DNA from: Desulfosalsimonadaceae bacterium
GTDB lineage: Bacteria > Desulfobacterota > Desulfobacteria > Desulfobacterales > Desulfosalsimonadaceae
Length of the DNA: 64,000 bases
Direction: 5' to 3'
NCBI GenBank assembly: GCA_046482325.1
Contig: JAWOFF010000107.1
Span: 1,244-65,243 of the forward strand
This document shows, one piece after another, positions 1-64,000 of this stretch. The position numbers and the translations under genes were made by a program. Numbering within the stretch: position 1 is the first letter of the stretch; every line of letters starts with the position of its first letter. The notes under the pieces were generated by a model, which was not told where the DNA came from, did no database searches, and was given only the letters and a program-made list of their open reading frames with translations.

Positions 1-2
1 AG

Positions 3-494
3 GTCAGTCCAAGTCAGGCCCTGCTTGATCTGCAGGTACAAAACGGCGGCAGAAGCAAAACCACTGTGATGATCAAAGAACTGCAGATGGATCCGGTAAA
101 ATTTAAATTTCTGCATGTTGATTTTTATGAAGTAAAAATGGACCAGCAGATCACCACCACCGTTCCGGTTGCTGCCGTGGGCACTTCTAAAGGAGTGGAA
201 GAAGGCGGCATTCTGCAGATCATCCGCAGGGAGCTGGAGGTAAACTGCCTGCCGGGCGATATCCCGGAACAGGTGGAAATTGACATCACGGATCTGGACT
301 TAGGCGACTCCGTTCATGTGGAAGACATCAGTCAGAGCGGAAAAATTGAGATTCCCTATGAAACCAATTTTACCATTCTGACGATTGTCAGCCCGGCCAT
401 GGAAAAAGAAGAGGAACCAGAGGCTGAAGAGGGCGAAGAAGGTGAGGAAGCCGAAGGCGGCGAAGAAACGGGCGGAGAAGGGGAAGAAGAATAG
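3..494 (+). CDS. rplY: 50S ribosomal protein L25 (Ctc form), N-terminus cut by window edge, acidic E/G-rich C-terminal tail
   Basis: The frame of track ORF 66..494 stays open back to nt 3. Ctc-type sequence is present (VPVAAVGTSKGVEEGGILQ, LEVNCLPGDIPE). pth follows directly, a common arrangement. Confidence 0.85.
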   Translation, partial: VSPSQALLDLQVQNGGRSKTTVMIKELQMDPVKFKFLHVDFYEVKMDQQITTTVPVAAVGTSKGVEEGGILQIIRRELEVNCLPGDIPEQVEIDITDLDLGDSVHVEDISQSGKIEIPYETNFTILTIVSPAMEKEEEPEAEEGEEGEEAEGGEETGGEGEEE

Positions 495-538
495 CCGCCC
501 CGCCCGGGCAGCCGGCCCTTCTTTTCTGCAGTAAAACG

Positions 539-1108
539 ATGAGTAAAGCTCTCTGGTTGATAGCCGGCCTTGGCAACCCCGGCCGCAGGTATGCCCGCTC
601 CCGGCACAATGCGGGATTTATGGCGGCCGACCGCATCGCGCGGAGGTGGGGGGTGCAGATGGGACGCAACAAATTTGATGCGGACTTCGGGACGGGAAAA
701 ATTGACGGGACCGATGCGGTTTTGATAAAACCTATAACATATATGAACCGCAGCGGAGTTGCGATCAGCCGTGCAGCCGGTTTTTTTCAGATACCTTTGG
801 ATCATGTGCTGGTGATCCACGATGATATTGATATTGGATATGGACAAATCAAAATCAAAAAGAAAGGAGGGCATGGAGGACATAACGGCTTGCGGTCTAT
901 CAAAGATGCCTTTGGCTCCGGGGATTTCCCCCGGATCAAGGTGGGCATCGGTCGCCCCGATGAACCAATGGCGATAAGTGACTATGTTCTGGGGAATTTT
1001 TCTGCCAGCGAACTTGCGGACTTTGAGCCGGTGCTGGATCAAACGGCAGAAGCTGCGGCTGTAATTCTGCTGCAAGGTACGGACCAAGGCATGAACCGTT
1101 TCAATTAA
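539..1108 (+). CDS. pth: peptidyl-tRNA hydrolase
   Basis: 189 aa with the LIAGLGNPG..Y..SRHNAGF N-terminus and a GGHGGHNGLRSI motif. Confidence 0.95.
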   Translation: MSKALWLIAGLGNPGRRYARSRHNAGFMAADRIARRWGVQMGRNKFDADFGTGKIDGTDAVLIKPITYMNRSGVAISRAAGFFQIPLDHVLVIHDDIDIGYGQIKIKKKGGHGGHNGLRSIKDAFGSGDFPRIKVGIGRPDEPMAISDYVLGNFSASELADFEPVLDQTAEAAAVILLQGTDQGMNRFN

Positions 1109-1115
1109 CGTTATC

Positions 1116-1282
1116 CAAGGTATGATGCTCTCGTAAAAAGTCAATTTGGGATGGCAAAGTAAAAAGTTCAAGATCAAGGCGACGCAAATCCCGAGGAATG
1201 CAGCGTACATAGGAGTACGTGAAATTCCGAGGGATACAGCGCAACGCAGATATTGGACTTTTTACAAAGCCATCAAGGTATG
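1116..1282. mobile_element. MITE-like element: 149-bp body (1125..1273) with imperfect terminal inverted repeats, flanked by 9-bp direct repeats CAAGGTATG
   Basis: Direct repeats CAAGGTATG lie at 1116..1124 and 1274..1282. The left end ATGCTCTCGTAAAAAGTCAAT (1125..1145) matches the reverse complement of the right end ATGGCTTTGTAAAAAGTCCAAT (1252..1273) at about 17 of 22 positions. Internal repeats are GTAAAAAGT(T)CAA (1133, 1159, inverted at 1253) and AAATCCCGAGGAATGCAGCG / AAATTCCGAGGGATACAGCG. Confidence 0.45.
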
Positions 1283-1315
1283 TTTTTTTAACTGATTAGT
1301 TAAGGGAGGGTTGAC

Positions 1316-3385
1316 ATGGAATGGATATTGAATAATATCCCGCTGAGTTGCACAATTGTTGGATTTATTGGAATTGCGTATTCGCTTATTGTGGCCGGAG
1401 CTATTAAAAAAGCTCCGAAAGGCGATCCCAAAATGATCGAAATCGCCAATGCCATTGAGGAGGGCTCCATTGCCTACCTGAATCGGCAGATGAAAAGCAT
1501 GGCGATTGTCGGGATCATTATTTTCGTGCTAATTTTTCTGGGCCTGGGCGCAAAAACGGCCGTAGGCTTTTTGGTGGGTGCAGTAGCCTCCTATCTCGCC
1601 GGCTATATCGGCATGCGGGTCTCAGTGCTGGCAAATCTCCGGGTGGCCGAAGCCTGTAAAAAAGGGCTGGCAGCGGGCCTGAGCCTGGCCTTCAAAGGCG
1701 GCTCGGTTACCGGCATGCTGGTGGCGGGCCTTGCCCTTGCCTCCATCGCCGGCTTCTTTACCTACATGACCGCCAGCAGCCCGCAGGACATGCCGCTTGT
1801 TGAACAGGTAGTTCCCCTTGTTGCACTCGGCTTCGGCGGCAGTCTGGTCTCCATCTTTGCCAGGCTCGGGGGCGGCATTTTTACCAAAGGTGCCGACGTG
1901 GGCGCCGACCTGGTCGGCAAAGTTGAAGCCGGCATTCCCGAGGACGATCCCCGCAACCCGGCCACCATTGCTGACAATGTGGGCGATAACGTGGGCGATT
2001 GTGCCGGTATGGCAGCCGACCTTTTCGAGACATACGCGGTAACCGTTGTCGCAGCCATGCTGCTGGGAGCGCTGATCTTTGCAGAAAACACCATGGCAGT
2101 TCACTTTCCGCTGCTGCTGGGCGCGGTATCCATTATTGCCTCCATCATCGCCACTTTCTTTGTCCGGATGGGCAAAAGTGAATACATCATGGGCGCCCTG
2201 TACAAAGGAATGTTCGGAGCCGCCATTCTGGCAGCCATTGCATTCTACTTTGTAACAACAAGCATTATGACAGAAATGAACGGCATCCCGGCCATCAACC
2301 TGTTTTACTCTGCGCTGATCGGTCTGGTTTTGACCGTTATCATCGTTATTATCACCGAGTATTATACCGGCACATACAAACCGGTTAAAGGCATTGCAGA
2401 AGCCTCCACCACCGGCCACGGCACCAACATTATCGCTGGTCTTGCAGTAAGTCTGCAGTCCACCGCAGCCCCGGTGTTTGCAATCTGTATAGCTATCGGC
2501 CTTGCTTACGGATTTGCCGGACTCTACGGCATCGCCATTGCCACAGTGGCAATGCTGTCCATGACCGGTATGGTTATCGCCATTGACGCTTACGGCCCGA
2601 TCACCGACAATGCCGGCGGGATTGCCGAAATGGCGGAAATGGACGACTCCGTGCGCGCTGTCACCGACCCCCTCGACGCAGTCGGCAACACCACCAAGGC
2701 GGTTACCAAGGGCTATGCCATCGGCTCCGCCGGGCTCGCCGCACTGGTTCTGTTCGCCTCCTATACGCAGGAATTTGTCCTGCAAGCAGAAAAAGCAGCC
2801 GAGGAATCAGGCGGTCTTGCCGAAACGATCTCCTTTGATCTCTCCAATGTGGACGTTATCATCGGGCTCTTCCTCGGCGGACTGCTGCCTTACCTGTTCG
2901 GCTCCATGGCCATGCAGGCAGTGGGACGCGCCGGCAGCGCTGTTGTTGACGAAGTCCGCCGCCAGTTCCGCGAACTGCCGGGAATCATGGAAGGCACTGC
3001 CAAACCGGATTATCACACCTGTGTGGACATTGTCACCAAACACGCTCTCAAAGAAATGATGGTTCCCGCACTACTGCCGGTCGTTGCACCGATACTGGTC
3101 GGCTTCCTGCTGGGCAAAGTAGCGCTCGGCGGCCTTTTGATCGGCTCCATTATCACCGGTCTGTTTGTGGCCATTTCCATGACCACCGGCGGCGCCGCCT
3201 GGGATAACGCTAAAAAATACATTGAAGACGGCTTTTTCGGCGGCAAGGGAAGTGATGCACATAAAGCAGCTGTTACCGGCGATACAGTCGGCGACCCGTA
3301 CAAGGATACGGCAGGTCCGGCAATCAACCCCATGATCAAGATCCTCAATGTTGTGGCTCTGCTCATGGTGCCGTTTTTGATGTAA
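1316..3385 (+). CDS. hppA: membrane-bound proton-translocating pyrophosphatase, K+-independent type
   Basis: 689 aa and TM-rich, with [27 protein letters not shown] and [21 protein letters not shown] motifs. [10 protein letters not shown] carries Lys rather than Ala, the K+-independent signature. SD GGGAGGG lies upstream. Confidence 0.95.
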
Positions 3386-3416
3386 TTTGCAGTACGTGAC
3401 TTGAATGCAACTGGAA

Positions 3417-3454
3417 GAGGGGTTACGGAGCAATCCGTCAACCCCTCTTTTTTT
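3417..3454 (+). terminator. rho-independent terminator of hppA
   Basis: GAGGGGTT (3417..3424) pairs with AACCCCTC (3440..3447). An inner ACGGA/TCCGT pairing is also possible. A T7 run follows at 3448..3454. Confidence 0.8.
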
Positions 3455-3455
3455 A

Positions 3456-3484
3456 TTGAATCAAGCCGCAAAAGATGGTATAAA
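3456..3484 (+). promoter_or_regulatory. candidate sigma70 promoter of carD
   Basis: TTGAAT (3456..3461), a 17-nt spacer, then TGgTATAAA (extended -10, hexamer 3479..3484), about 50 nt upstream of the carD ATG. Confidence 0.45.
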
Positions 3485-3533
3485 AATATTTTATGCAAAG
3501 AAACCATCAAAAGCACTTTAGTGGTGAATTGTT

Positions 3534-4073
3534 ATGGCCAAAAAAGCGGAAGCCCAGAAACAGAACTTTAAGGAATTTGAGGTGGGGGATCTTGCGGTAT
3601 ATCCGGCACACGGCGTAGGACGCATCGAATCCATTGAAAGCCGGACCATTAACGGAGATAAACACAACTTCTATATTATGAAGATCATTGACAACGGCAT
3701 GGTGATTATGATCCCCACCAACAATGTCGAGTCAGTCGGTCTTCGCGAGGTAATCCGGGAAGACGAGATCCCGGAAATCTACTCCGTGCTGAGACAGAAA
3801 AAAGAAGACATCTTCGACAACCAGACATGGAACCGGCGGTATAAGGAATACATGGATAAGATCAAAACCGGCTCGCTCTACGATGTTGCCGAGGTATTCC
3901 GGGATCTTTTTGTGCTGAAACTAGCGAAGGACCTGTCTTTTGGCGAACGCAAGCTGCTGGACACAGCCCGGGGACTGCTGCTCAGGGAGCTCTGCATTGC
4001 CAGGGATGCCGATGAGACAGCCACCTGGAACGAAATCGAATCCCTGTTTACACCCCCTGCCCAATCGCAGTAA
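3534..4073 (+). CDS. carD: CarD/CdnL-family RNA-polymerase-binding transcription regulator
   Basis: 179 aa. The N-terminal FEVGDLAVYPAHGVGRIESIE...NFYIMKI matches the CarD_CdnL_TRCF domain. Confidence 0.9.
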   Translation: MAKKAEAQKQNFKEFEVGDLAVYPAHGVGRIESIESRTINGDKHNFYIMKIIDNGMVIMIPTNNVESVGLREVIREDEIPEIYSVLRQKKEDIFDNQTWNRRYKEYMDKIKTGSLYDVAEVFRDLFVLKLAKDLSFGERKLLDTARGLLLRELCIARDADETATWNEIESLFTPPAQSQ

Positions 4074-4080
4074 TTTCTCC

Positions 4081-5106
4081 ATGAATGGCGGGAGGGACTT
4101 TACGTTCCAGTTCCATGCCGAAGCCGATGCAGGCAGGAGGCTGGATATCCTGACTGCCGAGCGACACCCTCAGTTGTCTCGCAGCACCGCAGCCCGCCTA
4201 ATCCGTGAGGGACGCATCCGCGTCAACGGCAAGCCGTGCAAGCCCGGCTATAAGCCTGCGCCAGGGGACAGGATAAGCGGTGAAATCTTCGAACCCGTCA
4301 AGGAGGCCCTCCCTCTTGAGGCCGAGGCCATCGATCTTGACGTCATCTTTGCGGATGCGCACTGCCTGGCTGTAAACAAGCCTCCTGCAATGGTTGTGCA
4401 TCCCTCCCCCGGACACACCGTCGGAACTTTTGCCGGCGCTCTGCTCTACCATTTTCCGGAAATCCAGGGGGTAGGCACCGCGGCAGAGCGGCCGGGAATT
4501 GTACACCGCCTGGACAAAGACACCTCCGGGCTTATCCTTGCTGCAAAAACCCCTTCCGCCTTTCAAAACCTGACTGAACAATTCAAAAAGCGCCGTATTG
4601 AAAAACACTATCTGGCCCTGACCTATGGACGGCCGCCGCAGGAGAGCGGACGCATTGATCTGCCCATAGGCCGCCACCGGGAGGACAGGAAAAAAATGTC
4701 CGCCAGAAGGCACACAAAGGCCCGGCACGCCTTAACCTTCTGGCGGCTTTGCTGTTTCTGGGAGGGGATCTCGCTTATAGAATACCGGATAGCAACCGGC
4801 CGTACCCATCAGATCCGGGTACACAGTTCCGCCATAGGCTGCCCCATTGTAGGCGACAGAGTATATGGCCCGAAAAAGCCTTCCAGGCTTTTGCACAACC
4901 CGAGACTCCGGAATGTTAGCCAGGCGGCGTCGCGCCAGATGCTGCACGCCTGGAAGCTGCGCTTTATGCACCCGGAAAGCGGAAGTCCGGTCTGTATCCA
5001 GGCGGAGCCGGCTGCGGATATGCAGTTGATACTGGAGAGGCTGCGTGAAGAGTCCGGCCGGGACTGCTTTACAAAAACAACGGTCATCGGGCCGGAGGAT
5101 CATTAG
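4081..5106 (+). CDS. rluD: RluA/RluD-family 23S rRNA pseudouridine synthase
   Basis: S4-like N-terminus (RLDILTAE...AARLIREGRIRVNGK) and catalytic GIVHRLDKDTSG. The start is set at ATG 4081, just after the carD stop, rather than the track start at 3940, which overlaps carD. Confidence 0.85.
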   Translation: MNGGRDFTFQFHAEADAGRRLDILTAERHPQLSRSTAARLIREGRIRVNGKPCKPGYKPAPGDRISGEIFEPVKEALPLEAEAIDLDVIFADAHCLAVNKPPAMVVHPSPGHTVGTFAGALLYHFPEIQGVGTAAERPGIVHRLDKDTSGLILAAKTPSAFQNLTEQFKKRRIEKHYLALTYGRPPQESGRIDLPIGRHREDRKKMSARRHTKARHALTFWRLCCFWEGISLIEYRIATGRTHQIRVHSSAIGCPIVGDRVYGPKKPSRLLHNPRLRNVSQAASRQMLHAWKLRFMHPESGSPVCIQAEPAADMQLILERLREESGRDCFTKTTVIGPEDH

Positions 5107-5132
5107 CCTGTCCCCTTAATAGAGGCCGGGCA

Positions 5133-5705
5133 TTATCCCTTGCGTCTTAGCGCCAGGGTACACCGCTTATCCTCTTTATCAAAGGTTAGAACGATCTCCT
5201 GGTCATCGCCCTTATTCTCCGCCAATTGCCTGTACCTACTCTTGATTCGCCTTTCGAACTCCTCGGGCGACTCCTGGTTCCCGCCTCCGAATTCATCCAG
5301 TTTCTTTTGCTGAAAATTCCAGAATGACCTCATTGAAGGGGAACTGGGGCCCCGGGGCTGTTCGGATTCCGGCTGTGATGAGGGCTCATTCAGGCCGGCT
5401 CCAAACTGTCGTCCCTGTCGATAGGCTGCCTCGGCGTTCTCCCAAAGCTGCTGCCAGGCCTTTTGATGATAATAGACCTTCCACTGCAGGTTATCCAACT
5501 GGTATTCAAGCTGCTTGGTGGAAACTACGGGGGGAACCCTGTAGCGCTGAATTTTTTCGACAAGTTCCATATGGCGGGGGTGCGGTTTGTTCCGCCGATC
5601 TGCCAGATAAGCTCTCAGCTTGCCATCCATGGCTTCCACCTGCCTCTCCAGCTCAGTAAGTTCTTTTTCCACCGCTGTTCGCCTTTGCTCTGTTGATTCA
5701 GCCAT
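5133..5705 (-). CDS. hypothetical protein with a coiled-coil N-terminus
   Basis: 190-aa ORF in an otherwise unoccupied region. Charged heptad-like N-terminus (EKELTELERQVEAMDGKL). I recognise no family. Confidence 0.55.
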   Translation of the reverse strand: MAESTEQRRTAVEKELTELERQVEAMDGKLRAYLADRRNKPHPRHMELVEKIQRYRVPPVVSTKQLEYQLDNLQWKVYYHQKAWQQLWENAEAAYRQGRQFGAGLNEPSSQPESEQPRGPSSPSMRSFWNFQQKKLDEFGGGNQESPEEFERRIKSRYRQLAENKGDDQEIVLTFDKEDKRCTLALRRKG

Positions 5706-5969
5706 AGCATCCAGCCCCTACGCATTTCGTATTTTTAGCCCATCAAATATTCATTAGAATACAAGGAGTTACCCAAGGCTGCGCCTATTTCCCTCTATCA
5801 GTTCCGGCTCAAATTGTAAAGCAGGGGCCTGGCCGGCCACTGGCACAAAAAAAGCGCGCCGTTTGCCGTAAAAGGTAAAAACAGACGCGCCTTGCAGAAG
5901 AGGATATGGACGGCAAAACCGGCTTTCCTGCCATTAATTCCGCAATAACGGATGTTGGGGAAAAAAGTA

Positions 5970-8042
5970 CTACGAAGCCATTACATCCGGATTGTAGCAA
6001 AGCCTGCAGCAATCCAGACAGCGATCAGCTTCGGAAAGAGCGCTTTGTTCGCTGATTACCAGATCTACCTCATCAAAGGTATGAATCCGCTCGGAAACAG
6101 GCAATTCGGGGGTTTGCACGCGCCGCCGGTCCCGTTTTACACCTTCCACCGAATCAAAAATGGTTTCCTGGATGTGTTTGTTCAAGATCGCCTTCGGCTC
6201 CGGAGTTACAGGCTTGTTTCGCAAAAACAGATTGATGGAGCGGGCAGCCTTGCGTCCCCCGCCGATGGCGTCAACAACAAGCGCCGGTCCGGTTGCGGCG
6301 TCACCCGCAGCAAAAATATAGGGCACATTGGTCTGATGGGTGGCGGGGTCCACCTCGAAAGTGTTCCAGCGGGTCATGGACAAATCATCCAGCCGGTCGC
6401 CCTTCCCACGGAATTCAGCCAGCGGCGCCTGGCCTATGGCCGTAATGATGGTTTCAACCTCCAGCACCGTCTCTGAGCCCTCAATGGGAACCGGCCGTCG
6501 CCGTCCACTGGCATCCGGCTCACCAAGTTCCATTTTTAAATACTCCAGTCCGCAGACCCTTTCCTGTTCATCGCCCATCACGCGGTTGGGAGACGCCAAA
6601 AAAATATACTCAATGCCCTCATGTTCAGCAGCCTCTATTTCCACGTCATTTGCGGGCATCTCATTTCGTGTGCGGCGATAAACCAGGTAAACCTTTTCAC
6701 AGCCCTTGCGCACGAGGGTTCTCGCACAGTCAATAGCCGTATTGCCGCCCCCGATAACAGCGGCGCGCCTGCCAACGGCAACGGACTCTTCATTGCCGAC
6801 CCGGGAAAGAAAGTCAATCCCTGTAAAGCATCCGGGCAGATTCTCTCCCGGGATCTTTAACTGATAATCGTTCCATGCTCCGATGCTGAAAAATACGGCG
6901 TCGAAACCTGCGGCAATCAGGGATCCAAATTCAAAATCGCGCCCAAGCCGGACGTTGGTGTGATGCTCAATGCCGGTGTTTAAGATCCCCTCGATCTCCC
7001 AGTCCAGGACTTTTTTGGGCAGACGGTATTCAGGAATCCCATAGCGCAGCATGCCTCCCAGCCGGGGCATAGCCTCGAATATGCCGGGATGATGCCCGAC
7101 CCTGCGCAGAAAATACGCACAGCTCAATCCTGCCGGTCCTCCGCCAATCACCGCCACCCGTTTTCCGGTATCCGGGGCGGTCTCAATAGGTATACGCCTG
7201 CCGGCGTTCATTTCATAGTCTGCGACAAAACGCTTGAGGTGATTGATGGCTACCGGCTCATCCTCAATGCCCCGGCGGCACCAGGACTCACAGGGATGGG
7301 GGCAAACCCTGCCGCAGGTCAGCAGAAGGGGATTTCGCTCCCGGATTGTATTGACTGCTTCTTCATACTCACCGGTTTTGATATGCTGAATATAACGGGG
7401 AATGTCAATTTCTGCGGGGCAGGTCTGCGCACAGGGAGCCACGGCATCCTCAGTTGTGTTTAAATGCAGCAGGCGCTCGGACATGGTCCGCACCTTCAAA
7501 ATCGGCTTGGGACAGGCACGCTCACACGCTCCGCAGCCAACGCATTTCTCCTTGTTCACAACAGGATAGCCCTGCTCTCCCATCTTTATGGCATCAAAGG
7601 TGCAGGCCCGGATACAGTCGCCAAAACCCAGACAGCCGATCCAGCAATCCCTTTTGCCGCCGAACATGGCAGCTGCTGCTTTGCAGCTGTTTAGACCTTT
7701 ATAAAAAAACCGATCCGTAGCCCTGCTTCCGCCGGTGCAGTCATTATACGATTTCAGCGGCTCCGCGGATCCGGCTTCCAATCCCATAATCGCTGCGATT
7801 TCCGCCACATTTTCCGAACTGTTCAGTATACAGACCGAAGGAGGGGCTTCCCCTTTGACAATGGCCTCTGCAGCCGCGGCACAGCCGGTGTATCCGCATC
7901 CGCCGCAATTGGCGCCGGCCAGCAGACCTTCCACCTTGGCGATCCTCGGATCCTCATAGACATAGAATATGCGCGAAGCAAAACTCAGAGCCAATCCTAT
8001 AACAAGGCCGAGTCCCAGCGTAAAAAGTACAGATTCGAGCAC
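5970..8042 (-). CDS. rnfB: RnfB-like Fe-S subunit fused to a GltD/NfnB-like NAD(P)H-dependent FAD/Fe-S oxidoreductase
   Basis: 690 aa. It has an N-terminal TM helix, an RnfB-type CGGCGYTGC...C Fe-S domain and a ferredoxin domain (CVGCGACERACP), roughly nt 7475..8042. The rest is glutamate-synthase-small-chain-like: Cys-rich Fer4_20-like segment, VAVIGGGPAGLSCA (FAD) and AAVIGGGNTAIDCA (NAD(P)H). It is the last gene of the rnf operon. Confidence 0.85.
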   Translation of the reverse strand: MLESVLFTLGLGLVIGLALSFASRIFYVYEDPRIAKVEGLLAGANCGGCGYTGCAAAAEAIVKGEAPPSVCILNSSENVAEIAAIMGLEAGSAEPLKSYNDCTGGSRATDRFFYKGLNSCKAAAAMFGGKRDCWIGCLGFGDCIRACTFDAIKMGEQGYPVVNKEKCVGCGACERACPKPILKVRTMSERLLHLNTTEDAVAPCAQTCPAEIDIPRYIQHIKTGEYEEAVNTIRERNPLLLTCGRVCPHPCESWCRRGIEDEPVAINHLKRFVADYEMNAGRRIPIETAPDTGKRVAVIGGGPAGLSCAYFLRRVGHHPGIFEAMPRLGGMLRYGIPEYRLPKKVLDWEIEGILNTGIEHHTNVRLGRDFEFGSLIAAGFDAVFFSIGAWNDYQLKIPGENLPGCFTGIDFLSRVGNEESVAVGRRAAVIGGGNTAIDCARTLVRKGCEKVYLVYRRTRNEMPANDVEIEAAEHEGIEYIFLASPNRVMGDEQERVCGLEYLKMELGEPDASGRRRPVPIEGSETVLEVETIITAIGQAPLAEFRGKGDRLDDLSMTRWNTFEVDPATHQTNVPYIFAAGDAATGPALVVDAIGGGRKAARSINLFLRNKPVTPEPKAILNKHIQETIFDSVEGVKRDRRRVQTPELPVSERIHTFDEVDLVISEQSALSEADRCLDCCRLCYNPDVMAS

Positions 8043-8137
8043 GACTTTCCTCTTAATTGTTCAGAATTCCAGATTAGGCAGCGGAAGATGCCCCGCGCCT
8101 TGCAGCCCAGGCCAGTGGAGCAGGATGCACCCCGGCT

Positions 8138-8713
8138 TTATACCATCCCCTTGAAAGCCATAAATGCCAGGGATAAAACGCCTGCTGTTACCAGACCGAT
8201 AGAGGTATCCTGCAATGGTTTCGGCACCCTTGCCAGGATAATCCGTTCCCGCACACCGGCAAAGAGAATAAGGGCCAGCCCAAAGCCAAGGGCATAGGCG
8301 ATAGAAGCGATAAGCGCCTGCAGAAAGGTGTATTCCTCCTGCACGTTTATCAGGCAGACACCCATAACTGCGCAGTTTGTGGTAATAAGAGGCAGAAAAA
8401 TGCCAAGCCCTGCATACAGGGCGGGAATGCTTTTCTTGAGAAACATTTCAACAAATTGCACCAGCGATGCAATGACCAGAATAAAAGCAATGGTGCGCAA
8501 AAATTCAATGCCCAGGGTAGCCAGAAAACAGGTGTTTATCACCCAGGTGATAACACCGGCCATGACCATAACAAAGAGGACCGCCATGGCCATGCCCACG
8601 GCCGTCTCCATTTTTTTGGAAGTGCCCAGGAAAGGACAGTTCCCCAGATACTGCGCCAGCACAATGTTGTTTATAAAGATACAACTGATGACCAGAACAA
8701 AGATATCGCCCAT
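8138..8713 (-). CDS. rnfA: Rnf complex subunit A
   Basis: 191 aa, collinear with E. coli RsxA (FINNIVLAQYLGNCPFLG, GIFLPLITTNCAVMG, AGVLSLAFMAFKG). Confidence 0.95.
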   Translation of the reverse strand: MGDIFVLVISCIFINNIVLAQYLGNCPFLGTSKKMETAVGMAMAVLFVMVMAGVITWVINTCFLATLGIEFLRTIAFILVIASLVQFVEMFLKKSIPALYAGLGIFLPLITTNCAVMGVCLINVQEEYTFLQALIASIAYALGFGLALILFAGVRERIILARVPKPLQDTSIGLVTAGVLSLAFMAFKGMV

Positions 8714-8749
8714 TATTTAACTCCTGTGTGAACTTCCACCGCGCCGGCC

Positions 8750-9343
8750 TTAACGGCTTCCGGCCAGATTCATCAGGCAGAGCATGAGCCCGAGGCACAC
8801 AAATGCCCCGGGTGCTTCCACCATGAAGGTAAGAGGCTCAAATGAAGGACCGAAAACTTCCATCCCGTAAAACGTTCCTTCGCCCAGCACTTCACGCACA
8901 GCCCCCAGCGCTCCGAGCGAAAGGGTGAACCCGATGCCGATGCCGAGGCCATCTGCCACCGCGTACACCGGCTTGTGCTTGGAGGCAAAGGCCTCCGCCC
9001 GGCCGAGGACTACGCAATTAACAACAATCAGCGGAATAAAAATTCCCAGCTGCAGGTATAGGGGATAGGCAAAAGCCTGCATCAGCAGTTCCACCACTGT
9101 AACAAAAGTAGCAATGATGATGATATAGCAGGCGATACGGATTTTGGGTGGAATCACGTTGCGAAGCAGCGAAACCAGGAGGTTGGAGCAGACCAGCACA
9201 AAGGTCGTCGCAACACCCATTCCCAGACCGTTGGGTACGGATTTGGTCACCGCAAGGACCGGGCAGAGCCCGAGGACCAGACGAAAGGGTGGAATCTCCT
9301 CCCATAAGCCTTTGGTAAATTCCTGAGCCAGTGTCTTTGCCAT
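8750..9343 (-). CDS. rnfE: Rnf complex subunit E
   Basis: 197 aa with LVLGLCPVLAVT and GIFIPLIVVNCVVLGRAEAFA motifs. Confidence 0.95.
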   Translation of the reverse strand: MAKTLAQEFTKGLWEEIPPFRLVLGLCPVLAVTKSVPNGLGMGVATTFVLVCSNLLVSLLRNVIPPKIRIACYIIIIATFVTVVELLMQAFAYPLYLQLGIFIPLIVVNCVVLGRAEAFASKHKPVYAVADGLGIGIGFTLSLGALGAVREVLGEGTFYGMEVFGPSFEPLTFMVEAPGAFVCLGLMLCLMNLAGSR

Positions 9344-9358
9344 AATCTTTATTTCCTT

Positions 9359-9952
9359 CTATCCGGAAAAAGTTGACAACTGTTTTTGAATCCGGGGTTT
9401 TACCTTATTGTAAAGATTCCCGGCTCTTCTGACGGCCGTACATACAGCCCGGGAGGTAATAGTGGCACCGGCCATGGGGATTATATCTCCGCCATCCTTT
9501 TTCACATTCGTCTCAGTGCCGATTTCCACTCCCTGGAACTGCTTTTTGAAATCTTCATGGGTCTCTACCCGGGCGCCCACGCCGGGCGTTTCATTATGGG
9601 TGGTAACGCTGACGCCATGGATTTTACCGGTTCTCACGTTTACGGCAACCATTGTTCCCACATCGCCCCCGTAGCCGCTGCCTTTGGTTTCAAAGGCCAC
9701 CACTCCGGGCTCTCCCTCATAAACGCCCACAAAAAAATTTCTTTCAGTTCCGTCAACCTGGAGCGAGAACCGATCCTGAATCGGATTATTGGAAGCGCCT
9801 TCCAAAATCTTCTTGATGGCCGGCCCCTTGACGAATTTGAGAACCTGGCTGTCAATACGATCCTGCGTGTTGTTCCGGATGGCAGCCAGCAATCCACCGG
9901 AGAAGCTGCTCAGAATTGTCAGCACAAGAACCATTTTTACCATTTCACGCAT
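9359..9952 (-). CDS. rnfG: Rnf complex subunit G (FMN-binding, periplasmic)
   Basis: 197 aa with an N-terminal anchor and an FMN_bind-type domain. It retains the flavinylation motif in AGATITSRAV. Confidence 0.9.
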   Translation of the reverse strand: MREMVKMVLVLTILSSFSGGLLAAIRNNTQDRIDSQVLKFVKGPAIKKILEGASNNPIQDRFSLQVDGTERNFFVGVYEGEPGVVAFETKGSGYGGDVGTMVAVNVRTGKIHGVSVTTHNETPGVGARVETHEDFKKQFQGVEIGTETNVKKDGGDIIPMAGATITSRAVCTAVRRAGNLYNKVKPRIQKQLSTFSG

Positions 9953-10913
9953 AATTGATCACCTTTCGCAAGGTCTTGGGTCGGATTTTATCAATTATCG
10001 GGTTGATAAGATTAATCAACAGAATGGCAAACACGACCCCGTCGATATGAGTGCCAATATTACGGATAAGAACCGTCAAAAAACCGCCAAGCGCTCCATA
10101 CAGCAACATGGGGATAAAGTTTACCGGTGATGAAGAATCATCTGTGGCCAGAAAGAAAGCGCCCAGCAGGGAATATCCGGTCAGAACATGAAAGCCGGCC
10201 CCGGCATATACCTGCGGGTTGGCCTGATGAAAAACAAAAGCTGTAATAAACATCCCGGCGATAAAGGAAAGCGCGATTTCCCAGCGGATATAGCCCCGGA
10301 GCATAAGATAAATCCCGCCGATAATCAACCCCAGCGCACAAGAGGTTCCAATGCCGCCCACCTGCCGGCCGAGCAGCAAATCGGCGGCAGAGAACCCTTC
10401 CACAGCGGCGGATCCGAATGATTTGGCCAGCAATAATGGAAAAACGGGATTGAAATCAAACTGGTAATTGACAAGTGCTTTATTAAAATCGAGGAAGCCG
10501 GGCCAGGAAATCAGCAGTACCGCAAATGCAAAGGCCACCGGATTAAAGGGATTTCCCCCCAGTCCGCCGAAAATCTGCTTGCCAATGACCACCATAAAAA
10601 GAGTCCCTACAACAACCACCCACCAGGGAGTAACAGCGGGCAGCATCATGGCAAACAGCATACCCAGCAGTGCGGCATTTCCATCGCCTATGGAGACCGG
10701 CCGCCGGGTTAAAAAATTCATTATGAGCTCCCAGATCATGGCCGAGGCGATCGAGAGCGCAACCAATGCCAGGGCGGCAAGACCGTATTGAAACAGGCCC
10801 GGGATTACCGCCAGCAGGGTGGCCAACAGGATATTGTAATTTTTGAGCGAAATCTGACTTCCGCTGTGCCAGAACGGGGCATGGGATACAGTCAGTTTGA
10901 TGGACTCAGGCAT
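9945..10913 (-). CDS. rnfD: Rnf complex subunit D
   Basis: 322 aa, collinear with RsxD/NqrB (PWWVVVVGTLFMVVIGKQIFGGLGGNPFNP, GAFFLATD). It overlaps rnfC and rnfG by 8 nt each. Confidence 0.9.
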   Translation of the reverse strand: MPESIKLTVSHAPFWHSGSQISLKNYNILLATLLAVIPGLFQYGLAALALVALSIASAMIWELIMNFLTRRPVSIGDGNAALLGMLFAMMLPAVTPWWVVVVGTLFMVVIGKQIFGGLGGNPFNPVAFAFAVLLISWPGFLDFNKALVNYQFDFNPVFPLLLAKSFGSAAVEGFSAADLLLGRQVGGIGTSCALGLIIGGIYLMLRGYIRWEIALSFIAGMFITAFVFHQANPQVYAGAGFHVLTGYSLLGAFFLATDDSSSPVNFIPMLLYGALGGFLTVLIRNIGTHIDGVVFAILLINLINPIIDKIRPKTLRKVINYA

Positions 10914-12189
10914 TGCTCTCCTCCGCTTTCATGCGCTCCAGCATGTGTTTGCCAAGTTTGATATGCTGAAAAATGGGAATCCGGGACTCACAGACAAAAG
11001 CGCACAGTCCGCATTCGATGCAGGCATCCAGCTCGGCCTGGGCGGCCGCCTGTTCATACTGCTCCGCCTCCAGCAGCCGGACCAGTATATTCACCGGGAT
11101 ATTAACAGGACATACCCTAACGCATTCACCGCAATTTATACAGGCCGTGCCCGAAGATTCCGGTATCCGGGAACTGTCCTGAATCATGATCACATCAGTA
11201 TCAGCTGCAACCGGCTGTTCTATGGTATAGACCGCGGTTCCGGTCATGGGGCCGCCGAAAATAAGCCGGTCGCCTTCCTCCAGAGTTTCGTTGAAGGTGT
11301 CCAGTATATTTTTAACCGGGGTTCCCATCGGTACGGAAACCATCCGTCTGCTGCCGTCTTTGGAGATAAAAGTCGCCATCTTGGTCAGGGGAAGCCGGCC
11401 TGTATTAAAGGCAGCCCCGATAGCGGATACCGCCTCCGCATTAAAAAAGGCCACATCCGCATTTCTCCCCTCGCCTCCGGCCTTTATCTCATCAGAGAGA
11501 ATGTGGCGGACAATCAGTTCCGGGTTTGCGGTCGGATATTCCGAATCCACTGTTTTTACGCCCGCGCCGGCGGCTCCGGCCACCTGTACCAGATGCTCGG
11601 GAACGGCCAGTATAACATTCTGAATGCCCGTCATTTTTCTGAGGGCATCGATGCCGGTTTTAATCGATTCAATGCTGGTTTTGACAAAATACTGGTTTGT
11701 AATGGCCAGAAGATCGTGTTCGGCTCCGAGAACCACAATCGCCTTAATCCGCCGGCCGGGATCAAAAAAGGGAGAGAAATCAGGTTTTCCGGGAAGTCCT
11801 TTCAGGAAACAGGCTGCTGCCTCAAGGCTGGGGTTCTTGCTCTGCTTCTTGAACTCTTCGTCAGGGACCTGCTCGGACTCCGGATCCACAGTAATGCTGA
11901 CTGCAGTCATCTTCTTCTGCATCATGCCAATAAAAGGCCTGACATCTGTGATTTTTCCGGATCTGCTGGCCAGGCCGTAATCGTCCGAATCCGCCGTGGC
12001 CCGGAGGCACTGGCCGCTTTTTACGTGTTCGCCCGCTGCAACTGCAAGATCCTGGCTATGCTCCAGCGGAGCGTCCAGCAAAAGTTGAATTTTTTCAGAT
12101 ACCGGGACATCAGCGGGCTCGGCGTCGCTGTCCACAATGGCCTCGTATGTCAGCCTCGGTTTGATAAAGCCAAAAAATGATCTTTTCAT
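10906..12189 (-). CDS. rnfC: RnfC-like subunit (N-terminal barrel, SLBB-like region, 2x[4Fe-4S]) lacking a recognisable NADH/FMN glycine motif
   Basis: 427 aa with CINCGECVRVCP and CIECGLCAFVCE near the C-terminus and an RnfC_N-like start. GLPGKPDFSP stands where GLGGAGFPT is expected. Confidence 0.8.
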   Translation of the reverse strand: MKRSFFGFIKPRLTYEAIVDSDAEPADVPVSEKIQLLLDAPLEHSQDLAVAAGEHVKSGQCLRATADSDDYGLASRSGKITDVRPFIGMMQKKMTAVSITVDPESEQVPDEEFKKQSKNPSLEAAACFLKGLPGKPDFSPFFDPGRRIKAIVVLGAEHDLLAITNQYFVKTSIESIKTGIDALRKMTGIQNVILAVPEHLVQVAGAAGAGVKTVDSEYPTANPELIVRHILSDEIKAGGEGRNADVAFFNAEAVSAIGAAFNTGRLPLTKMATFISKDGSRRMVSVPMGTPVKNILDTFNETLEEGDRLIFGGPMTGTAVYTIEQPVAADTDVIMIQDSSRIPESSGTACINCGECVRVCPVNIPVNILVRLLEAEQYEQAAAQAELDACIECGLCAFVCESRIPIFQHIKLGKHMLERMKAEESNA

Positions 12190-12262
12190 GGATCAAAACC
12201 TTTACCGGTCTTTCCTGGTTGTAAAGTGTCAAGTATACGCGATCATTCCGCCACCGCTCAGC

Positions 12263-12898
12263 TTAATAGGCGTGGCACTGACTGCAGTCGGATTTTGCGG
12301 GCCCCGCCCCAAAATCCTCATGACAGCCCGCGCACTGGGTATGAAAGGCCTCGGTGCGATTCCGGGGAACATGGCATCCCGAGCACCGGCTCCGATCAGG
12401 CACGACACCATAGTCCTCGTGGCATCCTATACACTGCCTGTGGAAGGCTTCCTTTCTGCCGGGCATCCCGCCATTGCCCATGCCCTCCTGATGGCAGGCA
12501 GTGCAGGCCTGGGGCTGCTGAGAATCCCCCTCCTCGTAGTTGTGGTGGCAGTCGCTGCAATACAGGCCGTACTGCCGGGCATGGGCCTCATGGCTAAACA
12601 TCCCTTTTTCGCCCAGGGCCGGCTTATACTTGCTTTCTGCACCATGGCAGCTACCGCACTCCCCCGGCTTCTCTTCGCCGGCCTCCTGAAAGGCATGATG
12701 GCAATCCTCACAGTACAATCCATAGGAGTCGCTGTGGGTCTGGTGGGCGAACAATACGTCGTCGCCTGTAGCTGCAAACATTTTACGGACCGGAACTTCC
12801 GGGCTTTTCGAGGGAAACGCGGCATAGCCCAGAATACCGACGACAAGGCAGACAGCTAATAAACCGTACGCCAAATTCCGTTCGTTTTTCGAAGTCAT
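12263..12898 (-). CDS. membrane-anchored octahaem c-type cytochrome (cytochrome c3-like)
   Basis: 211 aa with an N-terminal hydrophobic anchor. Eight CxxCH motifs counted by hand (CEDCH, CGSCH, CSDCH, CTACH, CIGCH, CSGCH, CAGCH, CSQCH). It is the first gene of the rnf operon. Confidence 0.9.
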   Translation of the reverse strand: MTSKNERNLAYGLLAVCLVVGILGYAAFPSKSPEVPVRKMFAATGDDVLFAHQTHSDSYGLYCEDCHHAFQEAGEEKPGECGSCHGAESKYKPALGEKGMFSHEAHARQYGLYCSDCHHNYEEGDSQQPQACTACHQEGMGNGGMPGRKEAFHRQCIGCHEDYGVVPDRSRCSGCHVPRNRTEAFHTQCAGCHEDFGAGPAKSDCSQCHAY

Positions 12899-13212
12899 GC
12901 GATTTAATTCCTTTCCACAACCGAGTACCTGCCGCCTCCAACCCCTTTTCAGCCGGGAGGGGCAGCCTTTGCCTCCCTCCGCACCTTAAAATCCGGGGGC
13001 TTTTTTTCAAATAAAGGCTTGTTCCGAACAGCCGAACTGCCTGCCCGGCTTGCAAAAGAACGTAAAGACTTTTTCGTATTAAGTTACAAGAGTTTTGTCA
13101 AGGACTTTATAGAAGGCCGGGATGCGTGAATCGCTACGGCGTCGCAATTGCCGCACCGCTCATGCGCCACACCCATGCGCTCGGCTTCTTTTGCGGAACA
13201 GGGGCATTCGCC

Positions 13213-14463
13213 CTAGTCCGCTTTTCTGCGCAGAAATGTCGGTATATCCAGATCCGTGTCATAGTTGAAATTGCTTCCGCCTGCATCCTCCCCTCCGGCT
13301 TTTTTGGCCTGCTTGCCGCAAGATCCGCCCCTGGATCCCGAAGAAGACCCGCTTTTCTGCTTTTTGGCCTCATTGCGGATGACTGTTGGAATATCGTAAT
13401 CATCCATTTTCATGTCCTCCTCGGTCAGGTCCCGGACCTTGCCCCTTGGCTGAAAGCCCTCTGCGGGGAACTTATGGACCTTGTCCTTAACCTCCTGCAT
13501 ATTCCGATCGCCTATGCCGGTGGCAATAACGGTGACCCGCATTTCATCTCCAAGGGAGTCGTCCACCGCAGTACCCCATATCAGTTCTACATCATCATTG
13601 TTGATCTCGTTATAAATGCGGTCCGATGCCTCCATGGTCTCCTCCATGGTAAGATCCGAATTGCAGGTGATATTCATCAGCACCCCGCGGGCACCAACAA
13701 TCGAATTATCCTCAAGAAGGGGGTGGGAAATGGCCCGTTCCGCCGCTTCAAGGGCCCGGTTCTCTCCGCTTGCCACGCCGATACCCATAATGGCCATCCC
13801 CGCCTTGCTCATGGTGGTTTTAACGTCCGCAAAATCCAGGTTGATCAGGCCCGGATTCATAATCAGATCGGTAATTCCCTTTACACAATGATGCAGGATT
13901 TCATCGGCTTTTTTAAACATTTCAATAAGGGTTGCCTTTTTTGAGGCAAGCCCGCGCAGCCGGTCATTGGGAATTGTGATAACTGTATCCGCCACCTCCC
14001 GCAGTTTGGAGATGCCCTCATCTGCATAGCGGCTTCGCTTTTTTGCCTCAAAGGTAAAGGGTTTGGTCACCACTGCCACCGTAAGTGCGCCCATCTCTTT
14101 GCAAAGCTCCGCGATTACCGGAGCCGCCCCGGTGCCGGTGCCGCCGCCGAGACCGGCTGCTATAAAGACCATGTGGCTGTCCGCCAATGCCTCCCGCAGA
14201 AGCTCCGTTGATTCCACGGCCGCCTCCCTGCCGACATTCGGATCGGCCCCGGCTCCCAGACCCTGAGTCAGTTCCTCGCCAAGCTGAATCTTGGTGTTGG
14301 CCTTGGCTTTGGCAAGCGCCTGGGCATCCGTATTGGCGGCTATGAACTTGACACCCTCCAGATTGGCGTCGATCATATTGTCAATAGCGTTGTTACCGCC
14401 GCCGCCGACTCCGATCACCTTGATTTTGGCTGAATTGTTGTTTTCCACATAGGTAAAATTCAT
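13213..14463 (-). CDS. ftsZ: cell division GTPase FtsZ
   Basis: GVGGGGNNAIDNM and GGGTGTGAAPVIA motifs, with a C-terminal DLDIPTFLRRKAD peptide. The start is set at ATG 14463 (MNFTYVE), preceded by AAGGAGG, rather than the track start at 14496. Confidence 0.95.
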   Translation of the reverse strand: MNFTYVENNNSAKIKVIGVGGGGNNAIDNMIDANLEGVKFIAANTDAQALAKAKANTKIQLGEELTQGLGAGADPNVGREAAVESTELLREALADSHMVFIAAGLGGGTGTGAAPVIAELCKEMGALTVAVVTKPFTFEAKKRSRYADEGISKLREVADTVITIPNDRLRGLASKKATLIEMFKKADEILHHCVKGITDLIMNPGLINLDFADVKTTMSKAGMAIMGIGVASGENRALEAAERAISHPLLEDNSIVGARGVLMNITCNSDLTMEETMEASDRIYNEINNDDVELIWGTAVDDSLGDEMRVTVIATGIGDRNMQEVKDKVHKFPAEGFQPRGKVRDLTEEDMKMDDYDIPTVIRNEAKKQKSGSSSGSRGGSCGKQAKKAGGEDAGGSNFNYDTDLDIPTFLRRKAD

Positions 14464-14523
14464 GGCGTCACCTCCTTGTATGTTTCGGGATAGCAATATT
14501 TGCCTTAATCTTCACTGTTGCTT

Positions 14524-15750
14524 CTATATGATTTCTTTCACCCAGGCTTTCATGCGCTTCATGATCCGGTTGAAAATATTGTTGTCGCGAATCCGGAACT
14601 TCTTTTTCTCCTGATTGCGGGCCCCATATATGACAAGCCCCACGCCCGTGGCGTACATGGGACTGTTTACCACATCCACCAGGCCGCTCACCCCCTGCGG
14701 CCGGCCGATGCGCACGGGCTGCTCGAAAACAGATTCGGCAATTTCGGATATGCCTTCCAGAAGCGAGGCTCCTCCGGTCAGAACAACCCCGGAGGCAATG
14801 GCATTTTTCAGGCCCGCCTGCATCAGCTCCCGCTTGACCAGCGTAAATATCTCTTCAACACGCGGTTCCAGAATCTCCGCCAGGATCTGCCGCGGCAACT
14901 TGCGCCCTCCGCGTCCGGAACGATCTGAAATCTCTATGGTTTCGTCGTTTCCGATCCTGTCCGCAATACAGGTACCGTACTTGAGCTTAATGCGTTCGGC
15001 TTCGGCCATCGGGGTCCGCAGTCCCACGGAGATGTCGTTTGTCATGTTGTTGCCGCCAAGCGACAGCACAAAGGTATGTTTTACATTGTTAGCGGAAAAC
15101 ACCGCCAAATCCGTAGTGCCGCCCCCAATGTCGATCAGACCGGCCCCAACCTCTTTTTCCTCAGGGCTCAGCACCGATTCGCAGGAGGCAATCGGTTCAA
15201 GTATGATATCGCAGACATCCAGACCTGCCTTATTTGCGCACTTGACAATATTTTGCGCCGATGTCACGGCGCCGGTCACAATATGGATGCGCGCTTCCAG
15301 GCGCACGCCCGCCATGCCCACGGGGTTGTTAATTCCCCCCTCCCCGTCGACTATAAACTCCTGGGGAAGCACGTGAATGACCTCCCGGTCCATGGGAATG
15401 GCAACAGCCCGGGCCGCTTCAATCACACGGTTCACATCGGCCTGGGTAATTTCCTCGCCCTTTATTGCAATGACGCCGTTGCTGTTAAATCCTGTCACGT
15501 GTCCGCAGGCGATGCCGGCATAGACGGAGGAAATTTCGCATCCCGCCATGAGTTCGGCCTCCTCGACCGCTTTTTTTATCGATTCCACGGTGGATTCGAT
15601 ATTGACGACAACGCCCTTGCGCAGTCCGACAGATGGATGGCTCCCGATTCCGATAATATTTACCGTGTCGGCTTCCAGCTCGGCAACCACGGCACAGATC
15701 TTCGTGGTACCGATATCGAGTCCGACAACAAGCTCCTCCTTTGCCTTCAC
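14524..15750 (-). CDS. ftsA: cell division protein FtsA
   Basis: 408 aa, actin-like ATPase (VVGLDIGTTKICAVV, DIGGGTTD), located between ftsQ and ftsZ. Confidence 0.95.
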   Translation of the reverse strand: MKAKEELVVGLDIGTTKICAVVAELEADTVNIIGIGSHPSVGLRKGVVVNIESTVESIKKAVEEAELMAGCEISSVYAGIACGHVTGFNSNGVIAIKGEEITQADVNRVIEAARAVAIPMDREVIHVLPQEFIVDGEGGINNPVGMAGVRLEARIHIVTGAVTSAQNIVKCANKAGLDVCDIILEPIASCESVLSPEEKEVGAGLIDIGGGTTDLAVFSANNVKHTFVLSLGGNNMTNDISVGLRTPMAEAERIKLKYGTCIADRIGNDETIEISDRSGRGGRKLPRQILAEILEPRVEEIFTLVKRELMQAGLKNAIASGVVLTGGASLLEGISEIAESVFEQPVRIGRPQGVSGLVDVVNSPMYATGVGLVIYGARNQEKKKFRIRDNNIFNRIMKRMKAWVKEII

Positions 15751-15751
15751 C

Positions 15752-16624
15752 TTAAACCTCCTTGTTGGCTTCGCTGCTTTTCTGTTCTGCCGGGGTTGCT
15801 ACAATGCGTTTCGGGTTTTGTGCATTCAGGTATTCAAGGGGCTGCAACTCCCTGTTTGCCTCTATATAGGCAAAAATCCGCCGGATCCGCTGAAGCTTTT
15901 GTTCATAGCCGTCGTATCCCAGATGAATTCTCTCTGCAGGCCCGTTGCTCCAAACGGTAAGTCCCATTTCCCGGTCCACGGCAATCTCATGCACCGCAAG
16001 GCCCCGCGGGCCGGCCCCGTCTTCCAGGCATTGCAGAAGACTCATGACAGCCGAGGAAACCTTTGTCCGTGATCCATCTGGCTTTTTCCAGTCCGCGCAC
16101 TCAAGCCCTGAAATAATCGGCAAGCCCGTCATTTCAGGGGGGGCCGCTTCTTTAAAGATTGACCCCCTGGAATCAATAAGAAAAAACCGCCCCACATCCA
16201 GAACGGCCAGGGGCCTGTGCTCACGCACAGAAACGCTCAGGCGCGAAGGCAGCTCCCGCCTGACAGAGGCAGAACGAATCCAGGGATATGCAACGAGCCG
16301 CTTTCTGACCATGGAAAGGTTTACTGCAATAATATTGACCTCCCCTTCCAGGCCAGCCGTATCAAGCACCATTTCCCTGGAGAGCCTTTCCATGCCGCGG
16401 ACATTGATGGACTCGGCATTGAAATAGTCGCACTGGATCAGGGCGTCATGGAAAAAAATAAAGGCCGCTGCCAGCAAAAAAAAACCCGCCATGGCAAGCA
16501 GGGCCGTACCCCCCGCCTTAAGAGCCGGCCAAAAAGAGACTCTTTGCCTGGCGCTTCCTTTTTTCAGACGGTTTTTCCGGTTGTTTTTATTCACCGACAA
16601 TTCGCACCTCCGGCTCCAGCGCAA
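15752..16624 (-). CDS. ftsQ: cell division protein FtsQ
   Basis: 290 aa, basic N-terminus, one TM helix, and a POTRA-like region (INVRGMERLSREMVL). The dcw position supports the call. The exact start is uncertain. Confidence 0.8.
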   Translation of the reverse strand: MRWSRRCELSVNKNNRKNRLKKGSARQRVSFWPALKAGGTALLAMAGFFLLAAAFIFFHDALIQCDYFNAESINVRGMERLSREMVLDTAGLEGEVNIIAVNLSMVRKRLVAYPWIRSASVRRELPSRLSVSVREHRPLAVLDVGRFFLIDSRGSIFKEAAPPEMTGLPIISGLECADWKKPDGSRTKVSSAVMSLLQCLEDGAGPRGLAVHEIAVDREMGLTVWSNGPAERIHLGYDGYEQKLQRIRRIFAYIEANRELQPLEYLNAQNPKRIVATPAEQKSSEANKEV

Positions 16625-17543
16625 CGAAAAATTTCCTGTACACCGCTTCCCGGACAGTTTCCATAAGCCGCAGGATATCCGCAGCCGTCGCCCCGCCCCG
16701 GTTTACAATAAAGTTGGCATGTTTCTCCGACACCTGCGCCCCGCCGACCTCCATACCCTTCATCCCGGCCTTTTCTATTAGCCTGCCGGCAGGCTCGCCG
16801 TCCTGCGGATTTTTAAAAAAGCAACCTGCACTGGCAGCACCCAGCGGCTGACGCTCTTTGCGCTCTGTGAGCAGGGTCTTTGCCTCCTGCTCCAGCTCCA
16901 GGCGATCCCCCGGCCTCACGGCAAAGCAGCCCTCCACAATAACCGGCGGGTGCAGCGCATCCCCTTCGAAGCCCGGTATTTCAAGCCTTCTATAGGAAAA
17001 GCGCAGTGCGGAGCGGGGAAAACGTTCTACACTACCGTCTCCGAACAAAACCCACGCCTCTGCCAGCACATCGGCAACTGCTCCGCCGGCTGCACCGGCG
17101 TTCATAACCATCGCACCTCCCACGGTGCCGGGGATCCCGGCGGCAAAATTTAAGCCGGCAAGCCCGTTTTCCCTTGCAAAGCGGCAAAGGCGGCCAAGGT
17201 TCTCCCCTGCCATGGCCCGTATCAAGCGGGCGGACCGCTCCGGTCCGGACTCCAGCAAAAGCCCCTTCAGAGCCCGCCCGGTATCGATAACCACCCCTCT
17301 TATGCCGCGGTCTCTTACCAGGAGGTTGGAGCCGCCGCCGATCAGGGTGTAGGGTGCGCCTTCCGCAATCAGCCACCGGACAAGGCCGAAAAAATCCTCC
17401 TGGTCACAGGGGCTTACAAAAATATCCGCGGGGCCTCCCACCCGGAGCCAGGTATGGGAGGCCATGGGTTCGTCAAAAAGGACCCTGCCCCTTACCTGCT
17501 CTTTTAAAGCGCTGCAGAATGTGAGACTGCATTCCATAAGCAT
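16587..17543 (-). CDS. murB: UDP-N-acetylenolpyruvoylglucosamine reductase
   Basis: FAD-binding MurB sequence (HTWLRVGGPADIF, LIGGGSNLLV, and a C-terminus with GAQVSEKHANFIVN). I prefer ATG 17543, which is 5 nt after the murC stop, to the track's TTG at 17600 inside murC. Confidence 0.9.
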   Translation of the reverse strand: MLMECSLTFCSALKEQVRGRVLFDEPMASHTWLRVGGPADIFVSPCDQEDFFGLVRWLIAEGAPYTLIGGGSNLLVRDRGIRGVVIDTGRALKGLLLESGPERSARLIRAMAGENLGRLCRFARENGLAGLNFAAGIPGTVGGAMVMNAGAAGGAVADVLAEAWVLFGDGSVERFPRSALRFSYRRLEIPGFEGDALHPPVIVEGCFAVRPGDRLELEQEAKTLLTERKERQPLGAASAGCFFKNPQDGEPAGRLIEKAGMKGMEVGGAQVSEKHANFIVNRGGATAADILRLMETVREAVYRKFFVALEPEVRIVGE

Positions 17544-17548
17544 TTGTA

Positions 17549-18931
17549 TTATCTGTTTTTCTTCTGCATCCGGCGCAAAAACTCGACTCCGGTCTGCCAA
17601 ACGTTGCCCGCCCCCAGTGTCAGAACGATGTCTCCGTCCGCGGCGTTTCCCTCTAAAAAAGTCACAGCGTCGTCTATCGCGTCAAAACAGGATACATCCT
17701 TGTGGCCATGGTGGCGGACCCCGTCGGCCAGTCCGCAATGATCCACGCCCTTGATTTCGGCTTCGCCGGCCGGGTACACCGGCAGGAGCACCAGCTTATC
17801 GCACTCGTAGAAGGAGCGGGTAAAATCGTCGAAAAGAGCCTGTGTCCGGCTGTAGCGGTGGGGCTGGAACACCACGATCAGACGTTTTACCGACCAGCTT
17901 TTGCGTATGGCCTCGAGCGTCGTCTTGATTTCCGTTGGATGGTGGCCATAATCGTCAATTACTTTCACCCCCGCAGCCTCGCCCTTCTCTTCCAGCCGCC
18001 GCTGCACGCCCTCCACCTTCTCAAGCGCCGCACGGATGCGATCAAAGGAAACCTCAAGCTCCATCCCCACTGCGATACTTGCCAGGGCGTTATAGATGTT
18101 GTGGAGACCCGGCAGATTCAACTCCACCTCGCCTACCTCGCCCCCCCGGTTATATACGCGGAAACGGCTTTTGCGGGCCTCAAACGCCACGTCTCTTGCC
18201 TGGATATCGGCCTGGGCGCTCAAGCCATATGTAATGCAGCGCTTGCGGATAAATGGAATGATGTCCTGGACCGCTTCGTTGTCCAGACACAGCACCGCCA
18301 CCCCGTAGAAGGGCAGCCGGTCGATAAATTCCAGAAAAACCTTTTTGATGGCTTCCAGATCACCGTAGAAGTCCACATGCTCCAGATCAATATTTGTCAC
18401 CACCGCAATGGAGGGTGAAAACTTCAAAAAGGAGCCGTCGCTCTCGTCTGCTTCTGCCACGATAAAATCGCCCTGGCCCAGAACGGCGTTGGTATTGATC
18501 TGCTTGAGCTTGCCGCCGATTACAACCGTGGGGTCCAGGCCGCCTCCTGCCAGGACGCTGGCCAGCAGCGAGGTGGTTGAGGTCTTGCCGTGGGCGCCGG
18601 CCACGGCAACGCTGTATTTCAGCCTCATGAGCTCGGCCAGCATCTCCGCACGGGGTATGACAGGGATAGAGGCATCCATCGCCGCACGCACTTCCGGGTT
18701 GTCCCTGGAAATCGCGGAGGATGTCACCACCACGTCCACGCCCTCCACCTGGGCGGGGTGATGGCCCTGGTAAATCCTGCCGCCCAGTGCGGCCAGCCGC
18801 TCGGTTACATCTGAAGCCGCGATGTCGGAGCCGGATACCCGGTAGCCCAGATTCAGCAAAAGCTCGGCAATGCCGCTCATTCCAATACCGCCGATACCGA
18901 CGAAATAAATATGATACCTTTTGCGATACAT
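17549..18931 (-). CDS. murC: UDP-N-acetylmuramate--L-alanine ligase
   Basis: 460 aa with HIYFVGIGGIGMSGIAE and GAHGKTSTTS motifs. Confidence 0.95.
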   Translation of the reverse strand: MYRKRYHIYFVGIGGIGMSGIAELLLNLGYRVSGSDIAASDVTERLAALGGRIYQGHHPAQVEGVDVVVTSSAISRDNPEVRAAMDASIPVIPRAEMLAELMRLKYSVAVAGAHGKTSTTSLLASVLAGGGLDPTVVIGGKLKQINTNAVLGQGDFIVAEADESDGSFLKFSPSIAVVTNIDLEHVDFYGDLEAIKKVFLEFIDRLPFYGVAVLCLDNEAVQDIIPFIRKRCITYGLSAQADIQARDVAFEARKSRFRVYNRGGEVGEVELNLPGLHNIYNALASIAVGMELEVSFDRIRAALEKVEGVQRRLEEKGEAAGVKVIDDYGHHPTEIKTTLEAIRKSWSVKRLIVVFQPHRYSRTQALFDDFTRSFYECDKLVLLPVYPAGEAEIKGVDHCGLADGVRHHGHKDVSCFDAIDDAVTFLEGNAADGDIVLTLGAGNVWQTGVEFLRRMQKKNR

Positions 18932-18942
18932 AAACCTCTCCG

Positions 18943-20115
18943 CTATCCGCCCGCATCTCCGGATTTTTTTTGTTTTCCGCCCGGGCGGCCCCGCCCAAGG
19001 CAGTTCAGCATGTCTTCTGCTATGGCGCGCGCCGCATCCGGCCTGGCAAAAGCCCGCATCCGTTCCTGCATCTGCATACGGACGCCCTCCTCCCTTGCAT
19101 AATAGTTGATTCGGCCGGCCAAAAGGCGTCCGTCGGCGGCCTCCTGAGGGATCACCTCGGCTGCGCCCTCATCCTCCAGGGCTTTGGCGTTATAATACTG
19201 GTGATTGTCCGCAGCATAGGGATAAGGAATAAACACCGCAGGAATCCCGGCAGCCGCAACCTCGGCGACAGAGGTCGCCCCAGCCCGGCAGATGATAAAA
19301 TCAGCCGCTGCGTAGCAGGCGGCCATATCGTCGAAAAAAGCCTCCACCAAGGCGTCGATCCCGGCATCTTCATAGCCCTGCCGAACCATTTCCAGATCCG
19401 CCGTACCTGTTTGATGAATAAAGCGCATGGTTTCCGGCGATTTCAGACCGGGCAGCGCTGCAAGAGCCGCTGTATTGATTTTGTGCGCTCCCTGGCTGCC
19501 GCCTGCAATCAGAACATTAAACTTCTGCTTATCTTTTCCCGCTGCCTCTTTGCCGATATCACTGCGGATGGGATTTCCTGTAAAGCGGGTGTCTGCGCAG
19601 CGCTTTCCTGTCACCGTATCCGGAAAGGAAACATAGATCCGGTCGGCAAAACGGGCCAGCAACCGGTTGGTCATGCCGGCAATGCGGTTTTGCTCGTGTA
19701 CGGCCCGGAAAATGCGGGCCGCCCAGGCTGCAAGGATCACCGGCGCTGCGGAATATGCGCCCATCCCGAGGACAGCATCAGGTTTAAAACGCAAAAAAAT
19801 ACCAAACGAAGCCGCAAAACCAGCGGGCACCTTTATCAGCGCCAGCATTTTGGCTTTAAAGCCCACCCCCTTGAAACCGGCTGCAGCAATTTCCACTGTT
19901 TCATAGTCGGTCCGGGACAACACGCGCCTTTCAATGGGCCGCCCCGTGGTTACGAAAAGCACCCGGCTTTTCGGCAGCCTGCGCTTTATTGCATCCGCAA
20001 CAGCAATACCCGGGAACAGGTGCCCTCCAGTGCCGCCGCCTGCCACAATCAGGCGCAGACCCTGCAGCTCCTCGGGGCTTTGCTCAGTTCTATGTCCGTC
20101 TTCTGCTGTATTCAT
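18943..20115 (-). CDS. murG: undecaprenyldiphospho-muramoylpentapeptide beta-N-acetylglucosaminyltransferase
   Basis: 390 aa with the GGGTGGHLFPG motif. ATGA overlap with the ftsW stop. Confidence 0.95.
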   Translation of the reverse strand: MNTAEDGHRTEQSPEELQGLRLIVAGGGTGGHLFPGIAVADAIKRRLPKSRVLFVTTGRPIERRVLSRTDYETVEIAAAGFKGVGFKAKMLALIKVPAGFAASFGIFLRFKPDAVLGMGAYSAAPVILAAWAARIFRAVHEQNRIAGMTNRLLARFADRIYVSFPDTVTGKRCADTRFTGNPIRSDIGKEAAGKDKQKFNVLIAGGSQGAHKINTAALAALPGLKSPETMRFIHQTGTADLEMVRQGYEDAGIDALVEAFFDDMAACYAAADFIICRAGATSVAEVAAAGIPAVFIPYPYAADNHQYYNAKALEDEGAAEVIPQEAADGRLLAGRINYYAREEGVRMQMQERMRAFARPDAARAIAEDMLNCLGRGRPGGKQKKSGDAGG

Positions 20116-21266
20116 TTCTTACGTGAGAGTCCGATATTCATTAAGATTCCCACCAAAAGGAGATTGAAAAACAACGAACTGCCGCCGTAGCTTAGAAACG
20201 GCAGCGCCAGTCCCTTTGTGGGCAGCAGACTCAAATTGACGCCCATATTGACCACCGCCTGCAGGGCAATGGAAACCGTGATTCCCAGGGCAAGAAGGGA
20301 GCCGAAAAAATCCGGGCGGCTGCGCGCAATTTCAACGCCCCGCCACAGGATGATGATATAGAGGCTCAGGACAATAAGGATCCACAGCCATCCGCCTTCC
20401 TCACCGATTACAGAAAAGATAAAATCGGTATGCGGTGCGGGCAGATAAAAAAGCTTCTGATAGCCCTGGCCGAAACCCTTGCCCACAAGCCCCCCGGATC
20501 CAAAGGCCATAAGGGAATGAATGATCTGGTAGCCCTCGTCCAGCGGATACTTCCAGGGATCCAGAAAAGTCATATACCGCTTCAGCCGATACTGCGAGCT
20601 CATTATCAGATAGAGCACAAAGGGGGCCAGAACAAGAGAGCTCGCTGTCAGGTGTCTTACGCGGACCCGTCCTGCATACATAACAATCCATGTCAGCACC
20701 CACATGATCACCATGGAGCCGAAGTCCGGCTGAATCAGCACCAGGGCGGACAGAAGGCAGAGAATGAGCACATGGGGGAGAAAACCGATGTTTAGCTCAT
20801 CCACCCGCTCCTGCTTTTTGCTTAGCGAATAGGCCATGAAAACCACAAGCGCCATCTTGGCAAACTCCACAGGCTGAAAGCTTACCCCCCAGATCCGCAG
20901 CCAGCGGGTTGCGCCCCCGGCCGTCTGGCCCACCCCCTTTATCAGCACCGCCGACAAGCAGACGGTGGCAGCCAGCAGCAGCAGATAGGTCATGGGCCGG
21001 TAAATCCGGTAGGGGACAAAGCGCAGCACTATCATGCCCAGGCAGCCGAAGCCGGCAAAGAGAAGCTGTTTCTCAAAAAAATAGTATTCGTCGCCGAACT
21101 GTTTGAGCGCGATCTCACAGCTTGCGCTATAGACCATGGCCACCCCGATGCCCACCAGCAGCAGCACCGGAATCAAGAGGGCGTAATCGCAGACGGCAGC
21201 CCCTGGCTGCGTCCCCGTCGAACGCCGCTTTCCGCCCGAAGCTTTGTTTTTTTCAGAATCAGCCAT
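20112..21266 (-). CDS. ftsW: SEDS-family peptidoglycan glycosyltransferase FtsW
   Basis: FtsW/RodA/SpoVE family (LPFLSYGGSSL) in the dcw position. The start is set at ATG 21266 (MADSEKNK), overlapping the murD stop by 8 nt, instead of 21341. Confidence 0.9.
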   Translation of the reverse strand: MADSEKNKASGGKRRSTGTQPGAAVCDYALLIPVLLLVGIGVAMVYSASCEIALKQFGDEYYFFEKQLLFAGFGCLGMIVLRFVPYRIYRPMTYLLLLAATVCLSAVLIKGVGQTAGGATRWLRIWGVSFQPVEFAKMALVVFMAYSLSKKQERVDELNIGFLPHVLILCLLSALVLIQPDFGSMVIMWVLTWIVMYAGRVRVRHLTASSLVLAPFVLYLIMSSQYRLKRYMTFLDPWKYPLDEGYQIIHSLMAFGSGGLVGKGFGQGYQKLFYLPAPHTDFIFSVIGEEGGWLWILIVLSLYIIILWRGVEIARSRPDFFGSLLALGITVSIALQAVVNMGVNLSLLPTKGLALPFLSYGGSSLFFNLLLVGILMNIGLSRKK

Positions 21267-22632
21267 GTGCGCGCGCCTCCATCTTTCGGACGCATGCAAT
21301 AAAATCGTCACCCCTGCGGGCATAGCTTTCATACATATCAAAGCTTGCGCAGGCCGGCGAAAGCAGCACGGTATCCCCGGCTTCTCCCAGGGCGGCCGAT
21401 GTGCGAACGGCTTCAGCCATATCCGCAGCCCGGCTGACCGGCGCTTTTTCGTCCAGCTCGTTCTCGATTGCGCCTGCAGCTTCTCCCATCACGATTAAAT
21501 GTTTCACACGTCCCGGCAGCAGTGGTTTGAGCTCGGCGTACCCTCCACCTTTCTCCCGCCCTCCCATAATAAGAATCACCGGTGTGGAAAAGGATTCCAG
21601 CGCCCGAACCACAGCGTTCACATTGGTGGCCTTGGAATCGTCTATGTAGGCGACCCCCTTTATGACCTCCACCGGCGACATGCGATGGGAAAGCCCGTGA
21701 AAGCCCTGCACCGTTTTTTCAATGCTCTCCGCGGAAACGCCCGCGGCTGCGGCGGCCAGACCGGCGGCAGCAATGTTTTCCCGGTTGTGAGCCCCGATCA
21801 GCGGGATATGACTGCAATCAAGGAAATACGGCTTGCGCCGCGGAAGGCAAAACCGAATCCGGCTGTCCTCCTGGAAGGCTGCTGCCCGGCTGTTTTCCGA
21901 GCGTGCATAGCCCAGCACCCGGGCCTCTATCTGCGGGATAAGCCCTGCCGCGGCAGGGTCTTCCAGGTTGAGCACGGCGGTATCAGAGGCTTTCTGATTT
22001 TCAAAAATCCGCGCCTTGGACGCGACATAGGCAGAAAAATCCGTGTACCGGTCAAGGTGATCGGCTGTAATGTTTAACAGCAGCGCCACATGGGGGCGGA
22101 ATGAAACGATGGTGTCCAGCTGAAAACTGCTTAGCTCAACCACGGCAAAATCGGCCGCTTCCTGCTGATCTGCGTAGGCAATAAGGGGAGTGCCCAGGTT
22201 TCCGCCCACAAACACCGTAAACCCTGCATCCTCCAGCATCTGCCCGGCAAGCAGCGTTGTTGTTGATTTTCCGTTGGTTCCGGTTACCGCGATAATCGGT
22301 GTCCGGATAAAACGGCAGGCCAGCTCGATTTCCCCGATGACCGGCACGCCTTTTTGCGCTGCCCGTTCAAACGGCTCCATTGTGTGATCAACGCCCGGAC
22401 TCACGACGATCATATCAGCGGACTGCATGCAACCTTCCGGATGAGCGCCCAGTTCCATGGAAATGTCCGCGCCTTCGAGATCCGAAAGATCAGACAGGGC
22501 TTCTTGCAGGCTTTCCGGTGGCGCGCTGTCTGTCACCGTGATCCTGGCGCCCCGACGGGCAAGAAAGCGCACAACCGCGCGGCCTGTACTCCCGAGCCCC
22601 ACCACGACGATATGTTTGCCTGCAGTATCCAA
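21259..22632 (-). CDS. murD: UDP-N-acetylmuramoylalanine--D-glutamate ligase
   Basis: 457 aa with VVGLGSTGRAV and TGTNGKSTTT motifs. Confidence 0.95.
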   Translation of the reverse strand: MDTAGKHIVVVGLGSTGRAVVRFLARRGARITVTDSAPPESLQEALSDLSDLEGADISMELGAHPEGCMQSADMIVVSPGVDHTMEPFERAAQKGVPVIGEIELACRFIRTPIIAVTGTNGKSTTTLLAGQMLEDAGFTVFVGGNLGTPLIAYADQQEAADFAVVELSSFQLDTIVSFRPHVALLLNITADHLDRYTDFSAYVASKARIFENQKASDTAVLNLEDPAAAGLIPQIEARVLGYARSENSRAAAFQEDSRIRFCLPRRKPYFLDCSHIPLIGAHNRENIAAAGLAAAAAGVSAESIEKTVQGFHGLSHRMSPVEVIKGVAYIDDSKATNVNAVVRALESFSTPVILIMGGREKGGGYAELKPLLPGRVKHLIVMGEAAGAIENELDEKAPVSRAADMAEAVRTSAALGEAGDTVLLSPACASFDMYESYARRGDDFIACVRKMEARAHG

Positions 22633-22640
22633 TTGCCAGC

Positions 22641-23720
22641 CTATCTAAGCTTCAGTGTACTGATTGCAATAAGCGCCATAAGAATCGAAACAATCCAGAA
22701 CCGCACAATTACCTTGGCCTCCGGCCAGCCTTTTAGCTCAAAATGATGATGGAGCGGCGCCATAAGAAAAATCCGCCGGCCCCCGCTCATCTTGAAATAG
22801 CCTACCTGAACAATGACCGAGAGCGCCTCCACAACAAAAATACCGCCCACAATCATCATGAGGATCTCCTGCTTGGTGATAACTGCAACAGTGCCGAGAA
22901 CTGCGCCCAAAGGCAGCGAACCCACGTCGCCCATAAAAACCTCTGCCGGATAGGTGTTAAACCAGAGAAAGCCCATTCCTGCCCCTGCAATGGCCCCGCA
23001 GATGATGGTAACCTCTCCGCTGCCATGGACGTAGGGAATCTGCAGATATTCGGCGATCCGGCTGTGACCGGCCACGTAAGCAAAAAGCATGTAGGTTGCC
23101 GCCGCTATGACCACGGGCCCGATTGCCAGCCCGTCCAGCCCGTCCGTAAGATTGACCGCATTGGACGTTCCCACAATAACAAGGGCGGCAAAGACTACAT
23201 AGCCAACCCCCAGGTCCGGGCGAAAGGTCTTAAAGAAGGGCACGGTCACACAGGAGTCAAAATCCGGACTTATATAGATCAGGGCCCCTGCGCTGACAGC
23301 CACCAGAAACTGAAAAAGCAGCTTCTCTCTGCCGGAGAGGCCCCGGTTCCGCTTTTGAATCTGCTTGAGGTAATCATCCGTGAAACCTATGGCGAAATAG
23401 CCGCAGGCTACCAGGAGTATGATCCATATATAAGAGTTTCGCAGATCCACCCAGAGAAGGACTCCCGCCAGAATAGCCGCCATAATCAGAACCCCTCCCA
23501 TTGTAGGCGTGCCTGCCTTGTCCTGATGGGCCTCAGGGCCCGCGCGCCGGATGTACTGTCCGATCTGCTTTTCACTGAGCTTGCCTATCACCCAGGGGCC
23601 CAGCAGAAAACAGATCAGAAACGCCGTAAGGCTCGCATAAATGGTGCGGAAGGTAATATAGCGAAATACATTAAAGGCAGATATGTCCGCATGCAGGGAA
23701 AACAGGAGATGATACAGCAT
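22641..23720 (-). CDS. mraY: phospho-N-acetylmuramoyl-pentapeptide transferase
   Basis: 359 aa polytopic membrane protein with [13 protein letters not shown] and APLHHHFE motifs. Confidence 0.95.
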
Positions 23721-23722
23721 AA

Positions 23723-25159
23723 TCAGACACTTCCCTCTGTAGTTGAAAAAGGCTCCCGCTGAACGAGCGCTTTTGCGATCTCATCCATGCCGGTGCTGCG
23801 CGAGCCTTTCACCAGCACCCAGTCGCCAGGGGCCAGCTCCCGGCAGAGCCTGTTGAAAATCTCGTCTTTGCTGCCCGCAAAAACAACTCCCGCATCCATT
23901 CCTCCAGCCCTTGCGCCGCCGGCAAAATCTCCGGCAAAATCTCCGCTTGTTAACAAGTGGTCCACGCCCATAAGCGCCGCCTGGCGGCCAGCCTCGTAAT
24001 GAAGCGCGGCGGCCCCCTCCCCGAGCTCCAGCATATCTCCCGCGACCAGAAAAGTCCTACCGCCTGCCCTGGCAGCAGTAAGCACCTCGATGGCCGCCTT
24101 CATGGATGCCGGATTGGCATTATAGGCATCGTCGATCACGTGTATTCCCCGGGCGGTAAGATTGTGGGCCATTCTGCCGCCAAGCGGCCGGAAACTCTCA
24201 AGCCCCGCTTTTACTGCCTCCCCGGAAACTCCAAGCACATAAGCGGTTCCTGCAGCCGCCAGCGCGTTGGAAACCATATGACGGCCCGGCACCTGCAGGG
24301 CTACCGCGACAGAGCAGCCCGGCAAAATGAGTTCAAACGCGCTGGCCGTACCCCTTTGCTCCACGGATTCTGCCCTCACATGGGCTTTTGCAGAGAACCC
24401 GAACCAGCATATGCGGTTTTGTGTTTTCCGGGAGAGGCGCTCTGCGTAAGCATCGTCAGCATTTAATACCACCGTACCGGAGGGCCGCACATGCTCAAAA
24501 AGCTCGGCTTTGGCTGCCATTACCTGGTCTACGCCCCTTACCCCCTCCAGGTGGGCCGGTCCGATATTGGTGATTACACCTACGTCAGGCTCGCTGATCT
24601 CGGCAAGCCCCCGGATCTCGCCCGGATGATTCATGCCAAGCTCGACAATGGCGGTTCGATGCGTGCAATCCAGCCGCAGAAGGGTAAGCGGCAGGCCGAT
24701 CTCGTTGTTCAGGTTGCCCCGGGTGAAAATGATATTGCGCTCCCGGCCCAGAATGGCCGCAACAAGCTCCTTTGTGGTGGTTTTGCCGTTAGAGCCTGTA
24801 ATCGCGGCAACCTGCACCTCCAGCCGCCTGCGGTGAAAGCTGGCCAGCTCGCCCAGCGCCTGGATGGTATCATCCACCAGAATGCAGCAGCCGCCGCTGC
24901 GCGCCCATTGGACAAGCATCCCGTGATCTGGCGGGACATCCTCCACGATGAGGCCTTTTATCCCTGTATTCATAAGCTTCGGTATAAAGGCGTGGCCGTC
25001 ATAGCGTTCTCCCTTGACGGCAACAAACACCTGATCCCTGGAGATAACGCGAGAATCGATGCAGATGCCCGAAAAAACGCCCTCCGGGGAGCCGGCCACA
25101 AGGGCGCCGCCCGTAGCTGCCAAAAGATCATTGATATGCCAGTTGTCCCTTTTCTGCAT
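23723..25159 (-). CDS. murF: UDP-N-acetylmuramoyl-tripeptide--D-alanyl-D-alanine ligase
   Basis: 478 aa with a [11 protein letters not shown] motif, in the dcw position. Confidence 0.95.
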
Positions 25160-26709
25160 CAGTTCATCGAAAGTGCGCGTATGGCGGTTTCCCGGTCATC
25201 AAAGGGCAGAACTTGGCTGCCCACGAGCTGATAGTCTTCATGGCCTTTCCCGGCAATAAGAACGCAGTCGCCCGGCTCTGCCGCCTGTATAGCCAGGAAA
25301 ATGCCTTTTTCCCGGTCCGGCTCAATTGCGTATCCGGCTTCTGCAGCCTTTGCGGATCTGAGATGCGCCGGGGAAAAACGCCGCTGCATAACCCGGCTAA
25401 CCCCGCCTTCGATGGCCGCGATAATCTGCATGGGAGATTCACTGCGGGGGTTATCCGAGGTGATCAGCGCGATATCGCTCATCTTTGCCGCAATCTCCCC
25501 CATTTTCGGCCGTTTGCCCGGGTCCCTGTCCCCTCCGCAGCCGAAAACGCAGATAATCCGGCCGGTAATAATGCGGCCGAGGGTGTCGAGCACATTTTCC
25601 AGCGCAGCAGGCGTATGGGCATAATCCACGAACACGTGCCGGCCGGTTGCATCCGAAATCCGCTCCAGCCGTCCGGGAACAGAGGAAAAGCTGCAAAGAG
25701 CCTTTCCAATCACCGAAGGTGCGATGCCCAGGGCTACTCCGGCAGCGGCGGCACAAAGCAGATTTTCCAGGTTAAACCGCCCAACAAGTCCGGAACTAAT
25801 GTATATGGCCCCCGCCGGCGTCTGAATGCAGAGGTCAATTCCTTCCGGGCCAAAGGAGACGTTTTCCGGATATACGCTGTGATTGCTATCCATTCCCACT
25901 TGCATCTGCAGACAGTCGTGCGGAGCTGCGGCCGCCATGGCCGGGCCCGCCGGATCGGACATATTGATCACGGCAGCACATGCTGCCCGCTCTTGTCTCT
26001 GCCGGAGTAAATCTTTGAACAGCAGCTTTTTGGCATCCCTGTAAGCATCCATATCCGAGTGAAAATCCAGGTGATCCCGGCTCAGATTGCTGAATATCCC
26101 CGCATCGAACCCGCATCCCCGCACCCTGTCCAGCGCCAGGCCGTGGGAGGAAACCTCCATTACCACATGGCTGACCCCGGCCGTATGCATATCCGCCAGG
26201 ATCCGCTGCAGGTCTGTTGCCTCCGGCGTTGTCAGGGAATTTTCCCACACCTTTCCACCGTATCTGCAGTTAATCGTTCCAATAACACCGGGCCGGGCAC
26301 CGCCTGCAGCCAGGATATGCTCCAGCAGATAAGCGATCGTGGTTTTCCCGTTTGTGCCGGTAATTCCGATCATAACCATCTTTTCAGAAGGGCTGCCAAA
26401 AAAGCTGGATGCAAGCTGTCCCAGAGCCCTGCGGGAGCTGGCAACCCTGAAAAAAACAGTCCCCGAGGGGACATCCGCCTCCTTCTCCGCTACGATCGCG
26501 CAGGCACCCCGGGATACGGCATCAGCTATAAAATCATGGCCGTCCGCATTCGTACCCTGTATGGCCACAAAAATACTGCCGGGTTCCACTCTGTCTGAGC
26601 GGTGCTCCACAGAGGCAACCTCTCTGTCTTCTCGGCCTGCCACGGGAAAACGGCTGTTTTCCCGGTCCATAAGCGATAAAATAGACTGCATGCAGGCACT
26701 CAGCTTCAT
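25159..26709 (-). CDS. murE: UDP-N-acetylmuramoyl-L-alanyl-D-glutamate--2,6-diaminopimelate ligase
   Basis: 516 aa with a GITGTNGKTT motif. DNPRSE near the C-terminus is typical of DAP-adding MurE. Confidence 0.95.
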   Translation of the reverse strand: MKLSACMQSILSLMDRENSRFPVAGREDREVASVEHRSDRVEPGSIFVAIQGTNADGHDFIADAVSRGACAIVAEKEADVPSGTVFFRVASSRRALGQLASSFFGSPSEKMVMIGITGTNGKTTIAYLLEHILAAGGARPGVIGTINCRYGGKVWENSLTTPEATDLQRILADMHTAGVSHVVMEVSSHGLALDRVRGCGFDAGIFSNLSRDHLDFHSDMDAYRDAKKLLFKDLLRQRQERAACAAVINMSDPAGPAMAAAAPHDCLQMQVGMDSNHSVYPENVSFGPEGIDLCIQTPAGAIYISSGLVGRFNLENLLCAAAAGVALGIAPSVIGKALCSFSSVPGRLERISDATGRHVFVDYAHTPAALENVLDTLGRIITGRIICVFGCGGDRDPGKRPKMGEIAAKMSDIALITSDNPRSESPMQIIAAIEGGVSRVMQRRFSPAHLRSAKAAEAGYAIEPDREKGIFLAIQAAEPGDCVLIAGKGHEDYQLVGSQVLPFDDRETAIRALSMN

Positions 26710-28460
26710 GCTCCCGGCTCCCGGCTCTTTACAGCCAAGTCATAATGTCTGTCTTTGTGATGCGGCGGCACATCCATGTAATTGAAAGCCTCCAGAATAA
26801 TGCTTCGGAATGCGGGCGCCGCCACTACCCCGCCGAAATGCTGCTTCCGGGGTTCGTTTACAACCACCAGAGCGGCCAGCTCAGGTTCGTCCTTGGGAGA
26901 AAACCCGACAAATACGGCATTGTACTCGCAGTTTTCATAAGTGCCTTCATCAGTTAGCTTCTGGGCGGTCCCGGTTTTGCCGCAAACCGGATAGCCCGCA
27001 GGAACCGCCTTGCTGCCGGTGCCTTCGCTGCTGGTAGCGGCAAACATCATGGATTTGAGCTGTTCCGCTGTATCCACGGATATGGCACGCCCCCTGTTTT
27101 CAGGCTCCAGACTCTCAAGCACCTTTCCGTTCTCATCGGTTATTGCCCTGACCATGCGGGGCTTCATTAGAATTCCGCGATTGGCGATAGCGGAGACGGC
27201 GCTTATCAATTGTACGGCAGAAACCGAAACTCCCTGACCAAAGGCGATATTGGCGCGATCAATAGTACGCCAGTTCTGATAATGGCGTAGCCGGCCCGAA
27301 GTTTCACCGGGGCAGTCTATTCCGGTTTTCTGCCCGAACCCGAAATCCTTCAGGGTCTTGTAGAGGCTCTCCGCGCCTGTTTTTTCCGCAATCTTGGCGG
27401 CCCCTATATTGCTGGAGTACTTGACTACTTCCCTAAGGGGGAGCATCTCATGGGGATGGATATCTTTAATTACATGGCCGCCGGTGCGGTACCTTCCGTC
27501 TTCGCAGTCAATAAGCGTATGCGGAGAAAGCCTGCCGGATTCCAGGGCAGCGCCGATGGTAAAAATTTTCATTGCGGATCCGGGTTCAAAGGGATCGGTT
27601 ATGGCCCGGTTCCGCCACCGGTATCGGGGATAGTCGCTAAAGGAGTTGGGATTAAAGGTCGGATAATGGGCAATAGCGCGTATCGCTCCGGTGCCGGGAA
27701 CCATTACCACCGCCAGCCCGGATCGGGCGCGGTATTTCTTTACCGCGGCTTCAAGCGCGTTTTCCGTGATGTACTGAATGTTTGCATCAATGGTCAGGAC
27801 CACGTTCCTGCCTGTTTCACGGGATGAGCTTTCGACTTCCCGGTAAAAAATACGGCCTATGGCGTCCTTTGCAATTGTGCACTGCTTTTTCTCGCCCTGC
27901 AAGTAGTCGTTGTAATAATATTCCAGCCCCTCCAGTCCGCCTCCCTCCACGCCGGTAAAACCCAAAACCTGGGCTGCAAGGCTTTTGTTCGGATACAGCC
28001 GGCTGAAACCGGGAATGTATTCCAGCCCCTCAATCGCCAGTGATTTCAACTTTTCCGCCTGCATTGATGAGACTTTACGGTCCAGCCATACAAAGGCTGT
28101 ATCGCGGCCAAGCTTTCTTTTAACTGAACTCCGGCTTAGATCAAGGGTGTCCGCAATTTTCCCCGAGGCGCCGCCGGGGGAATCCACGGCTTCGGGGTGG
28201 GCTCCCACAGCGACCGTGCGCATACTCACCGCAAGTTCCTTCATATTCACGTCATAAATCGTCCCCCTCCTTCCATCAGCCTGCACCGCCCTTTTGCATT
28301 CTCCTGAAGCCAGCCGGGACAAATCCGTGTCTTGAACAACCTGCACGTAGAATGCTTTCAGGCCGATAATAAGATAGCAAAGGGTAAACAGCACCCCCAC
28401 TACCATGATCCGGCAGTTGCGCCGCCTGATGCGTTCTCCGGTGATCTTGTTCTGCTTCAT
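26706..28460 (-). CDS. ftsI: penicillin-binding protein 3-type transpeptidase FtsI
   Basis: 584 aa with an N-terminal TM helix and SAMK (SxxK), SSN and KTGT motifs. Confidence 0.9.
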   Translation of the reverse strand: MKQNKITGERIRRRNCRIMVVGVLFTLCYLIIGLKAFYVQVVQDTDLSRLASGECKRAVQADGRRGTIYDVNMKELAVSMRTVAVGAHPEAVDSPGGASGKIADTLDLSRSSVKRKLGRDTAFVWLDRKVSSMQAEKLKSLAIEGLEYIPGFSRLYPNKSLAAQVLGFTGVEGGGLEGLEYYYNDYLQGEKKQCTIAKDAIGRIFYREVESSSRETGRNVVLTIDANIQYITENALEAAVKKYRARSGLAVVMVPGTGAIRAIAHYPTFNPNSFSDYPRYRWRNRAITDPFEPGSAMKIFTIGAALESGRLSPHTLIDCEDGRYRTGGHVIKDIHPHEMLPLREVVKYSSNIGAAKIAEKTGAESLYKTLKDFGFGQKTGIDCPGETSGRLRHYQNWRTIDRANIAFGQGVSVSAVQLISAVSAIANRGILMKPRMVRAITDENGKVLESLEPENRGRAISVDTAEQLKSMMFAATSSEGTGSKAVPAGYPVCGKTGTAQKLTDEGTYENCEYNAVFVGFSPKDEPELAALVVVNEPRKQHFGGVVAAPAFRSIILEAFNYMDVPPHHKDRHYDLAVKSREPGA

Positions 28461-28786
28461 GGCAGCACCACCATTTGTTCCGGCTCAGGGGTTCTCAGAT
28501 TAAACTGCCGGGCCGCCGCCCTGCTCAGGCTCTGGGGGGCAGTCAGCCTGGCCAGCTCGACCTGCAGGCTTTTCTGCATTTCCAGGAGCTCCTCCTGCCG
28601 CTTCTCGGCTGCGGTGATTTCATAACCGGTACGGATGCACTGTACCCCGCACCAGGTGTGAAAAAAAAACTCGACAAGAAAAATCAGGAGGAGCAGCAGA
28701 AACATCCGGACGAGCCCGGGGCTCAAGCGGGTGGATGGGGATTTTTTGTTTGTTTTCAGATTGCCCGCCACAGCCATGCCCCCCAT
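28457..28786 (-). CDS. ftsL: FtsL-like cell division protein
   Basis: 109 aa, single TM helix followed by a coiled-coil segment, located between rsmH and ftsI. Confidence 0.75.
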   Translation of the reverse strand: MGGMAVAGNLKTNKKSPSTRLSPGLVRMFLLLLLIFLVEFFFHTWCGVQCIRTGYEITAAEKRQEELLEMQKSLQVELARLTAPQSLSRAAARQFNLRTPEPEQMVVLP

Positions 28787-28789
28787 TGA

Positions 28790-29728
28790 TTACAATTTCT
28801 CCGCAACCCTCAGGCAGGCGCTCCTGGCCAGGGGGTTGCGCTGGATTTCCTCAGCCCCCGGCCGCTTGACTTTCTTTGTCAGCACCCGAAGCTTCGGCTC
28901 GTTGCCGCAAACGCATTCCGGAAAATCCCGCGGGCAGGTACAGGGATTTTCCAGGGACTTGAAACGATGTTTGACAATGCGGTCTTCAAGTGAATGAAAC
29001 GAGATTATGCAGATCCGGCCGCCGGGCTGCAAAAGCTCCACTGCAGCGGCAAGAAACCGGTCCAGCGCCTCTAGCTCCTGATTCACCGCAATACGAAGCG
29101 CCATAAAAATTTTTGTGGCCGGATGAATTTTGCGCTTGCCAAGAACCCGCCCGGGAACCGCTGCACGCACCAGCTCCACAAGCTCGCCGGTGGTGGCAAT
29201 CCGCTGTTTTTTGCGGCGGGCTACGATTTTATCAGCAATAGGCCCGGCCCATCTTTCTTCGCCGTAGTTTTTGAAAATCTGCTTCAGCGCACGGGCGGAT
29301 TCCTCGTTGACAATATCCGCCGCCCGCCGCGGGCCGTCTTCATTCATCCGCATATCCAGAGGCTCTTCATGCCTGAAACTGAATCCGCGTCCGCTGGATT
29401 CCAACTGATACAGCGAAACCCCGAGATCCGCCAGAATAGCATCGACAGCCCGGATACCTATCTTCGCCAGTATCTCCGGCAGATTTACAAAATTGTCGCG
29501 GACCAGGTGAATATTTGCTTCGTAAGGCCGCAGCTTTTGGGCCGCCGCTTCAATTGCGCCTCTGTCCTGATCAATGCCAATCAACAGCCCATCCGGCAGA
29601 ATTTTGTTTATGACGGCGGCTGCATGTCCGGCCCCGCCGACTGTGCAGTCAACACAGATACTTCCCGGCCGGCAATTCAGGCAGGCGAGAACCTCATCGA
29701 CCATTACTGGGGTGTGGCGATATTGCAT
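28790..29728 (-). CDS. rsmH: 16S rRNA (cytosine1402-N4)-methyltransferase
   Basis: 312 aa with HTPVMVDEVL, DCTVGGAGHA and SFHSLEDRIVK motifs. Confidence 0.95.
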   Translation of the reverse strand: MQYRHTPVMVDEVLACLNCRPGSICVDCTVGGAGHAAAVINKILPDGLLIGIDQDRGAIEAAAQKLRPYEANIHLVRDNFVNLPEILAKIGIRAVDAILADLGVSLYQLESSGRGFSFRHEEPLDMRMNEDGPRRAADIVNEESARALKQIFKNYGEERWAGPIADKIVARRKKQRIATTGELVELVRAAVPGRVLGKRKIHPATKIFMALRIAVNQELEALDRFLAAAVELLQPGGRICIISFHSLEDRIVKHRFKSLENPCTCPRDFPECVCGNEPKLRVLTKKVKRPGAEEIQRNPLARSACLRVAEKL

Positions 29729-29732
29729 CGGA

Positions 29733-30182
29733 TCAAAGCCCTAATTTGGCAATTTCGCTTTGAACCTCCTCATCCTGCATATCCTCTTCTTCAAGCTTAA
29801 GATTCTCTTCCTCCCAACGCTGCCTTGACCAGATTTCAAAATGATCCAGCACGCCGACCAGAACGATTTCTTTTTGAAGCCTGGCATAATTTCGCAGCTC
29901 AGGGGGAATCAAAATCCGACCCTGCCTGTCCACCGGGCAATGCTGCACCGCACCAATAAAAACCCGCCTGAAGCGGCGCATGGCCTCGCTTTTTTCCGCA
30001 AGCGAGTGGATGCGCTCTTCAATTTTTTCCCATTCATCCACTGGATATGCAAACAGGGCCTTATCCAGGCGCGTCACCATCAGGGCCTGCTCCTTCTTGG
30101 TCTGCAGGATCTCCCGGAACCTGACCGGAATGATAAGCCGCCCCTTTGTATCGATGTTATGATTGGAACTTCCCCTGAACAA
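29733..30182 (-). CDS. mraZ: transcriptional regulator MraZ
   Basis: 149 aa. MFRGSSNHNIDTKGRLIIP and a second GRILIP repeat. TTG start. Confidence 0.95.
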   Translation of the reverse strand: MFRGSSNHNIDTKGRLIIPVRFREILQTKKEQALMVTRLDKALFAYPVDEWEKIEERIHSLAEKSEAMRRFRRVFIGAVQHCPVDRQGRILIPPELRNYARLQKEIVLVGVLDHFEIWSRQRWEEENLKLEEEDMQDEEVQSEIAKLGL

Positions 30183-30192
30183 TGGTCCTGCT

Positions 30193-30217
30193 CTCCATTA
30201 ACATCCATTTTAATCCA
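30193..30217 (-). promoter_or_regulatory. candidate MraZ operator: three direct TGGAN repeats with 10-bp phasing
   Basis: The minus strand reads TGGAT-taaaa-TGGAT-gttaa-TGGAG (plus-strand 30213..30217, 30203..30207, 30193..30197). It sits between the candidate -10 and the mraZ TTG start. Confidence 0.4.
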
Positions 30218-30225
30218 CATTTCTT

Positions 30226-30256
30226 ATAATACTACAGAAAGAATTCGTTATGTCAA
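30226..30256 (-). promoter_or_regulatory. candidate dcw (Pmra-like) promoter
   Basis: The minus strand has TTGACA (30256..30251). TAGTAT follows after a 16-nt spacer (30234..30229), or TATTAT after 19 nt (30231..30226). The region is an AT-rich island. Confidence 0.4.
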
Positions 30257-30480
30257 CAGGAAAACGATTTATATCTATTTTTTTTTCTAATAATTATTAG
30301 CAGTTAATTTTATATATACAGATGAATAAATAGTGGATATTTGTGGGAGGCTTGAAAAACAACGGTTTATCCGGCACTATTCTGGAAAACTTATAAAACA
30401 CAGGCCGGGCAGCTCTGCCTGAATCGGGCAGCCGAAACGAAAACACCAGGTGTCTGGTTCAAGGGATCCGCACGGAGGCT

Positions 30481-30515
30481 AACGAATAAACGGGTGCTAT
30501 GGAAACCCGGCACCC
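30481..30515 (-). terminator. weak candidate terminator downstream of mrpG
   Basis: On the minus strand GGGTGC pairs with GCACCC across a 12-nt loop, then G and TTTATTCGTT follow. The 6-bp stem and interrupted U-tract make this weak. Confidence 0.25.
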
Positions 30516-30582
30516 CGGAGACCGGTACCGACAGGGGAAACAGGCAGGCAGCACATGCGGCGGGGCTGCCGGAGGGATCTGT

Positions 30583-30966
30583 TCAGGAGGGATCGTTTTC
30601 GGCTGGCGGGACCTTATTCTGCTCTTCCCTGTCCGGCCCGTGCCACTGGCAGACATTTGCAAACTCATCAATCCAGGTTTTATGCCAAAGGTTCACCCTG
30701 CTGCAGTAGGCGGCGCGACCTATGAGGTGGGCCGCCACAGGAGCCGTCAGCAGTAGAAAAAAAACAGCGGCAAGCGCCCGCAGCGTAATCGGGGGCTCTG
30801 AATAGAAGGCGCCCACAGCCAGAAAAACAAGCCCGGCGCCCAAAGCCCCTGCCTTGGTTGCTGCATGCATCCGGATAATGGTATCCTGGAGGCGCAGCAT
30901 ACCGACAGATGCTATAAAGGCGAAGATCGCACCACTCAGCAGCAGAAAAGCCGTAATAATCTCCAT
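30583..30966 (-). CDS. mrpG: Mrp-type cation/H+ antiporter subunit G
   Basis: 127 aa, MnhG-like (FAFIASVGMLRLQDTIIRMHAATKAGALG). Confidence 0.9.
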   Translation of the reverse strand: MEIITAFLLLSGAIFAFIASVGMLRLQDTIIRMHAATKAGALGAGLVFLAVGAFYSEPPITLRALAAVFFLLLTAPVAAHLIGRAAYCSRVNLWHKTWIDEFANVCQWHGPDREEQNKVPPAENDPS

Positions 30967-31286
30967 CAGGAGCTATCCTCTTCTTTTTCTGTTTCTCCGG
31001 GCCCGCCCCCGGCCATCCGCTCCCGGAAACGGGCCAGGGCCACTGTACCAAGAAAAGCAATCAGCGCATAAGCGATGGCCACATCCAGAAATGCCCGCTC
31101 CCCCGTATAGATGGCAAAAACGCCCAGGCAGGAGACGATCAGAACCGATATCAGGTCCATGGCAACAATCCGGTCCGCGGCATCCGGACCGATAAGCAGC
31201 CTGATAAATGCAAATAAAATTGCAAGCGACAAAAGAACCAGCGCAAGCTCTGCTGTACGGGCAAGAAGAACGCTTTCCACAGCCAT
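30966..31286 (-). CDS. mrpF: Mrp antiporter subunit F
   Basis: 106 aa, MnhF-like (LLIGPDAADRIVAMDL). Confidence 0.85.
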   Translation of the reverse strand: MAVESVLLARTAELALVLLSLAILFAFIRLLIGPDAADRIVAMDLISVLIVSCLGVFAIYTGERAFLDVAIAYALIAFLGTVALARFRERMAGGGPGETEKEEDSS

Positions 31287-31762
31287 CAGCGAATCGCCTC
31301 CAGAACACGTTTTTCAATTCCCTGCTTGATTTGCCTGCGGGCTGCCTCCACATCATCCAGAAACATCACATGCACATACAGACATTTGCGGTCTCCGGAC
31401 ACGTCCAGGCTCAGGGTACCGGGCGTGAGTGAGACAAGGTTGGCCACCAGCATGATCTCAAAATCCGTCTGCGCATCAAGGCTCACTGCAATCACTCCCG
31501 GCCGGCTTGTCGGCCGGGGCGTGACGACATCCCAGAGCACCCGCAGGTTGGAGACCAGGAGCTGACCGATAAAATAGGCGGCCAGCCGCAGAATGCGGAC
31601 GACCCGGCCAAAATAGGCGCTTGGCCCGTATAAGGGACGGGTAACCCACAGGGCCAGGTAGCCGATGGCAAAGCCGGCCGCAAACCCGCTCAGGTTAACC
31701 TGTCCCATGATCGCGCAGAATCCCGCTGCAAGAAAAAGATTCAGCAGAAATAAATGGCTCAT
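31286..31762 (-). CDS. mrpE: Mrp antiporter subunit E
   Basis: 158 aa, MnhE-like, overlapping its neighbours. Confidence 0.85.
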   Translation of the reverse strand: MSHLFLLNLFLAAGFCAIMGQVNLSGFAAGFAIGYLALWVTRPLYGPSAYFGRVVRILRLAAYFIGQLLVSNLRVLWDVVTPRPTSRPGVIAVSLDAQTDFEIMLVANLVSLTPGTLSLDVSGDRKCLYVHVMFLDDVEAARRQIKQGIEKRVLEAIR

Positions 31763-33258
31763 ACGCCCCCCAGCACGGCTTCTACATAAATTTCAGGATG
31801 AAGCAGCTCATGAGCTGCAGCCGAAGCTATTTCCAAAAAAGGAGCCGGGAAAAGTCCGAGCATCAGGGTAACTGCTGCAAGAGCGCCAACCGGAAGCATC
31901 ATCCAGCCATGGCCGGCCCGGCCCTTATCCGCGGGCTCCTGCTCTTGTTCCGCGGGAGCCGGCTTCCAGAAAGCCTCCTGCCATATCTTTGTCATGGAGT
32001 AAATGGTAAGCAGCCCCACAACAGCAGCTGCGGCGGCAGCCACATAGGCCCCGGACTCAAGGCTTGCCCTGATCAGCATCATCTTGGCCCAGAAGCCGGA
32101 GAGAGGCGGAAATCCGGCAAGGGAGAAAGCGGGGACGAAAAACAAAAAAGCAAGAAATCCCCGGCTTCCGTAGAAACCGCCCAGCCGCGAAAGCTCGAAG
32201 GATCCGCCGACTCTGCGGCAGATACCGCTTACAAGAAAAAGGTTGGTTTTTACAATCATATGGTGGAGCAGATAAAACACTGAACCGGCAAGTGCCAGCG
32301 GTGTGAAAAGCGCGAGCCCCAGCACCATGTAGCCCACCTGGCTGACAATATGAAAGGAGAGAATCCGCCGGAACTCCTGAAATGCAGCAGCGCCGAGCAC
32401 CCCCGTTATCATGGTAAAAACAGCCGCCACAAGAAGAAGACCATGAGTATAGGCCATATTAAAGGTAAAGACGAGGGTAAACATTCGAATCAACGCATAG
32501 ACTCCAACCTTGGTCAAAAGCCCCGCCAGTATGGCAGAAACCGCCACCGGCGGAGTGTGATAAGAGACCGGCAGCCAGAAAAAAAGCGGAAACAGACCTG
32601 CCTTAATGCCAAAACCCGCCATGAAAACCGCGGCCACCGCTGTAAGAAGGGCCTTGTCCGGCACACTCTGTACCTGCAGATACAGATCGGCCATGTTCAG
32701 GGTGCCGGTGATGCCATAGAGAAAGCCCAGGCCGCTTATAAACAGAAGGGTTGAGAAAAGATTGATCATGACGTATTTCACCCCGCCGTCAAACTGCTCC
32801 TTTTTCCGGCCCAGTACCAAAAGCCCGAATGAGGCCATCAGCATCACCTCAAACCAGACGTAGAGATTGAACAAATCGCCCGTCACAAAGGCGCCGCATA
32901 CCCCGCCGATCAGGATATGCAGCAGGGGATAAAATCCGGCGGCGACAAGCCGCGGGGCGATCTCCGCTTTTGCATAAACCGTGACGGCAAGGCCAAGTGT
33001 TGCCGTCACCGCGATCATAATGGCGCTCAGATGATCCGCAACAAAGGTTATACCGAAAGGCGCGGGCCAGGAGCCGATCTGCACGCTCATGATACCGCTG
33101 TTTGCGATCCGCACAAGAAGGGCAATACATATCCCGAAATGAACTACTCCGCCAAAGCCGGCAAGCCTCTGCTGCTTTCCTGAGTCACGGCGCAGCCCCA
33201 GGCTTGCCGCAGCAAGGCCGAAGGGCAGAATAACAGGCAGTACCAGGAGCCAGCTCAT
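31759..33258 (-). CDS. mrpD: Mrp antiporter subunit D (NuoN/ND2-like)
   Basis: 499 aa polytopic protein of the proton-antiporter-like family. Confidence 0.9.
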   Translation of the reverse strand: MSWLLVLPVILPFGLAAASLGLRRDSGKQQRLAGFGGVVHFGICIALLVRIANSGIMSVQIGSWPAPFGITFVADHLSAIMIAVTATLGLAVTVYAKAEIAPRLVAAGFYPLLHILIGGVCGAFVTGDLFNLYVWFEVMLMASFGLLVLGRKKEQFDGGVKYVMINLFSTLLFISGLGFLYGITGTLNMADLYLQVQSVPDKALLTAVAAVFMAGFGIKAGLFPLFFWLPVSYHTPPVAVSAILAGLLTKVGVYALIRMFTLVFTFNMAYTHGLLLVAAVFTMITGVLGAAAFQEFRRILSFHIVSQVGYMVLGLALFTPLALAGSVFYLLHHMIVKTNLFLVSGICRRVGGSFELSRLGGFYGSRGFLAFLFFVPAFSLAGFPPLSGFWAKMMLIRASLESGAYVAAAAAAVVGLLTIYSMTKIWQEAFWKPAPAEQEQEPADKGRAGHGWMMLPVGALAAVTLMLGLFPAPFLEIASAAAHELLHPEIYVEAVLGGV

Positions 33259-33653
33259 AGGCTGCCCTCCCCATGTAGTTTGTCCGCATGAGCCGATTGC
33301 TCCTCCGGCGGTTCGGCATAGTCCATTTTTTCAGTATCCACCGTGCCCAGAGACTGATAGCAGCGATAGAACAGGATAAACACGAAGGTTAGAAGGGCAA
33401 AACCAATGACAATGGCTGTCAGGATAAGAGCCTGTGGCAGTGCATTGGCCACGGGCTCTGCAGGGATGCCCGCACTTTCGCCGATAAGCGGCGGATTGGA
33501 GCTTGAGAGCCGGCCGGCCGCAAAAAGGATCAGGTTGACAGCATTGGTTGCCAGCATCAACCCGAATATGAAACGGATGATATTGCCCGAGAGCATCAGA
33601 TAAATGCAGGCTGCCGCCATTAAGCCGCACAAAAAAGACAGAACCGTTTCCAT
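33255..33653 (-). CDS. mrpC: Mrp antiporter subunit C (NuoK-like)
   Basis: The start is set at ATG 33653 (METVLSF), 1 nt after the mrpB stop. The protein is small with three TM helices. Confidence 0.85.
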   Translation of the reverse strand: METVLSFLCGLMAAACIYLMLSGNIIRFIFGLMLATNAVNLILFAAGRLSSSNPPLIGESAGIPAEPVANALPQALILTAIVIGFALLTFVFILFYRCYQSLGTVDTEKMDYAEPPEEQSAHADKLHGEGSL

Positions 33654-33654
33654 G

Positions 33655-34068
33655 TCAACTCTCTTCCAGCGCCAGGACAAGGGTTAGAATGGTTCCCAGC
33701 ACAATGGCATAAACCCCGGCATCAAAAAAAAACGGGGTCCCCACGGCCAGTTTTTTCTCTCCAATTTCAGCAGCGGAGAACCAAAGGCCGGTAAGAAAAG
33801 GTGCTCCGGCAAAAGCAGCCGCCAGACCGGATAAAAGCACCAGGAACAGGCCAAAGACAATCAAAACCCGCGGATCGATGCGGATAGCCCGCCGCACCGA
33901 TTCGGCCCCTTCGGATATGGCATAAAGGGCAAAGCCGGTTCCTGCCACAAGAGCCCCGGAAAAACCGCCACCCGGCGCGTTGTGCCCGCGGAGCAGAAGA
34001 TAGACCGAAAACACCAGGATCAGGCTCACCAGAAGCCGCGTGGCGATTCGAAGTATCAAAGACTGCAT
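33655..34068 (-). CDS. mrpB: Mrp antiporter subunit B
   Basis: 137 aa, MnhB-like membrane protein. Confidence 0.85.
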
Positions 34069-36326
34069 CAGTTGCTCCGCTTTTTCTCGATCAAGGCATA
34101 GGCCGCCAGACCGGCTGCCGCCACCACGGTGACCTCGCCCAGGGTGTCCATGCTGCGGAAATCCACAAGGATCACATTGACGATATTTTTCCCGTGCGCG
34201 GCGAGATAGCTGTTGTGCTCAAAAAATGCAGTGACCGAGCGGTCCAGCGGGATCGAGAGCACAGCCAGCATCAGCACTGCTACCATCACGCCGGTGCCCG
34301 CGGCCAGCAGCCCGTCAAAAACGCGGCGCATCCGCTGCGGCCGGGGCTGTTTCTCCATTCGGGGCAGGCGCAGCAGGATCATGGAGACAATGATTACCGT
34401 AAGGGTTTCCACAAGGAGCTGGGTAAGGGCCAGGTCCGGAGCGCCGAAACTGACAAAAATAAGAGCTATGGCCGCCCCCACAACCCCCATGGCACAGATC
34501 GCAAGCAGCATGATGCGGGTTGCCACCACCGTCATCACGGCCATCGCTATAACACTCACCAGCAGCCACTGCCACAAAGGGAGCCCTGGCACTGACAGAG
34601 CCGGCAGGTCAGGGGCCCCCGTCAGGTAGCCATACCCCGCGCTAAACAAAAAAGCGGCCACTACAATAAAAAAATAGTGATGCAGGGAGCCGTTCTGCAA
34701 AAGCCGCGTCTGCATTCGTCCCGCGGCGGAAACAGCTTGCAGGCACCAGTCATAAACCCCGGAGGCGGTTGCAGGAAAGCGGTTTGCGGCGGCGCTGAGC
34801 CAGTTTGAGAGACTGCGGCGCCGGAGATAAAAACAAAGCCCCAGCAAAAGGGTGAGAGCACTCAAAAGAAGCGGTTCATTGATGCCGTGAAAGAGCGAAA
34901 GCTTGATGTCTTTTCCGGAGACATCAAAAGCGCGCACCGCGGGCTGCACCAGCCAGTGCCCCACCTGATCCGGTACAAGGCCGAAAACAATGCCCAGGCC
35001 GCCCAGAACCACGGGACCGCACCACATGCAGACCGGCGCTTCCCCCCGAGATGCCGGGAAATTACCTGTTTTCCCCAGGAAAGGGCCTATGGCAACAATG
35101 CCGGCAATCGCCGTCATAAGGGCATTGGAGAAAACAGCCGCTCCTGCCGCCAAGGCGGGGCAAAGGGCTTCGGCCAGGGCCCCCTTGTACATGATCTCCT
35201 TTCCTATAAATCCAAAAAACAATGGAAACCCGGCCATGGAAAGGCAGGCGGCAAAAACGGCAAAAGCGGTGGCCGGCATGGATTTCATAAGCCCGCCCAG
35301 CGCGGAGACCTCCCTGGTCCCGGTCTGGTGGTCGATGATGCCCGCAGCCAGGAAAAGACCTGATTTATACAGTGAGTGCACCAGCAGGAAAGTAATGGCA
35401 GCAGTGAGCGAGGGACTTGCGCTCCCGCCCAGAAACATGGTCATAAGACCCAGGGCGGTAAGCGTGGTATAGGCCAGAATCTTTTTCAGATCTGTCTGAA
35501 AGATAGCAAGCAAAACGCTGCCCGCTGCAGTCACAGCACCGACCACCATGAGCGGCGCGGTCCAGGCCATGGTCCCTCCGAGAATCGGATGAAAACGGGC
35601 CAGCAGGTAGATGCCGGCCTTTACCATGGTTGCAGAATGGAGAAAAGCGCTTATGGGCGCAGGCGCCGCCATTGCATCCGGGAGCCAGAAATGAAAGGGA
35701 AACAGGGCGGACTTGGTAAACGCCCCCAGAAAAATCAGGACAAGCACCGTCCCGTAGAGGCGATGGTTCTTCAGCACATCAGAGAGCCCGATCATCTCGG
35801 ACATTGTATATGTGCCGGCCATTATTTTAAGCAGCAGAAAGCCGGCCAGAAGGGCCAGGCCGCCCGCTCCGGTTACCAGAAGCGCCTGTCGCGCGCTTCT
35901 TCGTGCCTCCGGCTTGTCATGCTCAAAACCGATCAAAAGAAAGGAGAAAACCGTGGTCAGCTCCCAGAATACAAAAAGCGCAATCACGTTATCTGCAGTT
36001 ACAAGACCCGCCATGGAGAGCATAAATGAGTGCAGAAACACGAAAAAGCGTCCGGTATAACCGTGGCCGTGCAGGTAGTCCACGGCATAGACAGAGACAA
36101 AGAAACCGACGGCGCTGGCGATCAGCACAAAAAGAACGGCAAGCCCATCTACCAAAAAAGAGAGGTTCACCCCCAGGCCGGGCGCCCAGGGCAGCTCGAA
36201 ACGGAAGACGCCGCCAGCCGCGGTTTCCGGGACTGCCGCACAGGCGAGCGCAAAAACGGCCAGAGGCAGCACGGAGCTGGCCCTGGCCAGATGCTTTGTG
36301 CGGTTACTTTCGTGCATGTGCTTCAT
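34068..36326 (-). CDS. mrpA: Mrp antiporter subunit A (NuoL/ND5-like)
   Basis: 752 aa polytopic protein and first gene of mrpABCDEFG. All neighbouring genes overlap or abut. Confidence 0.9.
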
Positions 36327-36421
36327 TTCCGCAAACAGCCTGTATCCGCCCGAACCCGGGGCGCTGCAAGGGGTTTAGATATCGGTTCTCTGCATACAAG
36401 CAACGAAAAGATCCCTTCTGT

Positions 36422-36450
36422 ATATTAGCAGCAGCCGGCCGGGATTGCAA
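36422..36450 (-). promoter_or_regulatory. candidate sigma70 promoter of the mrp operon
   Basis: The minus strand has TTGCAA (36450..36445), a 17-nt spacer, then TAATAT (36427..36422), about 95 nt upstream of the mrpA ATG. Confidence 0.4.
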
Positions 36451-36523
36451 AAAATCCGCACCCGTCCATCCGACCAGGGCATTCAGGCCGGTTTAGGTTG
36501 CAGGCACACCGGCCCCGTGATAC

Positions 36524-37987
36524 ATGCATATTATACGGGGGAAGAGATCACCAGACAATAAACAAGAAACCTTTGCTATGAGCTATTTACAAAATTCGAA
36601 TCTCTATGATGTGGTAATTGTCGGCGGCGGTCCCGCAGGCCTGTTTGCCGCTCATCTCCTCTCCGGCGACACAGACCTGCGGATTCTTCTGATTGAACAG
36701 GGAAAGCCGCCCCGGCACCGGCAATGCCCCGTCCAAACCGGCGGACAATGCCAGAAGTGCCAGCCCTGCCAGATACTCTCAGGCATTGGCGGCGCCGGCC
36801 TCTTCTCCGACGGCAAGCTCAATTTCATTGAACGGCTGGGAAAAACCGATCTCACACAGTTCATGCCCTCAGAGCAGGCAAAAGAGCTTATCCGGGAGAC
36901 GGAAGAAATCTTCAACATCTACGGAATGGACGGCACGGTTTATCCCACGGACATGGAAAAGGCCAAGTGCCTCCGCCGCGACGCCAAGAAGGCGGGCATG
37001 GATCTTCTCCTGATCCGGCAGAAGCATCTGGGCACCGAATGCCTGCCCTACTATATCGCCCAAATGACAGAAGTCCTGAAAGAGCGGATTGCGATTCACA
37101 CCTCCGAGGCTGTAACCGATATCAACCTGGCGGTGGACGGCAGAAAAGAGATAAAAACAGACAGGGAACGATACACGGCAGACAACGTCATTCTCGCTCC
37201 CGGCCGGGCAGGTGCGGAGTGGACCACCACCCTGGCCCGCAAATTCGGCATTGACACCACGCAGCGGGGCATTGAGGTGGGAGTCCGCGCAGAGGTACAC
37301 GCAGACATCACCAGGGAGTTGTGCAGCACGATCTATGATCCGGTATTTTTAATTCAAACCGGAAAATACGACGACTCCACCCGGACTTTCTGCACCAACC
37401 AGGGCGGGTACGTAACCCAGGAGTTCTACCAGGATTTTGTCTGCGTAAACGGCCACGCCCAGGCAGTGGAGAAATCGGAAAACAGCAATTTTGCATTCCT
37501 GTCCAAGGTGGTGCTCACAGACCCTATAACCGACAACCAGTCCTACGGGGAGTCCATCGGCCGGCTGGCGAGCCTGATCGGAGGGGGAAAGCCGCTGCTG
37601 CAGAGGTTCGGGGACCTGAAACGCGGCCGGCGAAGCACCTGGCACCGCGTGCGCAAAAGCTATATCGAGCCAACGCTCAAGGCCGTAGTATGCGGCGATA
37701 TTGCCATGGCCCTGCCGGAGCGGATTCTTGCCAACGTGGTAGAGGGGCTGGAAAAGCTCAATCAGGTGGTGCCGGGCGTTGCAAACGATGAGACCCTGCT
37801 TTATGCGCCGGAAATCAAGTTTTTTGCAACCCAGATAAAAACCAGCGACCAGCTGGAGACAAAAATCCCCGGCCTCTTTGTTGCAGGCGACGGCCCGGGC
37901 GTTGCAGGCAATATCGTATCTGCAGCGGCCACCGGCCTGATTCCGGCCAAAACCATTCTGCGCCGGCAGCAGGAGCAGGGCGGCTAA
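36524..37987 (+). CDS. FAD-dependent oxidoreductase (uncharacterised COG2509-like dehydrogenase)
   Basis: YDVVIVGGGPAGLFAA dinucleotide-binding motif and a C-terminal GLFVAGDGPGVAGNIVSAAATG. An alternative start at ATG 36578 (MSYLQNS) is plausible. Confidence 0.8.
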   Translation: MHIIRGKRSPDNKQETFAMSYLQNSNLYDVVIVGGGPAGLFAAHLLSGDTDLRILLIEQGKPPRHRQCPVQTGGQCQKCQPCQILSGIGGAGLFSDGKLNFIERLGKTDLTQFMPSEQAKELIRETEEIFNIYGMDGTVYPTDMEKAKCLRRDAKKAGMDLLLIRQKHLGTECLPYYIAQMTEVLKERIAIHTSEAVTDINLAVDGRKEIKTDRERYTADNVILAPGRAGAEWTTTLARKFGIDTTQRGIEVGVRAEVHADITRELCSTIYDPVFLIQTGKYDDSTRTFCTNQGGYVTQEFYQDFVCVNGHAQAVEKSENSNFAFLSKVVLTDPITDNQSYGESIGRLASLIGGGKPLLQRFGDLKRGRRSTWHRVRKSYIEPTLKAVVCGDIAMALPERILANVVEGLEKLNQVVPGVANDETLLYAPEIKFFATQIKTSDQLETKIPGLFVAGDGPGVAGNIVSAAATGLIPAKTILRRQQEQGG

Positions 37988-38011
37988 AGCGCCAGCCCCT
38001 CCGGCCCATGC

Positions 38012-38878
38012 CTATGCGGATTTCAGCCAGCCCAGGATGCCGTCTACAGAGTTTTTCACGAAAAACCTTTCGCGCTCCCGGGCTTCTTCATCCAGCGCAT
38101 TGAAGCGGGCAAAAAGGGGGTCCCGCTGCGCAAGCGCCCATGTAATGGCCTCAAAATCCGGGTTTTCTGCATGCTCGGAGATAACCTCAATCCACAGTTT
38201 GAGCTGCTGCCTGGCCAGTTCGGCAATTTTCTTTCCGTCCGGGTGACTGCCGTGATGGGCAAAACACACACGGCGCTCCGTTTCCGGGGCAATCCGGTCC
38301 ATGGAGGCAAAAAAAGCCTCTGCGGAGAACCGGGGCGGAGTGGCGGGGCGCAGGTAAAAATCGTCTGCCAGCTCCTGGTGGACGCCAAACAGTTCGCCGC
38401 AGAACAGCCAGTCCTCAAACACAAAACAGAGGTGATGGGAGGCGTGCCCGGGCGTATCAATAGCCCTGATGCCCTCGCCGAAGTCGATTTTCCCGGTGCT
38501 TGTGATGCGATGTTCCGCCACGGGCCGGATCTCGCCATAGACTTCCGCCACGCGGCCCAGGGTTTTCAACGAGCCCTGCCAGAGTCTGGAGGGATCAATA
38601 AGGTGGGGGACCGCCTTTTCGTGGCACAGAATCTGTGCTTCCGGATAGCGCTTGGCCAGGTGCCCGATACCGCCTGCGTGGTCCATGTGAATATGGGTCA
38701 GAAGGATCCAGTCCAGCCGCTCCACCCCTCGTTCGGCCAGCTGCCGGCACAAATCGTCAATGGTGCATGCAGGGCCGGGATCGACCAGAAAAGCCCCCTC
38801 AGGGCCCTTATATAGCCAGGCGGAAATAAAACGGGTGTAGCCCAGAGAAGGGATATCCAAACCGAGAAGATCCAGCAT
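38012..38878 (-). CDS. MBL-fold metallo-hydrolase
   Basis: 288 aa with the THIHMDHAGG (HxHxDH) motif. Confidence 0.85.
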   Translation of the reverse strand: MLDLLGLDIPSLGYTRFISAWLYKGPEGAFLVDPGPACTIDDLCRQLAERGVERLDWILLTHIHMDHAGGIGHLAKRYPEAQILCHEKAVPHLIDPSRLWQGSLKTLGRVAEVYGEIRPVAEHRITSTGKIDFGEGIRAIDTPGHASHHLCFVFEDWLFCGELFGVHQELADDFYLRPATPPRFSAEAFFASMDRIAPETERRVCFAHHGSHPDGKKIAELARQQLKLWIEVISEHAENPDFEAITWALAQRDPLFARFNALDEEARERERFFVKNSVDGILGWLKSA

Positions 38879-38891
38879 TTTCTGCGTCCTT

Positions 38892-39974
38892 TCAAAATGT
38901 GGCCAAAGCCTCTGTGGCGGCCTCTTTCACTGTTGCGGAATAGGCGCCTTCGACTACAGCCTCCAGCTTGGGCCGAACCCCTGTCTGGCCGGTTTCACCG
39001 AAGAGATACAAAATATCGCCCTTTACCGGATCCTCCACCTCGTCAAACTGCCGCCACAGTTCTCCCACCACCTCACGGATCAAATCGCTGCGCCTGCCGG
39101 CCAGATACTCTACAGTAACCATGGCCCCCAGCCTCACGGGCCACAAAACATGGGTGAGCAGCTCATAGAAGGCCGGAAAAATTTTGCCCGCCTCAGCCAT
39201 CATTTCCGCAAGCTCCGCCGCCTTTCCGTCATAGAGGATCTGCTTTAAGGTTTCGCTGCCAAGCTGGGCGGGGTCCCGGTTCACAAGCATATCAATAATT
39301 TCGGGAATCTGAATTGAGCCCGTCCAGCGAATCTGGTCGTCAAGAAAGACCGTCGGCACAGAGCTCACCTTGTCGGCTGCAGCCAGTTCAGGGAACATGC
39401 CCCCGTCGATTACAAACAAATGAATCATCTCCTGCTGCATGGCCAGTCCGGCAATGGATTCCACGGTTTGCGGACAGAAAGGGCAGGCGGCTGTAATATA
39501 AGCTTTTATCACAGCGGGCATGCCAAGCTTCTCCAGCACCTGCGTATCCGAGAAATGCCTTGATCCGGCCGCTTCCCCGCCACCCGAGAGCACACGCAAA
39601 AAGGGCTCCAGCTCATGGCCCTGCGGTACCGCCTGATACGTAATATTGGGGGAAATCTGGATTTTTGGCAGCTCATCTTCACCCTCCTGCTGGGTGGTTA
39701 CATGAAGCGCAGGAACAAGCCCGGCAATCTGCCGGGCAAAATCGTAAAACTGGCTGCTGCGGCTGTCGCTGCTCAAAATTACGTTCATGGGCCGAGGCGA
39801 GTCGATACGATTCGCCCATTGGGTTATGGTTTTTTCATCATTTCCCGTCATGAAAAAAATCCCTGCCTGTTTTTTATCTGATTTGCATTTCTTCGGTTTA
39901 TCCTCCTGCATTATACTGCCGTTTTGGCTATCCATACCGAATCTGTACGGAAATGACAATATGAATGTTTCCAT
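38892..39974 (-). CDS. thioredoxin-fold protein (AhpF-N/PDO-like double Trx fold, CPFC site) with a helical C-terminal domain
   Basis: 360 aa. AACPFCPQT followed by VSSVPTVFLD is typical of glutaredoxin-like Trx folds. The C-terminal third is helical-repeat-like, which I have not verified. The start is uncertain. Confidence 0.65.
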   Translation of the reverse strand: METFILSFPYRFGMDSQNGSIMQEDKPKKCKSDKKQAGIFFMTGNDEKTITQWANRIDSPRPMNVILSSDSRSSQFYDFARQIAGLVPALHVTTQQEGEDELPKIQISPNITYQAVPQGHELEPFLRVLSGGGEAAGSRHFSDTQVLEKLGMPAVIKAYITAACPFCPQTVESIAGLAMQQEMIHLFVIDGGMFPELAAADKVSSVPTVFLDDQIRWTGSIQIPEIIDMLVNRDPAQLGSETLKQILYDGKAAELAEMMAEAGKIFPAFYELLTHVLWPVRLGAMVTVEYLAGRRSDLIREVVGELWRQFDEVEDPVKGDILYLFGETGQTGVRPKLEAVVEGAYSATVKEAATEALATF

Positions 39975-39997
39975 GGGACAAAACCGTATTTTAAGGT

Positions 39998-40025
39998 TTT
40001 ACACCCCCGAAATCCATGTTATATT
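39998..40025 (+). promoter_or_regulatory. candidate promoter of the AdoMetDC-speE operon
   Basis: TTTACA (39998..40003), a 16-nt spacer, then TGtTATATT (hexamer 40020..40025). The track ATG at 40016 lies inside this -10 region. Confidence 0.4.
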
Positions 40026-40075
40026 TTATATCTTTTCGGACAACGCCCAGCAAAAAGAGTACAAGGATACATAAA

Positions 40076-41008
40076 TTGCCGACGCAATTTGAAGGACCGG
40101 AAAAAAAACTGGAAGTTATTCTTACCCGCCCGATCGCGGGACTGCAAAGCAACGAGGACGGACGTTGGGACCGGATTGTGCGCGCCTCCGGCTCGGAAAT
40201 CATAAGCAAGGCGAGCACCGATGTAATGGACGCCTACCTGCTGGCCGAATCCAGTCTTTTTATCTGGGACAACCGCATCCTGATCATTACCTGCGGCCAG
40301 ACCAGTCTGATTAATACCATTCCCGAAATCCTGAAAGTGGTGGATGAAGACGATGTGGCTCTGCTGTTCTATGAGCGCAAAAACCTTTTGTTCCCCAACT
40401 CCCAGTTGTCGGATTTTGAAACCGAGGCAGCCAGAATATCCGGATTTTTCCCGGGCAAAAGCTATAGGCTGGGGCCTGCAAATCATGACCATGTCCATAT
40501 ATTCTATTCCTCGCATGCGACAATCAGCGCGGGTGAAGATGCCACGCTGGAGCTGCTGATGCATGACCTGCATCCGGATGCCCTGCTGATGTATACCCCG
40601 GAAGGAGGTCAGACTTCCGATGACATTATACGGCTGACAGGCATCGATCGACTGTACACGGGCATGACCATAGACGCTTTCCTGTTCGAGCCTTTCGGCT
40701 ATTCCCTAAACGCTGTATCCGGAAGCGATTATTTCACCATACACGTGACACCTCAGAGCCAGGGCTCCTACGCCAGTTTTGAAACCAACCTGATAAGCGG
40801 GGACTTAAGCAATCTTATAAATCGCGTGCTCGGCATTTTCCAGCCGGGAAGGTTCTCTTTTGTTTTAACAAGCTCTGTAAATGACCGGCGTATCTCCGTG
40901 GACTCCTCGGCATTCGACGATGTCGCGGGCTTCCGCCCGACGGAGAAGAGCATCTACGAGTTTGACTGTGGCTACCAGGTCCGGTTTTCCAATTTCATCC
41001 GCAAATAG
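40076..41008 (+). CDS. S-adenosylmethionine decarboxylase proenzyme, eukaryote-type (class 2, SAM_decarbox family)
   Basis: Collinear with human AMD1 by eye: FEGPEKKLEV, AYLLAESSLFI (ES|S self-cleavage site), ITCGQT, LFYERKNL, TLELLMHDLHP, FEPFGYSLNA, YFTIHVTPQSQGSYASFETN. I prefer the TTG start at 40076 (AAGGA is 8 nt upstream, giving MPTQFEGPEK). The track ORF starts at ATG 40016. Confidence 0.85.
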   Translation: MPTQFEGPEKKLEVILTRPIAGLQSNEDGRWDRIVRASGSEIISKASTDVMDAYLLAESSLFIWDNRILIITCGQTSLINTIPEILKVVDEDDVALLFYERKNLLFPNSQLSDFETEAARISGFFPGKSYRLGPANHDHVHIFYSSHATISAGEDATLELLMHDLHPDALLMYTPEGGQTSDDIIRLTGIDRLYTGMTIDAFLFEPFGYSLNAVSGSDYFTIHVTPQSQGSYASFETNLISGDLSNLINRVLGIFQPGRFSFVLTSSVNDRRISVDSSAFDDVAGFRPTEKSIYEFDCGYQVRFSNFIRK

Positions 41009-41030
41009 CATATAAAGGGAAAAAACAGCA

Positions 41031-41921
41031 ATGAACGCCTTGAATCTATGGGTCCGTGAAATCCACCAGGATGCGGTGGCCCTTTCCTTTAAAGTTGAAA
41101 AAACCCTTTTTTCCGGAACCAGCCGGTACCAGCAGGTAGATGTCGTACAAACCGCAGATCACGGTGCGATGCTGTTAAATGACGGAATCGTCATGGTCTC
41201 GGAAAGAGACGAATACGTATACCATGAAATGATCGCACATGTTCCCCTTTTTGTGCATCCCGACCCATCGCGGGTGCTTGTTATCGGAGGCGGAGACGGC
41301 GGCACGGTGCGGGAGATTGTCAAGCATGAATCCGTCTCCCGGGTGGTGATGGTGGAAATCGATGAAATGGTGATAAACGCCTGCAGAGAGCACATGCCTT
41401 CCATCAGCTATGCCCTTGATGACCCAAGGGTTGAGCTGATTGTGGACGACGGCGTCAAGTTTGCGGCCAGCACCAGCGAAACCTTTGATGTGGTTTTAAT
41501 CGATTCCACGGACCCCATAGGACCGGCAGCGCCCTTGTTTGACCGCCGGTTCTACGAAAACGTCTCGAGCCTGCTTTCGGACAAGGGCATCATGATCAGC
41601 CAGGCGGAATCGCCCTTTTACGACTTTAAAATTCAATCAAGCATGCTGGGCAACCAGCGGCCTTTTTTTGAACGGCTCCACCTGTATACATTCACCAATC
41701 TTACGTATCCGGGCGGATTGTGGAGCTTTGGCTTCGGCTCCAGGGGCCTCTGCCCGATCACCGATTTTGATCCTGACCGCGCAGAAGCCCGGAATGTGCA
41801 TACCCTTTACTACACACCGGATATTCATGTAGCCTCCTTCGTGTTGCCAAAATTCGTGAAGGATAATCTCTCCGGCGTACTCGATCCCCTGCCCCGTGTG
41901 CGCCGGTTTGCAAACATTTAA
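41031..41921 (+). CDS. speE: spermidine synthase
   Basis: 296 aa with YHEMIAHVPL, VLVIGGGDGGTVREIVKH and DSTDPIGPA motifs. Confidence 0.95.
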   Translation: MNALNLWVREIHQDAVALSFKVEKTLFSGTSRYQQVDVVQTADHGAMLLNDGIVMVSERDEYVYHEMIAHVPLFVHPDPSRVLVIGGGDGGTVREIVKHESVSRVVMVEIDEMVINACREHMPSISYALDDPRVELIVDDGVKFAASTSETFDVVLIDSTDPIGPAAPLFDRRFYENVSSLLSDKGIMISQAESPFYDFKIQSSMLGNQRPFFERLHLYTFTNLTYPGGLWSFGFGSRGLCPITDFDPDRAEARNVHTLYYTPDIHVASFVLPKFVKDNLSGVLDPLPRVRRFANI

Positions 41922-41962
41922 CCCTCAATAAAGGAGGTCGCCGCTGGCGGCGGAATACACCC

Positions 41963-42640
41963 ATGAGCATCAACACGGTAAGCCGCATAGACAATCACGT
42001 AAAGCTCCGGCGTACGCTTATCAGCGTCTCTGACAAAAACGGGCTGGAAAATCTGGTGCCGGAACTGCTCAGACTGGCCCCGGACCTGGAGATCCTGTCA
42101 ACTGGCGGGACATACAAAAAAATTGCCGGCTTTCTGCCGGAAAGCGCTGCTTCGGCTCTGCTGCCTGTCTCTGAATATACAGGCCAGCCGGAAACACAGG
42201 GAGGGCTGGTGAAGACCCTGGATTTCAAGATCTACCTGGGACTGCTCACGGAAACCTATAACGAATCGCATCAGGCGGACCTGGCAAGAACCGGAGCCGG
42301 TCCTGTTGACTTGGTTGTGGCCAATCTCTACCCCTTTAAGCAGACGATCTCCCAAGAGGGGGTCACGGTGGAGGCGGCCCGCGGCAACATCGATATCGGC
42401 GGGCCATGCATGATCCGGGCGGCAGCCAAGAACTTTCTGCGGGTGGCCGCTGTGGTGGACCCGGCTGATTATTCCCTGCTTCTGGATGAACTGGCCGGCA
42501 CCGGGGGCTTTACCACGCTGGAAACCAGGAGCGCGCTTGCCAAGAAAGCATTTGCCCATACAGCCGGCTATGACAGTGCAATCGCCGAATACCTGCAGGG
42601 CCGCTCCGCCGATGAAATCAAAAACACCTACAATATCTGA
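41963..42640 (+). CDS. purH: IMP cyclohydrolase (stand-alone MGS-like N-terminal domain of PurH)
   Basis: 225 aa with SVSDKNGLENL, LSTGGTYKKI, DLVVANLYPF and NIDIGGPCMIRAAAKNF. It ends at the position of the PurH interdomain linker. Confidence 0.9.
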   Translation: MSINTVSRIDNHVKLRRTLISVSDKNGLENLVPELLRLAPDLEILSTGGTYKKIAGFLPESAASALLPVSEYTGQPETQGGLVKTLDFKIYLGLLTETYNESHQADLARTGAGPVDLVVANLYPFKQTISQEGVTVEAARGNIDIGGPCMIRAAAKNFLRVAAVVDPADYSLLLDELAGTGGFTTLETRSALAKKAFAHTAGYDSAIAEYLQGRSADEIKNTYNI

Positions 42641-42704
42641 ACACTTATGCACTAGTAATAAATTATTCCTATATCTGAACCAAACAAGCCGGGAGGGCGA
42701 GCAC

Positions 42705-43955
42705 ATGGCTGATGACATCAAGCAAATGTATAAAACCATCATGGACGACCACTTTCCGCCTCGCATGGAAATCAGCTTTGTAGACGAGAAAAGCCGCCAG
42801 ACACTTTTTTATGAAAAAGTCGACTGGGTAATCGGCAACGTGCGCAAGGGCCTGCGCTACGGGGAAAACCCGGGCCAGGAAGCCGCCCTTTACCGCCTTG
42901 TAAACGGCAACCTGGTCCTTGGCGGGACCCGGACCATCGCCCCGGGCAGGCATCTGGTCTCTGACGTTGAGCTTCTGCAGTCCGGCAAGCATCCGGGAAA
43001 AACCAACCTCACAGACGCGGACAACGCCTTAAATATCCTCCGTTACCTGACGGGGCAGCCGGCCGCGATCATTGTAAAGCACAACAACCCCTGCGGAGCC
43101 GCGATATCCGACTCCCTGGCCGATGCCTACCACAAGGCCTACATGGCCGACCGGGTAGCGGCCTTCGGCGGATGCATCGCTGTAAACCGTGCGCTTGACA
43201 AACAGACTGCCGGCGCCATTGCGGAACAGTACGCAGAGGTGGTTGCCGCCCCGGAGTTTGAGCAGGGGGTGATGGACATCCTTGCCCGCAGAAAGAACCT
43301 GCGTGTATTAAAAATTGAAAACATGGCGCGGCTTCAGGAATTTGCCGCCCAGCGCACAGTGGAATTTAAAAGCCTGATCGACGGCGGCATCATCACCCAG
43401 TTCTCCTACGTGCCGGAGGCCCGCTCACAGGCGGATTTCGAACCGGCTGAATGCGAATACAAGGGCGAGACCTACCGTATCGAGCGCCAGCCTACCGGGC
43501 AGGAGTACGCAGATCTTGTCTTCGGCTGGCTCCTGGAATCCGGAGTAACCTCCAACTCCGTCATTTATGTAAAAAACGGGGTATCAGTTGGCATAGGCAC
43601 CGGTGAGCAGGACCGGGTTGGCGTTGCTGAAATCGCGCGGGACAAGGCTTACCGAAAACTGGCGGATCGCTATTGCTTCGAGGCATGGGACACTGCATAC
43701 AACAATCTCAAGGATCCCGAAAAAAAGGCCGCTATTGACGAGCGGGTGGCCGGAGAAAAAGGCGGTCTCGAGGGGGCTGCCATGATAAGTGATGCCTTTT
43801 TCCCCTTCCGCGACGGCGTGGATGTAGGGCTGAGCGAGGGAGTTTCCGCAGTAGTCCAGCCAGGGGGCTCACTCAATGATTATCAGTCCATCCAGGCCTG
43901 CAACGAAGCAGGGGCAACCATGGTGTTTACCGGCCAGCGCAGTTTTAAACACTGA
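42705..43955 (+). CDS. purH: AICAR formyltransferase (stand-alone C-terminal domain of PurH)
   Basis: Start at ATG 42705 with SD GGGAGGG. LRYGENPGQEAALY, IVKHNNPCGAA, GIGTGEQDRV and SDAFFPFRDGVD motifs. The track start at 42486 overlaps the previous gene. Confidence 0.9.
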   Translation: MADDIKQMYKTIMDDHFPPRMEISFVDEKSRQTLFYEKVDWVIGNVRKGLRYGENPGQEAALYRLVNGNLVLGGTRTIAPGRHLVSDVELLQSGKHPGKTNLTDADNALNILRYLTGQPAAIIVKHNNPCGAAISDSLADAYHKAYMADRVAAFGGCIAVNRALDKQTAGAIAEQYAEVVAAPEFEQGVMDILARRKNLRVLKIENMARLQEFAAQRTVEFKSLIDGGIITQFSYVPEARSQADFEPAECEYKGETYRIERQPTGQEYADLVFGWLLESGVTSNSVIYVKNGVSVGIGTGEQDRVGVAEIARDKAYRKLADRYCFEAWDTAYNNLKDPEKKAAIDERVAGEKGGLEGAAMISDAFFPFRDGVDVGLSEGVSAVVQPGGSLNDYQSIQACNEAGATMVFTGQRSFKH

Positions 43956-43973
43956 GAGCTTTTTGCTTTGCCG

Positions 43974-45377
43974 TCAAATTTGACGGACCTTTATCATGTT
44001 CGTGGTGCCGGGCTCCCACAAGGGGTGGCCCGCGGTAATTACCAGAAGATCGCCTTCTTTTACATGTCCCGTCTCCCGCGCCTTACGAACCGCAGCATCC
44101 AACATTTCATCAACATCTCTGGCCCGGGGGACAAAACTGGGCATACAGCCCCAGTAAAGGCAGAGCCGCCGCACCGTCTGCCTGTCCGGAGAAAGTGCAA
44201 TAATCCGGCTTCGCGGACGAAATCTCGAAATTTGAGCCGCCGTAAATCCGGACTGGGTGGAGGCCACAATGGCTGCGGCTTTCAAATGATCGGCCAGGGT
44301 ACAGGCGGCATGAGCGACGGACTCCGATACATGGATATCGGTGATCATGGAGAATGATTTCTCGTAAGTATATGATTCTTCAGAGCTTTTGGCTATCCTG
44401 TGCATATAGGACACAGAGGCCACAGGATAAGCACCGCTGGCAGTTTCCTCAGACAGCATAACCGCATCGGTGCCGTCCAGCACGGCATTTGCTACATCTG
44501 TTGCCTCCGCCCGCGTTGGGCGAGGGGCGTCCACCATGGAACGTAGCATCTGGGTGGCTATAATCACCGGCTTTCCGGCGGCATTGGCCTTGCGCACAAG
44601 CTGCTTCTGGATCTCCGGCACCCGCTCGAGAGGAATCTCGACGCCGAGATCGCCGCGTGCCACCATGATACCGTCGGCAGCGGCGATAATGGCATCCATG
44701 TTTTTTACCGCCTCGTGTTTTTCGATCTTCGCAATCAGGGGGGTCTGCCTGCCACTGCGGCGGATCAGCTCCCTTGCCTCGAAAATATGTTCGGGCCTGC
44801 GCACAAAGGAAAGAGCTACAAAATCCACATCCTGGCTCAATCCGAACTTCAGGTCCTCCTTGTCCTTGTCGGTAAGCGCCGGGGCCCGTATCGTTCCCGA
44901 GGGCAGGTTGATCCCCTTGTGCGAGGTCAGCACCCCGCCTATCACAACCCGGCATTCTATATCCGTATCCGTTGTACGCAGCACATCCAGCTCCATCATG
45001 CCGTCAGCCAGCAGGATCACATCGCCTTTTTCCACGTCCTGGGGAAGCTGGGCATAGCTTACCGAAACCCGGTTTTTCCCCCCGTTTGCCGACTGGTTGG
45101 TAAGCGTCAGGGTATCGCCAGGCTCCAGCCGGATCCCCGGCGGATCAATGGCTCCGACCCGGATTTTGGGTCCGCAAAGATCCTGAAGAATGGCTACAGG
45201 CGTATCCTCTGCATCAGAAAACGAGCGGAGCTGCTCAATCACTGAGGCATGGCTCCCGTGGCTGCCATGAGAAAAATTAAGGCGGGCCACGTTCATCCCT
45301 TCGGCAATCATGTCCTTCAGGACCTTTTTATCCCGGCTGGAGGGGCCGATGGTGCATACGATTTTGGTTCTGGCCAT
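43974..45377 (-). CDS. pyk: pyruvate kinase
   Basis: 467 aa with TKIVCTIGPSS, NFSHGSH and MVARGDLGVEIP motifs. Confidence 0.95.
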   Translation of the reverse strand: MARTKIVCTIGPSSRDKKVLKDMIAEGMNVARLNFSHGSHGSHASVIEQLRSFSDAEDTPVAILQDLCGPKIRVGAIDPPGIRLEPGDTLTLTNQSANGGKNRVSVSYAQLPQDVEKGDVILLADGMMELDVLRTTDTDIECRVVIGGVLTSHKGINLPSGTIRAPALTDKDKEDLKFGLSQDVDFVALSFVRRPEHIFEARELIRRSGRQTPLIAKIEKHEAVKNMDAIIAAADGIMVARGDLGVEIPLERVPEIQKQLVRKANAAGKPVIIATQMLRSMVDAPRPTRAEATDVANAVLDGTDAVMLSEETASGAYPVASVSYMHRIAKSSEESYTYEKSFSMITDIHVSESVAHAACTLADHLKAAAIVASTQSGFTAAQISRFRPRSRIIALSPDRQTVRRLCLYWGCMPSFVPRARDVDEMLDAAVRKARETGHVKEGDLLVITAGHPLWEPGTTNMIKVRQI

Positions 45378-45396
45378 AGCTTTTTCGCCTCCCGCT

Positions 45397-47385
45397 TTAT
45401 CCCAGCATCACAGCTATCTTGTCCTGCCTGGCATTGACATGCTGAATGGTCACCTGGATAAGGTCTCCGGGCTTGAGTTCCCAGCTGCCGGATACCGGCA
45501 TCCGGCATTCCAGAAGGTACGCGGTGAGGAGGATGCCGTATTTGTTCCATTTCTTATCCAGCACAATCGCCTCTTCCTTGTGCCCGATTCGCTCTTCCAG
45601 GTACTTGAGCATCCAGTAGCGGAATCGCCGGGCCTGTGCGATGGCGGCATGTGACAGCGGCTGCTGGACCTGCTGTATAAGCTTTTCGATATCCGCTGCG
45701 CTGTAGCCCTGCTCCAGTTGAAAACAGGAACGGATCTGACGCTGGGTGACCAGGTCAAAGTACTTGCGGATGGGGGAGGTTGCCGTAACATAGGCGTCCA
45801 GGCCCAGCCCGGAATGGTGCTCCGCCTGAGTGGTTAGCACAACCCGGGAGAGCATCCGGCGCTGCATCCAGTTCTGAAAAAGCGTTGCCTCGTCCGGATC
45901 CCTGTAGAGCTTTCCCCGGGGCTCCGGCTGGGCCCGGAATACGGCGGGGACTTGGTTTTTCTGCAGAAACCGGGCCATGATCCAGTTGGCCATGATCATC
46001 ATCTCCGAGACCAGCAGCCGGGAGGGACTGCTGCGATCCAGCCTCTTTATGCTGATCTCACCCGAATCAAACACCCTGAGGCTTATTTCAGGCAGCGAGA
46101 TCAGCATCGCTCCGTCATAGAGGCGCTGATCCCGAAATCGCCTGGCAAGCTTGTGGAGCCGCTTAAGAGCCGGATCTGAGTCGGAGCACGAATCCGCTTC
46201 ATTGTAGCTTAGCTGCCGCTTGACCGAAGCATAGGCGGGCACGATCTCCTCGTCGCAGATGCCTCCGGTGGGGGTGACGGTAAAAAATATGCTGATCACC
46301 GGGCGGATGGCCCCCTCCTTAAGGCTGCAGATATCCTCAGCCATACGGGGCGGGAGCATTGGAATCTTTAAGTCCGGCATGTAAATGGAGGTGCCGCGCT
46401 GCATGATTTCCCTGTCAATAACGCCCCCCCGGACAACATAATGGCCCACGTCGGCAATATGGACGCCCACGCGGTGACCCTTATCAACAGGTTCGATGCT
46501 CAGGGCGTCGTCATAGTCCAGTGTTCCCTGGCCGTCTATGGTTATAAGATCCAGCCCGGCCAGATCCATCCTCTCCCTGCCGCCCAAATCACTGGTGCCC
46601 ACCGGCGGAAGATTGGATGCAGTCTCGTTTACAGGGGCGGAAAACTCTGTGGCGATCTCAAAGCGGTCCAGCTCCAGGTTCTGGTTCGTGGTCCAGACGC
46701 CCAGACGGACCAGGGCGTCAAAGATTACATCCGGATTCTCAACCCCGGCCTTTGCCACCAGGGCCTTGGCAAAGGAGTAGAACTGACTTTCCTTCCCGAA
46801 AAGGTAATAGGACTTTAAGGCCTCTGTAATATAGTGAAAGGATTCCGGCGGAGGCGGAGACTGGCCCGTGAGCAGGCGCCTGAACCATTCCCCGCCGTCT
46901 GCAATCAGTCTGGCCCGCTGCTCGCTCTGCTTCTGCCGGGCGATCTTTTCTTCGACCTCCTCCGGGGAATGGGGAAAAAAGAAGTCATAATCAAACTTAA
47001 AGTATATGCGGCTCTCAAAGCAGGCGCGTATCACAGCGGCCTCATGGTCGCCGTTGGCATTGTCCGGAAAGCAAAGTCCGGTCATGGTTTTAAGATCCAC
47101 CCATTCGTTAAGAGGCGTTAAAACCTCCCACAGTTCCCGGATATCAATGCTTTCCTTGATTGCCCGGCGGCGGGCGGCGGTTTCTTTGAGATCCTGGACG
47201 AGCCGGTCCCGATCCCTGTTGACGCTGATCCGGGTCCTGGATGCATGACAGAGACGACTGCACTTCTGATTGAGCTCCCGTCCCTTCTCATTCAACAGGC
47301 GCACCCGCTGCTGCTGGTCCTCAAGGACCACCGCGCAGAGGATCTGTTGCTGTTCAATATACTCAACGATTCGTCCGGCTTCCAT
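45397..47385 (-). CDS. RNB-domain 3'-5' exoribonuclease (RNase II/R family)
   Basis: 662 aa with TIDGQGTLDYDDALS, HIADVGHYV and GTSIYMPDLKIPMLP motifs. Confidence 0.85.
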   Translation of the reverse strand: MEAGRIVEYIEQQQILCAVVLEDQQQRVRLLNEKGRELNQKCSRLCHASRTRISVNRDRDRLVQDLKETAARRRAIKESIDIRELWEVLTPLNEWVDLKTMTGLCFPDNANGDHEAAVIRACFESRIYFKFDYDFFFPHSPEEVEEKIARQKQSEQRARLIADGGEWFRRLLTGQSPPPPESFHYITEALKSYYLFGKESQFYSFAKALVAKAGVENPDVIFDALVRLGVWTTNQNLELDRFEIATEFSAPVNETASNLPPVGTSDLGGRERMDLAGLDLITIDGQGTLDYDDALSIEPVDKGHRVGVHIADVGHYVVRGGVIDREIMQRGTSIYMPDLKIPMLPPRMAEDICSLKEGAIRPVISIFFTVTPTGGICDEEIVPAYASVKRQLSYNEADSCSDSDPALKRLHKLARRFRDQRLYDGAMLISLPEISLRVFDSGEISIKRLDRSSPSRLLVSEMMIMANWIMARFLQKNQVPAVFRAQPEPRGKLYRDPDEATLFQNWMQRRMLSRVVLTTQAEHHSGLGLDAYVTATSPIRKYFDLVTQRQIRSCFQLEQGYSAADIEKLIQQVQQPLSHAAIAQARRFRYWMLKYLEERIGHKEEAIVLDKKWNKYGILLTAYLLECRMPVSGSWELKPGDLIQVTIQHVNARQDKIAVMLG

Positions 47386-47432
47386 AAGCTGCCTGGATAT
47401 CAGGGGGCTTGGGCAAAGTCAAACACAGTCCG

Positions 47433-48674
47433 TCATTTGCGCTTTACAACCAGCGTCTTTATCCGGTGGCCCTCCATTTCTTTTACGGTTATGATGTACT
47501 TATCTATGACAATCTGCTCCTTCTCCCCGGGAATCCGCCCGATCTGCTCCAGGATGTAACCGGAGAAGGTCTCGTAATCAGGGGACTCGGGGATATTCAT
47601 ATGAAGCCTGGCGTTTACCGTGGGAACATCGGCAGCGCCCAGCACCAGCCATTCCCTGTTGCGGATTTTCACCACCGGGGGCTTGACAATATCGGTTTCA
47701 TCAACGATATCTCCCACGATGGCCTCCAGCACATCCTCCAGGGTCACAATGCCGGAGACCTCGCCGTACTCGTCGACAACAATGGCTGCGTGATCCTTGC
47801 GCTTTTTGAACTGGTTCAGCAGCTGGTCCAGCTTCTTATTCTCAGGAACAAAATAGGGCTCGCGCATAATGCGCTCTATGCTTATGCTCGCCGGAGAGCT
47901 CGTATGCTCGCGGAACAGGTCCTTAATGTTAACAATGCCTGCAACATGGTCAATATCTCCTTTAATTACCGGAATACGGGTAAATCCCGATTTTAAAATG
48001 CGCTCGATCTCGGGTTCGGCCGATTTGTCAATGACGAACATGTCCGCACTCGGGGTCATGATCTCCGATACGCTGATGTCGTCGAGCTTTACGATATTGT
48101 TGATCAGTTCCTTTTCCTCCGGGTTGATCTGGCCTTCATCATGGACGAACTCAACGAAAGTGATCAGCTCTTCCTCGGTTACGTGCGGCGCATTGCCGAT
48201 CCGGCCGGCAACTTTAGGAATAAAGTTCAAAAAGACAATCAGCGGATAGAAGACAAAAGAGAGCCAGTAAATCGGCATAATAACGGCCTTTGCCACCATC
48301 ACGTTATTGCGGGTGGCTACCGTTTTGGGAAAAATCTCACCAAATACCAGGATCAGAAAGGTCATGACGCCGGTTGCCGCTCCTATGGCATTGGCAAATG
48401 CCCGGCCCGGCACAAGCTCCCCGATAAAACTTATGGCAATGGCGGTGGCAAGCGAGGAGGCCGCGATGTTGACAAGGTTGTTGCCGATTAAAATCGTGGT
48501 TAAAAGCGTATGCGGACGGTCCTTCATATAAAGTATCATGCGGTTCAGCCGGCCGGCCTCCTTTGCCAGATGTTTTGCCCTTGCTGTAGAAATTGAGAAA
48601 AGAGCGGTCTCAGATGAGGAAAAAAAACCTGACAGCACAAGCAGCACCGCCAGCAGAATTAATTGTGTCGTCAT
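47433..48674 (-). CDS. CNNM/DUF21-CBS-CorC_HlyC family membrane protein (hemolysin/CorB-like)
   Basis: 413 aa. The N-terminal SGFFSSSETALFS TM domain, a CBS pair and a C-terminal transporter-associated domain are present. Confidence 0.85.
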   Translation of the reverse strand: MTTQLILLAVLLVLSGFFSSSETALFSISTARAKHLAKEAGRLNRMILYMKDRPHTLLTTILIGNNLVNIAASSLATAIAISFIGELVPGRAFANAIGAATGVMTFLILVFGEIFPKTVATRNNVMVAKAVIMPIYWLSFVFYPLIVFLNFIPKVAGRIGNAPHVTEEELITFVEFVHDEGQINPEEKELINNIVKLDDISVSEIMTPSADMFVIDKSAEPEIERILKSGFTRIPVIKGDIDHVAGIVNIKDLFREHTSSPASISIERIMREPYFVPENKKLDQLLNQFKKRKDHAAIVVDEYGEVSGIVTLEDVLEAIVGDIVDETDIVKPPVVKIRNREWLVLGAADVPTVNARLHMNIPESPDYETFSGYILEQIGRIPGEKEQIVIDKYIITVKEMEGHRIKTLVVKRK

Positions 48675-48750
48675 TTGCAGCTACTCCTGTATGCCCGGCT
48701 GCCGGGATTTAGAACAAAGCCCTCCTGGCTGCCCGGATAAAACATGCTCC

Positions 48751-51378
48751 TTATTCGGCCGGCGTCCCCTTCTGCAGGGCAGGACTGGTTTCTCTAATGT
48801 GTAAATCCCTCTGAGGAAAGGGAATCTGAATGCCAAGTTCTCTGAATTTCTTGTCGATGTCAAAACGGATATCTGTCTCCACATTAAGAAAATAATTGAT
48901 GTGCACCCATACACGCAACTTAAAAATCAGGGCGCTTTCTCCAAAGTCAGAAAACAGCACCTCCGGCTGTGGTCTGCGGTAGACGCGGGGATGATTGATG
49001 GCAATGCTGTTGAGTGTCTCGCGGACCAGAACGATATCAGAGCCATAGGCAACGCCCACGATAATGGAGCGCCGCACACGGGCATCCTTGAAGCTCCAGT
49101 TGGTAAGCTGGCGGCTCACAAAATCGGAGTTTGGGATGATCAGGTCGGCGTTGTCATAGGTCTTGACCTGGGTGGCGCGCACGTTGATTTTTGTCACTGT
49201 GCCCCAGATGCCGTTGATTTCAATGACGTCACCTACCTGGATGGGTCGTTCAAACAACAGAATAATACCGCTTATAAAATTGTTGAAAATATTCTGAAGT
49301 CCAAAGCCGATTCCGATACCCACGGCACCGAACAAAAAAGCCAGGGATGCCGCACTGATGCCGATGACCCGGAATACGATCATAATGCCTACCACCCAGA
49401 CGATATAACCATTGATCGTGGTGATCGAGTCCTTAAGCCCCGGCTCCATATCACGGTGGGACAGGAGCTTTTCCTTTAACAGGGACTTCCACACGATCGC
49501 CACGGTGTGGGTCAGCAATATCGCCAACACCGCTACCGCCAGGTCAAGGAGGCTGATCCGGATCTCTCCCAGACTGACCTCGTAGTTGACGGCAAAGAAA
49601 AAATCCGCCAGAAAAGTTCCCCTCGCCCCCCAGGCAACGGGGACGGCCAGCACCGCAAGAACCAGCAGACCAGTCTTGCCCAGGCGGATCAGAAGCCGAC
49701 GGATGGGCATGGGCCTTTCCTCTTCGGGCTCGAAGAAATCCTGCTCTCCTGTTTCCGCTTCCCGCACCGTGGAGAGTTCCTTTAACACCCTGTAGAAAAT
49801 CCCCAGCCACAAAAGCGCGACTGCAGTCCGGCAAAGGGATGTATACCAGAGACCGGCCATTGCTCCGTAGCCCGCCATTTCAAACCCCAGACCGACAATT
49901 ACCACGAGGTAGCCCGCAGCCGGCAACAAGGGGTGGATATAGGCAAACCACCGGCTTTGCCCGATCGGTGAGTCTTTGGCATAAAAATGGAATCTGCGCC
50001 AGAAGATAAAGCTCCATACCAGAAGCAACAGTTCAAAGGCAAAGCGCATGAGCACCAGCATCACACAGGTTTCACAAACTCCTGTCTTGAGAAGGTAGTA
50101 GACAATGCCAAAGGCCAGAATGCCGTAGAGCAGAACCCTGAAATAGGCACGCAGAAACCGGTAAAACGCGATCTCCGTATCCGCCCAGAGAGCGTCGAAA
50201 AAATTTATTCCCCAGCGGATCACCAGGATGGCAAAAAGTATATTCTCTAAAAAATCCAGAGTGATAAACAGCGGCGTGTATTGATAGGCAGCTTTAACCG
50301 GGAAAAAATGGATAAACAGCATCGCCCCTGCCATAAAAAGCGAGCGCCGGATGAGGCGAAGACCCATATACTGCCAGAAACAGCCCTTCTCCAGGCTCGT
50401 ATCCCGAAGCCGTGTAACAAACCGGCGGCAGAACCAGAGCATCCCCATAAGCGCTGCCAGGAGCAGAAAGTAAATGAGCGCAAACAGCGCATAGTCCCCC
50501 TTATCCCATATGCTGATCTCGCTCCAATAGGAATATGAGAACCAGCGCTGCATCTTTGTAATCAGCCTGGCCGCCTCGGCCTGGATCTGCTCCAGCCCCG
50601 CCCGGCTTATGGGGTTGACATTGCGCTTTAACAGCCGCTTTTGTTCACGCTCGGCGAGCACCTGCTCAAACATCCGCTCTGTCTGCTCGTACTCGGAGCG
50701 CATGCTCAGGGTTTTCTCCAGCAGATCTTCATAGACAGTCGCGCCATCCCGTAAAACCCTCTGCTGGGCGGAGAGAATCGCGATCAGGTCCTTGAGCTGG
50801 CTGCTAATCCCCCGCGCCTGCTCTGAGCGGTCGGTTTCCCCGGTCTCTTTTAGCTGCTCCTCATAGGAATTCAATTTGCTGCTGATATTTTCCTTTTTGC
50901 GGCGCAGCCGGGTAAGCTCCTCCTCCAGCTCGGCCGCGCGCTCGGAGAGCTTGTTCAGAGCTGCCAGGTGCTGGCCGTGAGCCTCGCGAAGCTCATAGGC
51001 TGCTATCGTGGGCAGCCCCAGCATGTTGCGGTGGGCGCTGAGCTGAAGCCGGTAGGAGTTCAGGCGCTCGCGGCACAACTGCCCAAACTCCCTTGCATCA
51101 CTTAGCTCCCGCGAGAGTTCCCTTAGCTGCTGCTGCTCCGCCTTGAGGCTTTCCGCGAGGGATTGATCCAGAAGCTCGTAGGAAGAAGAAACATCTCCCA
51201 CTTCCCCCTGCGAAGGATGCTCCATCTGGGCTCGGGCAAAACGGCCGCCCGCGGCCAGCAGGCACAAACACAACAGTACCAGCGCCGCCGGACGTGCAAC
51301 GGCTGCTATTCGTATTCGGACGCAGCCGCCGCTCATGGCGACTGCTTCTCTATACCCGGCATTTTTCTCCAATTTCAT
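48751..51378 (-). CDS. MscK/KefA-like mechanosensitive channel (MscS family)
   Basis: 875 aa with a signal/anchor, a long coiled-coil periplasmic region, multiple TM helices and a C-terminal MscS core (GFGLQNIFNNFISGIILLFERPIQVGDVIE). The start is uncertain. Confidence 0.85.
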   Translation of the reverse strand: MKLEKNAGYREAVAMSGGCVRIRIAAVARPAALVLLCLCLLAAGGRFARAQMEHPSQGEVGDVSSSYELLDQSLAESLKAEQQQLRELSRELSDAREFGQLCRERLNSYRLQLSAHRNMLGLPTIAAYELREAHGQHLAALNKLSERAAELEEELTRLRRKKENISSKLNSYEEQLKETGETDRSEQARGISSQLKDLIAILSAQQRVLRDGATVYEDLLEKTLSMRSEYEQTERMFEQVLAEREQKRLLKRNVNPISRAGLEQIQAEAARLITKMQRWFSYSYWSEISIWDKGDYALFALIYFLLLAALMGMLWFCRRFVTRLRDTSLEKGCFWQYMGLRLIRRSLFMAGAMLFIHFFPVKAAYQYTPLFITLDFLENILFAILVIRWGINFFDALWADTEIAFYRFLRAYFRVLLYGILAFGIVYYLLKTGVCETCVMLVLMRFAFELLLLVWSFIFWRRFHFYAKDSPIGQSRWFAYIHPLLPAAGYLVVIVGLGFEMAGYGAMAGLWYTSLCRTAVALLWLGIFYRVLKELSTVREAETGEQDFFEPEEERPMPIRRLLIRLGKTGLLVLAVLAVPVAWGARGTFLADFFFAVNYEVSLGEIRISLLDLAVAVLAILLTHTVAIVWKSLLKEKLLSHRDMEPGLKDSITTINGYIVWVVGIMIVFRVIGISAASLAFLFGAVGIGIGFGLQNIFNNFISGIILLFERPIQVGDVIEINGIWGTVTKINVRATQVKTYDNADLIIPNSDFVSRQLTNWSFKDARVRRSIIVGVAYGSDIVLVRETLNSIAINHPRVYRRPQPEVLFSDFGESALIFKLRVWVHINYFLNVETDIRFDIDKKFRELGIQIPFPQRDLHIRETSPALQKGTPAE

Positions 51379-51406
51379 TGAATCCCGGTCGCAATCGGAT
51401 TATAAT
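51378..51406 (+). promoter_or_regulatory. candidate sigma70 promoter of the ABC exporter operon
   Basis: TTGAAT (51378..51383), a 17-nt spacer, then TATAAT (51401..51406), about 100 nt upstream of ATG 51509. Confidence 0.5.
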
Positions 51407-51508
51407 AGGTATTTTTGGATTACACAGGCTGGGATCTAGCCAATTGTTTTCTGCCGTGAAACTCTTTACTTATAGCATAATGGATCTGTCGGAAACAAAG
51501 AAAAAGCA

Positions 51509-53242
51509 ATGCAGTCCTTCAAACTGTTAAAACCATATTTCTATCAGCGCCGCAGGCTGATAGCCGCAGGCATTCTCTGCCTAATGGCCGTGGATATTCT
51601 CCAGCTGTTTATTCCCCGGGTGATAAAATGGGCGGTAGATGATCTGACAGCCCGCTCTATCGATTGGGCCGGGCTTGCCACCTATGCCGGAGAAATCCTT
51701 CTCATCGCGGGCTTCATGGCCATACTGCGCTTTACCTGGCGCCGCCTGTTAATCGGCACTTCCCGGGTAGTGGAAGAGGGGCTGCGCAACCGGCTGTTTG
51801 CCCACCTCCAGACGCTGACGGCCTCCTATTTTGAGCAGGTCAAAACCGGCGACCTGATGGCACATGCCACAAATGACATCAACAACATCCGCATGGCTGT
51901 CGGCATGGGCATGGTGGCCTTTACCGACGCCGTGTTCCTGGGGTTGGCCGCAATCGGCTTTATGGCTTATATCAACATAAAACTTACTTTGTTCGCACTG
52001 ATCCCCATGCCGATAATCATCTTTATGACCCGCAAGCTCGGCCAGAAAATGCACCGTCGCTACACCACCGTCCAGCAGAGCTTCTCCGCCCTCACCGAGA
52101 CGGCACGTGAGAGCTTTTCCGGCATCCGCATCGTCAAGGCCTATACTATGGAAGACACGGAATACCGGCGCCTGGAGAAAAACTCCTCCGACTATATCCG
52201 GCAGAACCTCAGGCTGGTGCGCATTACCGGAGGCTTTTTCCCCATGATGCTGCTCTTTACAAACATCAGCCTGACCATTGTCATCTTTCTTGGCGGCAGG
52301 CAAACCATTTCCGGGCTTATCACGGCCGGGGATTTCGTTGCCTTCATTAACTACCTGAACCTGCTCACCTGGCCCATGATGGCCATGGGATGGGTAACCA
52401 ATCTCATTCAGCGGGGAGCGGCGAGTCTGGACCGTATAGACCGGATCCTGCAAACACGGCCGGAAATTACCGAAGCCCCGGAGGCGGTGCCCATATCCAC
52501 AGCAAACGGGGATCTCCGTTTTGAGTCGGTTTCATTCACTTATCCCGGACATGCGGAACAGGCGCTTTCGGATTTGTCCTTTCATATCGCGCCCGGCCGG
52601 ATACTGGGCATCGTGGGCCCTCAGGGCAGCGGCAAAACCAGTTTATTGAAGCTGATTCCCAGACTCTATGACGTGAGTAGCGGCCGCATCACCATGGACG
52701 GAACCGACATCCGCCGAATCAGGATAGAAGACCTTCGTCGCCAGATCGGATTTGTCCCCCAGGAGCCGTTTCTGTTTTCCGGAACCATTCGCGAAAACGT
52801 GGCTTTCGGCAAAACCGCGGACGACAATGCAATAATGAAGGCACTGGAAGCCGCCTGCCTCGGGGAAACTGTTGCGGCACTTCCCGAGGGCCTGGAAACT
52901 ATTGTGGGCGAAAAGGGCGTAACACTCTCCGGCGGGCAGAAGCAGCGCATCGTGCTCGCCCGCGCCCTTATACAAAATCCGCCGGTGCTCCTGCTTGACG
53001 ATCCTGTTGGCCAGGTGGACGCAAGAACCGCCTCCGGCATCATAGACACCATCAGCTCGCTGTCCGGCCGGCGCAGCATTGCTATAGCCTCGCACAGAAT
53101 TTCCGCGGTCTCTTTCGCCGACAGGATCATGGTCCTGGACCAGGGACGGTGCACGGCCTTTGGAACTCACAGGCAGCTGCTTGAACAAAGCTTCTATTAC
53201 GCCCGGACCGACATGCTGCAGAGGCTGGAAAACCAGGATTGA
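51509..53242 (+). CDS. ABC exporter fused permease/ATPase subunit (MdlA-like half transporter)
   Basis: 577 aa with a six-TM exporter domain, Walker A GPQGSGKTSL and signature LSGGQKQR. It overlaps the next gene by 4 nt. Confidence 0.9.
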   Translation: MQSFKLLKPYFYQRRRLIAAGILCLMAVDILQLFIPRVIKWAVDDLTARSIDWAGLATYAGEILLIAGFMAILRFTWRRLLIGTSRVVEEGLRNRLFAHLQTLTASYFEQVKTGDLMAHATNDINNIRMAVGMGMVAFTDAVFLGLAAIGFMAYINIKLTLFALIPMPIIIFMTRKLGQKMHRRYTTVQQSFSALTETARESFSGIRIVKAYTMEDTEYRRLEKNSSDYIRQNLRLVRITGGFFPMMLLFTNISLTIVIFLGGRQTISGLITAGDFVAFINYLNLLTWPMMAMGWVTNLIQRGAASLDRIDRILQTRPEITEAPEAVPISTANGDLRFESVSFTYPGHAEQALSDLSFHIAPGRILGIVGPQGSGKTSLLKLIPRLYDVSSGRITMDGTDIRRIRIEDLRRQIGFVPQEPFLFSGTIRENVAFGKTADDNAIMKALEAACLGETVAALPEGLETIVGEKGVTLSGGQKQRIVLARALIQNPPVLLLDDPVGQVDARTASGIIDTISSLSGRRSIAIASHRISAVSFADRIMVLDQGRCTAFGTHRQLLEQSFYYARTDMLQRLENQD

Positions 53243-55224
53243 GTGAGGAAATGGACAACAAAGCCCAATTCAGCGAAAAACAGCTCGGAAAATCCCAGGA
53301 TATGCGGCTGCTCCGCCGGCTCTACCCATTTGCCCGGCCCTACCGCCTGCTGCTTCTTGCCACCTTGGGCCTAATGATTCTTATAACGGTATGCGAACTC
53401 GGCATTCCCTATATTACCAAAATCGCCATAGACAGCTACATAGTGCCCGGATACGGCGGACAGGAGCGGCAGGCAGAAAAAGAATGGCCGGTTTTGGAGG
53501 TGGACCTCTCAAACCCGGAGATATCCGTCATTGTGGAGGCCCATCCCGGGAAATTCGATATATCCGGAGGCACGGCTGCAATCGAGTACCGGAAAACTGC
53601 GGAACTGCCCCCCGGCCAGGCAGCCAGGCTGCGGCAGTCTGATATGGACGGCCTTGTATATGCCGCCGTGGCGCTGTTGTTCATCGTCTTTCTCAACTTC
53701 GGGGCCAGTTTTTTCCAGGTTTTTTTAATGGAAACCATCGGCCAGGGGATCATGCATGATCTCCGGATGAACCTGTTCTCGCACTTGCAGAGCCTCTCCC
53801 TGCGCTTTTTTACGCAAAACCCCACTGGCAGACTGGTAACACGGGTGACCAACGACATCCAGAACATGCATGAAATGTTTACCTCGGTTATCATTTTCGT
53901 CCTCAAGGACCTGTTTTTGGTTACCGGCATTACCATTGTGTTGTTTTCCATCGACTGGCAGCTGGCCCTTGCCTCCTATGCAATATTCCCCTTTGTATTC
54001 TACGCGGCCGGCAAATTTGCCGGTACGGCCCGGGGTGCCTTCCGCACCCTGAGGGTCAAGCTGGCTGAAATCAATTCGCAGTTCGCAGAAACCATCGGCG
54101 GTATGGCCGTAGTCCAGCTGTTCCGCCGGGAAACGGCCAACTTTGCCGCGTTCCGGAATTTAAACCACGATTATTTCTCCGCGGGCATGCGCCAGATAAC
54201 GGTGTTTGCCTTTTTCATGCCATTTATTGAGCTGATGAGTTCGGTGGTGCTGGCCGTGGTCATCTTCTACGGGGGAACAAGCCTTCTTGCCGGGCGCATC
54301 ACTCTTGGGACCCTTGTCGTGTTTATTTCCTACCTGCGGATGTTTTTCCGGCCCATACGCGATATCGCGGAAAAATACAACATCACCTTAAATGCCATGT
54401 CCTCCGCCGAGCGCATATTCCTGCTGCTGGAGGAAAACGACCGGGAAGGCAGAAAGCAGGAGCGGCAGGAGACAGAGCTTATGCCCGTCCCGGAAAAAAT
54501 AGAGGAGATTACATTTGACCGCGTATGGTTTTCTTATACCCCCGGACAACCGGTCTTGCAGGACATCTCCCTCTCCATCCGGGGCGGCAAGACCGTTGCG
54601 GTTGTCGGCCCCACGGGCGCAGGCAAAACATCGCTGATCAACCTGATCGCGCGCTTCTATGAACCGGATGCAGGCAGTATCCGCCTCAACGAAGAAGCCA
54701 TTGAAAACTTCCCGATTGAAAAACTGCGCTCAAAAATCGCCCTGGTCATGCAGGATCCTTTCCTGTTTTCCGGCTCCATAAAAGAAAACATTTTTCCCGG
54801 CAGGGCTTCTTCTGTCAGTGAGGAAACCTTTCACCGTGTTCTGGAACACGCCAACTGCAGCGGCTTTATCAAGCGCCTCCCTGATGGCGAAAACACTCCG
54901 CTCTCGGAAGGCGCGAGCTCGCTTTCCAGCGGCCAGCGACAGCTGCTCGCCATCGCACGGGCCCTGGCAATGGATCCGGAACTGATAATTTTTGACGAGG
55001 CCACCTCATACATCGACTCGGAAACCGAGCAGCAGATCCAGCAGGCGCTCGCCAACCTGCTGGCCGGCCGCACCGCCATCCTGATTGCCCACCGGCTGTC
55101 CACCGCCAAAATCGCAGATACCATCCTGGTCATGAATCACGGTTGCATTATCGAATCCGGCACCCACGAGCAGCTCATGGCGGCAAACGGCTTTTACAGG
55201 CGGATGGTGGAAATCCAGGGATAA
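53239..55224 (+). CDS. ABC exporter fused permease/ATPase subunit (MdlB-like half transporter) with an enlarged first external loop
   Basis: 661 aa with Walker A GPTGAGKTSL and signature LSSGQRQL. About 70 extra residues lie between TM1 and TM2. Confidence 0.9.
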   Translation: MSEEMDNKAQFSEKQLGKSQDMRLLRRLYPFARPYRLLLLATLGLMILITVCELGIPYITKIAIDSYIVPGYGGQERQAEKEWPVLEVDLSNPEISVIVEAHPGKFDISGGTAAIEYRKTAELPPGQAARLRQSDMDGLVYAAVALLFIVFLNFGASFFQVFLMETIGQGIMHDLRMNLFSHLQSLSLRFFTQNPTGRLVTRVTNDIQNMHEMFTSVIIFVLKDLFLVTGITIVLFSIDWQLALASYAIFPFVFYAAGKFAGTARGAFRTLRVKLAEINSQFAETIGGMAVVQLFRRETANFAAFRNLNHDYFSAGMRQITVFAFFMPFIELMSSVVLAVVIFYGGTSLLAGRITLGTLVVFISYLRMFFRPIRDIAEKYNITLNAMSSAERIFLLLEENDREGRKQERQETELMPVPEKIEEITFDRVWFSYTPGQPVLQDISLSIRGGKTVAVVGPTGAGKTSLINLIARFYEPDAGSIRLNEEAIENFPIEKLRSKIALVMQDPFLFSGSIKENIFPGRASSVSEETFHRVLEHANCSGFIKRLPDGENTPLSEGASSLSSGQRQLLAIARALAMDPELIIFDEATSYIDSETEQQIQQALANLLAGRTAILIAHRLSTAKIADTILVMNHGCIIESGTHEQLMAANGFYRRMVEIQG

Positions 55225-55250
55225 TGGCGAAAAAACCTTCCTGATAGTTC

Positions 55251-55279
55251 TTGTCAAAAGAGGAATAAAATGGTATTAA
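55251..55279 (+). promoter_or_regulatory. candidate promoter of fhs
   Basis: TTGTCA (55251..55256), a 17-nt spacer, then TATTAA (55274..55279). SD AAGGAG lies before ATG 55357. Confidence 0.35.
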
Positions 55280-55356
55280 TTATTTTTAATGTAAGGTATG
55301 AGTCGTAACTTGCGAATAATATTGATTATTAACCTAAACGCCAAAGGAGAAAAGAC

Positions 55357-57120
55357 ATGGCATATGATGTAAGCAAAATGGCCGACTGGCAGATTTCCGA
55401 AGCGGCGGAGCAGAACATGCCCATGCCCGAGGAGTGGCAGGACAAGCTGGGACTCTCCCGGGAAGAGATGATCCCCATGGGCCGGCTGTCCAAGCTCGAC
55501 TTTCTTAAAATCATGAACCGGATGCAGGACAAACCGGACGGGAAATACATCGAGGTCACCGCCATCACGCCCACCCCGCTCGGAGAGGGCAAAAGCACCA
55601 CATCCGTGGGTCTCATGGAGGGGCTGGGCAAGCGCGGCAAAAGCGTGGGGGGTGCCCTGCGCCAGCCTTCCGGCGGACCGACCATGAATATCAAGGGATC
55701 TGCAGCCGGCGGCGGCAATGCCATCCTGATTCCCATGACCGAGTTCTCCCTGGGTCTGACCGGCGATATCAACGACATCATGAACGCCCACAACCTGGCC
55801 ATGGTCGCAATGACCGCCAGGATGCAGCATGAACGCAATTACGGCCCGGAAAAAATCGAGAGGCTCTCCGGCATTCCGGCCTTAAACATTGATCCCAACC
55901 GCGTGGAGATGAACTGGATTATCGACTACTGCGCCCAGGCCCTGCGAAAGATGGTCATCGGCCTCGGCGGCCGCGCCAACGGCTACACAATGGAATCCGG
56001 CTTCAACATCGCGGTCAGCTCCGAGTGCATGGCTATCCTGGCCGTTGCCAAAGATCTGGCCGATCTCAGAGAGAAATTAGGCAACATCACGGTGGGCTTT
56101 GACTTAAACGGCAACCGCGTCACCACCGGCGACCTGAAGGTCGGCGGCGCCATGACCGCCTGGATGAGAAACACCATCAACCCCACGCTGATGTGCACTG
56201 CCGAATACCAGCCCTGCTTCGTGCACGCGGGACCCTTCGCCAACATCGCTGTCGGCCAGTCCTCCATCATTGCCGACCGGGTCGGCCTGAAGATGTTTGA
56301 CTACCATGTCACAGAGAGTGGCTTTGCCGCGGATATCGGTTTTGAGAAGTTCTGGAACGTCAAATGCCGCAACAGTGGACTTAAACCCCACGTTTCCGTG
56401 CTTACCTCCACCATCCGGGCACTGAAGATGCATGGCGGTGGCCCCAAGGTCATTCCGGGCCGTCCCCTGCCCGAGGAATACACCAAGGAAAACCTGGAGC
56501 TCCTGGAAAAAGGCATTGAAAACATGGTCCACATGATCGGCGTAATCCGCAAGGCCGGGATTAACCCGGTGGTCTGCGTCAACTGCTTCCCCACAGACAC
56601 CAAGGCGGAAATTGATCTTGTAAAGAAACGGGCCGAGGAAGCCGGCGCCCGCTGCGCCCCCTCCACCCATTTCATGGACGGCGGCGACGGCGCCCTTGAA
56701 CTTGCGGATGCCGTGATCGAGGCCTGCGAGGAAGAATCCAGGTTTGATTTCCTATATTCCATGGATAAGACCCTGCGCGAGCGCGTAGACATTATTGCCC
56801 GCGAGGTCTACGGAGCAGACGGCGTGGATTGGCTGCCGGATGCCGAGAAGAAACTCGAAATGGTCGATGCAGATCCCCAGTTCAAGGAGTACGCTACCAT
56901 GATGGCCAAGACGCACCTGAGCCTGTCTCATGAGCCAACCTGGAAGGGCGTTCCCAAAAACTGGAGACTCCCCGTACGCGATATTTACATCTACTCCGGC
57001 TCCAAGTTCCTGGTACCTGTTGCCGGCGCCATCCCCTTTATGCCCGGCACAAGCTCCAACCCGGCCTACACCAAGGTCGATGTGGACACCGAAACCGGCA
57101 AGGTCTCAGGCCTGTTCTAG
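55357..57120 (+). CDS. fhs: formate--tetrahydrofolate ligase
   Basis: 587 aa with the [17 protein letters not shown]-loop region and collinear FTHFS sequence. Confidence 0.95.
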
Positions 57121-57147
57121 AAAAATTCCAGAACGCCGGACCCACTC

Positions 57148-57184
57148 AAAAGCCCCGGGAGGCAGAGGCCTTCCGGGGCTTTTT
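57148..57184. terminator. bidirectional rho-independent terminator between the convergent fhs and speB genes
   Basis: AGCCCCGG (57151..57158) pairs with CCGGGGCT (57173..57180), extended by GAGG/CCTT. AAAA lies on the left and TTTT on the right. Confidence 0.8.
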
Positions 57185-57226
57185 CGCTTCGCGCATGGAT
57201 CTTACGGCTTTCGCTTGCGCTCCCGA

Positions 57227-58099
57227 TTATTTCACGCAGTACACAAACAGTTTGGTGGCGAGTTTGGCCGCGGTGAATTCGGATACTACGGAGCCTTCCA
57301 CCTTGGCCAGCTCGTTGATATCAGCAGCCACCACGTTTTTCTCCGTACCGACCCGCCGGATGAGCTCAACTGCCTGGCGGTAGTTCATCCCGCCGGGCAC
57401 GGGCGTACCTGTACCGGGCATGACGCTGGGGTCCAGACCGTCAAGATCAATGCTTATGTATACGTTATCCGGCAGCGCGTATATCACGTCATCCATCCAG
57501 GAGTCATCGCCCGGACTGAGATTGTGGGCGTAAAACGGATACAGGTGATGTGTCTTGATATAGTCGTATTCCTCCGGACAGAAGGAGCGTATGCCCACCT
57601 GGACAAACGGAAGCTTTAGATCCTCGCCGATCCGGCGCATCACGCATGCGTGGTTATAGCGGCTGCCGTTCCAGTGATCGCGCAGGTCCAAATGCGCATC
57701 CACCTGCAGCACGCCCACCTCCGGATACCGCTTAGCCACAGCCCTGCTTAAACCAATGGTAATGGCGTGATCTCCGCCAACGGAAAACAGAAACTGATCG
57801 CCGGCCAGATACTTTGCTGCGGTCTCCTCAATTGCCGTCACCGCCTGCTCCGGCTCCTCTCCCGGAAACAAACCGGGAAGTGTATGAATTCCCAGATGAC
57901 GCCAATCAACCAGTGTTTCCTCATCCAAACACTCTAGTTCACACGAGGCCTGCAGCAGGTGATAGGGTCCCCGGCCGGCTCCGATGCCAAAAGAAGGGGC
58001 CACTTCGTAATAAATGGGCAACACCACCACCTGTGCCTCCCCGATATCCAGGGTGTGGATCGCCTCGCCGCCAAACGGAATAAAGGTCTGCTGTGTCAT
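57227..58099 (-). CDS. speB: agmatinase (ureohydrolase family)
   Basis: 290 aa with GGDHAITIG, VDAHLDLRD and SIDLDGLDPS metal-binding motifs. It abuts pdaD. Confidence 0.9.
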   Translation of the reverse strand: MTQQTFIPFGGEAIHTLDIGEAQVVVLPIYYEVAPSFGIGAGRGPYHLLQASCELECLDEETLVDWRHLGIHTLPGLFPGEEPEQAVTAIEETAAKYLAGDQFLFSVGGDHAITIGLSRAVAKRYPEVGVLQVDAHLDLRDHWNGSRYNHACVMRRIGEDLKLPFVQVGIRSFCPEEYDYIKTHHLYPFYAHNLSPGDDSWMDDVIYALPDNVYISIDLDGLDPSVMPGTGTPVPGGMNYRQAVELIRRVGTEKNVVAADINELAKVEGSVVSEFTAAKLATKLFVYCVK

Positions 58100-58644
58100 T
58101 ATTTCACAAATATGGCTGCTGCCAGTACGGTTGTCCAGAGCTGGCCCTCCGCGCCGAGGGCTGCCTGGCTGATATGCCTGGAATGAATGATTTTGCCCGA
58201 CATCTTGTATATATCACGGCGTTCATCATAATCCTTATCCGGATCAAATTCAATACCCAAAGTATTGGCCAGCATGGAAGCGGCAATATCTTCTGCAAAC
58301 TCGCCGGCTTCGGTCTCGGTCTGCCCGTAGCCGTGATGCTCGGACAAGTAGCCGTAGCGTTCATTGCCCTCCGGCAGGGCCAGGCCGATGCTTGCCACCA
58401 GTCTTCGGCCGGGCTCCCGGCTTTCCTCCTTGGCCATTACACAATGGGTGATTTCGCCGGCCTCAAGCTTGGCAAGCCCCTCTTCCTTGTCCAGGATCCT
58501 GCAACCCGGCGGAAAAATAGAGGATACCTGCACAAGGTTCAAATGCGCGATGCCCGCATCGCGCAGAGCATTCTCAAACGAGGCCAGCTGCGCTTTATCC
58601 CTCCCCACGCCTTTTGTAAAAAAAATATATCTCGGCACATACAT
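58099..58644 (-). CDS. pdaD: pyruvoyl-dependent arginine decarboxylase
   Basis: 181 aa. [14 protein letters not shown] and [12 protein letters not shown] (Ser-Ser self-cleavage region) are typical of PvlArgDC. Confidence 0.9.
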
Positions 58645-58723
58645 GGCTACCGCTCCCTCTGTTTCCCGATACTGCCCGCTCCCAATGGAACCAGACCAAC
58701 AGGGACGACACAGGCAACTAATT

Positions 58724-58753
58724 TTTGTAATTTGCTGAAGGGGAATTTGTCAA
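58724..58753 (-). promoter_or_regulatory. candidate promoter of pdaD-speB
   Basis: The minus strand has TTGACA (58753..58748), an 18-nt spacer, then TACAAA (58729..58724). It overlaps the divergent plus-strand promoter. Confidence 0.3.
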
Positions 58754-58760
58754 ATATAAT
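58732..58760 (+). promoter_or_regulatory. candidate sigma70 promoter reading toward 58893
   Basis: TTGCTG (58732..58737), a 17-nt spacer, then consensus TATAAT (58755..58760). Confidence 0.5.
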
Positions 58761-58825
58761 CGCAAAAAGCGTATCACCTGCCGGATGATTTTCTACGGCC
58801 ACCTCTTGCCAACCGCAAGGCGAAC

Positions 58826-58878
58826 CTGATATAGAAATAGTTGTTGCCCGGCCCTGTCCGCAATTTATTCTATATCAG
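58826..58878. repeat. perfect 11-bp inverted repeat CTGATATAGAA / TTCTATATCAG separated by 31 nt
   Basis: Arms at 58826..58836 and 58868..58878. It lies in the leader between the candidate promoter and ATG 58893. Confidence 0.8.
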
Positions 58879-58892
58879 ATTGCCGCATAAAT

Positions 58893-59183
58893 ATGAAGAT
58901 GAAACTGGATTTAAGCCGCCACTGCATTGAAACCGAAATGAAACGGCAGTACAACAAGGCCCTGTCCCAATACTTCAAGGCGAAGACCGATGCGGACAGG
59001 CAGCCCCTGGAGGCCCGAATCGATATGCTGCAGAAGGGCCTGGAAAACTTTGACTTCAACCGCCTGCGCGCCGGATATCCTGAGCTGCGTGGCGATATTG
59101 AAGCCGAGATCAGCCTTGCCTCGCAAGAAGAAGAAAAGCCCCCGCTCATTCTGATTAATGGAGAAAAAATCGATGCATATTAA
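58893..59183 (+). CDS. hypothetical small protein (96 aa), coding status uncertain
   Basis: Open frame in an unoccupied region with no clear SD. I recognise no family. It overlaps the next ORF. Confidence 0.35.
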   Translation: MKMKLDLSRHCIETEMKRQYNKALSQYFKAKTDADRQPLEARIDMLQKGLENFDFNRLRAGYPELRGDIEAEISLASQEEEKPPLILINGEKIDAY

Positions 59184-59676
59184 TATCAACAGACATGCCA
59201 GGCTGTATCGCCACAGCGGCGGTGGCCCGGGCGGAGCCGGCAGCCCGGGAGGGGGAGATCCGGCGATTTTCTGGCTGCTTATCAAATGGCTCTGCCTGAC
59301 AGCGGCCATCCTGCTGACAGCCTATTTAATCGACGGCATCCACGTGGCGGGATTCGCCCATGCCCTTGGCACCGCAGCCGTACTCAGCGTATTAAACGTG
59401 GTCCTGCGCCCCATCCTGTTTATCCTGACCCTGCCCATCACCATCATGACCATGGGCCTTTTCACCTTTATCCTGAACGCCCTGATGCTCAAGATCGCCT
59501 CCGTCCTGATTCCCGGCTTTTCAGTAATCGGCTTCTGGTCCGCTGTATTCGGGGCCCTCATCATAAGCGTTGTCAACTGGATTCTAAACCTTCTCCTACA
59601 GGACTCGATCAGCAGGACCGGCGGCCCGGAGGACAACACCATTGATCTCAAAAAACACGACGACCACTGGAAATAA
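59158..59676 (+). CDS. DUF360 / phage-holin-4-like (YvlD-type) four-TM membrane protein with a Gly-rich N-terminal extension
   Basis: The core AILLTAYLIDGIHVAGF...VLNVVLRPILFILTLPITIMTMGLFTFILNALML is typical of the family. An alternative start at ATG 59173 is preceded by GGAG. Confidence 0.75.
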   Translation: MEKKSMHININRHARLYRHSGGGPGGAGSPGGGDPAIFWLLIKWLCLTAAILLTAYLIDGIHVAGFAHALGTAAVLSVLNVVLRPILFILTLPITIMTMGLFTFILNALMLKIASVLIPGFSVIGFWSAVFGALIISVVNWILNLLLQDSISRTGGPEDNTIDLKKHDDHWK

Positions 59677-59682
59677 GGACCG

Positions 59683-59706
59683 AAAAAAGCCGGGCCGGCC
59701 GGCGCG
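59683..59706 (-). terminator. rho-independent terminator of the 62879..59730 minus-strand gene string
   Basis: On the minus strand GCCGG pairs with CCGGC (GC-only stem, 5-nt loop), followed by TTTTTT (plus-strand A6 at 59683..59688). Confidence 0.55.
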
Positions 59707-59729
59707 GACCTCCCAGCCCCGCAGCATCT

Positions 59730-61064
59730 TTACGCGAAGAAGTAGCTGCAGGCCAGCACCGCCCCCATAATCCCGGCAAAATCAGCCGTAAGGGCCGCAG
59801 CCATGGTATGCCTGATGCGGCGGACCTGTACGGCCCCGAAATACACGGCAATCACGTAAAAGGTGGTTTCGGTCGAGCCCTGAAACGTGCTGACAAGATA
59901 ACCCACGTAACTGTCCGGGCCCACGGCGGGGTCCTGTATAATCGAGGCCAGAATACCGTATGCCCCGGAGCCGGAAAGCGGCCGAAGAAGCGCCATGGGC
60001 AGGGCTTCCGCCGGGAGGCCGATTTTTGCGGTAAAACCGCCCAAAGCCGCCACCATTGCATCCATTGCCCCGCTTGCCCGGAACATCCCGACGGCCACGA
60101 GGATGGCCACCAGGTAGGGAATAATTTTTACCGCCACCTGAAAGCCGTCCTTCGCCCCTTCCACAAACACCTCATAAATCCTCACCCGCCGGATCAGGCC
60201 GAAAAGGAGAAAGCCGAGCATCAGGGAGGGAATAATCCAGGGCGAGACCCGCCTGCCATAGACCACGGTGAGGGGAATCAGGCAGACAACAACGCCAAGA
60301 GCCAAAAGGCTAACCCAGAGGGGGTAACCGGTGGATACGTCATAGCGGCCGTCTATCTCTCCTTCGGCAGACAGGTCATCGGCAGAGACAGAAGCCGCCT
60401 CATCCCGCCCGCCCCCGAGCCCGTCGCCGGATATCTGCGCCTGCCTGCCCGGCTCCGGTGAGGCAAAGCGGGCATAGAGCTTTGCCGCAATAACGGCCAC
60501 CACTGAGGACCCCATGGTCGCAAGCAGCGTTGTGGGCAGAATCCCCGCGGGGTCGACGGAGCCGGCCGCCGCACGAAGCGCAATAACGCCTGTGGGAAGC
60601 AGGGTAATATTGGAGGTGTTTATGGCCAGAAAAAGGGCCATGGAATCTGTGGCTGTGCCCTTTTCGGGATTCAGCTTGTCCAGCTCCTGCATGGCCCGGA
60701 TGCCGAAGGGGGTGGCGGCATTTCCCAGACCCAGGGCATTTGCTGACATATTCAGAATCATTGCGCCCATCGCAGGATGATCCGGCGGGACATCCGGGAA
60801 AAGACGCACCATGACCGGCCGGATCAGCCGGGATAGAATCTGCAGGAGCCCGCCTTCCTCCGCCACCTTCATCAGGCCCAGAAAAAGGGTCATCACCCCG
60901 ATAAGGCCGATTGCGAGCTCCACCGCGCCGCCGGCCGAATCCACCACCGCCTTCGAGAGCTCCTGGATGGGAAGGCTATCCGCATCCGCGGGCAACCCGC
61001 TTAACTGGCGGATGGCCGCAAAAACAAAAGCAACTGCCACAATGGCAAAAAAAACCGTATTCAT
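59730..61064 (-). CDS. nucleoside-recognition (Gate) domain membrane protein, SpmA/SpmB-like fusion
   Basis: 444 aa polytopic protein with two Gate-like halves separated by a hydrophilic linker. Its start overlaps the methyltransferase stop (ATGA). Confidence 0.75.
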   Translation of the reverse strand: MNTVFFAIVAVAFVFAAIRQLSGLPADADSLPIQELSKAVVDSAGGAVELAIGLIGVMTLFLGLMKVAEEGGLLQILSRLIRPVMVRLFPDVPPDHPAMGAMILNMSANALGLGNAATPFGIRAMQELDKLNPEKGTATDSMALFLAINTSNITLLPTGVIALRAAAGSVDPAGILPTTLLATMGSSVVAVIAAKLYARFASPEPGRQAQISGDGLGGGRDEAASVSADDLSAEGEIDGRYDVSTGYPLWVSLLALGVVVCLIPLTVVYGRRVSPWIIPSLMLGFLLFGLIRRVRIYEVFVEGAKDGFQVAVKIIPYLVAILVAVGMFRASGAMDAMVAALGGFTAKIGLPAEALPMALLRPLSGSGAYGILASIIQDPAVGPDSYVGYLVSTFQGSTETTFYVIAVYFGAVQVRRIRHTMAAALTADFAGIMGAVLACSYFFA

Positions 61065-62125
61065 CAGCGGCTCAGCCCATCTTCTGCTGCCCGGCAGGAA
61101 ACGACAAACCGGTCCGCGCCCTTGCTTTCTATGCGCTCGGGGCGGTGAAACCAGATATCGGTCTCCTGGCGCGTCATAACCGGAAATCCGTAGAAACGGC
61201 TCCTGTATTTTAACTCTTTGCCTTCTGCCAGACGCTGGCGAACAAACTCCTCGTGCCCGGCCAGTCGCTCGGATACGATCTTATTGCCTGCGTCAACGAC
61301 ATTTTCCGCGGCCCTGCGGATGGCCGGAAAAAAACCGGCCTCCAGTTCCAGGCCGATGCTGCTGCGGGCGGCAGCCATGGCTGCAAAACAGGTTGTGCCA
61401 GCGCCCAGAAAGGGATCTAGCACAGTATCACCTGCGACCGAATACATGCTGATCAAGCGGTAGGGCAGATCCAGGGGGAAAGCCCCGGAGCGCGAGCGCA
61501 CCTCTTTTTCCTGCATCTGCTGGCGCGTGCCCTTTAAATCCAGCCAGATATCCGAGAACCACCTGTTTCTCTCTTCCCAGAAAATTGCGCTTCTGTACCG
61601 GCGCGCCTTTTGGGCGGGTGTGACAAAGGCGCGCCTGCCCCCTTTTCGCAGTATGAGGACATACTCATGCTCAAGTGTCACATAAGCTCCCGCCGGGAGC
61701 ATGCCGGAGCCCATGAACTTGTTTGGGGCGTTGGTCTGCTTTCGCCAGAGAATCGCGGGCAGCGGGGAAAGACCGTTTTCATATAGGCTGAGCAGCACCC
61801 GGGCATGATTGGGATACAGCATAAACTCTTCGCCCACTTTCCGGGCTGCATCCCCGATATTGATGCAGGCAAAGCCGCCGGGCCTTAGCACCCGCCCCAC
61901 CTCCTCCCATACCGGGTCCAGCACCCGGTGCATGGCCTCAAAAGCGCGGCTGCCGTCGCCTGCCTCCAGGGCAGCACCAATGCTGCTGTTCTGCCGGATA
62001 AAGGTTTGATCCCACATCTCGATCATGGGATACGGAGGCGAGGTGACCACAAGCTCCACGCTCTCATCGGCCACCGCCCACATCTCACGGGCATCGGCAT
62101 AATACAGGCTGTGCTCGGTCTGCAT
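61064..62125 (-). CDS. beta-class N4/N6 DNA methyltransferase (N6_N4_Mtase family) with no adjacent restriction gene
   Basis: 353 aa. Motif IV is VVTSPPYP near the N-terminus and motif I is VLDPFLGAGTT late in the sequence, the beta-class order. There is a C-terminal extension of about 90 aa. Confidence 0.8.
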   Translation of the reverse strand: MQTEHSLYYADAREMWAVADESVELVVTSPPYPMIEMWDQTFIRQNSSIGAALEAGDGSRAFEAMHRVLDPVWEEVGRVLRPGGFACINIGDAARKVGEEFMLYPNHARVLLSLYENGLSPLPAILWRKQTNAPNKFMGSGMLPAGAYVTLEHEYVLILRKGGRRAFVTPAQKARRYRSAIFWEERNRWFSDIWLDLKGTRQQMQEKEVRSRSGAFPLDLPYRLISMYSVAGDTVLDPFLGAGTTCFAAMAAARSSIGLELEAGFFPAIRRAAENVVDAGNKIVSERLAGHEEFVRQRLAEGKELKYRSRFYGFPVMTRQETDIWFHRPERIESKGADRFVVSCRAAEDGLSR

Positions 62126-62165
62126 AAAACTCTGTGGTGAAAACAGGTTAGGGGGGTTCTCCGGC

Positions 62166-62879
62166 CTATATGTCCTGCGGCTCCCCGCCGCGTTCTCCTT
62201 CGGCCCCGGCTGCTGCCAGGGTATCTCTGACGATCCGCAGGATTTCCTCCGGCGTATCCGCCATCTTCATAATATGGATATCCTCGGGCGAGATCATACC
62301 GTTGCCCAATAACTGGCATTTGATCCAGTCAATCAGGCCGCACCAGTATGCGGAATCAAAGAGAATCACCGGCAGCGGCTTGATCCGGTAGGTCTGAATC
62401 AGAGTTACCGCCTCAAACAGTTCATCCAGCGTCCCGAAACCGCCCGGCATGATGATATAAGCCATGGCATATTTGACAAACATCACCTTTCGGGTGAAAA
62501 AATACTTGAATTCCAGCTTCACATTGGCGTAGTCGTTTGGTTTCTGCTCCATGGGCAGCTTGATGTTCAGGCCTATGGACTGACCGTTGTGGCCGGCCGA
62601 AGCCGCGCCCTTATTGCCGGCTTCCATGATGCCCCCGCCCCCGCCTGTAATCACGGCGAAGCCGTTTTCCACCAGCAGCTCCGCCGTGCGGACGGCAGCC
62701 TGATAGTAATGACATCCGCTGCTCATGCGGGCCGACCCGAAAAGGCTCACAGCCGGCCCTATATCGTGCAGGGTCTCTATGCCGTCCACAAACTCGCCCA
62801 TAATCTTGAACAGGCGCCAGGACTCGCCGAGCTTGAATTCGTCTATCAGATACTGATGTACAGGCTTTCTGTCTTTCAT
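62166..62879 (-). CDS. LOG-family (TIGR00730) nucleotide 5'-monophosphate nucleosidase
   Basis: 237 aa with GGGGGIMEAGNKGA and PGGFGTLDELFE motifs. Confidence 0.9.
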   Translation of the reverse strand: MKDRKPVHQYLIDEFKLGESWRLFKIMGEFVDGIETLHDIGPAVSLFGSARMSSGCHYYQAAVRTAELLVENGFAVITGGGGGIMEAGNKGAASAGHNGQSIGLNIKLPMEQKPNDYANVKLEFKYFFTRKVMFVKYAMAYIIMPGGFGTLDELFEAVTLIQTYRIKPLPVILFDSAYWCGLIDWIKCQLLGNGMISPEDIHIMKMADTPEEILRIVRDTLAAAGAEGERGGEPQDI

Positions 62880-62891
62880 TGGATAAAACTC

Positions 62892-62913
62892 CCTGCCGGC
62901 ATCCTGCCGGCAT
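62892..62913. repeat. perfect tandem duplication of the 11-mer CCTGCCGGCAT containing the palindrome TGCCGGCA
   Basis: Copies at 62892..62902 and 62903..62913. The two 8-bp palindromes can pair as a hairpin with a 3-nt loop. It sits between the glutaredoxin-like stop and the LOG SD/ATG. Confidence 0.8.
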
Positions 62914-62925
62914 CAATCACGCCCG

Positions 62926-63144
62926 TCAGCTTCTGCCCTTAAAGCCGATGGAGACTTCCCCGCCGTCAACAATCACGGGAATCCGGCGGCTGCCGCCGGT
63001 ATACGCCAGCATGGTTTCAAGCTCCTCCCTATCCGCTGACACGTCAATATATTTTACATCCCGGAATTTTTTTTCGTAAGCTTCCCGAGCCGCGCGTGTA
63101 AACGGTCATCTGGATTTGCCGAAAATAATGATGCAGTCGCCCAC
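62926..63144 (-). CDS. glutaredoxin-like protein with in-frame TGA at the first CxxC position (candidate selenoprotein, UPFT site)
   Basis: Hand translation gives (GTG)GDCIIIFGKSR-TGA-PFTRAAREAYEKKFRDVKYIDVSADREELETMLAYTGGSRRIPVIVDGGEVSIGFKGRS-stop. GGAGG lies 4 nt before GTG 63144. The TGA is at 63108..63106. This ORF is not in the six-frame track because of the TGA. Confidence 0.65.
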
Positions 63145-63244
63145 GCCCCCTCCGTCGATATAATTTTATTTGAATTCAATAAGTTGAGGTAAAAGTAAAT
63201 TGTATTTAGGTATCAGCGGCGCAAGAGGATGTCAATGATTTCCT

Positions 63245-63274
63245 TTGACAAAAAGCGGCAAAGCCTGCTATATA
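63245..63274 (+). promoter_or_regulatory. candidate strong promoter of ptsH-ptsI
   Basis: Consensus TTGACA (63245..63250), an 18-nt spacer ending in TGc, then TATATA (63269..63274), an extended -10. Confidence 0.55.
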
Positions 63275-63307
63275 ATTTTAGTTATCATATTGAAAACAAT
63301 CAAAAAG

Positions 63308-63588
63308 ATGCATGAGATAAAAAAGCGCTGAAAAGAAATATTACCATCACCAATGAACTCGGTCTTCACGCAAGGCCCGCCGCAATGGTGGCCGAGTTGG
63401 CGGGCAAAGCCGAATCCAATGTCTGGTTGATCAAAAATGATCAATACGCGGATGCCTCGAGCATCATCGACATCCTCTCACTGGCCTGCTTGCAGGGCTC
63501 AACCATCATCCTTCAAATCGAAGATCCAGCGGATGAAGAAATACTGAATCAGCTTCACGAGCTGTTCCAATCCGGCTTTGGAGAATAA
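63308..63588 (+). CDS. ptsH: HPr-family phosphocarrier protein; the intact reading frame needs a -1 shift (or one extra A) in the A6 run 63319..63324
   Basis: The HPr frame (ALKRNITITNELGLHARPAAMVAEL...ASSIIDILSL) is open from 63316 but has no ATG/GTG/TTG before the His15 motif. ATG 63308 (MHEIKK) is in the +1-offset frame and stops at TGA 63329. The track ORF 63385..63588 starts after the active-site His. Confidence 0.6.
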
Positions 63589-64000
63589 ATGACGCCGAGA
63601 GAACGCGAAATTGTATTAAACGGCATCAGTGGATCGCCCGGGATCTGCATTGGCAAGGCCTATCTTGTGGACCGGGAGGGGGTTGATGTAATAGAGAAGT
63701 ACTACATCCCCGAAGATCAGGTCCCAAACGAAGTTTCACGGTTTAAAAACGCCGCTAAAAAGGCCAAAAACGAACTGGCCCAGGTACTGCAGAGCCTGCC
63801 CGAGGATCTGCGCCAGCAGGCCTATATCCTTGAGACCCACATGCTTTTGCACAAGGACAAGATGCTCTACGGCAAAACCATTGAGCTTATCGAATCCAGC
63901 AGGGTCAATGCCGAATGGGCCCTCAAAGAAGCCACCTCCCGGGCAAAGAACATGTTCGAGGCCATCACAGATCCCTATCTGCGCAGCCGCTCCGCTGATG
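63589..64000 (+). CDS. ptsI: phosphoenolpyruvate-protein phosphotransferase (Enzyme I), 3'-truncated by window edge
   Basis: The ATG follows the ptsH TAA directly. The frame is open to nt 64000 (checked by hand). N-terminus LNGISGSPGICIGKAYL is typical of EI. Confidence 0.85.
   Translation, partial: MTPREREIVLNGISGSPGICIGKAYLVDREGVDVIEKYYIPEDQVPNEVSRFKNAAKKAKNELAQVLQSLPEDLRQQAYILETHMLLHKDKMLYGKTIELIESSRVNAEWALKEATSRAKNMFEAITDPYLRSRSAD

Follow-up and report, generated by a model that had tools for sequence, protein, structure and literature searches.

An Rnf2-type operon of Desulfobacterales with a pyridine-nucleotide site predicted on RnfB and an RnfD that lacks the covalent-flavin threonine

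The closest described relative of the locus reported here is Rnf2, a variant of the Rnf ion-translocating oxidoreductase originally described for Desulfobacula toluolica Tol2 (Wöhlbrand et al. 2016, Proteomics, as cited in PMC5109826). Rnf2 is part of the Desulfobacteraceae core genome and was found abundant and constitutively formed in published proteomics (PMC5109826; PMC11887813). Its RnfB of about 700 aa carries an NAD-binding domain, its RnfC has no NADH/FMN domain, and the cluster includes a gene for cytochrome c3 (Dörries et al. 2016, PMC5109826; Sci Adv 2025, PMC11887813, there in the supplementary text and fig. S18), and the Rabus group has proposed that its electrons pass to the cytochrome and then to Qrc (PMC5109826; PMC11887813). 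A literature search for enzymology or biochemistry of any Rnf2 member found none. The operon studied here is a member of this variant, as it shares the large NAD-binding RnfB, the RnfC without a Complex1_51K domain, the cytochrome c gene in the cluster, the order cyt-rnfCDGEAB and the Desulfobacterales host. The preliminary description of this DNA regarded the combination as undescribed, which does not hold, because NAD-binding RnfB, altered RnfC and cluster cytochrome c3 already appear together in both papers. What the present analysis adds to the known Rnf2 is that the RnfD subunit is also without its flavin-attachment residue, a loss that goes unmentioned in the descriptions of PMC5109826 and PMC11887813, where the remaining subunits are called 'very similar'.

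The window, that is the whole stretch analysed, comprises 64,000 nucleotides of contig JAWOFF010000107.1 from a Desulfosalsimonadaceae bacterium, and the operon occupies positions 5970-12898 of its minus strand, to which all coordinates below refer. Checking of the ORF positions placed seven uninterrupted frames there, separated by gaps of 73 (cyt/rnfC), 15 (rnfG/rnfE), 36 (rnfE/rnfA) and 95 nt (rnfA/rnfB) and joined by 8-nt overlaps at rnfC/rnfD and rnfD/rnfG, so that the seven-gene layout noted earlier stands; co-transcription in the source organism is predicted from it. With the canonical Rnf of A. woodii, C. tetanomorphum and A. vinelandii (9eri, 7zc6, 8ahx) the locus has in common the six homologous subunits, the RnfA/E [2Fe-2S] cysteines, a flavinylated RnfG, the RnfC fold with two [4Fe-4S] clusters, the N-terminal RnfB clusters and the RnfD riboflavin ligands. 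It differs in that RnfC is without the FMN/NADH site, RnfD is without the flavinylation Thr, a flavoprotein module replaces the distal polyferredoxin of RnfB, and a cytochrome gene is included in the operon.

The RnfC homologue (427 aa, 10906..12189) scores below the curated cut-offs of Complex1_51K (17.6 versus 31.2 bits), RnfC_N (20.5 versus 25.6 bits) and TIGR01945 rnfC (169 versus 246 bits), and the profile search gave no match to an SLBB domain. Where the solved chains 7zc6_C and 8ahx_C carry GMGGATFP/GLGGAIFP and AECEPY/SECEPY, the aligned protein reads LPGKPDF and AEHDLL, within a segment KGLPGKPDF...LGAEHDLL that replaces GxGGAxFP...ECEPY (11707..11802); the alignment to 9eri_C spans only the second motif, at the ECEPY position. 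The same replacement occurs in the RnfCs of 67 loci, in 8 distant operons, and in the most distant 36 of 120 database homologues (at most 51% identical), these 36 being the ones inspected. All eight Fe-S cysteines, arranged in two CxxCxxCxxxC motifs (C350-C360 and C390-C400, 10990..11142), are 100% conserved in 68 sequences, and the AF2 model (pLDDT 87, pTM 0.86) is matched by Foldseek to RnfC chains at TM 0.73-0.78 and to full-length NqrA chains at 0.63-0.68. Neither HMM nor alignment found an intact Complex1_51K site, which confirms the earlier remark that no NADH/FMN motif could be recognised, and by its sequence RnfC has lost the FMN/NADH pocket and kept its fold and two [4Fe-4S] clusters. 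Since the eight cysteines are kept, a cytoplasmic exit via RnfC would be possible. NCBI holds a 100% identical RnfC from a Desulfosalsimonadaceae MAG.

The rnfB gene encodes a fusion of 690 aa (5970..8042). Its RnfB part (approximately residues 1-195, 7458..8042) combines a TM helix with the Fe-S domain PF04060 and a single ferredoxin-like domain of the 2x[4Fe-4S] type, aligns with residues 7-195 of 7zc6_B and 13-190 of 9eri_B, and has 14 of 14 cysteines 100% conserved. The remainder (approximately residues 196-690, 5970..7457) matches Fer4_20 and Pyr_redox_2, and with its Fer4_20 cysteines, VIGGGPAGL for the FAD fold, VIGGGNTAIDC...VYRRTRNEMPA for the NAD(P)H fold and RCLDCC at the C-terminus it constitutes the complete NfnL/GltD-type FAD/NAD(P)H/2x[4Fe-4S] module that the preliminary description had recognised as GltD/NfnB-like; judged from these motifs, the pyridine-nucleotide site has been relocated to RnfB by the fusion. 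The best match of the module is NfnA of NfnABC (9bov_A, 438 bits; also 9n5u_A and 8oh5_C), and it aligns over about 485 residues with NfnA of NfnABC/StnC (9bov, 9n5u, 8oh5) and NfnL of NfnSL (4ylf_B, 5jca_L), with the folds for FAD and NADPH, the Fe-S cysteines and the placement of RCLxC at the C-terminus all matched, while its C-terminal 40 residues align to the NfnL N-terminus, a circular permutation common to NfnA of NfnABC/StnC. The NfnA domain of NfnABC binds NADPH beside FAD and relays single electrons into the Fe-S chain (PMC11829005). The closest solved relatives of the module are thus NADPH entry modules, and the near-identity of its YRRTRxEMPA loop to that of NADPH-dependent NfnL and NfnA chains suggests specificity for NADPH over NADH. 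Unlike NfnA and NfnL, the module here resides on the membrane-anchored RnfB and not on a formate-dehydrogenase-like scaffold, and because no NfnS, NfnB or NfnC partner is present, bifurcation is not expected. More than 120 protein clusters cover the full length of the fusion at 66-93% identity, relatives of it turn up in 400 stretches of species-representative genomes, and near-full-length matches (at least residues 20-686 of 690; 63-93% identity) were found in all 80 fetched loci, those with enough flank all carrying the same rnf genes.

RnfD (322 aa, 9945..10913; PF03116 279 bits, TIGR01946 212.5 bits) is a polytopic membrane subunit in which, according to three independent phmmer alignments, F158 of the segment FNPVFPLLL (10428..10454) aligns with the covalent-FMN Thr, T156 in A. 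woodii; this position presumably corresponds to T236 of NqrB. The residue is F, Y, A, D or another, and never T or S, in 71 of 71 aligned sequences, the Thr is also lost in 8/8 distant operons with a fused RnfB, and the flavinylation motif is mostly absent from the approximately 40 nearest 50%-identity RnfD representatives. N124 and D258 (E in 67 of the 71) are kept at the positions of the A. woodii riboflavin ligands N123/D249 (PMC11889175), and by its sequence RnfD has kept the riboflavin-holding residues known from A. woodii and lost the threonine for the covalent FMN. RnfG (197 aa, 9359..9952), the periplasmic FMN-binding subunit, matches PF04205 and, above its cut-off, NF045876 RnfG_DVU2794 (243 bits), and, aligned to RnfG chains, has T164 intact in the flavinylation motif MAGATITSR (9449-9475), GAT.TS being at least 95% conserved. 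RnfE (197 aa, 8750..9343) and RnfA (191 aa, 8138..8713) carry the conserved Cys27 and Cys110, and Cys26 and Cys114, respectively, by profile matches and alignment, so the cofactor residues of these three subunits are kept. Compared with the electron route through RnfG and RnfD suggested in the preliminary description, an exit from RnfG alone is the likelier one, as RnfD is without the covalent-FMN Thr, provided that the cytochrome takes up the electrons.

Among the near loci, all 67 from which a full-length RnfC was obtained combine the fused RnfB with the lost RnfC loop and the missing RnfD Thr, as do 8/8 distant operons; in a control operon whose RnfD contains the Thr, RnfB is small and RnfC complete. 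The operon is headed by the gene of an octahaem c-type cytochrome (211 aa, 12263..12898) with eight CxxCH motifs at residues 63-209, matching the class III cytochrome c models Cytochrom_CIII, Cytochrome_C7 and c3_2 in the profile search. All homologues examined begin with a basic stretch and a hydrophobic helix, which may remain as an anchor or be cleaved off as a signal peptide, and this helix and the following P.EPVR.MF segment are common to homologues with 4, 5, 6 or 8 haems. Other genera have tetra-, penta- and hexahaem versions, and published Rnf2 cytochromes are small c3-type proteins (for example 15 kDa in D. multivorans), whereas the present one holds eight haems in 211 aa. Every near locus with sufficient flanking sequence has a cytochrome gene upstream of rnfC, but in 5 of 8 deep-branching operons that share the RnfB, RnfC and RnfD changes no cytochrome gene adjoins rnfC. 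The cytochrome is thus a frequent but not universal neighbour and cannot serve as a required acceptor throughout the clade. In one locus (L084) a [NiFe] hydrogenase small-subunit gene was observed two genes downstream.

We propose, with roughly even confidence, that Rnf2 is best explained as a reversible ion pump running from NAD(P)H to a periplasmic multihaem cytochrome with RnfG as the exit. NADPH, or less likely NADH, would reduce the FAD of the fused module, from which single electrons would pass via the two clusters of the module and then those of RnfB to the [2Fe-2S] that RnfA/E hold within the membrane, the site at which Na+ (or H+) would move outward. The electrons would then reach the covalent FMN of periplasmic RnfG and, via the multihaem cytochrome with its putative membrane anchor, enter sulfate reduction by the periplasmic route of cytochrome c3, Qrc and menaquinone. 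Such a path, with NAD(P)H as the donor, RnfB and the membrane core in between and the cytochrome at the end, is plausible and agrees with the Rabus group proposal. The retained RnfC clusters and the RnfD riboflavin site may provide an additional entry or exit on the cytoplasmic side, or may have persisted as structural remnants. In A. woodii Rnf the ions cross at the [2Fe-2S] of RnfA/E, and the part of RnfD is confined to electron transfer (PMC11889175), so pumping need not depend on the FMN of RnfD. Against this explanation, electrons passing from NAD(P)H to low-potential c3-type haems have little driving force, non-covalent FMN binding to RnfD is conceivable, and the cytochrome was rarely detected in published Rnf2 proteomics (PMC5109826).

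It is also conceivable, although rather doubtful, that NADP(H) at RnfB is coupled in a ferredoxin-linked U-shaped enzyme to ferredoxin, flavodoxin or another cytoplasmic carrier, which would dock either on RnfB or, by way of the empty FMN pocket, at the [4Fe-4S] clusters of RnfC, with the cytochrome as no more than an optional periplasmic tap. Published Rnf2 texts still assume an interaction with ferredoxin, the distant operons without an adjoining cytochrome fit such a tap, and the invariant RnfC Fe-S cysteines together with the kept RnfD riboflavin ligands argue that electrons still reach RnfC, where the conservation of the replacement loop (LPGxPxF) suggests remodelling and not decay. However, the RnfD Thr that links RnfG to riboflavin in solved Rnf is absent throughout the clade, and the NfnL-like module replaces the distal polyferredoxin domains of RnfB, on which ferredoxin probably docks and whose B8 part is mobile in A. 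woodii (PMC11889175). Moreover, with NADPH at RnfB and ferredoxin at RnfC the exergonic flow would run in the canonical ion-import direction, so that no energy would be conserved.

Operation of the proposed machine in reverse, with periplasmic cytochrome electrons from H2 or formate oxidation or from a syntrophic partner, and ion influx, reducing NADP+ to NADPH, is unlikely as the main function. The reversibility of Rnf is established (PMC11889175), the cytochrome-linked rnf operon of D. alaskensis is needed on H2 and formate and induced in syntrophy (PMC4841214), and the hydrogenase gene near the L084 operon would suit this direction; yet the Desulfovibrio system is of the other (Rnf1) type, and Desulfobacteraceae hydrogenases are reported to be few or weakly expressed while Rnf2 is constitutive on organic substrates (PMC11887813). 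That all six Rnf subunits are present, with a highly conserved membrane core and database labels of RnfB and RnfC, could point to a functionally ordinary ferredoxin:NAD+ oxidoreductase that differs in nothing but where its NAD site lies, but this is highly improbable given that three cofactor sites are altered together over a deep clade and that the nucleotide loop resembles NADPH enzymes; D. multivorans and D. autotrophicum, in addition, hold canonical Rnf1 and Rnf2 and express both (PMC5109826), which argues for different functions. An assembly or annotation artefact, by false fusion or decaying pseudogenes, has a negligible probability, as nothing in its support was found and the frames are uninterrupted, and it is refuted by the 80/80 loci, the full-length clusters and the invariant cofactor cysteines; proteins of cultured relatives have also been detected by proteomics (PMC5109826; PMC11887813).

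The preferred reading, NAD(P)H to periplasmic cytochrome, has partial counterparts elsewhere. The likeness to Na+-NQR of Vibrio cholerae is one of convergent logic: there too NqrA, the counterpart of RnfC, is without an NADH site, and a flavoprotein module on a membrane-anchored subunit oxidises NAD(P)H and feeds the [2Fe-2S] of the D/E (here A/E) pair. RnfC matches the NqrA model NF003761 at 108 bits, well short of the cut-off (450). However, NqrF is of the FNR type and has no relation to the NfnL-type module, the Fe-S clusters that RnfC keeps are lost from NqrA, NqrB keeps the covalent FMN that RnfD has lost, Rnf models give all membrane subunits much better scores than Nqr models do, and the acceptor in NQR is quinone. 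A further counterpart is the Na+-coupled Rnf of Methanosarcina acetivorans with MmcA, whose RnfC does not use NAD(P) (PMC4023990; PMC12174285) and whose co-transcribed multihaem cytochrome is proposed to receive electrons from periplasmic RnfG (PMC4023990), but that system is archaeal, with ferredoxin as donor at an ordinary polyferredoxin RnfB, no NfnL-type module, and methanophenazine as the downstream acceptor. The two-subunit Nqr/Rnf-like complexes, for which one-way electron flow from NAD(P)H to the extracytosolic side is proposed (Méheust et al. 2021; PMC10979944), resemble the present operon in that their RnfD/NqrB homologue has lost the flavinylation Thr and their RnfG/NqrC homologue keeps it. 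In contrast, they are without RnfA, RnfE, RnfB and RnfC, have the NAD-binding domain (PF00175) fused to the RnfD-like protein, and occur mainly in Actinobacteria and CPR.

The seven-gene minus-strand operon proposed in the preliminary description was recovered in full by ORF calling, comprising the cytochrome gene (12263-12898, 211 aa), rnfC (10906-12189, 427 aa), rnfD (9945-10913, 322 aa), rnfG (9359-9952, 197 aa), rnfE (8750-9343, 197 aa), rnfA (8138-8713, 191 aa) and the rnfB fusion (5970-8042, 690 aa), with gaps of 73, 15, 36 and 95 nt between genes and 8-nt overlaps at rnfC/rnfD and rnfD/rnfG. RnfD, RnfG, RnfE, RnfA and the RnfB fusion (TIGR01944, 80.3 against a cut-off of 68.7) reach the curated NCBIfam cut-offs, the first four also those of Pfam, while RnfC does not. 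The cytochrome, encoded 73 nt upstream of rnfC, carries eight CxxCH motifs and matches class III (c3/c7-type) models.

This kind of complex is already known. The operon combines an RnfB of about 700 aa, an RnfC without FMN and SLBB domains, a c3-type cytochrome and a Desulfobacterales host (an identical RnfC occurs in a Desulfosalsimonadaceae MAG, and the nearest loci are from Desulfobacterales MAGs), which are the features given in the literature for Rnf2, the Desulfobacula toluolica Tol2-type Rnf with a large NAD-binding RnfB. [quoted passage not shown] A 2025 study assigned it to the core genome of the Desulfobacteraceae and reported it to be abundant and formed constitutively in six strains (PMC11887813); the supplement of that study lists the domain differences given above as well as the cytochrome c3 of the cluster. 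Therefore, the combination that the preliminary description thought undescribed had been published as Rnf2 (PMC5109826; PMC11887813), and the NAD(P)H-to-cytochrome mechanism it put forward coincides with the published hypothesis, so that neither the architecture nor the functional proposal is new; no biochemical characterisation or enzymology of Rnf2 was found in the literature. The window copy differs from the published examples in the haem number of its cytochrome, which is eight.

The domain calls and alignments bear out that RnfB is covalently joined to a complete NfnL/GltD-type module with FAD and NAD(P)H folds. The first 195 residues or so are the RnfB part, which aligns to the C. tetanomorphum and A. 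woodii proteins and has a transmembrane helix, the PF04060 cluster and a single 2x[4Fe-4S] domain. What follows is the module itself: Fer4_20 and Pyr_redox_2 match at residues 202-595, Rossmann motifs for FAD and NAD(P)H are present, and there are two [4Fe-4S] cysteine sets including a permuted RCLxC. Among solved structures the module comes closest to the NfnL-like domain of NfnA in NfnABC/StnC (9bov_A with 438 bits, 9n5u_A and 8oh5_C); NfnL of NfnSL ranks next and GltD after it, the alignments also including 4ylf_B and 5jca_L. The last 40 residues (…RCLDCCRLCYNPD) match the NfnL N-terminus, a circular permutation that is common to NfnA/StnC. In NfnABC the NfnL-like domain binds NADPH beside FAD and passes single electrons into an Fe-S chain (PMC11829005). 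Because the nucleotide loop of the fused module (VYRRTRNEMPA) is almost identical to the YRRT[ER]xEMPA of NADPH-dependent enzymes, we infer that its cofactor would be NADPH rather than NADH. Flavin-based bifurcation at the fused FAD was considered and judged unlikely, as there is no NfnS-like partner and no second acceptor, and the nearest relatives, the NfnA proteins of NfnABC, use FAD as a plain entry site.

The fusion is widely conserved. Its homologues form at least 120 protein clusters with 66-93% identity, full-length and all with PF04060, PF14691 and PF07992, and relatives were found in 400 stretches of one-genome-per-species contigs, the best 80 of which all match nearly the whole protein (at least residues 20-686). 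The module cysteines vary little or not at all (C679, 98%; n=81 sequences), and the same holds for the cofactor cysteines of RnfB, RnfC, RnfA and RnfE among the relatives. An assembly artefact or false fusion is thus ruled out by the database clusters, the 80 loci with a nearly full-length match and the cysteine conservation. Wherever the flank suffices, the cytochrome gene and rnfCDGEA lie 5′ of the fused rnfB, except in two Desulfobacterales MAGs (L062 and L068), in which the fused rnfB is located about 2 kb upstream of these genes and not at the operon end.

The reported absence of an NADH/FMN glycine motif from RnfC also held, both in profile scores and at residue level. RnfC scores 17.6 bits for Complex1_51K against a cut-off of 31.2 and 169 bits for TIGR01945 against 246, stays under the curated threshold of RnfC_N as well, and has no SLBB match in Pfam; the 100% identical protein at NCBI is annotated merely as '4Fe-4S dicluster domain-containing protein'. 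In alignments to the C. tetanomorphum and A. vinelandii chains (7zc6_C and 8ahx_C), the Gly-rich FMN/NADH loop G(M/L)GGA(T/I)FP is replaced by LPGKPDF and the second motif (A/S)ECEPYLT by AEHDLLAI, while the alignment to the A. woodii chain begins at residue 150 and covers the second motif alone. RnfC keeps both CxxCxxCxxxC motifs for [4Fe-4S] clusters, and none of their cysteines (C350/353/356/360 and C390/393/396/400) varies across 68 sequences. Its AlphaFold2 model (pLDDT 87, pTM 0.86) superposes on RnfC chains with TM scores of 0.73-0.78 and, next in the Foldseek ranking, on full-length NqrA chains with 0.63-0.68. By the motif alignments and the superposition, RnfC thus retains its fold and Fe-S domain but not its nucleotide/flavin pocket. 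Weak precomputed PF01512 matches occur in some RnfC homologues, and unmarked Complex1_51K or SLBB matches in four more distant operons (L081-L083 and L089); an intact but divergent NADH site was rejected, since the Gly-rich loop and ECEPY are missing in every homologue aligned. The replacement loop is itself conserved as LPGxPxF, which looks like remodelling and not decay.

A second cofactor site is changed in RnfD. In A. woodii Rnf, the FMN-D bound covalently to T156 of RnfD links FMN-G to the RnfD riboflavin and thus to RnfC (PMC11889175). In the window RnfD, alignments and translation place F158 at the position of this Thr (segment 10428-10454, minus strand), TTATPL being changed to NPVFPL, an assignment made in three independent alignments, with A. 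woodii RnfD, C. tetanomorphum RnfD and V. cholerae NqrB. Relatives carry F, Y, A, D or other residues there, and T or S in none of the 71 aligned. An alternative flavinylation site, EGFSAAD, which resembles DG.SGAT, was discarded because it aligns to a different, downstream RnfD/NqrB segment and is not conserved in the clade. Other sites examined are kept: the predicted riboflavin ligands of RnfD are present as N124 and D258 (N123 and D249 in A. woodii), position 258 being E in 67 of 71 relatives; the RnfG flavinylation motif (S/T)GAT is intact, with T164 in AGATITS; and the intramembrane [2Fe-2S] cysteine pairs, C26 and C114 of RnfA and C27 and C110 of RnfE, are 100% conserved.

The loss of the Thr extends throughout a deep clade, where it co-varies with the fused RnfB and the loop-less RnfC. 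A HMMER search over 1.84 billion representatives gave 5806 matches; the approximately 40 nearest 50%-identity RnfD representatives mostly lack D..[ST].ATPL, and nearly all more distant ones have it. All eight motif-less representatives followed up (37-45% identity) lie in rnfCDGEA operons with a fused RnfB of 687-712 aa, and in all eight of these distant operons RnfC is without the Gly-rich loop. A control operon with a Thr-containing RnfD encodes an RnfB of 174 aa and a full RnfC with GLGGAGFP and GECEPYLTCDD. Five of the eight (L081, L082, L083, L089 and L090) have no cytochrome gene adjoining rnfC, and because of the complete association and these cytochrome-less operons we favour that, among the operons compared, the loss tracks the fusion rather than the cytochrome. 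The flavinylation literature describes the Thr as conserved in RnfD/NqrB and notes its loss solely in two-subunit Nqr/Rnf-like complexes (PMC10979944). The Rnf2 literature calls the other subunits very similar, and no description of the Thr loss was found in two of its papers (PMC5109826; PMC11887813).

In the NAD(P)H-to-cytochrome reading, which we give an even chance, electrons would pass from NADPH to the FAD of the fused module and its two [4Fe-4S] clusters, then through the RnfB clusters and the RnfA/E [2Fe-2S] centre to the periplasmic FMN of RnfG, after which the nearest plausible acceptor would be the putatively membrane-anchored cytochrome encoded by the first operon gene. In the A. 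woodii complex, ion and electron move through RnfA/E together and RnfD is purely an electron carrier (PMC11889175), so that ion export would survive the loss of FMN-D. Since the covalent FMN of RnfD and the FMN/NADH site of RnfC are lost and an NADPH flavoprotein is gained on RnfB, we tentatively go one step further, to a possibility that we hold to be less likely than not, namely that the U-shaped path is cut and that Rnf2 exports NADPH electrons in one direction only, coupled to ion transport, into the periplasm, where the RnfG FMN would pass them to multihaem cytochromes. Counting against a simple NAD(P)H:cytochrome model are the five cytochrome-less operons of the eight, the kept RnfC cysteines and LPGxPxF loop, and the riboflavin ligands of RnfD. 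Because of these cytochrome-less operons and the retained cysteines and ligands, a cytoplasmic partner may dock at RnfC, or RnfD may hold a non-covalent FMN.

The same retained features would suit a ferredoxin-linked U-shaped path with the cytochrome as a side branch, which we regard as unlikely given the loss of the covalent FMN that joins RnfG to RnfC in A. woodii. Physiological operation of the chain in reverse would use the same carriers, and seems to us improbable as the normal direction. A plain ferredoxin:NAD+ function would be in line with the preserved six-subunit frame; we consider it very improbable indeed.

Compared with canonical Rnf, the operon lacks two defining cofactor features, the FMN/NADH site of RnfC and the covalent FMN of RnfD, but keeps the six subunits and all other cofactor features examined. 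Its input side is like that of Na+-NQR, with a flavoprotein on an anchored subunit and a nucleotide-blind RnfC/NqrA; however, an NqrF-type (FNR-like FAD/[2Fe-2S]) protein is not present, and the Thr absent from RnfD is kept in NqrB. RnfC matches NqrA models, in line with its Foldseek ranking, but all Nqr NCBIfam scores of the operon proteins are far under cut-off and lower than the Rnf scores, and we treat the RnfC/NqrA resemblance as probable convergence. Rnf2 as an evolutionary intermediate to Na+-NQR was rejected, since Rnf models give much higher scores for the membrane subunits and the Thr is present in NqrB. A precedent for the step from RnfG to a cytochrome is the Rnf of M. acetivorans, which does not use NAD(P) and for which a transfer from RnfG to a co-transcribed multihaem cytochrome has been proposed (PMC4023990).

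Rnf2 is a leading candidate for electron transfer from NAD(P)H/ferredoxin to the membrane and sulfate reduction in Desulfobacteraceae, to which the oxidation of a large share of the organic carbon in marine sediments is attributed (PMC11887813). The sequence evidence narrows what should be expected of it: the donor is probably NADPH, ion transfer would occur at RnfA/E, RnfG would be the sole covalently flavinylated subunit, and the partner would be a periplasmic cytochrome or something docking on the RnfC clusters. If one-way export were true, Rnf2 would stand as a third functional class within the Rnf/Nqr superfamily, one in which the input logic of NQR was independently re-invented, and would be the 'complex I equivalent' that feeds the sulfate respiration of the dominant complete oxidisers among marine sulfate reducers. 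For this ecologically important enzyme, the RnfD observation makes a testable hypothesis more precise.

The haem count of the operon cytochrome is lineage-dependent among the best 80 of the 400 related loci, with 4 haems (~121 aa) in Desulfobacter, Desulfobacula and Desulfobacterium, 5 or 6 in others and 8 (~211 aa) in the clade of the window. The hydrophobic N-terminal helix, a putative anchor or signal peptide, is kept in all homologues, and together with a P.EPVR.MF segment it is constant despite the varying haem number. A tandem duplication of a tetrahaem c3 is not supported, as similarity between the two halves is not significant (E 0.007, 18% identity) and the alignment of tetrahaem homologues extends, with gaps, over residues 1-176.

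RnfG flavinylation needs an ApbE flavin transferase. No ApbE gene was detected by tblastn in the 64-kb window; 12 of the 80 related loci and the distant operon L081 have one directly 3′ of the fused rnfB, RseC-family genes occur near rnfB in L081 and L082, and genes for multihaem cytochromes of 536-598 aa are found one to two genes downstream in L082 and L083. Between 5000 and 13600, scans for promoters and terminators yielded fewer matches than shuffled controls and none at the operon borders. On the same strand, 264 nt downstream of rnfB, a 190-aa ORF (5133-5705) without Pfam match may belong to the rnf transcription unit; it has the same position in 22 related loci (41-74% identity). A 427-aa ORF antisense to rnfC over an almost identical span (10897-12180, plus strand) is most probably not a gene but a shadow ORF of the coding strand.

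Directly upstream of the operon lies a putative dcw division/cell-wall cluster (13213-29728, minus strand), in which FtsZ was identified by Pfam and the remaining identity inferred from ORF order and an FtsA-like translation; in 24 related loci the cytochrome gene has ftsZ upstream of it. The window also encodes a membrane pyrophosphatase (875 bits for H_PPase) and antiporter-like subunits of the Mrp/Mbh type (1316-3385, plus strand; 31759-36326, minus strand), which fits ion-gradient-centred bioenergetics. Finally, purH is split into two overlapping ORFs (41963-43955, plus strand), the first with MGS and the start of AICARFT and the second with the remainder of AICARFT_IMPCHas, which is reminiscent of the PurH1/PurH2 pair that precedes the rnf genes by a few locus tags in the D. 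toluolica Tol2 gene list (PMC11887813 supplement).

Follow-up and report, generated by a model that had tools for sequence, protein, structure and literature searches.

Why does an RnfB protein, the product of the last gene of an rnf operon, carry a pyridine nucleotide-dependent flavoprotein at its C-terminus, and which way would electrons run through it? We addressed this question in a stretch of 64,000 nucleotides of contig JAWOFF010000107.1 from a Desulfosalsimonadaceae bacterium, hereafter the window.

A conserved fusion of RnfB to an NADPH flavoprotein

The fusion gene and its parts are as follows.

5970..8042, minus strand: rnfB-NADPH flavoprotein fusion, 690 aa, the central gene of this analysis
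7965..8042, minus strand: N-terminal membrane anchor of RnfB, residues 1-26 (Kyte-Doolittle 19-residue means up to 2.2 over residues 1-30)
7827..7922, minus strand: RnfB FeS domain, residues 41-72, with C46, C49, C54 and C71 (PF04060, 42 bits)
7503..7646, minus strand: RnfB 2x[4Fe-4S] ferredoxin domain, residues 133-180 (Fer4_7, Fer4_9 and Fer4_21 at 136-179)
7203..7439, minus strand: Fer4_20 profile positions 30-111, residues 202-280, with C204, C208, C247, C251, C255 and K270 (Pfam)
6258..7160, minus strand: FAD Rossmann fold (GGGPAG) and nested NADP(H) Rossmann fold (GGGNTA, YRRTR), residues 295-595 (Pyr_redox_2, 113 bits; Pyr_redox at 426-496)
5994..6125, minus strand: C-terminal tail, residues 640-683 (RC675LDC678..C682), equivalent to the permuted first 28 positions of Fer4_20 (profile match)

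A preliminary description of this DNA had read the gene as one 690-residue ORF. The ORF listing and the translation of 5970..8042 on the minus strand bear this out: the frame runs uninterrupted for 690 codons plus a stop, from a GTG start with an AGAGGA ribosome-binding motif 6 nt before it. Every motif quoted in that description was located in the translated protein: CGGCGYTGC at residues 46-54, CVGCGACERACP at 167-178, CAQTCPAE at 204-211, CGRVCPHPCESWC at 243-255, VAVIGGGPAGLSCA at 296-309, AAVIGGGNTAIDCA at 427-440 and CLDCCRLC at 675-682.

The description had further staked its reading on finding an RnfB FeS domain and a Pyr_redox/GltD domain in one polypeptide, and Pfam finds both. The RnfB half matches FeS (PF04060, residues 41-72, 42 bits) and a Fer4 dicluster (136-179), while the flavoprotein half matches Fer4_20 (202-280, 93 bits) and Pyr_redox_2 (295-595, 113 bits). 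The identity of the N-terminus as RnfB is likewise upheld by the NCBIfam rnfB model TIGR01944 (80.3 bits against a cut-off of 68.7, residues 7-194) and by similarity to 7zc6_B of the Clostridium tetanomorphum Rnf (E = 6e-47). This half has the layout of RnfB, a membrane anchor followed by a C-x2-C-x4-C-x16-C FeS domain and a 2x[4Fe-4S] ferredoxin domain, and its same-strand neighbors score as rnfA, rnfE, rnfG, rnfD and rnfC. The FeS-domain cysteines C46, C49, C54 and C71 are invariant in both homologue alignments (A1 and A2), and the ferredoxin-domain cysteines C133, C137, C143, C147, C167, C170, C173 and C177 are invariant in the homologue alignment.

More than 120 full-length homologues of 686-705 aa cover 99-100% of the query at 66-93% identity. 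The fusion also turns up in at least seven separate 50%-identity clusters. A 703-aa version is present in complete genomes of cultured strains, and an alignment of 26 homologues shows the RnfB-flavoprotein junction to be strongly conserved and free of gaps. Since so many independent homologues from different sources, complete isolate genomes among them, carry the fusion with a conserved junction, and nothing was found in favor of an artefact of assembly or frameshift in which rnfB had become joined to a gltD-like gene downstream, we rejected that explanation as having a negligible probability. The gene is a true, conserved RnfB-NADPH flavoprotein fusion. Its operon also occurs in Desulfobacterales, Desulfosarcina alkanivorans, Pseudodesulfovibrio indicus, Desulfobaculum bizertense and Geopsychrobacteraceae, and the fusion is typical of marine sulfate-reducing bacteria. 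Orphan fused paralogues were seen at sites away from rnf genes.

The fused module resembles the NADPH-entry domain of StnC and NfnA

The preliminary description had likened the C-terminal part to GltD, NfnB and SudA. Pfam supports a GltD/NfnB-type NAD(P)H flavoprotein, but its nearest relative by sequence is the domain through which NADPH electrons enter StnC/NfnA (Bfu-type) transhydrogenases, a non-bifurcating domain, rather than the small subunit of glutamate synthase. Its best solved relatives are 9bov_A (E = 2e-130), 9n5u_A and StnC 8oh5_C (E = 5e-109), in all of which NADPH electrons are passed singly along a chain of FeS clusters without bifurcation. With StnC of the Sporomusa ovata StnABC (8OH5) and NfnA of the Bfu-type NfnABC (9BOV, 9N5U), the module shares about 45-55% identity (E = 1e-109 to 1e-130), its topology, in which an RCLxC segment follows the Rossmann folds, and the NADP(H) motifs YRRT(R)xEMPA and GRRRP.

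The alignment also places a Lys-ligated proximal [4Fe-4S] cluster in both. C208, C247, C251 and K270 line up with Cys-108, Cys-147, Cys-151 and Lys-170 of Caldicellulosiruptor saccharolyticus NfnA, so that the cluster is predicted to be held by three Cys and one Lys, as in StnC/NfnA. K270 pairs with this Lys ligand (StnC K170, NfnA Lys-170) and not with the Glu of the bifurcating NfnB; StnC C114 is replaced by Ile in the window module. R456, R457 and R514 pair with R324, R325 and R382 of PfNfnI-B, conserving the arginines that contact NADP(H). From these arginines and two GxGxxG/A motifs, the module is predicted to use FAD and NADPH; a preference for NADPH over NADH is suggested by homology.

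The preliminary description had regarded the C-terminal CLDCCRLC as an "extra" element. Instead, the tail is a circularly permuted start of Fer4_20 that, judged from the profile, supplies ligands of the second [4Fe-4S] cluster of the module; C204, C255, C675 and C678 are the predicted ligands of this distal cluster. The tail alone matches Fer4_20 positions 1-28 (E = 2.9e-4) and aligns with residues 7-45 of NfnB/NfnL, and in a permuted construct the Fer4_20 score rises from 88.6 to 118.2 bits with the profile fully covered.

The StnC/NfnA domain sits between [2Fe-2S] and NuoG/FdhF-like domains and works with NuoE/NuoF-like bifurcating partners, whereas the window module follows a membrane-anchored RnfB; Pfam and NCBIfam searches found neither the NuoG/FdhF-like embedding in the protein nor such partners in the operon. 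The module is therefore expected to work like the StnC/NfnA domain, yet the protein is not a StnC or NfnA. With NfnB/NfnL of the bifurcating NfnAB (4YLF, 5JCA; E = 1e-96) and with GltD (2VDC, 6S6S; E = 1e-68), the module shares the Fer4_20 and FAD/NADPH fold but differs in its permuted Fer4_20 N-terminal segment, in Lys for the Glu ligand and in the lack of an NfnA or GltB partner. NfnB is further set apart by the C-terminal RCLxC of the module and by the absence of an NfnA-like gene from the operon. The NCBIfam gltA/gltD models score far below cut-off on the fusion (TIGR01316, 371 against 472; TIGR01317, 233 against 448; a further score of 322 against 483), and no gltB was found near the fusion gene. 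An AlphaFold2 model of the fusion, built from a 26-sequence alignment, had a mean pLDDT of 57, a pTM of 0.52 and values below 50 in all Fe-S regions, too poor to judge domain packing or the distance from the module to the RnfB clusters.

An operon with an intact ion-translocating core and a degenerate NAD+-reducing arm

The operon begins with an octaheme cytochrome c gene followed by rnfC-D-G-E-A-B, the fusion gene being last, and the distances between its rnf genes range from -8 to 95 nt. The partners of the fusion are listed in this order.

12263..12898, minus strand: gene that opens the operon, for an octaheme c-type cytochrome whose hydrophobic N-terminus is an anchor or signal (8 CxxCH motifs)
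10906..12189, minus strand: rnfC, degenerate type, C-terminal 2x[4Fe-4S] domain kept (TIGR01945, 169 bits against a cut-off of 246)
9945..10913, minus strand: rnfD without flavinylation threonine, riboflavin-site residues retained (alignment to solved RnfD chains)
9359..9952, minus strand: rnfG, DVU2794 type, flavinylation motif AGATIT kept (NF045876, 242.9 bits against a cut-off of 205)
8750..9343, minus strand: rnfE, Cys pair of the intramembrane [2Fe-2S] cluster conserved (E = 2.9e-57 to 9eri_E)
8138..8713, minus strand: rnfA, Cys pair of the intramembrane [2Fe-2S] cluster conserved (E = 1.3e-62 to 9eri_A)

The cytochrome gene lies 73 nt upstream of rnfC. Its periplasmic product has a hydrophobic segment at residues 6-30, matches Cytochrom_CIII and Cytochrome_C7 in Pfam, and matches TmcA/HmcA-like c3 domains in NCBIfam below cut-off. 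Downstream of the fusion gene, orf190 (5133-5705) has no family match and is not counted in the system. An Rfam scan of the whole window gave no match, and a promoter and terminator scan of 5000-13400 found sites to be rarer than in shuffled sequence.

Judged by conserved residues, the ion-translocating core is intact. The [2Fe-2S] ligands are present in RnfE (C27 in LGLCP, C110 in VVNC) and RnfA (C26 in LGNCP, C114 in TTNC), and RnfG aligns with 8rb9_G and 7zc6_G through its GATIT flavinylation motif. By the same measure, the canonical NAD+-reducing arm is degenerate. In RnfD, the F of NPVFPL stands at the place of T156 of Acetobacterium woodii (TTATPL), while the counterparts of N123 and D249 are conserved; an alternative flavinylation site at FSAAD was ruled out, as alignment to the solved RnfD chains leads to NPVFPL. 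The N-terminal 340 aa of RnfC show no SLBB domain; the domain search gave just two matches there, NQRA_2nd at 27 bits and Complex1_51K at 18 bits, the latter below its gathering cut-off of 31. Aligned with 7zc6_C, where GMGGATFPTHVK pairs with FLKGLPGKPDFS of this RnfC, the protein lacks the FMN glycine loop and the ECEP nucleotide motif. Residues 350-400 hold eight Cys. RnfC is predicted to be cytoplasmic.

Compared with the canonical Rnf complexes of A. woodii (9ERI), C. tetanomorphum (7ZC6) and Azotobacter vinelandii (8AHX), the window operon shares the gene order rnfCDGEAB, highly similar RnfA and RnfE including the [2Fe-2S] Cys, the RnfG flavinylation motif and homologous N-terminal 190 residues of RnfB. 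It differs in that the flavoprotein takes the place of the distal poly-ferredoxin part in RnfB, the FMN and NADH motifs are missing from RnfC and T156 from RnfD, and a cytochrome c gene is added.

Did the fusion bring about these losses? In a canonical control operon (L084), GGAAFP, ECEP, SLBB and the RnfD Thr are all present. Our single small-RnfB control, the cytochrome-linked operon L083 on an unclassified metagenome scaffold, has no nucleotide site in any of its proteins and shows the same RnfC and RnfD losses. We therefore rejected the fusion as the cause of the losses, and the shared losses suggest that the redox partner of the clade is the cytochrome.

The fusion is the large RnfB of the Rnf2 complex

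The preliminary description had implied that the architecture was novel; it is already known. Publications of the Rabus group from 2016 and 2025 (Wöhlbrand et al. 2016, Proteomics 16:973; Dörries et al. 2016, PMC5109826; Sci Adv 2025, PMC11887813) describe it as the Tol2-type or Rnf2 complex, in which an RnfB of about 700 aa includes a domain for nucleotide binding, RnfC has no NADH/FMN domain and the cluster contains a cytochrome gene. The same group assigned Rnf2 to the Desulfobacteraceae core genome, found its subunits constitutive and abundant in six Desulfobacteraceae strains, and filed the Rnf of Desulfovibrionaceae as type 1. The literature presents Rnf2 as connecting the ferredoxin pool with that of NAD(P).

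Every published feature matches the window operon, including taxonomy within the Desulfobacterales. RnfB has 690 aa and a pyridine nucleotide oxidoreductase domain (Pyr_redox_2, 113 bits), RnfC lacks the Nuo51 FMN/NADH domain and SLBB (Complex1_51K at 18 bits; SLBB unmatched), and a cytochrome c gene, here octaheme, lies in the cluster 73 nt upstream of rnfC. With an identical architecture, we assign the operon to this family and the fusion, on sequence and gene context, as the large RnfB of the Rnf2 (Desulfobacula toluolica Tol2-type) complex of sulfate-reducing Desulfobacterota. The Rnf2 papers speak of NAD+/NADH binding; they do not mention a Lys ligand of the StnC type, a permutation in Fer4_20 or an RnfD that has lost its flavinylation site. 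What the present analysis adds is the StnC/NfnA-type module, the permuted Fer4_20, the RnfD and RnfC losses, and the small-RnfB operon with the same losses. The fused RnfB variant is not discussed in the 2025 RNF/NQR review or the C. tetanomorphum structure paper, and Hess et al. 2016 holds no Desulfovibrio data.

A predicted route from NADPH to cytochrome c

In the fusion, the Fe-S chain of the membrane-anchored RnfB runs straight from its 2x[4Fe-4S] ferredoxin domain into a module with FAD, 2x[4Fe-4S] and NADP(H) sites. Rnf2 may be an oxidoreductase that couples electron transfer from NADPH (possibly also from ferredoxin) to cytochrome c with ion transport, a reading that we hold at roughly even probability. 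NADPH would reduce the FAD of the fused module, which would pass single electrons through the two Fer4_20 clusters to the RnfB clusters. From there, electrons would reach the [2Fe-2S] cluster of RnfA/E and the FMN of RnfG at the periplasmic face, and then the multiheme cytochrome of the operon, from which they would enter the network of cytochrome c3 and menaquinone that supplies sulfate reduction. Na+/H+ translocation would be coupled to this electron flow, or the flow could run in reverse, and ferredoxin may be a second donor at RnfB. Because RnfC keeps eight cluster Cys and RnfD its riboflavin-site residues, the RnfD-RnfC branch may still carry electrons to some cytoplasmic partner. The potentials of NADPH and low-potential c3-type hemes differ little, and the energetic yield of the reaction is therefore uncertain.

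An outlet of this kind has a parallel in the Rnf of Methanosarcina acetivorans, likened here by description and not by sequence. A multiheme c-type cytochrome of its operon (MmcA) is reported to be the electron outlet instead of NAD+; the complex differs in being archaeal, with a small RnfB, ferredoxin as the sole donor and methanophenazine as the final acceptor.

The roles could instead be swapped, with ferredoxin docking on the flavin-less 2x[4Fe-4S] RnfC, the RnfB module as an NAD(P)+-reducing exit and the cytochrome as an accessory, so that Rnf2 would still be an ion-coupled ferredoxin:NAD(P)+ oxidoreductase. This fits an RnfC of predicted cytoplasmic location in which the two cluster motifs are preserved, the retention and expression of all six subunits and the literature's casting of Rnf2 as connecting the ferredoxin and NAD(P) pools. 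However, RnfD lacks the covalent-FMN site that joins RnfG to RnfC in A. woodii, and the small-RnfB operon, with no nucleotide site, has the same degenerate RnfC and RnfD and would lack an acceptor. Moreover, since electron flow from RnfB to RnfC is the ion-exporting direction in solved Rnf, exergonic flow from RnfC to RnfB would probably go with the ion gradient and not against it. We consider this arrangement unlikely.

A bifurcating or confurcating NfnB-like site is slightly less probable still. At such a site, NADPH oxidation would send one electron uphill to ferredoxin and the other downhill into the Rnf chain and on to the cytochrome, or the reaction would go the opposite way. The homology to NfnB/NfnL is strong (E ~1e-96), and isolated NfnB-type proteins bind ferredoxin and NADP(H) with FNOR activity. 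Against this, Lys stands in place of the NfnB Glu as the site-differentiated ligand, which is the state of the non-bifurcating StnC/NfnA, the module topology is that of StnC/NfnA, and the operon has no NfnA-like [2Fe-2S]/FAD partner, which therefore leaves the FAD with a single visible outlet chain.

We give the same low probability to a module that acts as an on-board, soluble-type ferredoxin:NADP+ oxidoreductase, bringing the pools of ferredoxin and NADPH into equilibrium at the membrane while bypassing the pump. Proteins made up of Fer4_20 and Pyr_redox_2 alone are active as NADPH-linked FNORs and the orphan fused paralogues lie apart from rnf genes, but the Rnf2-type fusion is strictly kept in cyt c-rnfCDGEA operons across orders and its five RnfB-side cluster motifs are invariant. 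A tether to the pump would also seem pointless unless electrons enter the pump.

Implications for sulfate reducers and for the Rnf family

Returning to NADPH as the entry substrate, we tentatively suggest, at somewhat less than even probability, that Rnf2 is a respiratory enzyme of a hitherto uncharacterized kind, which pumps ions as it transfers electrons from NADPH to cytochrome c. A cytochrome-linked Rnf clade would have lost its NAD+-reducing arm (the RnfC FMN/NADH site and the RnfD covalent FMN) and later regained a nucleotide site on the opposite side, where electrons enter, through capture of an StnC-type NADPH module. The analysis makes sequence-level predictions for Rnf2: NADPH rather than NADH, a non-bifurcating FAD, a Lys-ligated cluster and an RnfD without covalent flavin.

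If this is true, the nucleotide turned from product into substrate in Rnf2, and complete-oxidizing sulfate reducers would be able to conserve energy while passing electrons directly from NADPH to the cytochromes of the periplasm. Desulfobacteraceae oxidize a large fraction of the organic carbon in marine sediments. If the module is the NADPH entry and the cytochrome the exit, Rnf2 would be the missing link that carries electrons from cytoplasmic NADPH or ferredoxin of the reverse Wood-Ljungdahl pathway into the electron network that sulfate reduction uses in the membrane and the periplasm, and it would be a clear example of an ancient ion pump rewired by modules.

A conserved RnfB fusion ends a cytochrome c-rnf operon

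The preliminary description proposed an RnfB joined in frame to an NAD(P)H-dependent flavoprotein. This fusion is confirmed: the frame is continuous in both the ORF listing and the translation, every motif that had been quoted lies where it was placed, and Pfam finds an RnfB-type FeS domain (PF04060) and a pyridine nucleotide domain (Pyr_redox_2) in one polypeptide.

Fused rnfB and its Pfam domains
5970-8042 (-): fused rnfB, one open frame, 690 residues uninterrupted in translation
residues 41-72: RnfB-type FeS domain, PF04060
residues 136-179: 4Fe-4S dicluster domain
residues 202-280: Fer4_20
residues 295-595: Pyr_redox_2, with Pyr_redox nested inside

The GTG start lies 6 nt after an AGAGGA ribosome-binding motif. 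The protein scores 80.3 against a cut-off of 68.7 for the NCBIfam rnfB family TIGR01944, and its C-terminal 490 residues fall slightly below the cut-off of PRK12771, 'NAD(P)-binding protein' (508 versus 516). The reading of the gene as RnfB plus an NAD(P)H flavoprotein is supported.

Directly upstream on the same strand lie rnfA, rnfE, rnfG (DVU2794 type), rnfD and rnfC and, ahead of them, the gene for a multihaem cytochrome c that has 8 CxxCH motifs and a hydrophobic N-terminal anchor; intergenic gaps run from -8 to 95 nt. Immediately upstream of this operon, also on the same strand, is a division and cell-wall cluster (13213-28460, -) of ftsZ, ftsA, a Mur ligase and ftsI/PBP with intervening ORFs of matching sizes. 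A 190-aa ORF (5133-5705, -) lies 264 nt downstream of rnfB. It matches no family in Pfam or NCBIfam, may be coiled-coil-like, judging from a weak SMC match (E = 0.007), and has a homologue at the corresponding place behind the fused rnfB of another locus, L056.

That the fusion is an artefact is ruled out by full-length homologues, a conserved junction and copies in complete genomes. Among 5.8 billion proteins searched there are more than 120 homologues (686-705 aa, query coverage 99-100%, identity 66-93%), which stem from Desulfosalsimonadaceae (93%), MAGs of Desulfobacterales, Desulfofustis glycolicus and one Desulfococcaceae strain. When 26 of these are aligned, the junction, with consensus KxILEVRTMSxRLLHLNxEDDALAPC, is conserved and gap-free. 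Searching 1.84 billion cluster representatives exhaustively, without a profile, shows the full architecture in at least seven distinct 50%-identity clusters, and Pseudodesulfovibrio indicus and Desulfobaculum bizertense, both with complete genomes, each encode a 703-aa fused RnfB. Among species-representative genomes (Desulfobacterales, Desulfosarcina alkanivorans PL12, Pseudodesulfovibrio, Salidesulfovibrio and one Geopsychrobacteraceae MAG), the gene set at rnf loci with a fused rnfB is identical in every case and the genes run cyt c-rnfCDGEA-rnfB; L002 is the one exception, with rnfB upstream. In D. bizertense (L082, 14473-15513), an apbE flavin transferase gene directly follows the fused rnfB, and an 86-aa ORF without any family lies between rnfA and rnfB.

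The flavoprotein half resembles StnC and NfnA

Against solved structures, residues 183-682 best match 9bov_A (E = 2e-130), 9n5u_A ('NfnA') and StnC of Sporomusa ovata (8oh5_C, E = 5e-109); NfnB/NfnL (E about 1e-96) and then GltD (about 1e-68) rank lower. The GltD-like domain of StnC and of C. saccharolyticus NfnA binds FAD and NADPH, passes single electrons through two [4Fe-4S] clusters to a longer chain and has been demonstrated to be non-bifurcating. Three residue-level features, namely topology, a cluster ligand and the nucleotide site, place the predicted module with this domain and not with bifurcating NfnB.

The Fer4_20 match begins at profile position 30, and the C-terminal tail by itself matches positions 1-28 (E = 2.9e-4). 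In an artificial permuted construct, with the tail placed before residue 203, the Fer4_20 score is 118.2 bits instead of 88.6 and the match spans positions 1-111. The CLDCCRLC motif, which had been described as an extra, is thus the first cysteine motif of Fer4_20 in permuted position. Tail residues 640-678 align to NfnB/NfnL residues 7-45 (HMMER), and the tail is collinear with the C-terminal end of the StnC/NfnA domain. C208, C247, C251 and K270 align with Cys-108, Cys-147, Cys-151 and Lys-170 of NfnA, which form its Lys-ligated cluster adjoining FAD; the StnC counterpart of the lysine is K170, whereas NfnB has a glutamate there. C204, C255, C675 and C678 can supply the second cluster. R456 and R457 (VYRRTRNEMPA) and R514 (GRRRP), invariant in close homologues, align with R324, R325 and R382 of PfNfnI-B, of which R325 and R382 are among the listed NADP(H)-contacting residues. 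We predict that the module holds one FAD and two [4Fe-4S] clusters with NADPH as substrate, and infer a preference for NADPH.

More divergent fused RnfB-GltD proteins, at 35-40% identity, are encoded away from rnf genes; their second Rossmann motif is degenerate and YRR is missing. Five such orphan paralogues are listed below.

Orphan fusion paralogues
L009, 9001-11052
L010, 9001-11199
L012, 3793-5853
L014, 9001-11091
L055, 2768-4798

PpaC lies just downstream of the fusion in L009 and L012. In L009 an FdhA-like gene, split at a probable selenocysteine codon, stands beside the fusion and is divergently transcribed; this setting of a selenocysteine-type FdhA-like gene and PpaC near CarD-RluD is found in L009 and L012, and in L010 by gene layout only. 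CarD and RluD lie upstream of the fusion in L009 and L014, and likewise beside the window's rnf operon. In L013 (6045-11529), a divergent fusion follows NuoE-like and NuoF-like genes and precedes RseC, which looks like a membrane-anchored Bfu/Stn-like arrangement with the RnfB fusion in StnC's place. The divergent orphan fusions look like membrane-anchored partners of other dehydrogenases.

The NAD+ arm is degenerate

RnfA and RnfE closely match their A. woodii counterparts (E = 1e-62 and 3e-57) and each keeps the two cysteines that ligate the intramembrane [2Fe-2S] cluster. RnfG keeps its flavinylation motif (AGATIT; AGATIT and TGATIT in the compared chains). RnfD (9945-10913, -) has lost its flavinylation threonine: the Phe of NPVFPL aligns with T156 of A. 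woodii (TTATPL), which carries covalent FMN, as this threonine does in canonical RnfD and NqrB. RnfD beside fused rnfB at eight other loci has Y, D, A or E at this position, and P. indicus and D. bizertense likewise lack the Thr. With the small-RnfB locus L083 included, the loci besides the window that have Y, D, A or E in its place are L001-L005, L007, L008, L034 and L081-L083. N123 and D249, at the riboflavin site, are conserved. We found no mention of the Thr loss in the Rnf2 literature that could be searched.

RnfC aligns full length with solved RnfC chains, with GMGGATFPTHVK replaced by FLKGLPGKPDFS and NAAECEPY by LGAEHD-L. Its N-terminal 340 residues match only the cofactor-less second domain of NqrA (27 bits) and, far under threshold and from profile position 26, Complex1_51K; a domain search of this region finds no SLBB. 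All eight C-terminal cluster cysteines are kept.

The canonical control L084 has a 267-aa RnfB, no cytochrome, an RnfC with GGAAFP, ECEP and SLBB, and an RnfD with Thr. L083, a cytochrome-linked operon on an unclassified ENA metagenome scaffold (7270-13962), encodes a decahaem cytochrome, a small 289-aa RnfB and apbE, presumably the Desulfovibrio layout. Its RnfC is degenerate (no GGxxFP, no ExEP) and its RnfD has Asp instead of Thr. Because these losses accompany a small RnfB, loss of the NAD+ arm appears independent of the fusion and, in this single small-RnfB example from an unclassified scaffold, seems to track the cytochrome-linked Rnf clade, a link that we did not find in the literature that could be searched. 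What the fusion contributes is a nucleotide site on the electron-entry side.

A predicted role for Rnf2

In solved Rnf, electrons pass from ferredoxin through the RnfB clusters and the RnfA/E [2Fe-2S] cluster to RnfG FMN, and then through RnfD FMN, riboflavin, the RnfC clusters and FMN to NAD+. As read from sequence (domain content, conserved ligands, lost motifs and operon association), Rnf2 keeps the first half complete, lengthened by an NADPH/FAD module; its second half is without two of the flavin sites, and a periplasmic multihaem cytochrome is co-encoded. For cofactor occupancy, electron path, acceptor and ion coupling we infer, as the best-supported reading, that NADPH would reduce the FAD of the fused module, from which electrons would pass through the two Fer4_20 clusters to the RnfB clusters, and on through [2Fe-2S] and RnfG FMN to cytochrome c. 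This flow would be reversible and coupled to ion translocation, and ferredoxin may act as a second donor. Such a scheme resembles the Rnf of Methanosarcina acetivorans, which is cytochrome-linked as well. Retention of the RnfC clusters and the RnfD riboflavin site, which have no role in this scheme, keeps alive the alternative that RnfC serves another cytoplasmic partner or ferredoxin. The same 64 kb also encode the membrane H+/Na+-pyrophosphatase HppA (1316-3385, +; 875 bits) and Mrp/Mbh-type antiporter subunits (31759-36326, -; Proton_antipo_M, MbhD and MbhE domains), which fits an ion-gradient-centred energy metabolism.

Dörries et al. 2016 (PMC5109826, summarising Wöhlbrand et al. 2016) describe the large RnfB of Rnf2 as about 700 aa and one that 'contains NAD+-binding sites', report that D. 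multivorans forms both an A. woodii-type Rnf1 and Rnf2, the latter's cluster with a cytochrome gene, and state that the mode of action of Rnf2 'awaits experimental verification'. A 2025 Science Advances study (PMC11887813) assigns Rnf2 to the Desulfobacteraceae core genome, made constitutively and abundantly in six strains, and records the large RnfB for Desulfarculus baarsii and D. salexigens too. The variant goes unmentioned in the 2025 RNF/NQR review. Since these 2016 and 2025 studies describe the fused architecture, it is already known, and the window gene is one further member of the published variant, its function predicted only. The architecture is thus no news; the sequence evidence now backs a sharper, testable hypothesis on the role of the abundant Rnf2 complex.

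Follow-up and report, generated by a model that had tools for sequence, protein, structure and literature searches.

The rnf gene cluster and the replaced motifs of RnfC

The analyzed stretch of DNA, in the following called the window, comprises 64,000 nucleotides of a Desulfosalsimonadaceae genome (GCA_046482325.1, contig JAWOFF010000107.1) and carries an rnf cluster of the conserved order cyt c-rnfCDGEA-(large)rnfB. The neighbors of rnfC were identified as rnfD, rnfG, rnfE, rnfA, and rnfB by NCBIfam and Pfam, and the stop of rnfC, an intact open reading frame, overlaps the start of rnfD. The cluster consists of the following genes:

12263..12898, reverse strand: gene opening the cluster, for a cytochrome c with a membrane anchor and eight CxxCH motifs (Cytochrom_CIII match, 4e-17)
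10906..12189, reverse strand: rnfC, Rnf2 type, 427 aa; RnfC fold without the FMN/NADH loop, two 4Fe-4S motifs
9945..10913, reverse strand: rnfD, 322 aa, without the NqrB-type N-terminal extension
10440..10442, reverse strand: Phe158 of RnfD, aligned with the Thr that carries FMN (T156 of A. woodii, ..TTAT-PL..)
9359..9952, reverse strand: rnfG, flavinylation motif AGAT retained (T164 at nt 9461-9463), with Thr in 75/76 relatives
8750..9343, reverse strand: rnfE, both conserved Cys (C27, C110) retained
8138..8713, reverse strand: rnfA, both conserved Cys (C26, C114) retained
5970..8042, reverse strand: rnfB fusion, 690 aa; RnfB part (residues 1-195) and an NfnB/StnC/GltD-like FAD-NADP(H)-2x[4Fe-4S] module (residues ~196-681)

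A sequence-only reading of the window had proposed that this RnfC carries GLPGKPDFSP in place of the glycine-rich NADH/FMN motif, AEHDLL in place of AECEPY, and YPTANPEL where a YPSGGAKQL-type stretch is usual, and that the N-terminal barrel and both C-terminal 4Fe-4S motifs are retained. Direct translation and alignment bore out all of these replacements. The interval 11707-11799 spans the first two of them exactly; only the start of the glycine-loop replacement, put at 11767, had to be shifted by 3 nt to 11770. On the reverse strand, the motifs of RnfC are:

11770..11799, reverse strand: GLPGKPDFSP, residues 131-140, replacing the FMN-phosphate/NADH loop GxGGAxFPT
11707..11727, reverse strand: GAEHDLL, residues 155-161, replacing NG(A/C)ECEPY
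11515..11541, reverse strand: EYPTANPEL, residues 217-225, replacing KYPQG(S/A)EKQ
11431..11445, reverse strand: FNAEA, residues 249-253, replacing xNVxT; E252 is invariant in Rnf2-type RnfC
11239..11256, reverse strand: GGPMTG, residues 312-317, kept (canonical GGPMMG)
11110..11142, reverse strand: first 4Fe-4S motif, CINCGECVRVC, C350-C360, every Cys invariant
10990..11022, reverse strand: second 4Fe-4S motif, CIECGLCAFVC, C390-C400, every Cys invariant

Alignment by phmmer to three solved RnfC chains (7zc6_C, 8ahx_C, and 9eri_C) placed GLPGKPDFSP opposite GMGGATFPT/GLGGAIFPA, GAEHDLL opposite NAAECEPY/NGSECEPY, and EYPTANPEL opposite KYPQGAEKQ. Congruently, the profile alignment (hmmalign) to an HMM of 26 canonical RnfC left the 12 G-loop positions as gaps and mapped ECEPY to EHDLL, YPQG(S/A)EK to YPTANPE, NVxT to NAEA, and GGPMMG to GGPMTG. 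A motif that had moved elsewhere within the protein was ruled out by a regular-expression scan of whole proteins, which detected the GxGGxxFP-type loop in 26 of 26 canonical RnfC and neither in this protein nor in any of 187 distinct relatives. The string GKGG occurs once among these relatives, incidentally and at an unrelated position.

Complex1_51K (Pfam) scored 17.6 bits against a cut-off of 31.2, its match beginning only at profile position 26, past the G-loop, and covering residues 146-257; SLBB (Pfam) gave no match at E <= 0.1, and TIGR01945 (rnfC) reached 169 bits (167.8 in the genome search) against a cut-off of 245.95. Fer4 families were found above threshold, and both CxxCxxCxxxC motifs are present. 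NQRA_2nd (PF24836) matched residues 138-266 with 26.8 bits (cut-off 25) and TIGR01936 (NqrA) scored 50.6 bits (cut-off 321). The RnfC of the window thus lacks the FMN/NADH-binding loop and retains its two iron-sulfur clusters.

Conservation and spread of the Rnf2-type RnfC

These features correspond to the Rnf2 (Desulfobacula toluolica Tol2-type) complex of Desulfobacteraceae, described for Desulfobacula toluolica and Desulfococcus multivorans (Wöhlbrand 2016, Proteomics 16:973, as reported in PMC5109826), with the same domain-level conclusion drawn for Desulfobacteraceae in general in the supplementary text and fig. S18 of PMC11887813 (Sci Adv 2025). Shared with Rnf2 are a large RnfB (~700 aa) that contains a pyridine-nucleotide-disulfide-oxidoreductase domain for NAD binding, an RnfC without Complex1_51K/SLBB matches and with two retained 4Fe-4S motifs, and a cytochrome c gene within the cluster, in the order cyt c-rnfCDGEAB. 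Judged by sequence, the complex agrees with Rnf2 in each of these respects and differs in no essential one, so that it can be regarded as a further member from an uncultured genome. Its RnfC is 44% identical over the full length to the copy of Desulfosarcina cetonica JCM 12296 (L064) and 42-44% identical to the copies in L064 and G008; in the latter, rnf1 lies at 3.10 Mb and rnf2 follows at 3.12 Mb, a layout as described for D. multivorans. Loss of the FMN/NADH motif from RnfC is consequently the normal state of Rnf2 and is already in the literature at domain level. Our additions are the conserved PGxPDF motif, the loss of the RnfD threonine, the position of RnfC relative to NqrA, and a genome without a canonical Rnf, Nqr, or complex I marker. 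Membrane proteomes of cultured relatives contained Rnf2 proteins (Doerries et al. 2016, PMC5109826), so that these organisms do express the complex. In the Desulfobacteraceae, which oxidize much of the organic carbon in marine sediments, Rnf2 is part of the core genome (PMC11887813), and its other subunits are termed "very similar" to those of Rnf1 in the literature.

Conservation was assessed among 114 RnfC homologues of 44-86% identity. Within the replacement motif PGxPDF, which is itself conserved among Rnf2-type RnfC, G134 is invariant and P136 is conserved to at least 90%; G155 and E252 are invariant, and D159, L160, T164, and Q166 again reach at least 90%. All eight cluster cysteines are invariant, down to 44% identity. 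This sequence conservation indicates that the new motif and the eight cysteines are under purifying selection and, given the retention of G134, P136, and all eight Cys, that the difference from canonical RnfC arose neither by chance nor by decay. The Rnf2-type RnfC was found as one copy in 126 of 151 sampled genomes and in 70 of 77 genera of the class; all Rnf2-type sequences including the one of the window group in one clan (support 100/99), apart from canonical RnfC and the three solved representatives thereof. Consequently, a degenerate or decaying gene (pseudogene or assembly error), as could be read from the TIGR01945 and Complex1_51K scores below their curated cut-offs, is refuted by the conservation data and has practically no probability left: the frame is intact, the operon position conserved, the gene has invariant residues of its own, and cultured relatives have been shown to produce the proteins (PMC5109826).

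An AlphaFold2 model of RnfC (pLDDT 83.6, pTM 0.81) is in line with the proposed retention of the barrel and the cluster domain. Its top Foldseek matches are the RnfC chains 8ahx_C, 9eri_C, and 7zc6_C (TM 0.69-0.77), followed by NqrA (TM 0.60-0.62). In profile-profile comparison, Rnf2-type RnfC scored 281 to NqrA and canonical RnfC 182, which places the Rnf2-type RnfC between RnfC and NqrA.

The confident prediction of a NuoF-like fold around the pocket (pLDDT 85-96 across residues 121-220), the weak Complex1_51K remnant, and replacement residues as conserved as usual catalytic motifs (G134 and E252 being invariant) would also suit an RnfC that still binds a flavin or nucleotide through a remodeled pocket, e.g., another dinucleotide or a flavin bound non-covalently in a different manner, with PGxPDF/DL/AEA forming a new cofactor or substrate site. 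We consider this unlikely, because all NuoF/RnfC relatives wrap the FMN phosphate in a glycine-rich loop that is absent here, with an Asp and two Pro in its place, and because ExE and the glycine of YPQG are missing as well. Furthermore, profile searches matched the region to no known flavin- or nucleotide-binding family, and RnfB already has an NAD(P)H site.

The RnfB fusion, RnfD, and the putative path of electrons

The loss in RnfC had been linked to a nucleotide-binding module attached to RnfB, and such a module was recognized by its FAD and NAD(P)H Rossmann motifs and its matches to NfnABC, StnC, and NfnB:

7125-7157, reverse strand: FAD-binding GxGxxG of RnfB
6729-6764, reverse strand: NAD(P)H-binding GxGxxA of RnfB
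6651-6692, reverse strand: YRR motif of RnfB
5997-6020, reverse strand: C-terminal CLDCCRLC of RnfB

Profile matches of RnfB comprise Pyr_redox_2 (1.7e-32), Fer4_20 (1.2e-26), and NF009410 (508 bits), and among solved structures the module is most closely related to StnC and to chain A of NfnABC, which binds NADPH (E 2e-130 to 5e-109), followed by NfnB. RnfB also retains its own ferredoxin-type domain. Similarity to NfnABC, StnC, and NfnB together with the YRR motif, which we take to be the one of the GltD/NfnB literature, suggests NADPH rather than NADH as the nucleotide used. Of 80 related loci, 58 combine variant RnfC and large RnfB in one cluster, and many of the others are truncated; in about six related loci with enough flank, rnfB does not adjoin. 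A 690-aa ORF in locus L012, considered as an inverted rnfB, turned out to be an H+-pyrophosphatase. A homologue of the cytochrome c adjoins rnfC in 75 of the 80 loci. The only recurring flanks are ftsZ/dcw genes on the upstream side and genes for RluD-like proteins, CarD, and H+-PPase on the downstream side, a synteny explained by kinship; they are not redox partners, and a conserved neighbor gene as redox partner of RnfC was therefore ruled out.

Alignment to 9eri_D and 7zc6_D and a MAFFT alignment of 122 sequences put the lost flavinylation site of RnfD at Phe158 (in NPVFPL) and not at S175-A-A-D178. The respective position is occupied by Tyr or Phe in 73 of 78 Rnf2-type RnfD, and by Thr in 29/29 Rnf1 RnfD and 13/13 NqrB. 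As judged from these alignments, RnfD of Rnf2 has lost its flavin-carrying threonine family-wide, a loss of which no report was found in the literature searched.

Regarding the role left to RnfC, the sequence-only reading had suggested an Fe-S and structural subunit that no longer binds FMN/NADH. The lack of FMN/NADH binding is supported by the alignments and the structural model, whereas "structural" appears only half right, because the invariance of the cluster cysteines speaks for a continued importance of the Fe-S clusters. Taken strictly, RnfC would have a structural role alone, the one assumed for NqrA, and its clusters would serve folding or stability with no physiological electron flow. 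Such a role would be compatible with an RnfD devoid of the FMN-carrying Thr that normally relays electrons toward RnfC, with the bona fide nqrABCDEF operons of Desulfobacterales, the NqrA of which has both 4Fe-4S motifs intact even though Nqr has no need of these clusters, and with the profile comparison, in which RnfC of the window resembles NqrA more than canonical RnfC does. However, it is quite improbable, considering the invariance of the eight Cys across the 114 sequences, a pocket beside the distal cluster that is conserved rather than drifting, and the usual loss of structural-only clusters over time, e.g., in classical NqrA.

The genome, assembled into 184 contigs, has a completeness of 99.4%. 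Searches of it found no second, canonical rnfC, no match to NqrA (TIGR01936) at 1e-40 and no nqr operon, no NqrF above its cut-off, and no NuoH as a marker of complex I; with this completeness and contig number, the absence of a second Rnf, Nqr, or complex I is likely rather than proven. Redundancy of rnfC through a canonical rnfC or an nqr operon was thus rejected, neither being found. ApbE, QrcA, and dsrA are all encoded.

We therefore read rnfC, with a probability of roughly 80%, as the RnfC subunit of an Rnf2-type complex that has lost its FMN/NADH site, with the pyridine-nucleotide chemistry residing on RnfB. RnfC keeps its architecture, in which a barrel at the N-terminus is followed by NuoF-like middle domains and by a ferredoxin domain that holds two [4Fe-4S] clusters at the C-terminus, and would therefore still dock on RnfD. 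The loop and acidic motifs holding FMN/NADH in canonical RnfC and NuoF are swapped for the family-conserved PGxPDF ... GxxxDL ... YPxxxPE ... AEA, wherefore RnfC is most likely neither a flavoprotein nor an NAD(H) dehydrogenase. The nucleotide chemistry would have shifted to the NfnB/StnC-like FAD-NADP(H) module of RnfB, presumably wired through Fe-S clusters to the RnfA/E side in a topology as that of NqrF in Na+-NQR. The conserved residues in the vacated pocket of RnfC (PGxPDF, D159, T164, Q166, and E252) could still bind a ligand or partner.

Loss of the RnfD Thr, retention of the RnfG Thr, and the octahaem cytochrome c leading the cluster point to NADPH (and/or ferredoxin) <-> RnfB <-> RnfA/E cluster <-> RnfG-FMN <-> periplasmic cytochrome c -> Qrc and menaquinone as the likeliest route, with ions moved at RnfA/E, for which we see a chance slightly below even. 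RnfC would then act as an Fe-S-bearing anchor, perhaps with a cytoplasmic redox partner. More tentatively, Rnf2 might be not a ferredoxin:NAD+ oxidoreductase but an Nqr-like, convergently rewired pump, passing electrons from NADPH through the RnfB module, the RnfA/E cluster, RnfG-FMN, octahaem cytochrome c, and Qrc to menaquinone; this possibility falls clearly short of an even chance. Both flavins returning electrons to the cytoplasm (RnfD FMN and RnfC FMN) would have been discarded. In a bolder variant, the emptied NAD cleft of RnfC would dock the NfnB-like module, the FAD of which could send some electrons to the RnfC clusters and others along the membrane path.

The ferredoxin-like two-cluster domain and emptied cleft of RnfC, combined with the nucleotide site on RnfB, could also be taken as a swapped polarity, in which ferredoxin would deliver electrons at the RnfC clusters and NADP+ would be reduced on RnfB, leaving a ferredoxin:NAD(P)+ oxidoreductase with its U-shaped path reversed. 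In the Rnf/Nqr mechanism, however, ions are exported when electrons pass from RnfB toward RnfC (PMC11889175, PMC12174285). A complex in which electrons ran exergonically the other way, from ferredoxin on RnfC to NADP+ on RnfB, would thus be expected to import ions and conserve nothing. In addition, RnfD lacks the FMN relay and RnfB has retained its ferredoxin-type domain, making the swapped polarity very unlikely.

With our preferred reading of RnfC, three redox subunits of Rnf2 are altered compared with canonical Rnf: RnfB has gained NADP(H)/FAD, RnfC has lost FMN/NADH, and RnfD has lost the covalent-FMN site. Consequently, the annotation "ferredoxin:NAD+ oxidoreductase" in metabolic models is probably wrong. 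Should the Nqr-like pump hold true, Rnf2 would be the sole ion pump in this genome through which electrons of NAD(P)H enter sulfate respiration.

Comparison with other known systems

Canonical RnfC (A. woodii 9eri_C, C. tetanomorphum 7zc6_C, and A. vinelandii 8ahx_C) shares with RnfC of the window the overall fold, GGPM(M/T)G, the C-terminal two-cluster ferredoxin domain, and the place directly upstream of rnfD. In contrast, the latter is devoid of the GxGGAxFPT loop, ECEPY, YPQGxEK, and a ~17-residue segment ahead of the loop.

NqrA (V. cholerae 8acy_A, 7xk3_A) is likewise an RnfC homologue without an FMN or NADH site, and Na+-NQR also has its NAD(P)H-oxidizing flavoprotein on the RnfA/E (NqrD/E) side. 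Unlike NqrA, RnfC of the window retains both 4Fe-4S clusters and lacks the ~34-residue insertion ahead of the ferredoxin domain, and the input module of Rnf2 is RnfB with its NfnB-like module instead of NqrF. RnfD (322 aa) is without the N-terminal quinone-site helices of NqrB (~392-415 aa; PMC12174285), which renders quinone reduction at RnfD as in NqrB unlikely. The intermediate position of the Rnf2-type RnfC in sequence space is useful for considering the origin of Na+-NQR. We rate Rnf2 as its direct ancestor as unlikely, with about one chance in ten: RnfD argues against it, since Rnf1-RnfD is closer to NqrB (profile score 407) than Rnf2-RnfD is (289), and NqrB retains the Thr that Rnf2-RnfD has lost. 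The three-clan tree, an unrooted star, cannot settle this ancestry.

The Rnf of Methanosarcina acetivorans shares a gene for a multihaem cytochrome c (MmcA) in its cluster; its RnfC has two 4Fe-4S motifs and makes no use of NAD(P), and RnfG is the proposed electron donor to the cytochrome (PMC4023990; bioRxiv 10.1101/2022.07.20.500911). It differs from the complex described here in being archaeal, in an RnfB of normal size with no nucleotide module, and in an RnfC exceeding the TIGR01945 cut-off, as a control showed, unlike RnfC of the window.

The NADPH-binding subunits of NfnABC/StnABC (9bov_A, 9n5u_A, and 8oh5_C) and NfnB (4ylf_B, 5jca_L) align end-to-end with RnfB residues 183-681, having in common two N-terminal 4Fe-4S sites, both Rossmann motifs, YRR, and a C-terminal CxxC tail. 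In Rnf2 this module is fused behind a membrane-anchored RnfB instead of being joined to a formate-dehydrogenase-like or NfnA partner.

Motif replacement in RnfC

The rnf cluster comprises seven genes, all on the minus strand and assigned to families with Pfam and NCBIfam. It is preceded by the ftsQAZ end of the dcw cluster, and three plus-strand genes lie just past rnfB, two of them (CarD and RluD-like) recurring in ~27 related loci.

Features of the rnf locus in the window
12263-12898, minus: membrane-anchored cytochrome c, eight CxxCH motifs
10906-12189, minus: rnfC, 427 aa
9945-10913, minus: rnfD
10440-10442, minus: Phe158 of RnfD (in NPVFPL), site of the FMN-carrying Thr
9359-9952, minus: rnfG
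8750-9343, minus: rnfE
8138-8713, minus: rnfA
5970-8042, minus: rnfB fusion, 690 aa
5997-6020, minus: CLDCCRLC (RnfB residues 675-682), CxxCC..C motif of the C-terminal tail
3940-5106, plus: RluD-like pseudouridine synthase
3534-4073, plus: CarD-family regulator
1316-3385, plus: H+-translocating pyrophosphatase

The sequence-only reading had placed the loss of the glycine-rich NADH/FMN motif and of AECEPY from RnfC at nt 11707-11799. Direct translation of this stretch gives GLPGKPDFSPFFDPGRRIKAIVVLGAEHDLL, thus both replaced motifs lie inside it. In phmmer alignments to three solved RnfC chains, GLPGKPDFS is positioned against GMGGATFPT (7zc6_C, C. tetanomorphum) and GLGGAIFPA (8ahx_C, A. vinelandii), LGAEHDLL faces NAAECEPY and NGSECEPY, and EYPTANPEL faces KYPQGAEKQ. 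All sequences were further aligned to an HMM of 26 canonical RnfC, i.e., the FMN/NADH-binding type, including 23 from the same bacterial order as well as 7zc6_C and 8ahx_C. Here, all twelve glycine-loop positions (7zc6_C residues 134-145) are gaps in the window RnfC; ECEPY is changed to EHDLL, YPQG(S/A)EK to YPTANPE, and NVxT to NAEA, and GGPMMG is kept as GGPMTG. A relocated copy of the loop, which would have contradicted its loss, is absent: in a pattern scan, none of 187 distinct relatives but all 26 of 26 canonical RnfC had a loop of the GxGGxxFP type. Complex1_51K reaches 17.6 bits (cut-off 31.2) with a match beginning at profile position 26, past the loop, and TIGR01945 169 bits (cut-off 246). 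Curated models found no SLBB domain in the protein, and the second domain of NqrA (PF24836) scores over its threshold. The motif loss is thereby confirmed.

Among 114 homologues (44-86% identity), G134, E252, and all eight cysteines of both CxxCxxCxxxC motifs are invariant, while conservation reaches 90% or more at P133, P136, D159, L160, T164, and Q166, ruling out decay of rnfC. An AlphaFold2 model built from this alignment is confident (pLDDT 83.6, pTM 0.81). Structurally it comes nearest to the RnfC of A. vinelandii, A. woodii, and C. tetanomorphum, with full-length TM scores of 0.69-0.77, ahead of NqrA at 0.60-0.62 and NuoF-like subunits at ~0.4. Therefore, RnfC keeps its fold, its cluster domain, and its place beside rnfD, with the FMN/NADH residues swapped for another conserved set. 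Sequence, model, and comparative evidence support the proposal that RnfC serves as a Fe-S and structural subunit probably not binding FMN/NADH. We infer that it neither is a flavoprotein nor reacts with NAD(H). Its invariant clusters and conserved pocket could serve a cytoplasmic partner or the contact to the module added to RnfB, or be purely structural.

The RnfB fusion and its genomic setting

The sequence-only reading had also placed a nucleotide-binding module on RnfB. This is supported, since residues 183-681 match the NADPH-binding subunit of the electron-bifurcating NfnABC/StnABC transhydrogenases end to end, following residues 1-195 that match the RnfB chains 7zc6_B and 9eri_B (A. woodii), and since conservation in the module alignment extends to both Rossmann motifs, to the VYRRTxxEMPA stretch, and to the CLDCC tail at the C-terminus. 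We take the VYRRTxxEMPA stretch, from the GltD/NfnB literature, to be a sign of NADPH over NADH. Best matches of the module are the NfnABC chain 9bov_A (E 2e-130), 9n5u_A, and 8oh5_C, followed by NfnB, GltD, and dihydropyrimidine dehydrogenase. The aligned counterpart of the tail, CxxCC..C motif included, is the linker region in NfnABC chain A and StnC, which suggests that the module derives from an NfnABC/StnC-type transhydrogenase subunit, not from NfnB proper.

The genome (2.83 Mb, 184 contigs, 99.4% complete; nearest named relatives Desulfosalsimonadaceae and Desulfobacterales MAGs) carries dsrA and encodes both QrcA and ApbE. Searches of it for canonical RnfC, for NqrA and NqrF over the cut-off, and for NuoH were negative, whereas NqrA is present in all six sampled relatives of the same family. 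The complex may be the sole pump of its kind in this organism.

Distribution of the Rnf2 type and its relation to NqrA

This arrangement has been published, and the RnfC finding correctly rediscovers it in a further genome. A passage in Dörries et al. 2016 (PMC5109826, citing Wöhlbrand et al. 2016, Proteomics 16:973) ascribes a “different type of Rnf complex” to Desulfobacula toluolica Tol2, and in D. multivorans rnf1 and rnf2 are both present and expressed (PMC5109826). Rnf2 was assigned to the core genome of Desulfobacteraceae, its cytochrome c3 gene noted, and electron delivery through this cytochrome to Qrc proposed (2025 Science Advances, PMC11887813); a 2025 RNF/NQR review does not mention the type (PMC12174285). 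The phenomenon is already known at the domain level; the residue-level motif replacements in RnfC and the conserved replacement motif are an addition to the published picture. The RnfC finding alone is of modest interest; the full Rnf2 complex, which is uncharacterised, is of greater interest.

Searching 151 genomes of the class (E ≤ 1e-70) revealed Rnf2-type RnfC, one copy each, in 126 of them, which represent 70 of 77 genera. Only 47 of the 151 encode a canonical RnfC (~480-510 bits, above the TIGR01945 cut-off), in every case together with the Rnf2 type. A maximum likelihood tree separates Rnf2-type RnfC, canonical RnfC (the three solved chains among them), and NqrA cleanly into one clan each (support at least 100/99 for each); the Rnf2 type is consequently old, and recent derivation from a local canonical copy is ruled out. 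In 80 related loci, rnfC is accompanied by homologues of the cytochrome (75), rnfD (77), rnfG (77), rnfE (72), and rnfA (69) and by a full-length large rnfB (58), shortfalls being mostly due to truncated contigs. Six loci with sufficient flanking sequence (L012, L018, L034, L037, L045, L058) lack the large rnfB next to rnfA; in L012 (RnfC identity 70%), a pseudouridine synthase gene and an H+-PPase gene follow directly instead. In six others (L035, L066, L074, L078, L079, L085), rnfB precedes the cytochrome gene.

A single in-frame stop (TAA, TGA, or TAG) interrupts the Rnf2-type rnfC match in four genomes (G034, G087, G131, G143). Other RnfC-like ORFs (G001, G012, G041, G045) reach 205-237 bits, covering only model positions ~114-432, some with one in-frame TGA. 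Pseudogenes, sequencing errors, or selenoproteins are possible explanations.

Profile-profile comparison of RnfC scored 329 for Rnf2-canonical, 281 for Rnf2-NqrA, and 182 for canonical-NqrA over the full length (middle domain: 142, 99, and 39), by which Rnf2-type RnfC is intermediate between RnfC and NqrA. RnfD does not show this in-between pattern, and hence we do not consider Nqr to be directly descended from Rnf2.

Classical NqrA lacks cofactors. In true nqrABCDEF operons of Desulfobacterales, NqrA keeps two RnfC-type CxxCxxCxxxCP 4Fe-4S motifs (10 of 12 NqrA loci sampled), e.g.:

L134:7659-8999, minus: NqrA with 4Fe-4S motifs, 446 aa, NCBIfam NF003761 (also L124-L133)

Such cluster-bearing NqrA may represent an intermediate linking RnfC and NqrA.

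The RnfD flavin site and a possible electron path

In A. woodii RnfD, FMN is attached to Thr156 (PMC11889175). By position count in a phmmer alignment, this residue corresponds to the final Thr in ..VTTAT-PL.., and its counterpart in the window RnfD is Phe158. In a 122-sequence alignment, the column holds Thr in 29/29 Rnf1 RnfD and 13/13 NqrB, and Tyr/Phe in 71/78 Rnf2-type RnfD; a second alignment gave Tyr/Phe in 73/78 and no Thr. Rnf2-type RnfD has hence lost the flavinylation threonine, a loss for which we found no report in the literature searched. The remaining cofactor sites, i.e., the S-G-A-T threonine of RnfG (75/76 relatives) and the cluster cysteines of RnfA and RnfE, are retained in Rnf2, and the cytochrome c gene is conserved.

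NAD(P)H would enter or leave the pump at its RnfA/E side, via RnfB. In Rnf and Nqr, ion export is coupled to outward electron flow from the RnfB/NqrF side (PMC11889175, PMC12174285); given this direction, a simple swap, with ferredoxin reacting at RnfC and NADP+ at RnfB, would conserve no energy. For NAD(P)H at RnfB, an electron acceptor of more positive potential would be expected. The best candidate would be the cytochrome beside RnfG, the relay flavin of RnfD being gone, from which electrons could pass to Qrc and on to menaquinone, a route suggested by the Rabus group. The proposed role of RnfB resembles that of NqrF, the NAD(P)H entry of Na+-NQR. The nearest tested precedent is the Rnf of Methanosarcina acetivorans, which is NAD-independent and cytochrome-linked (PMC4023990).
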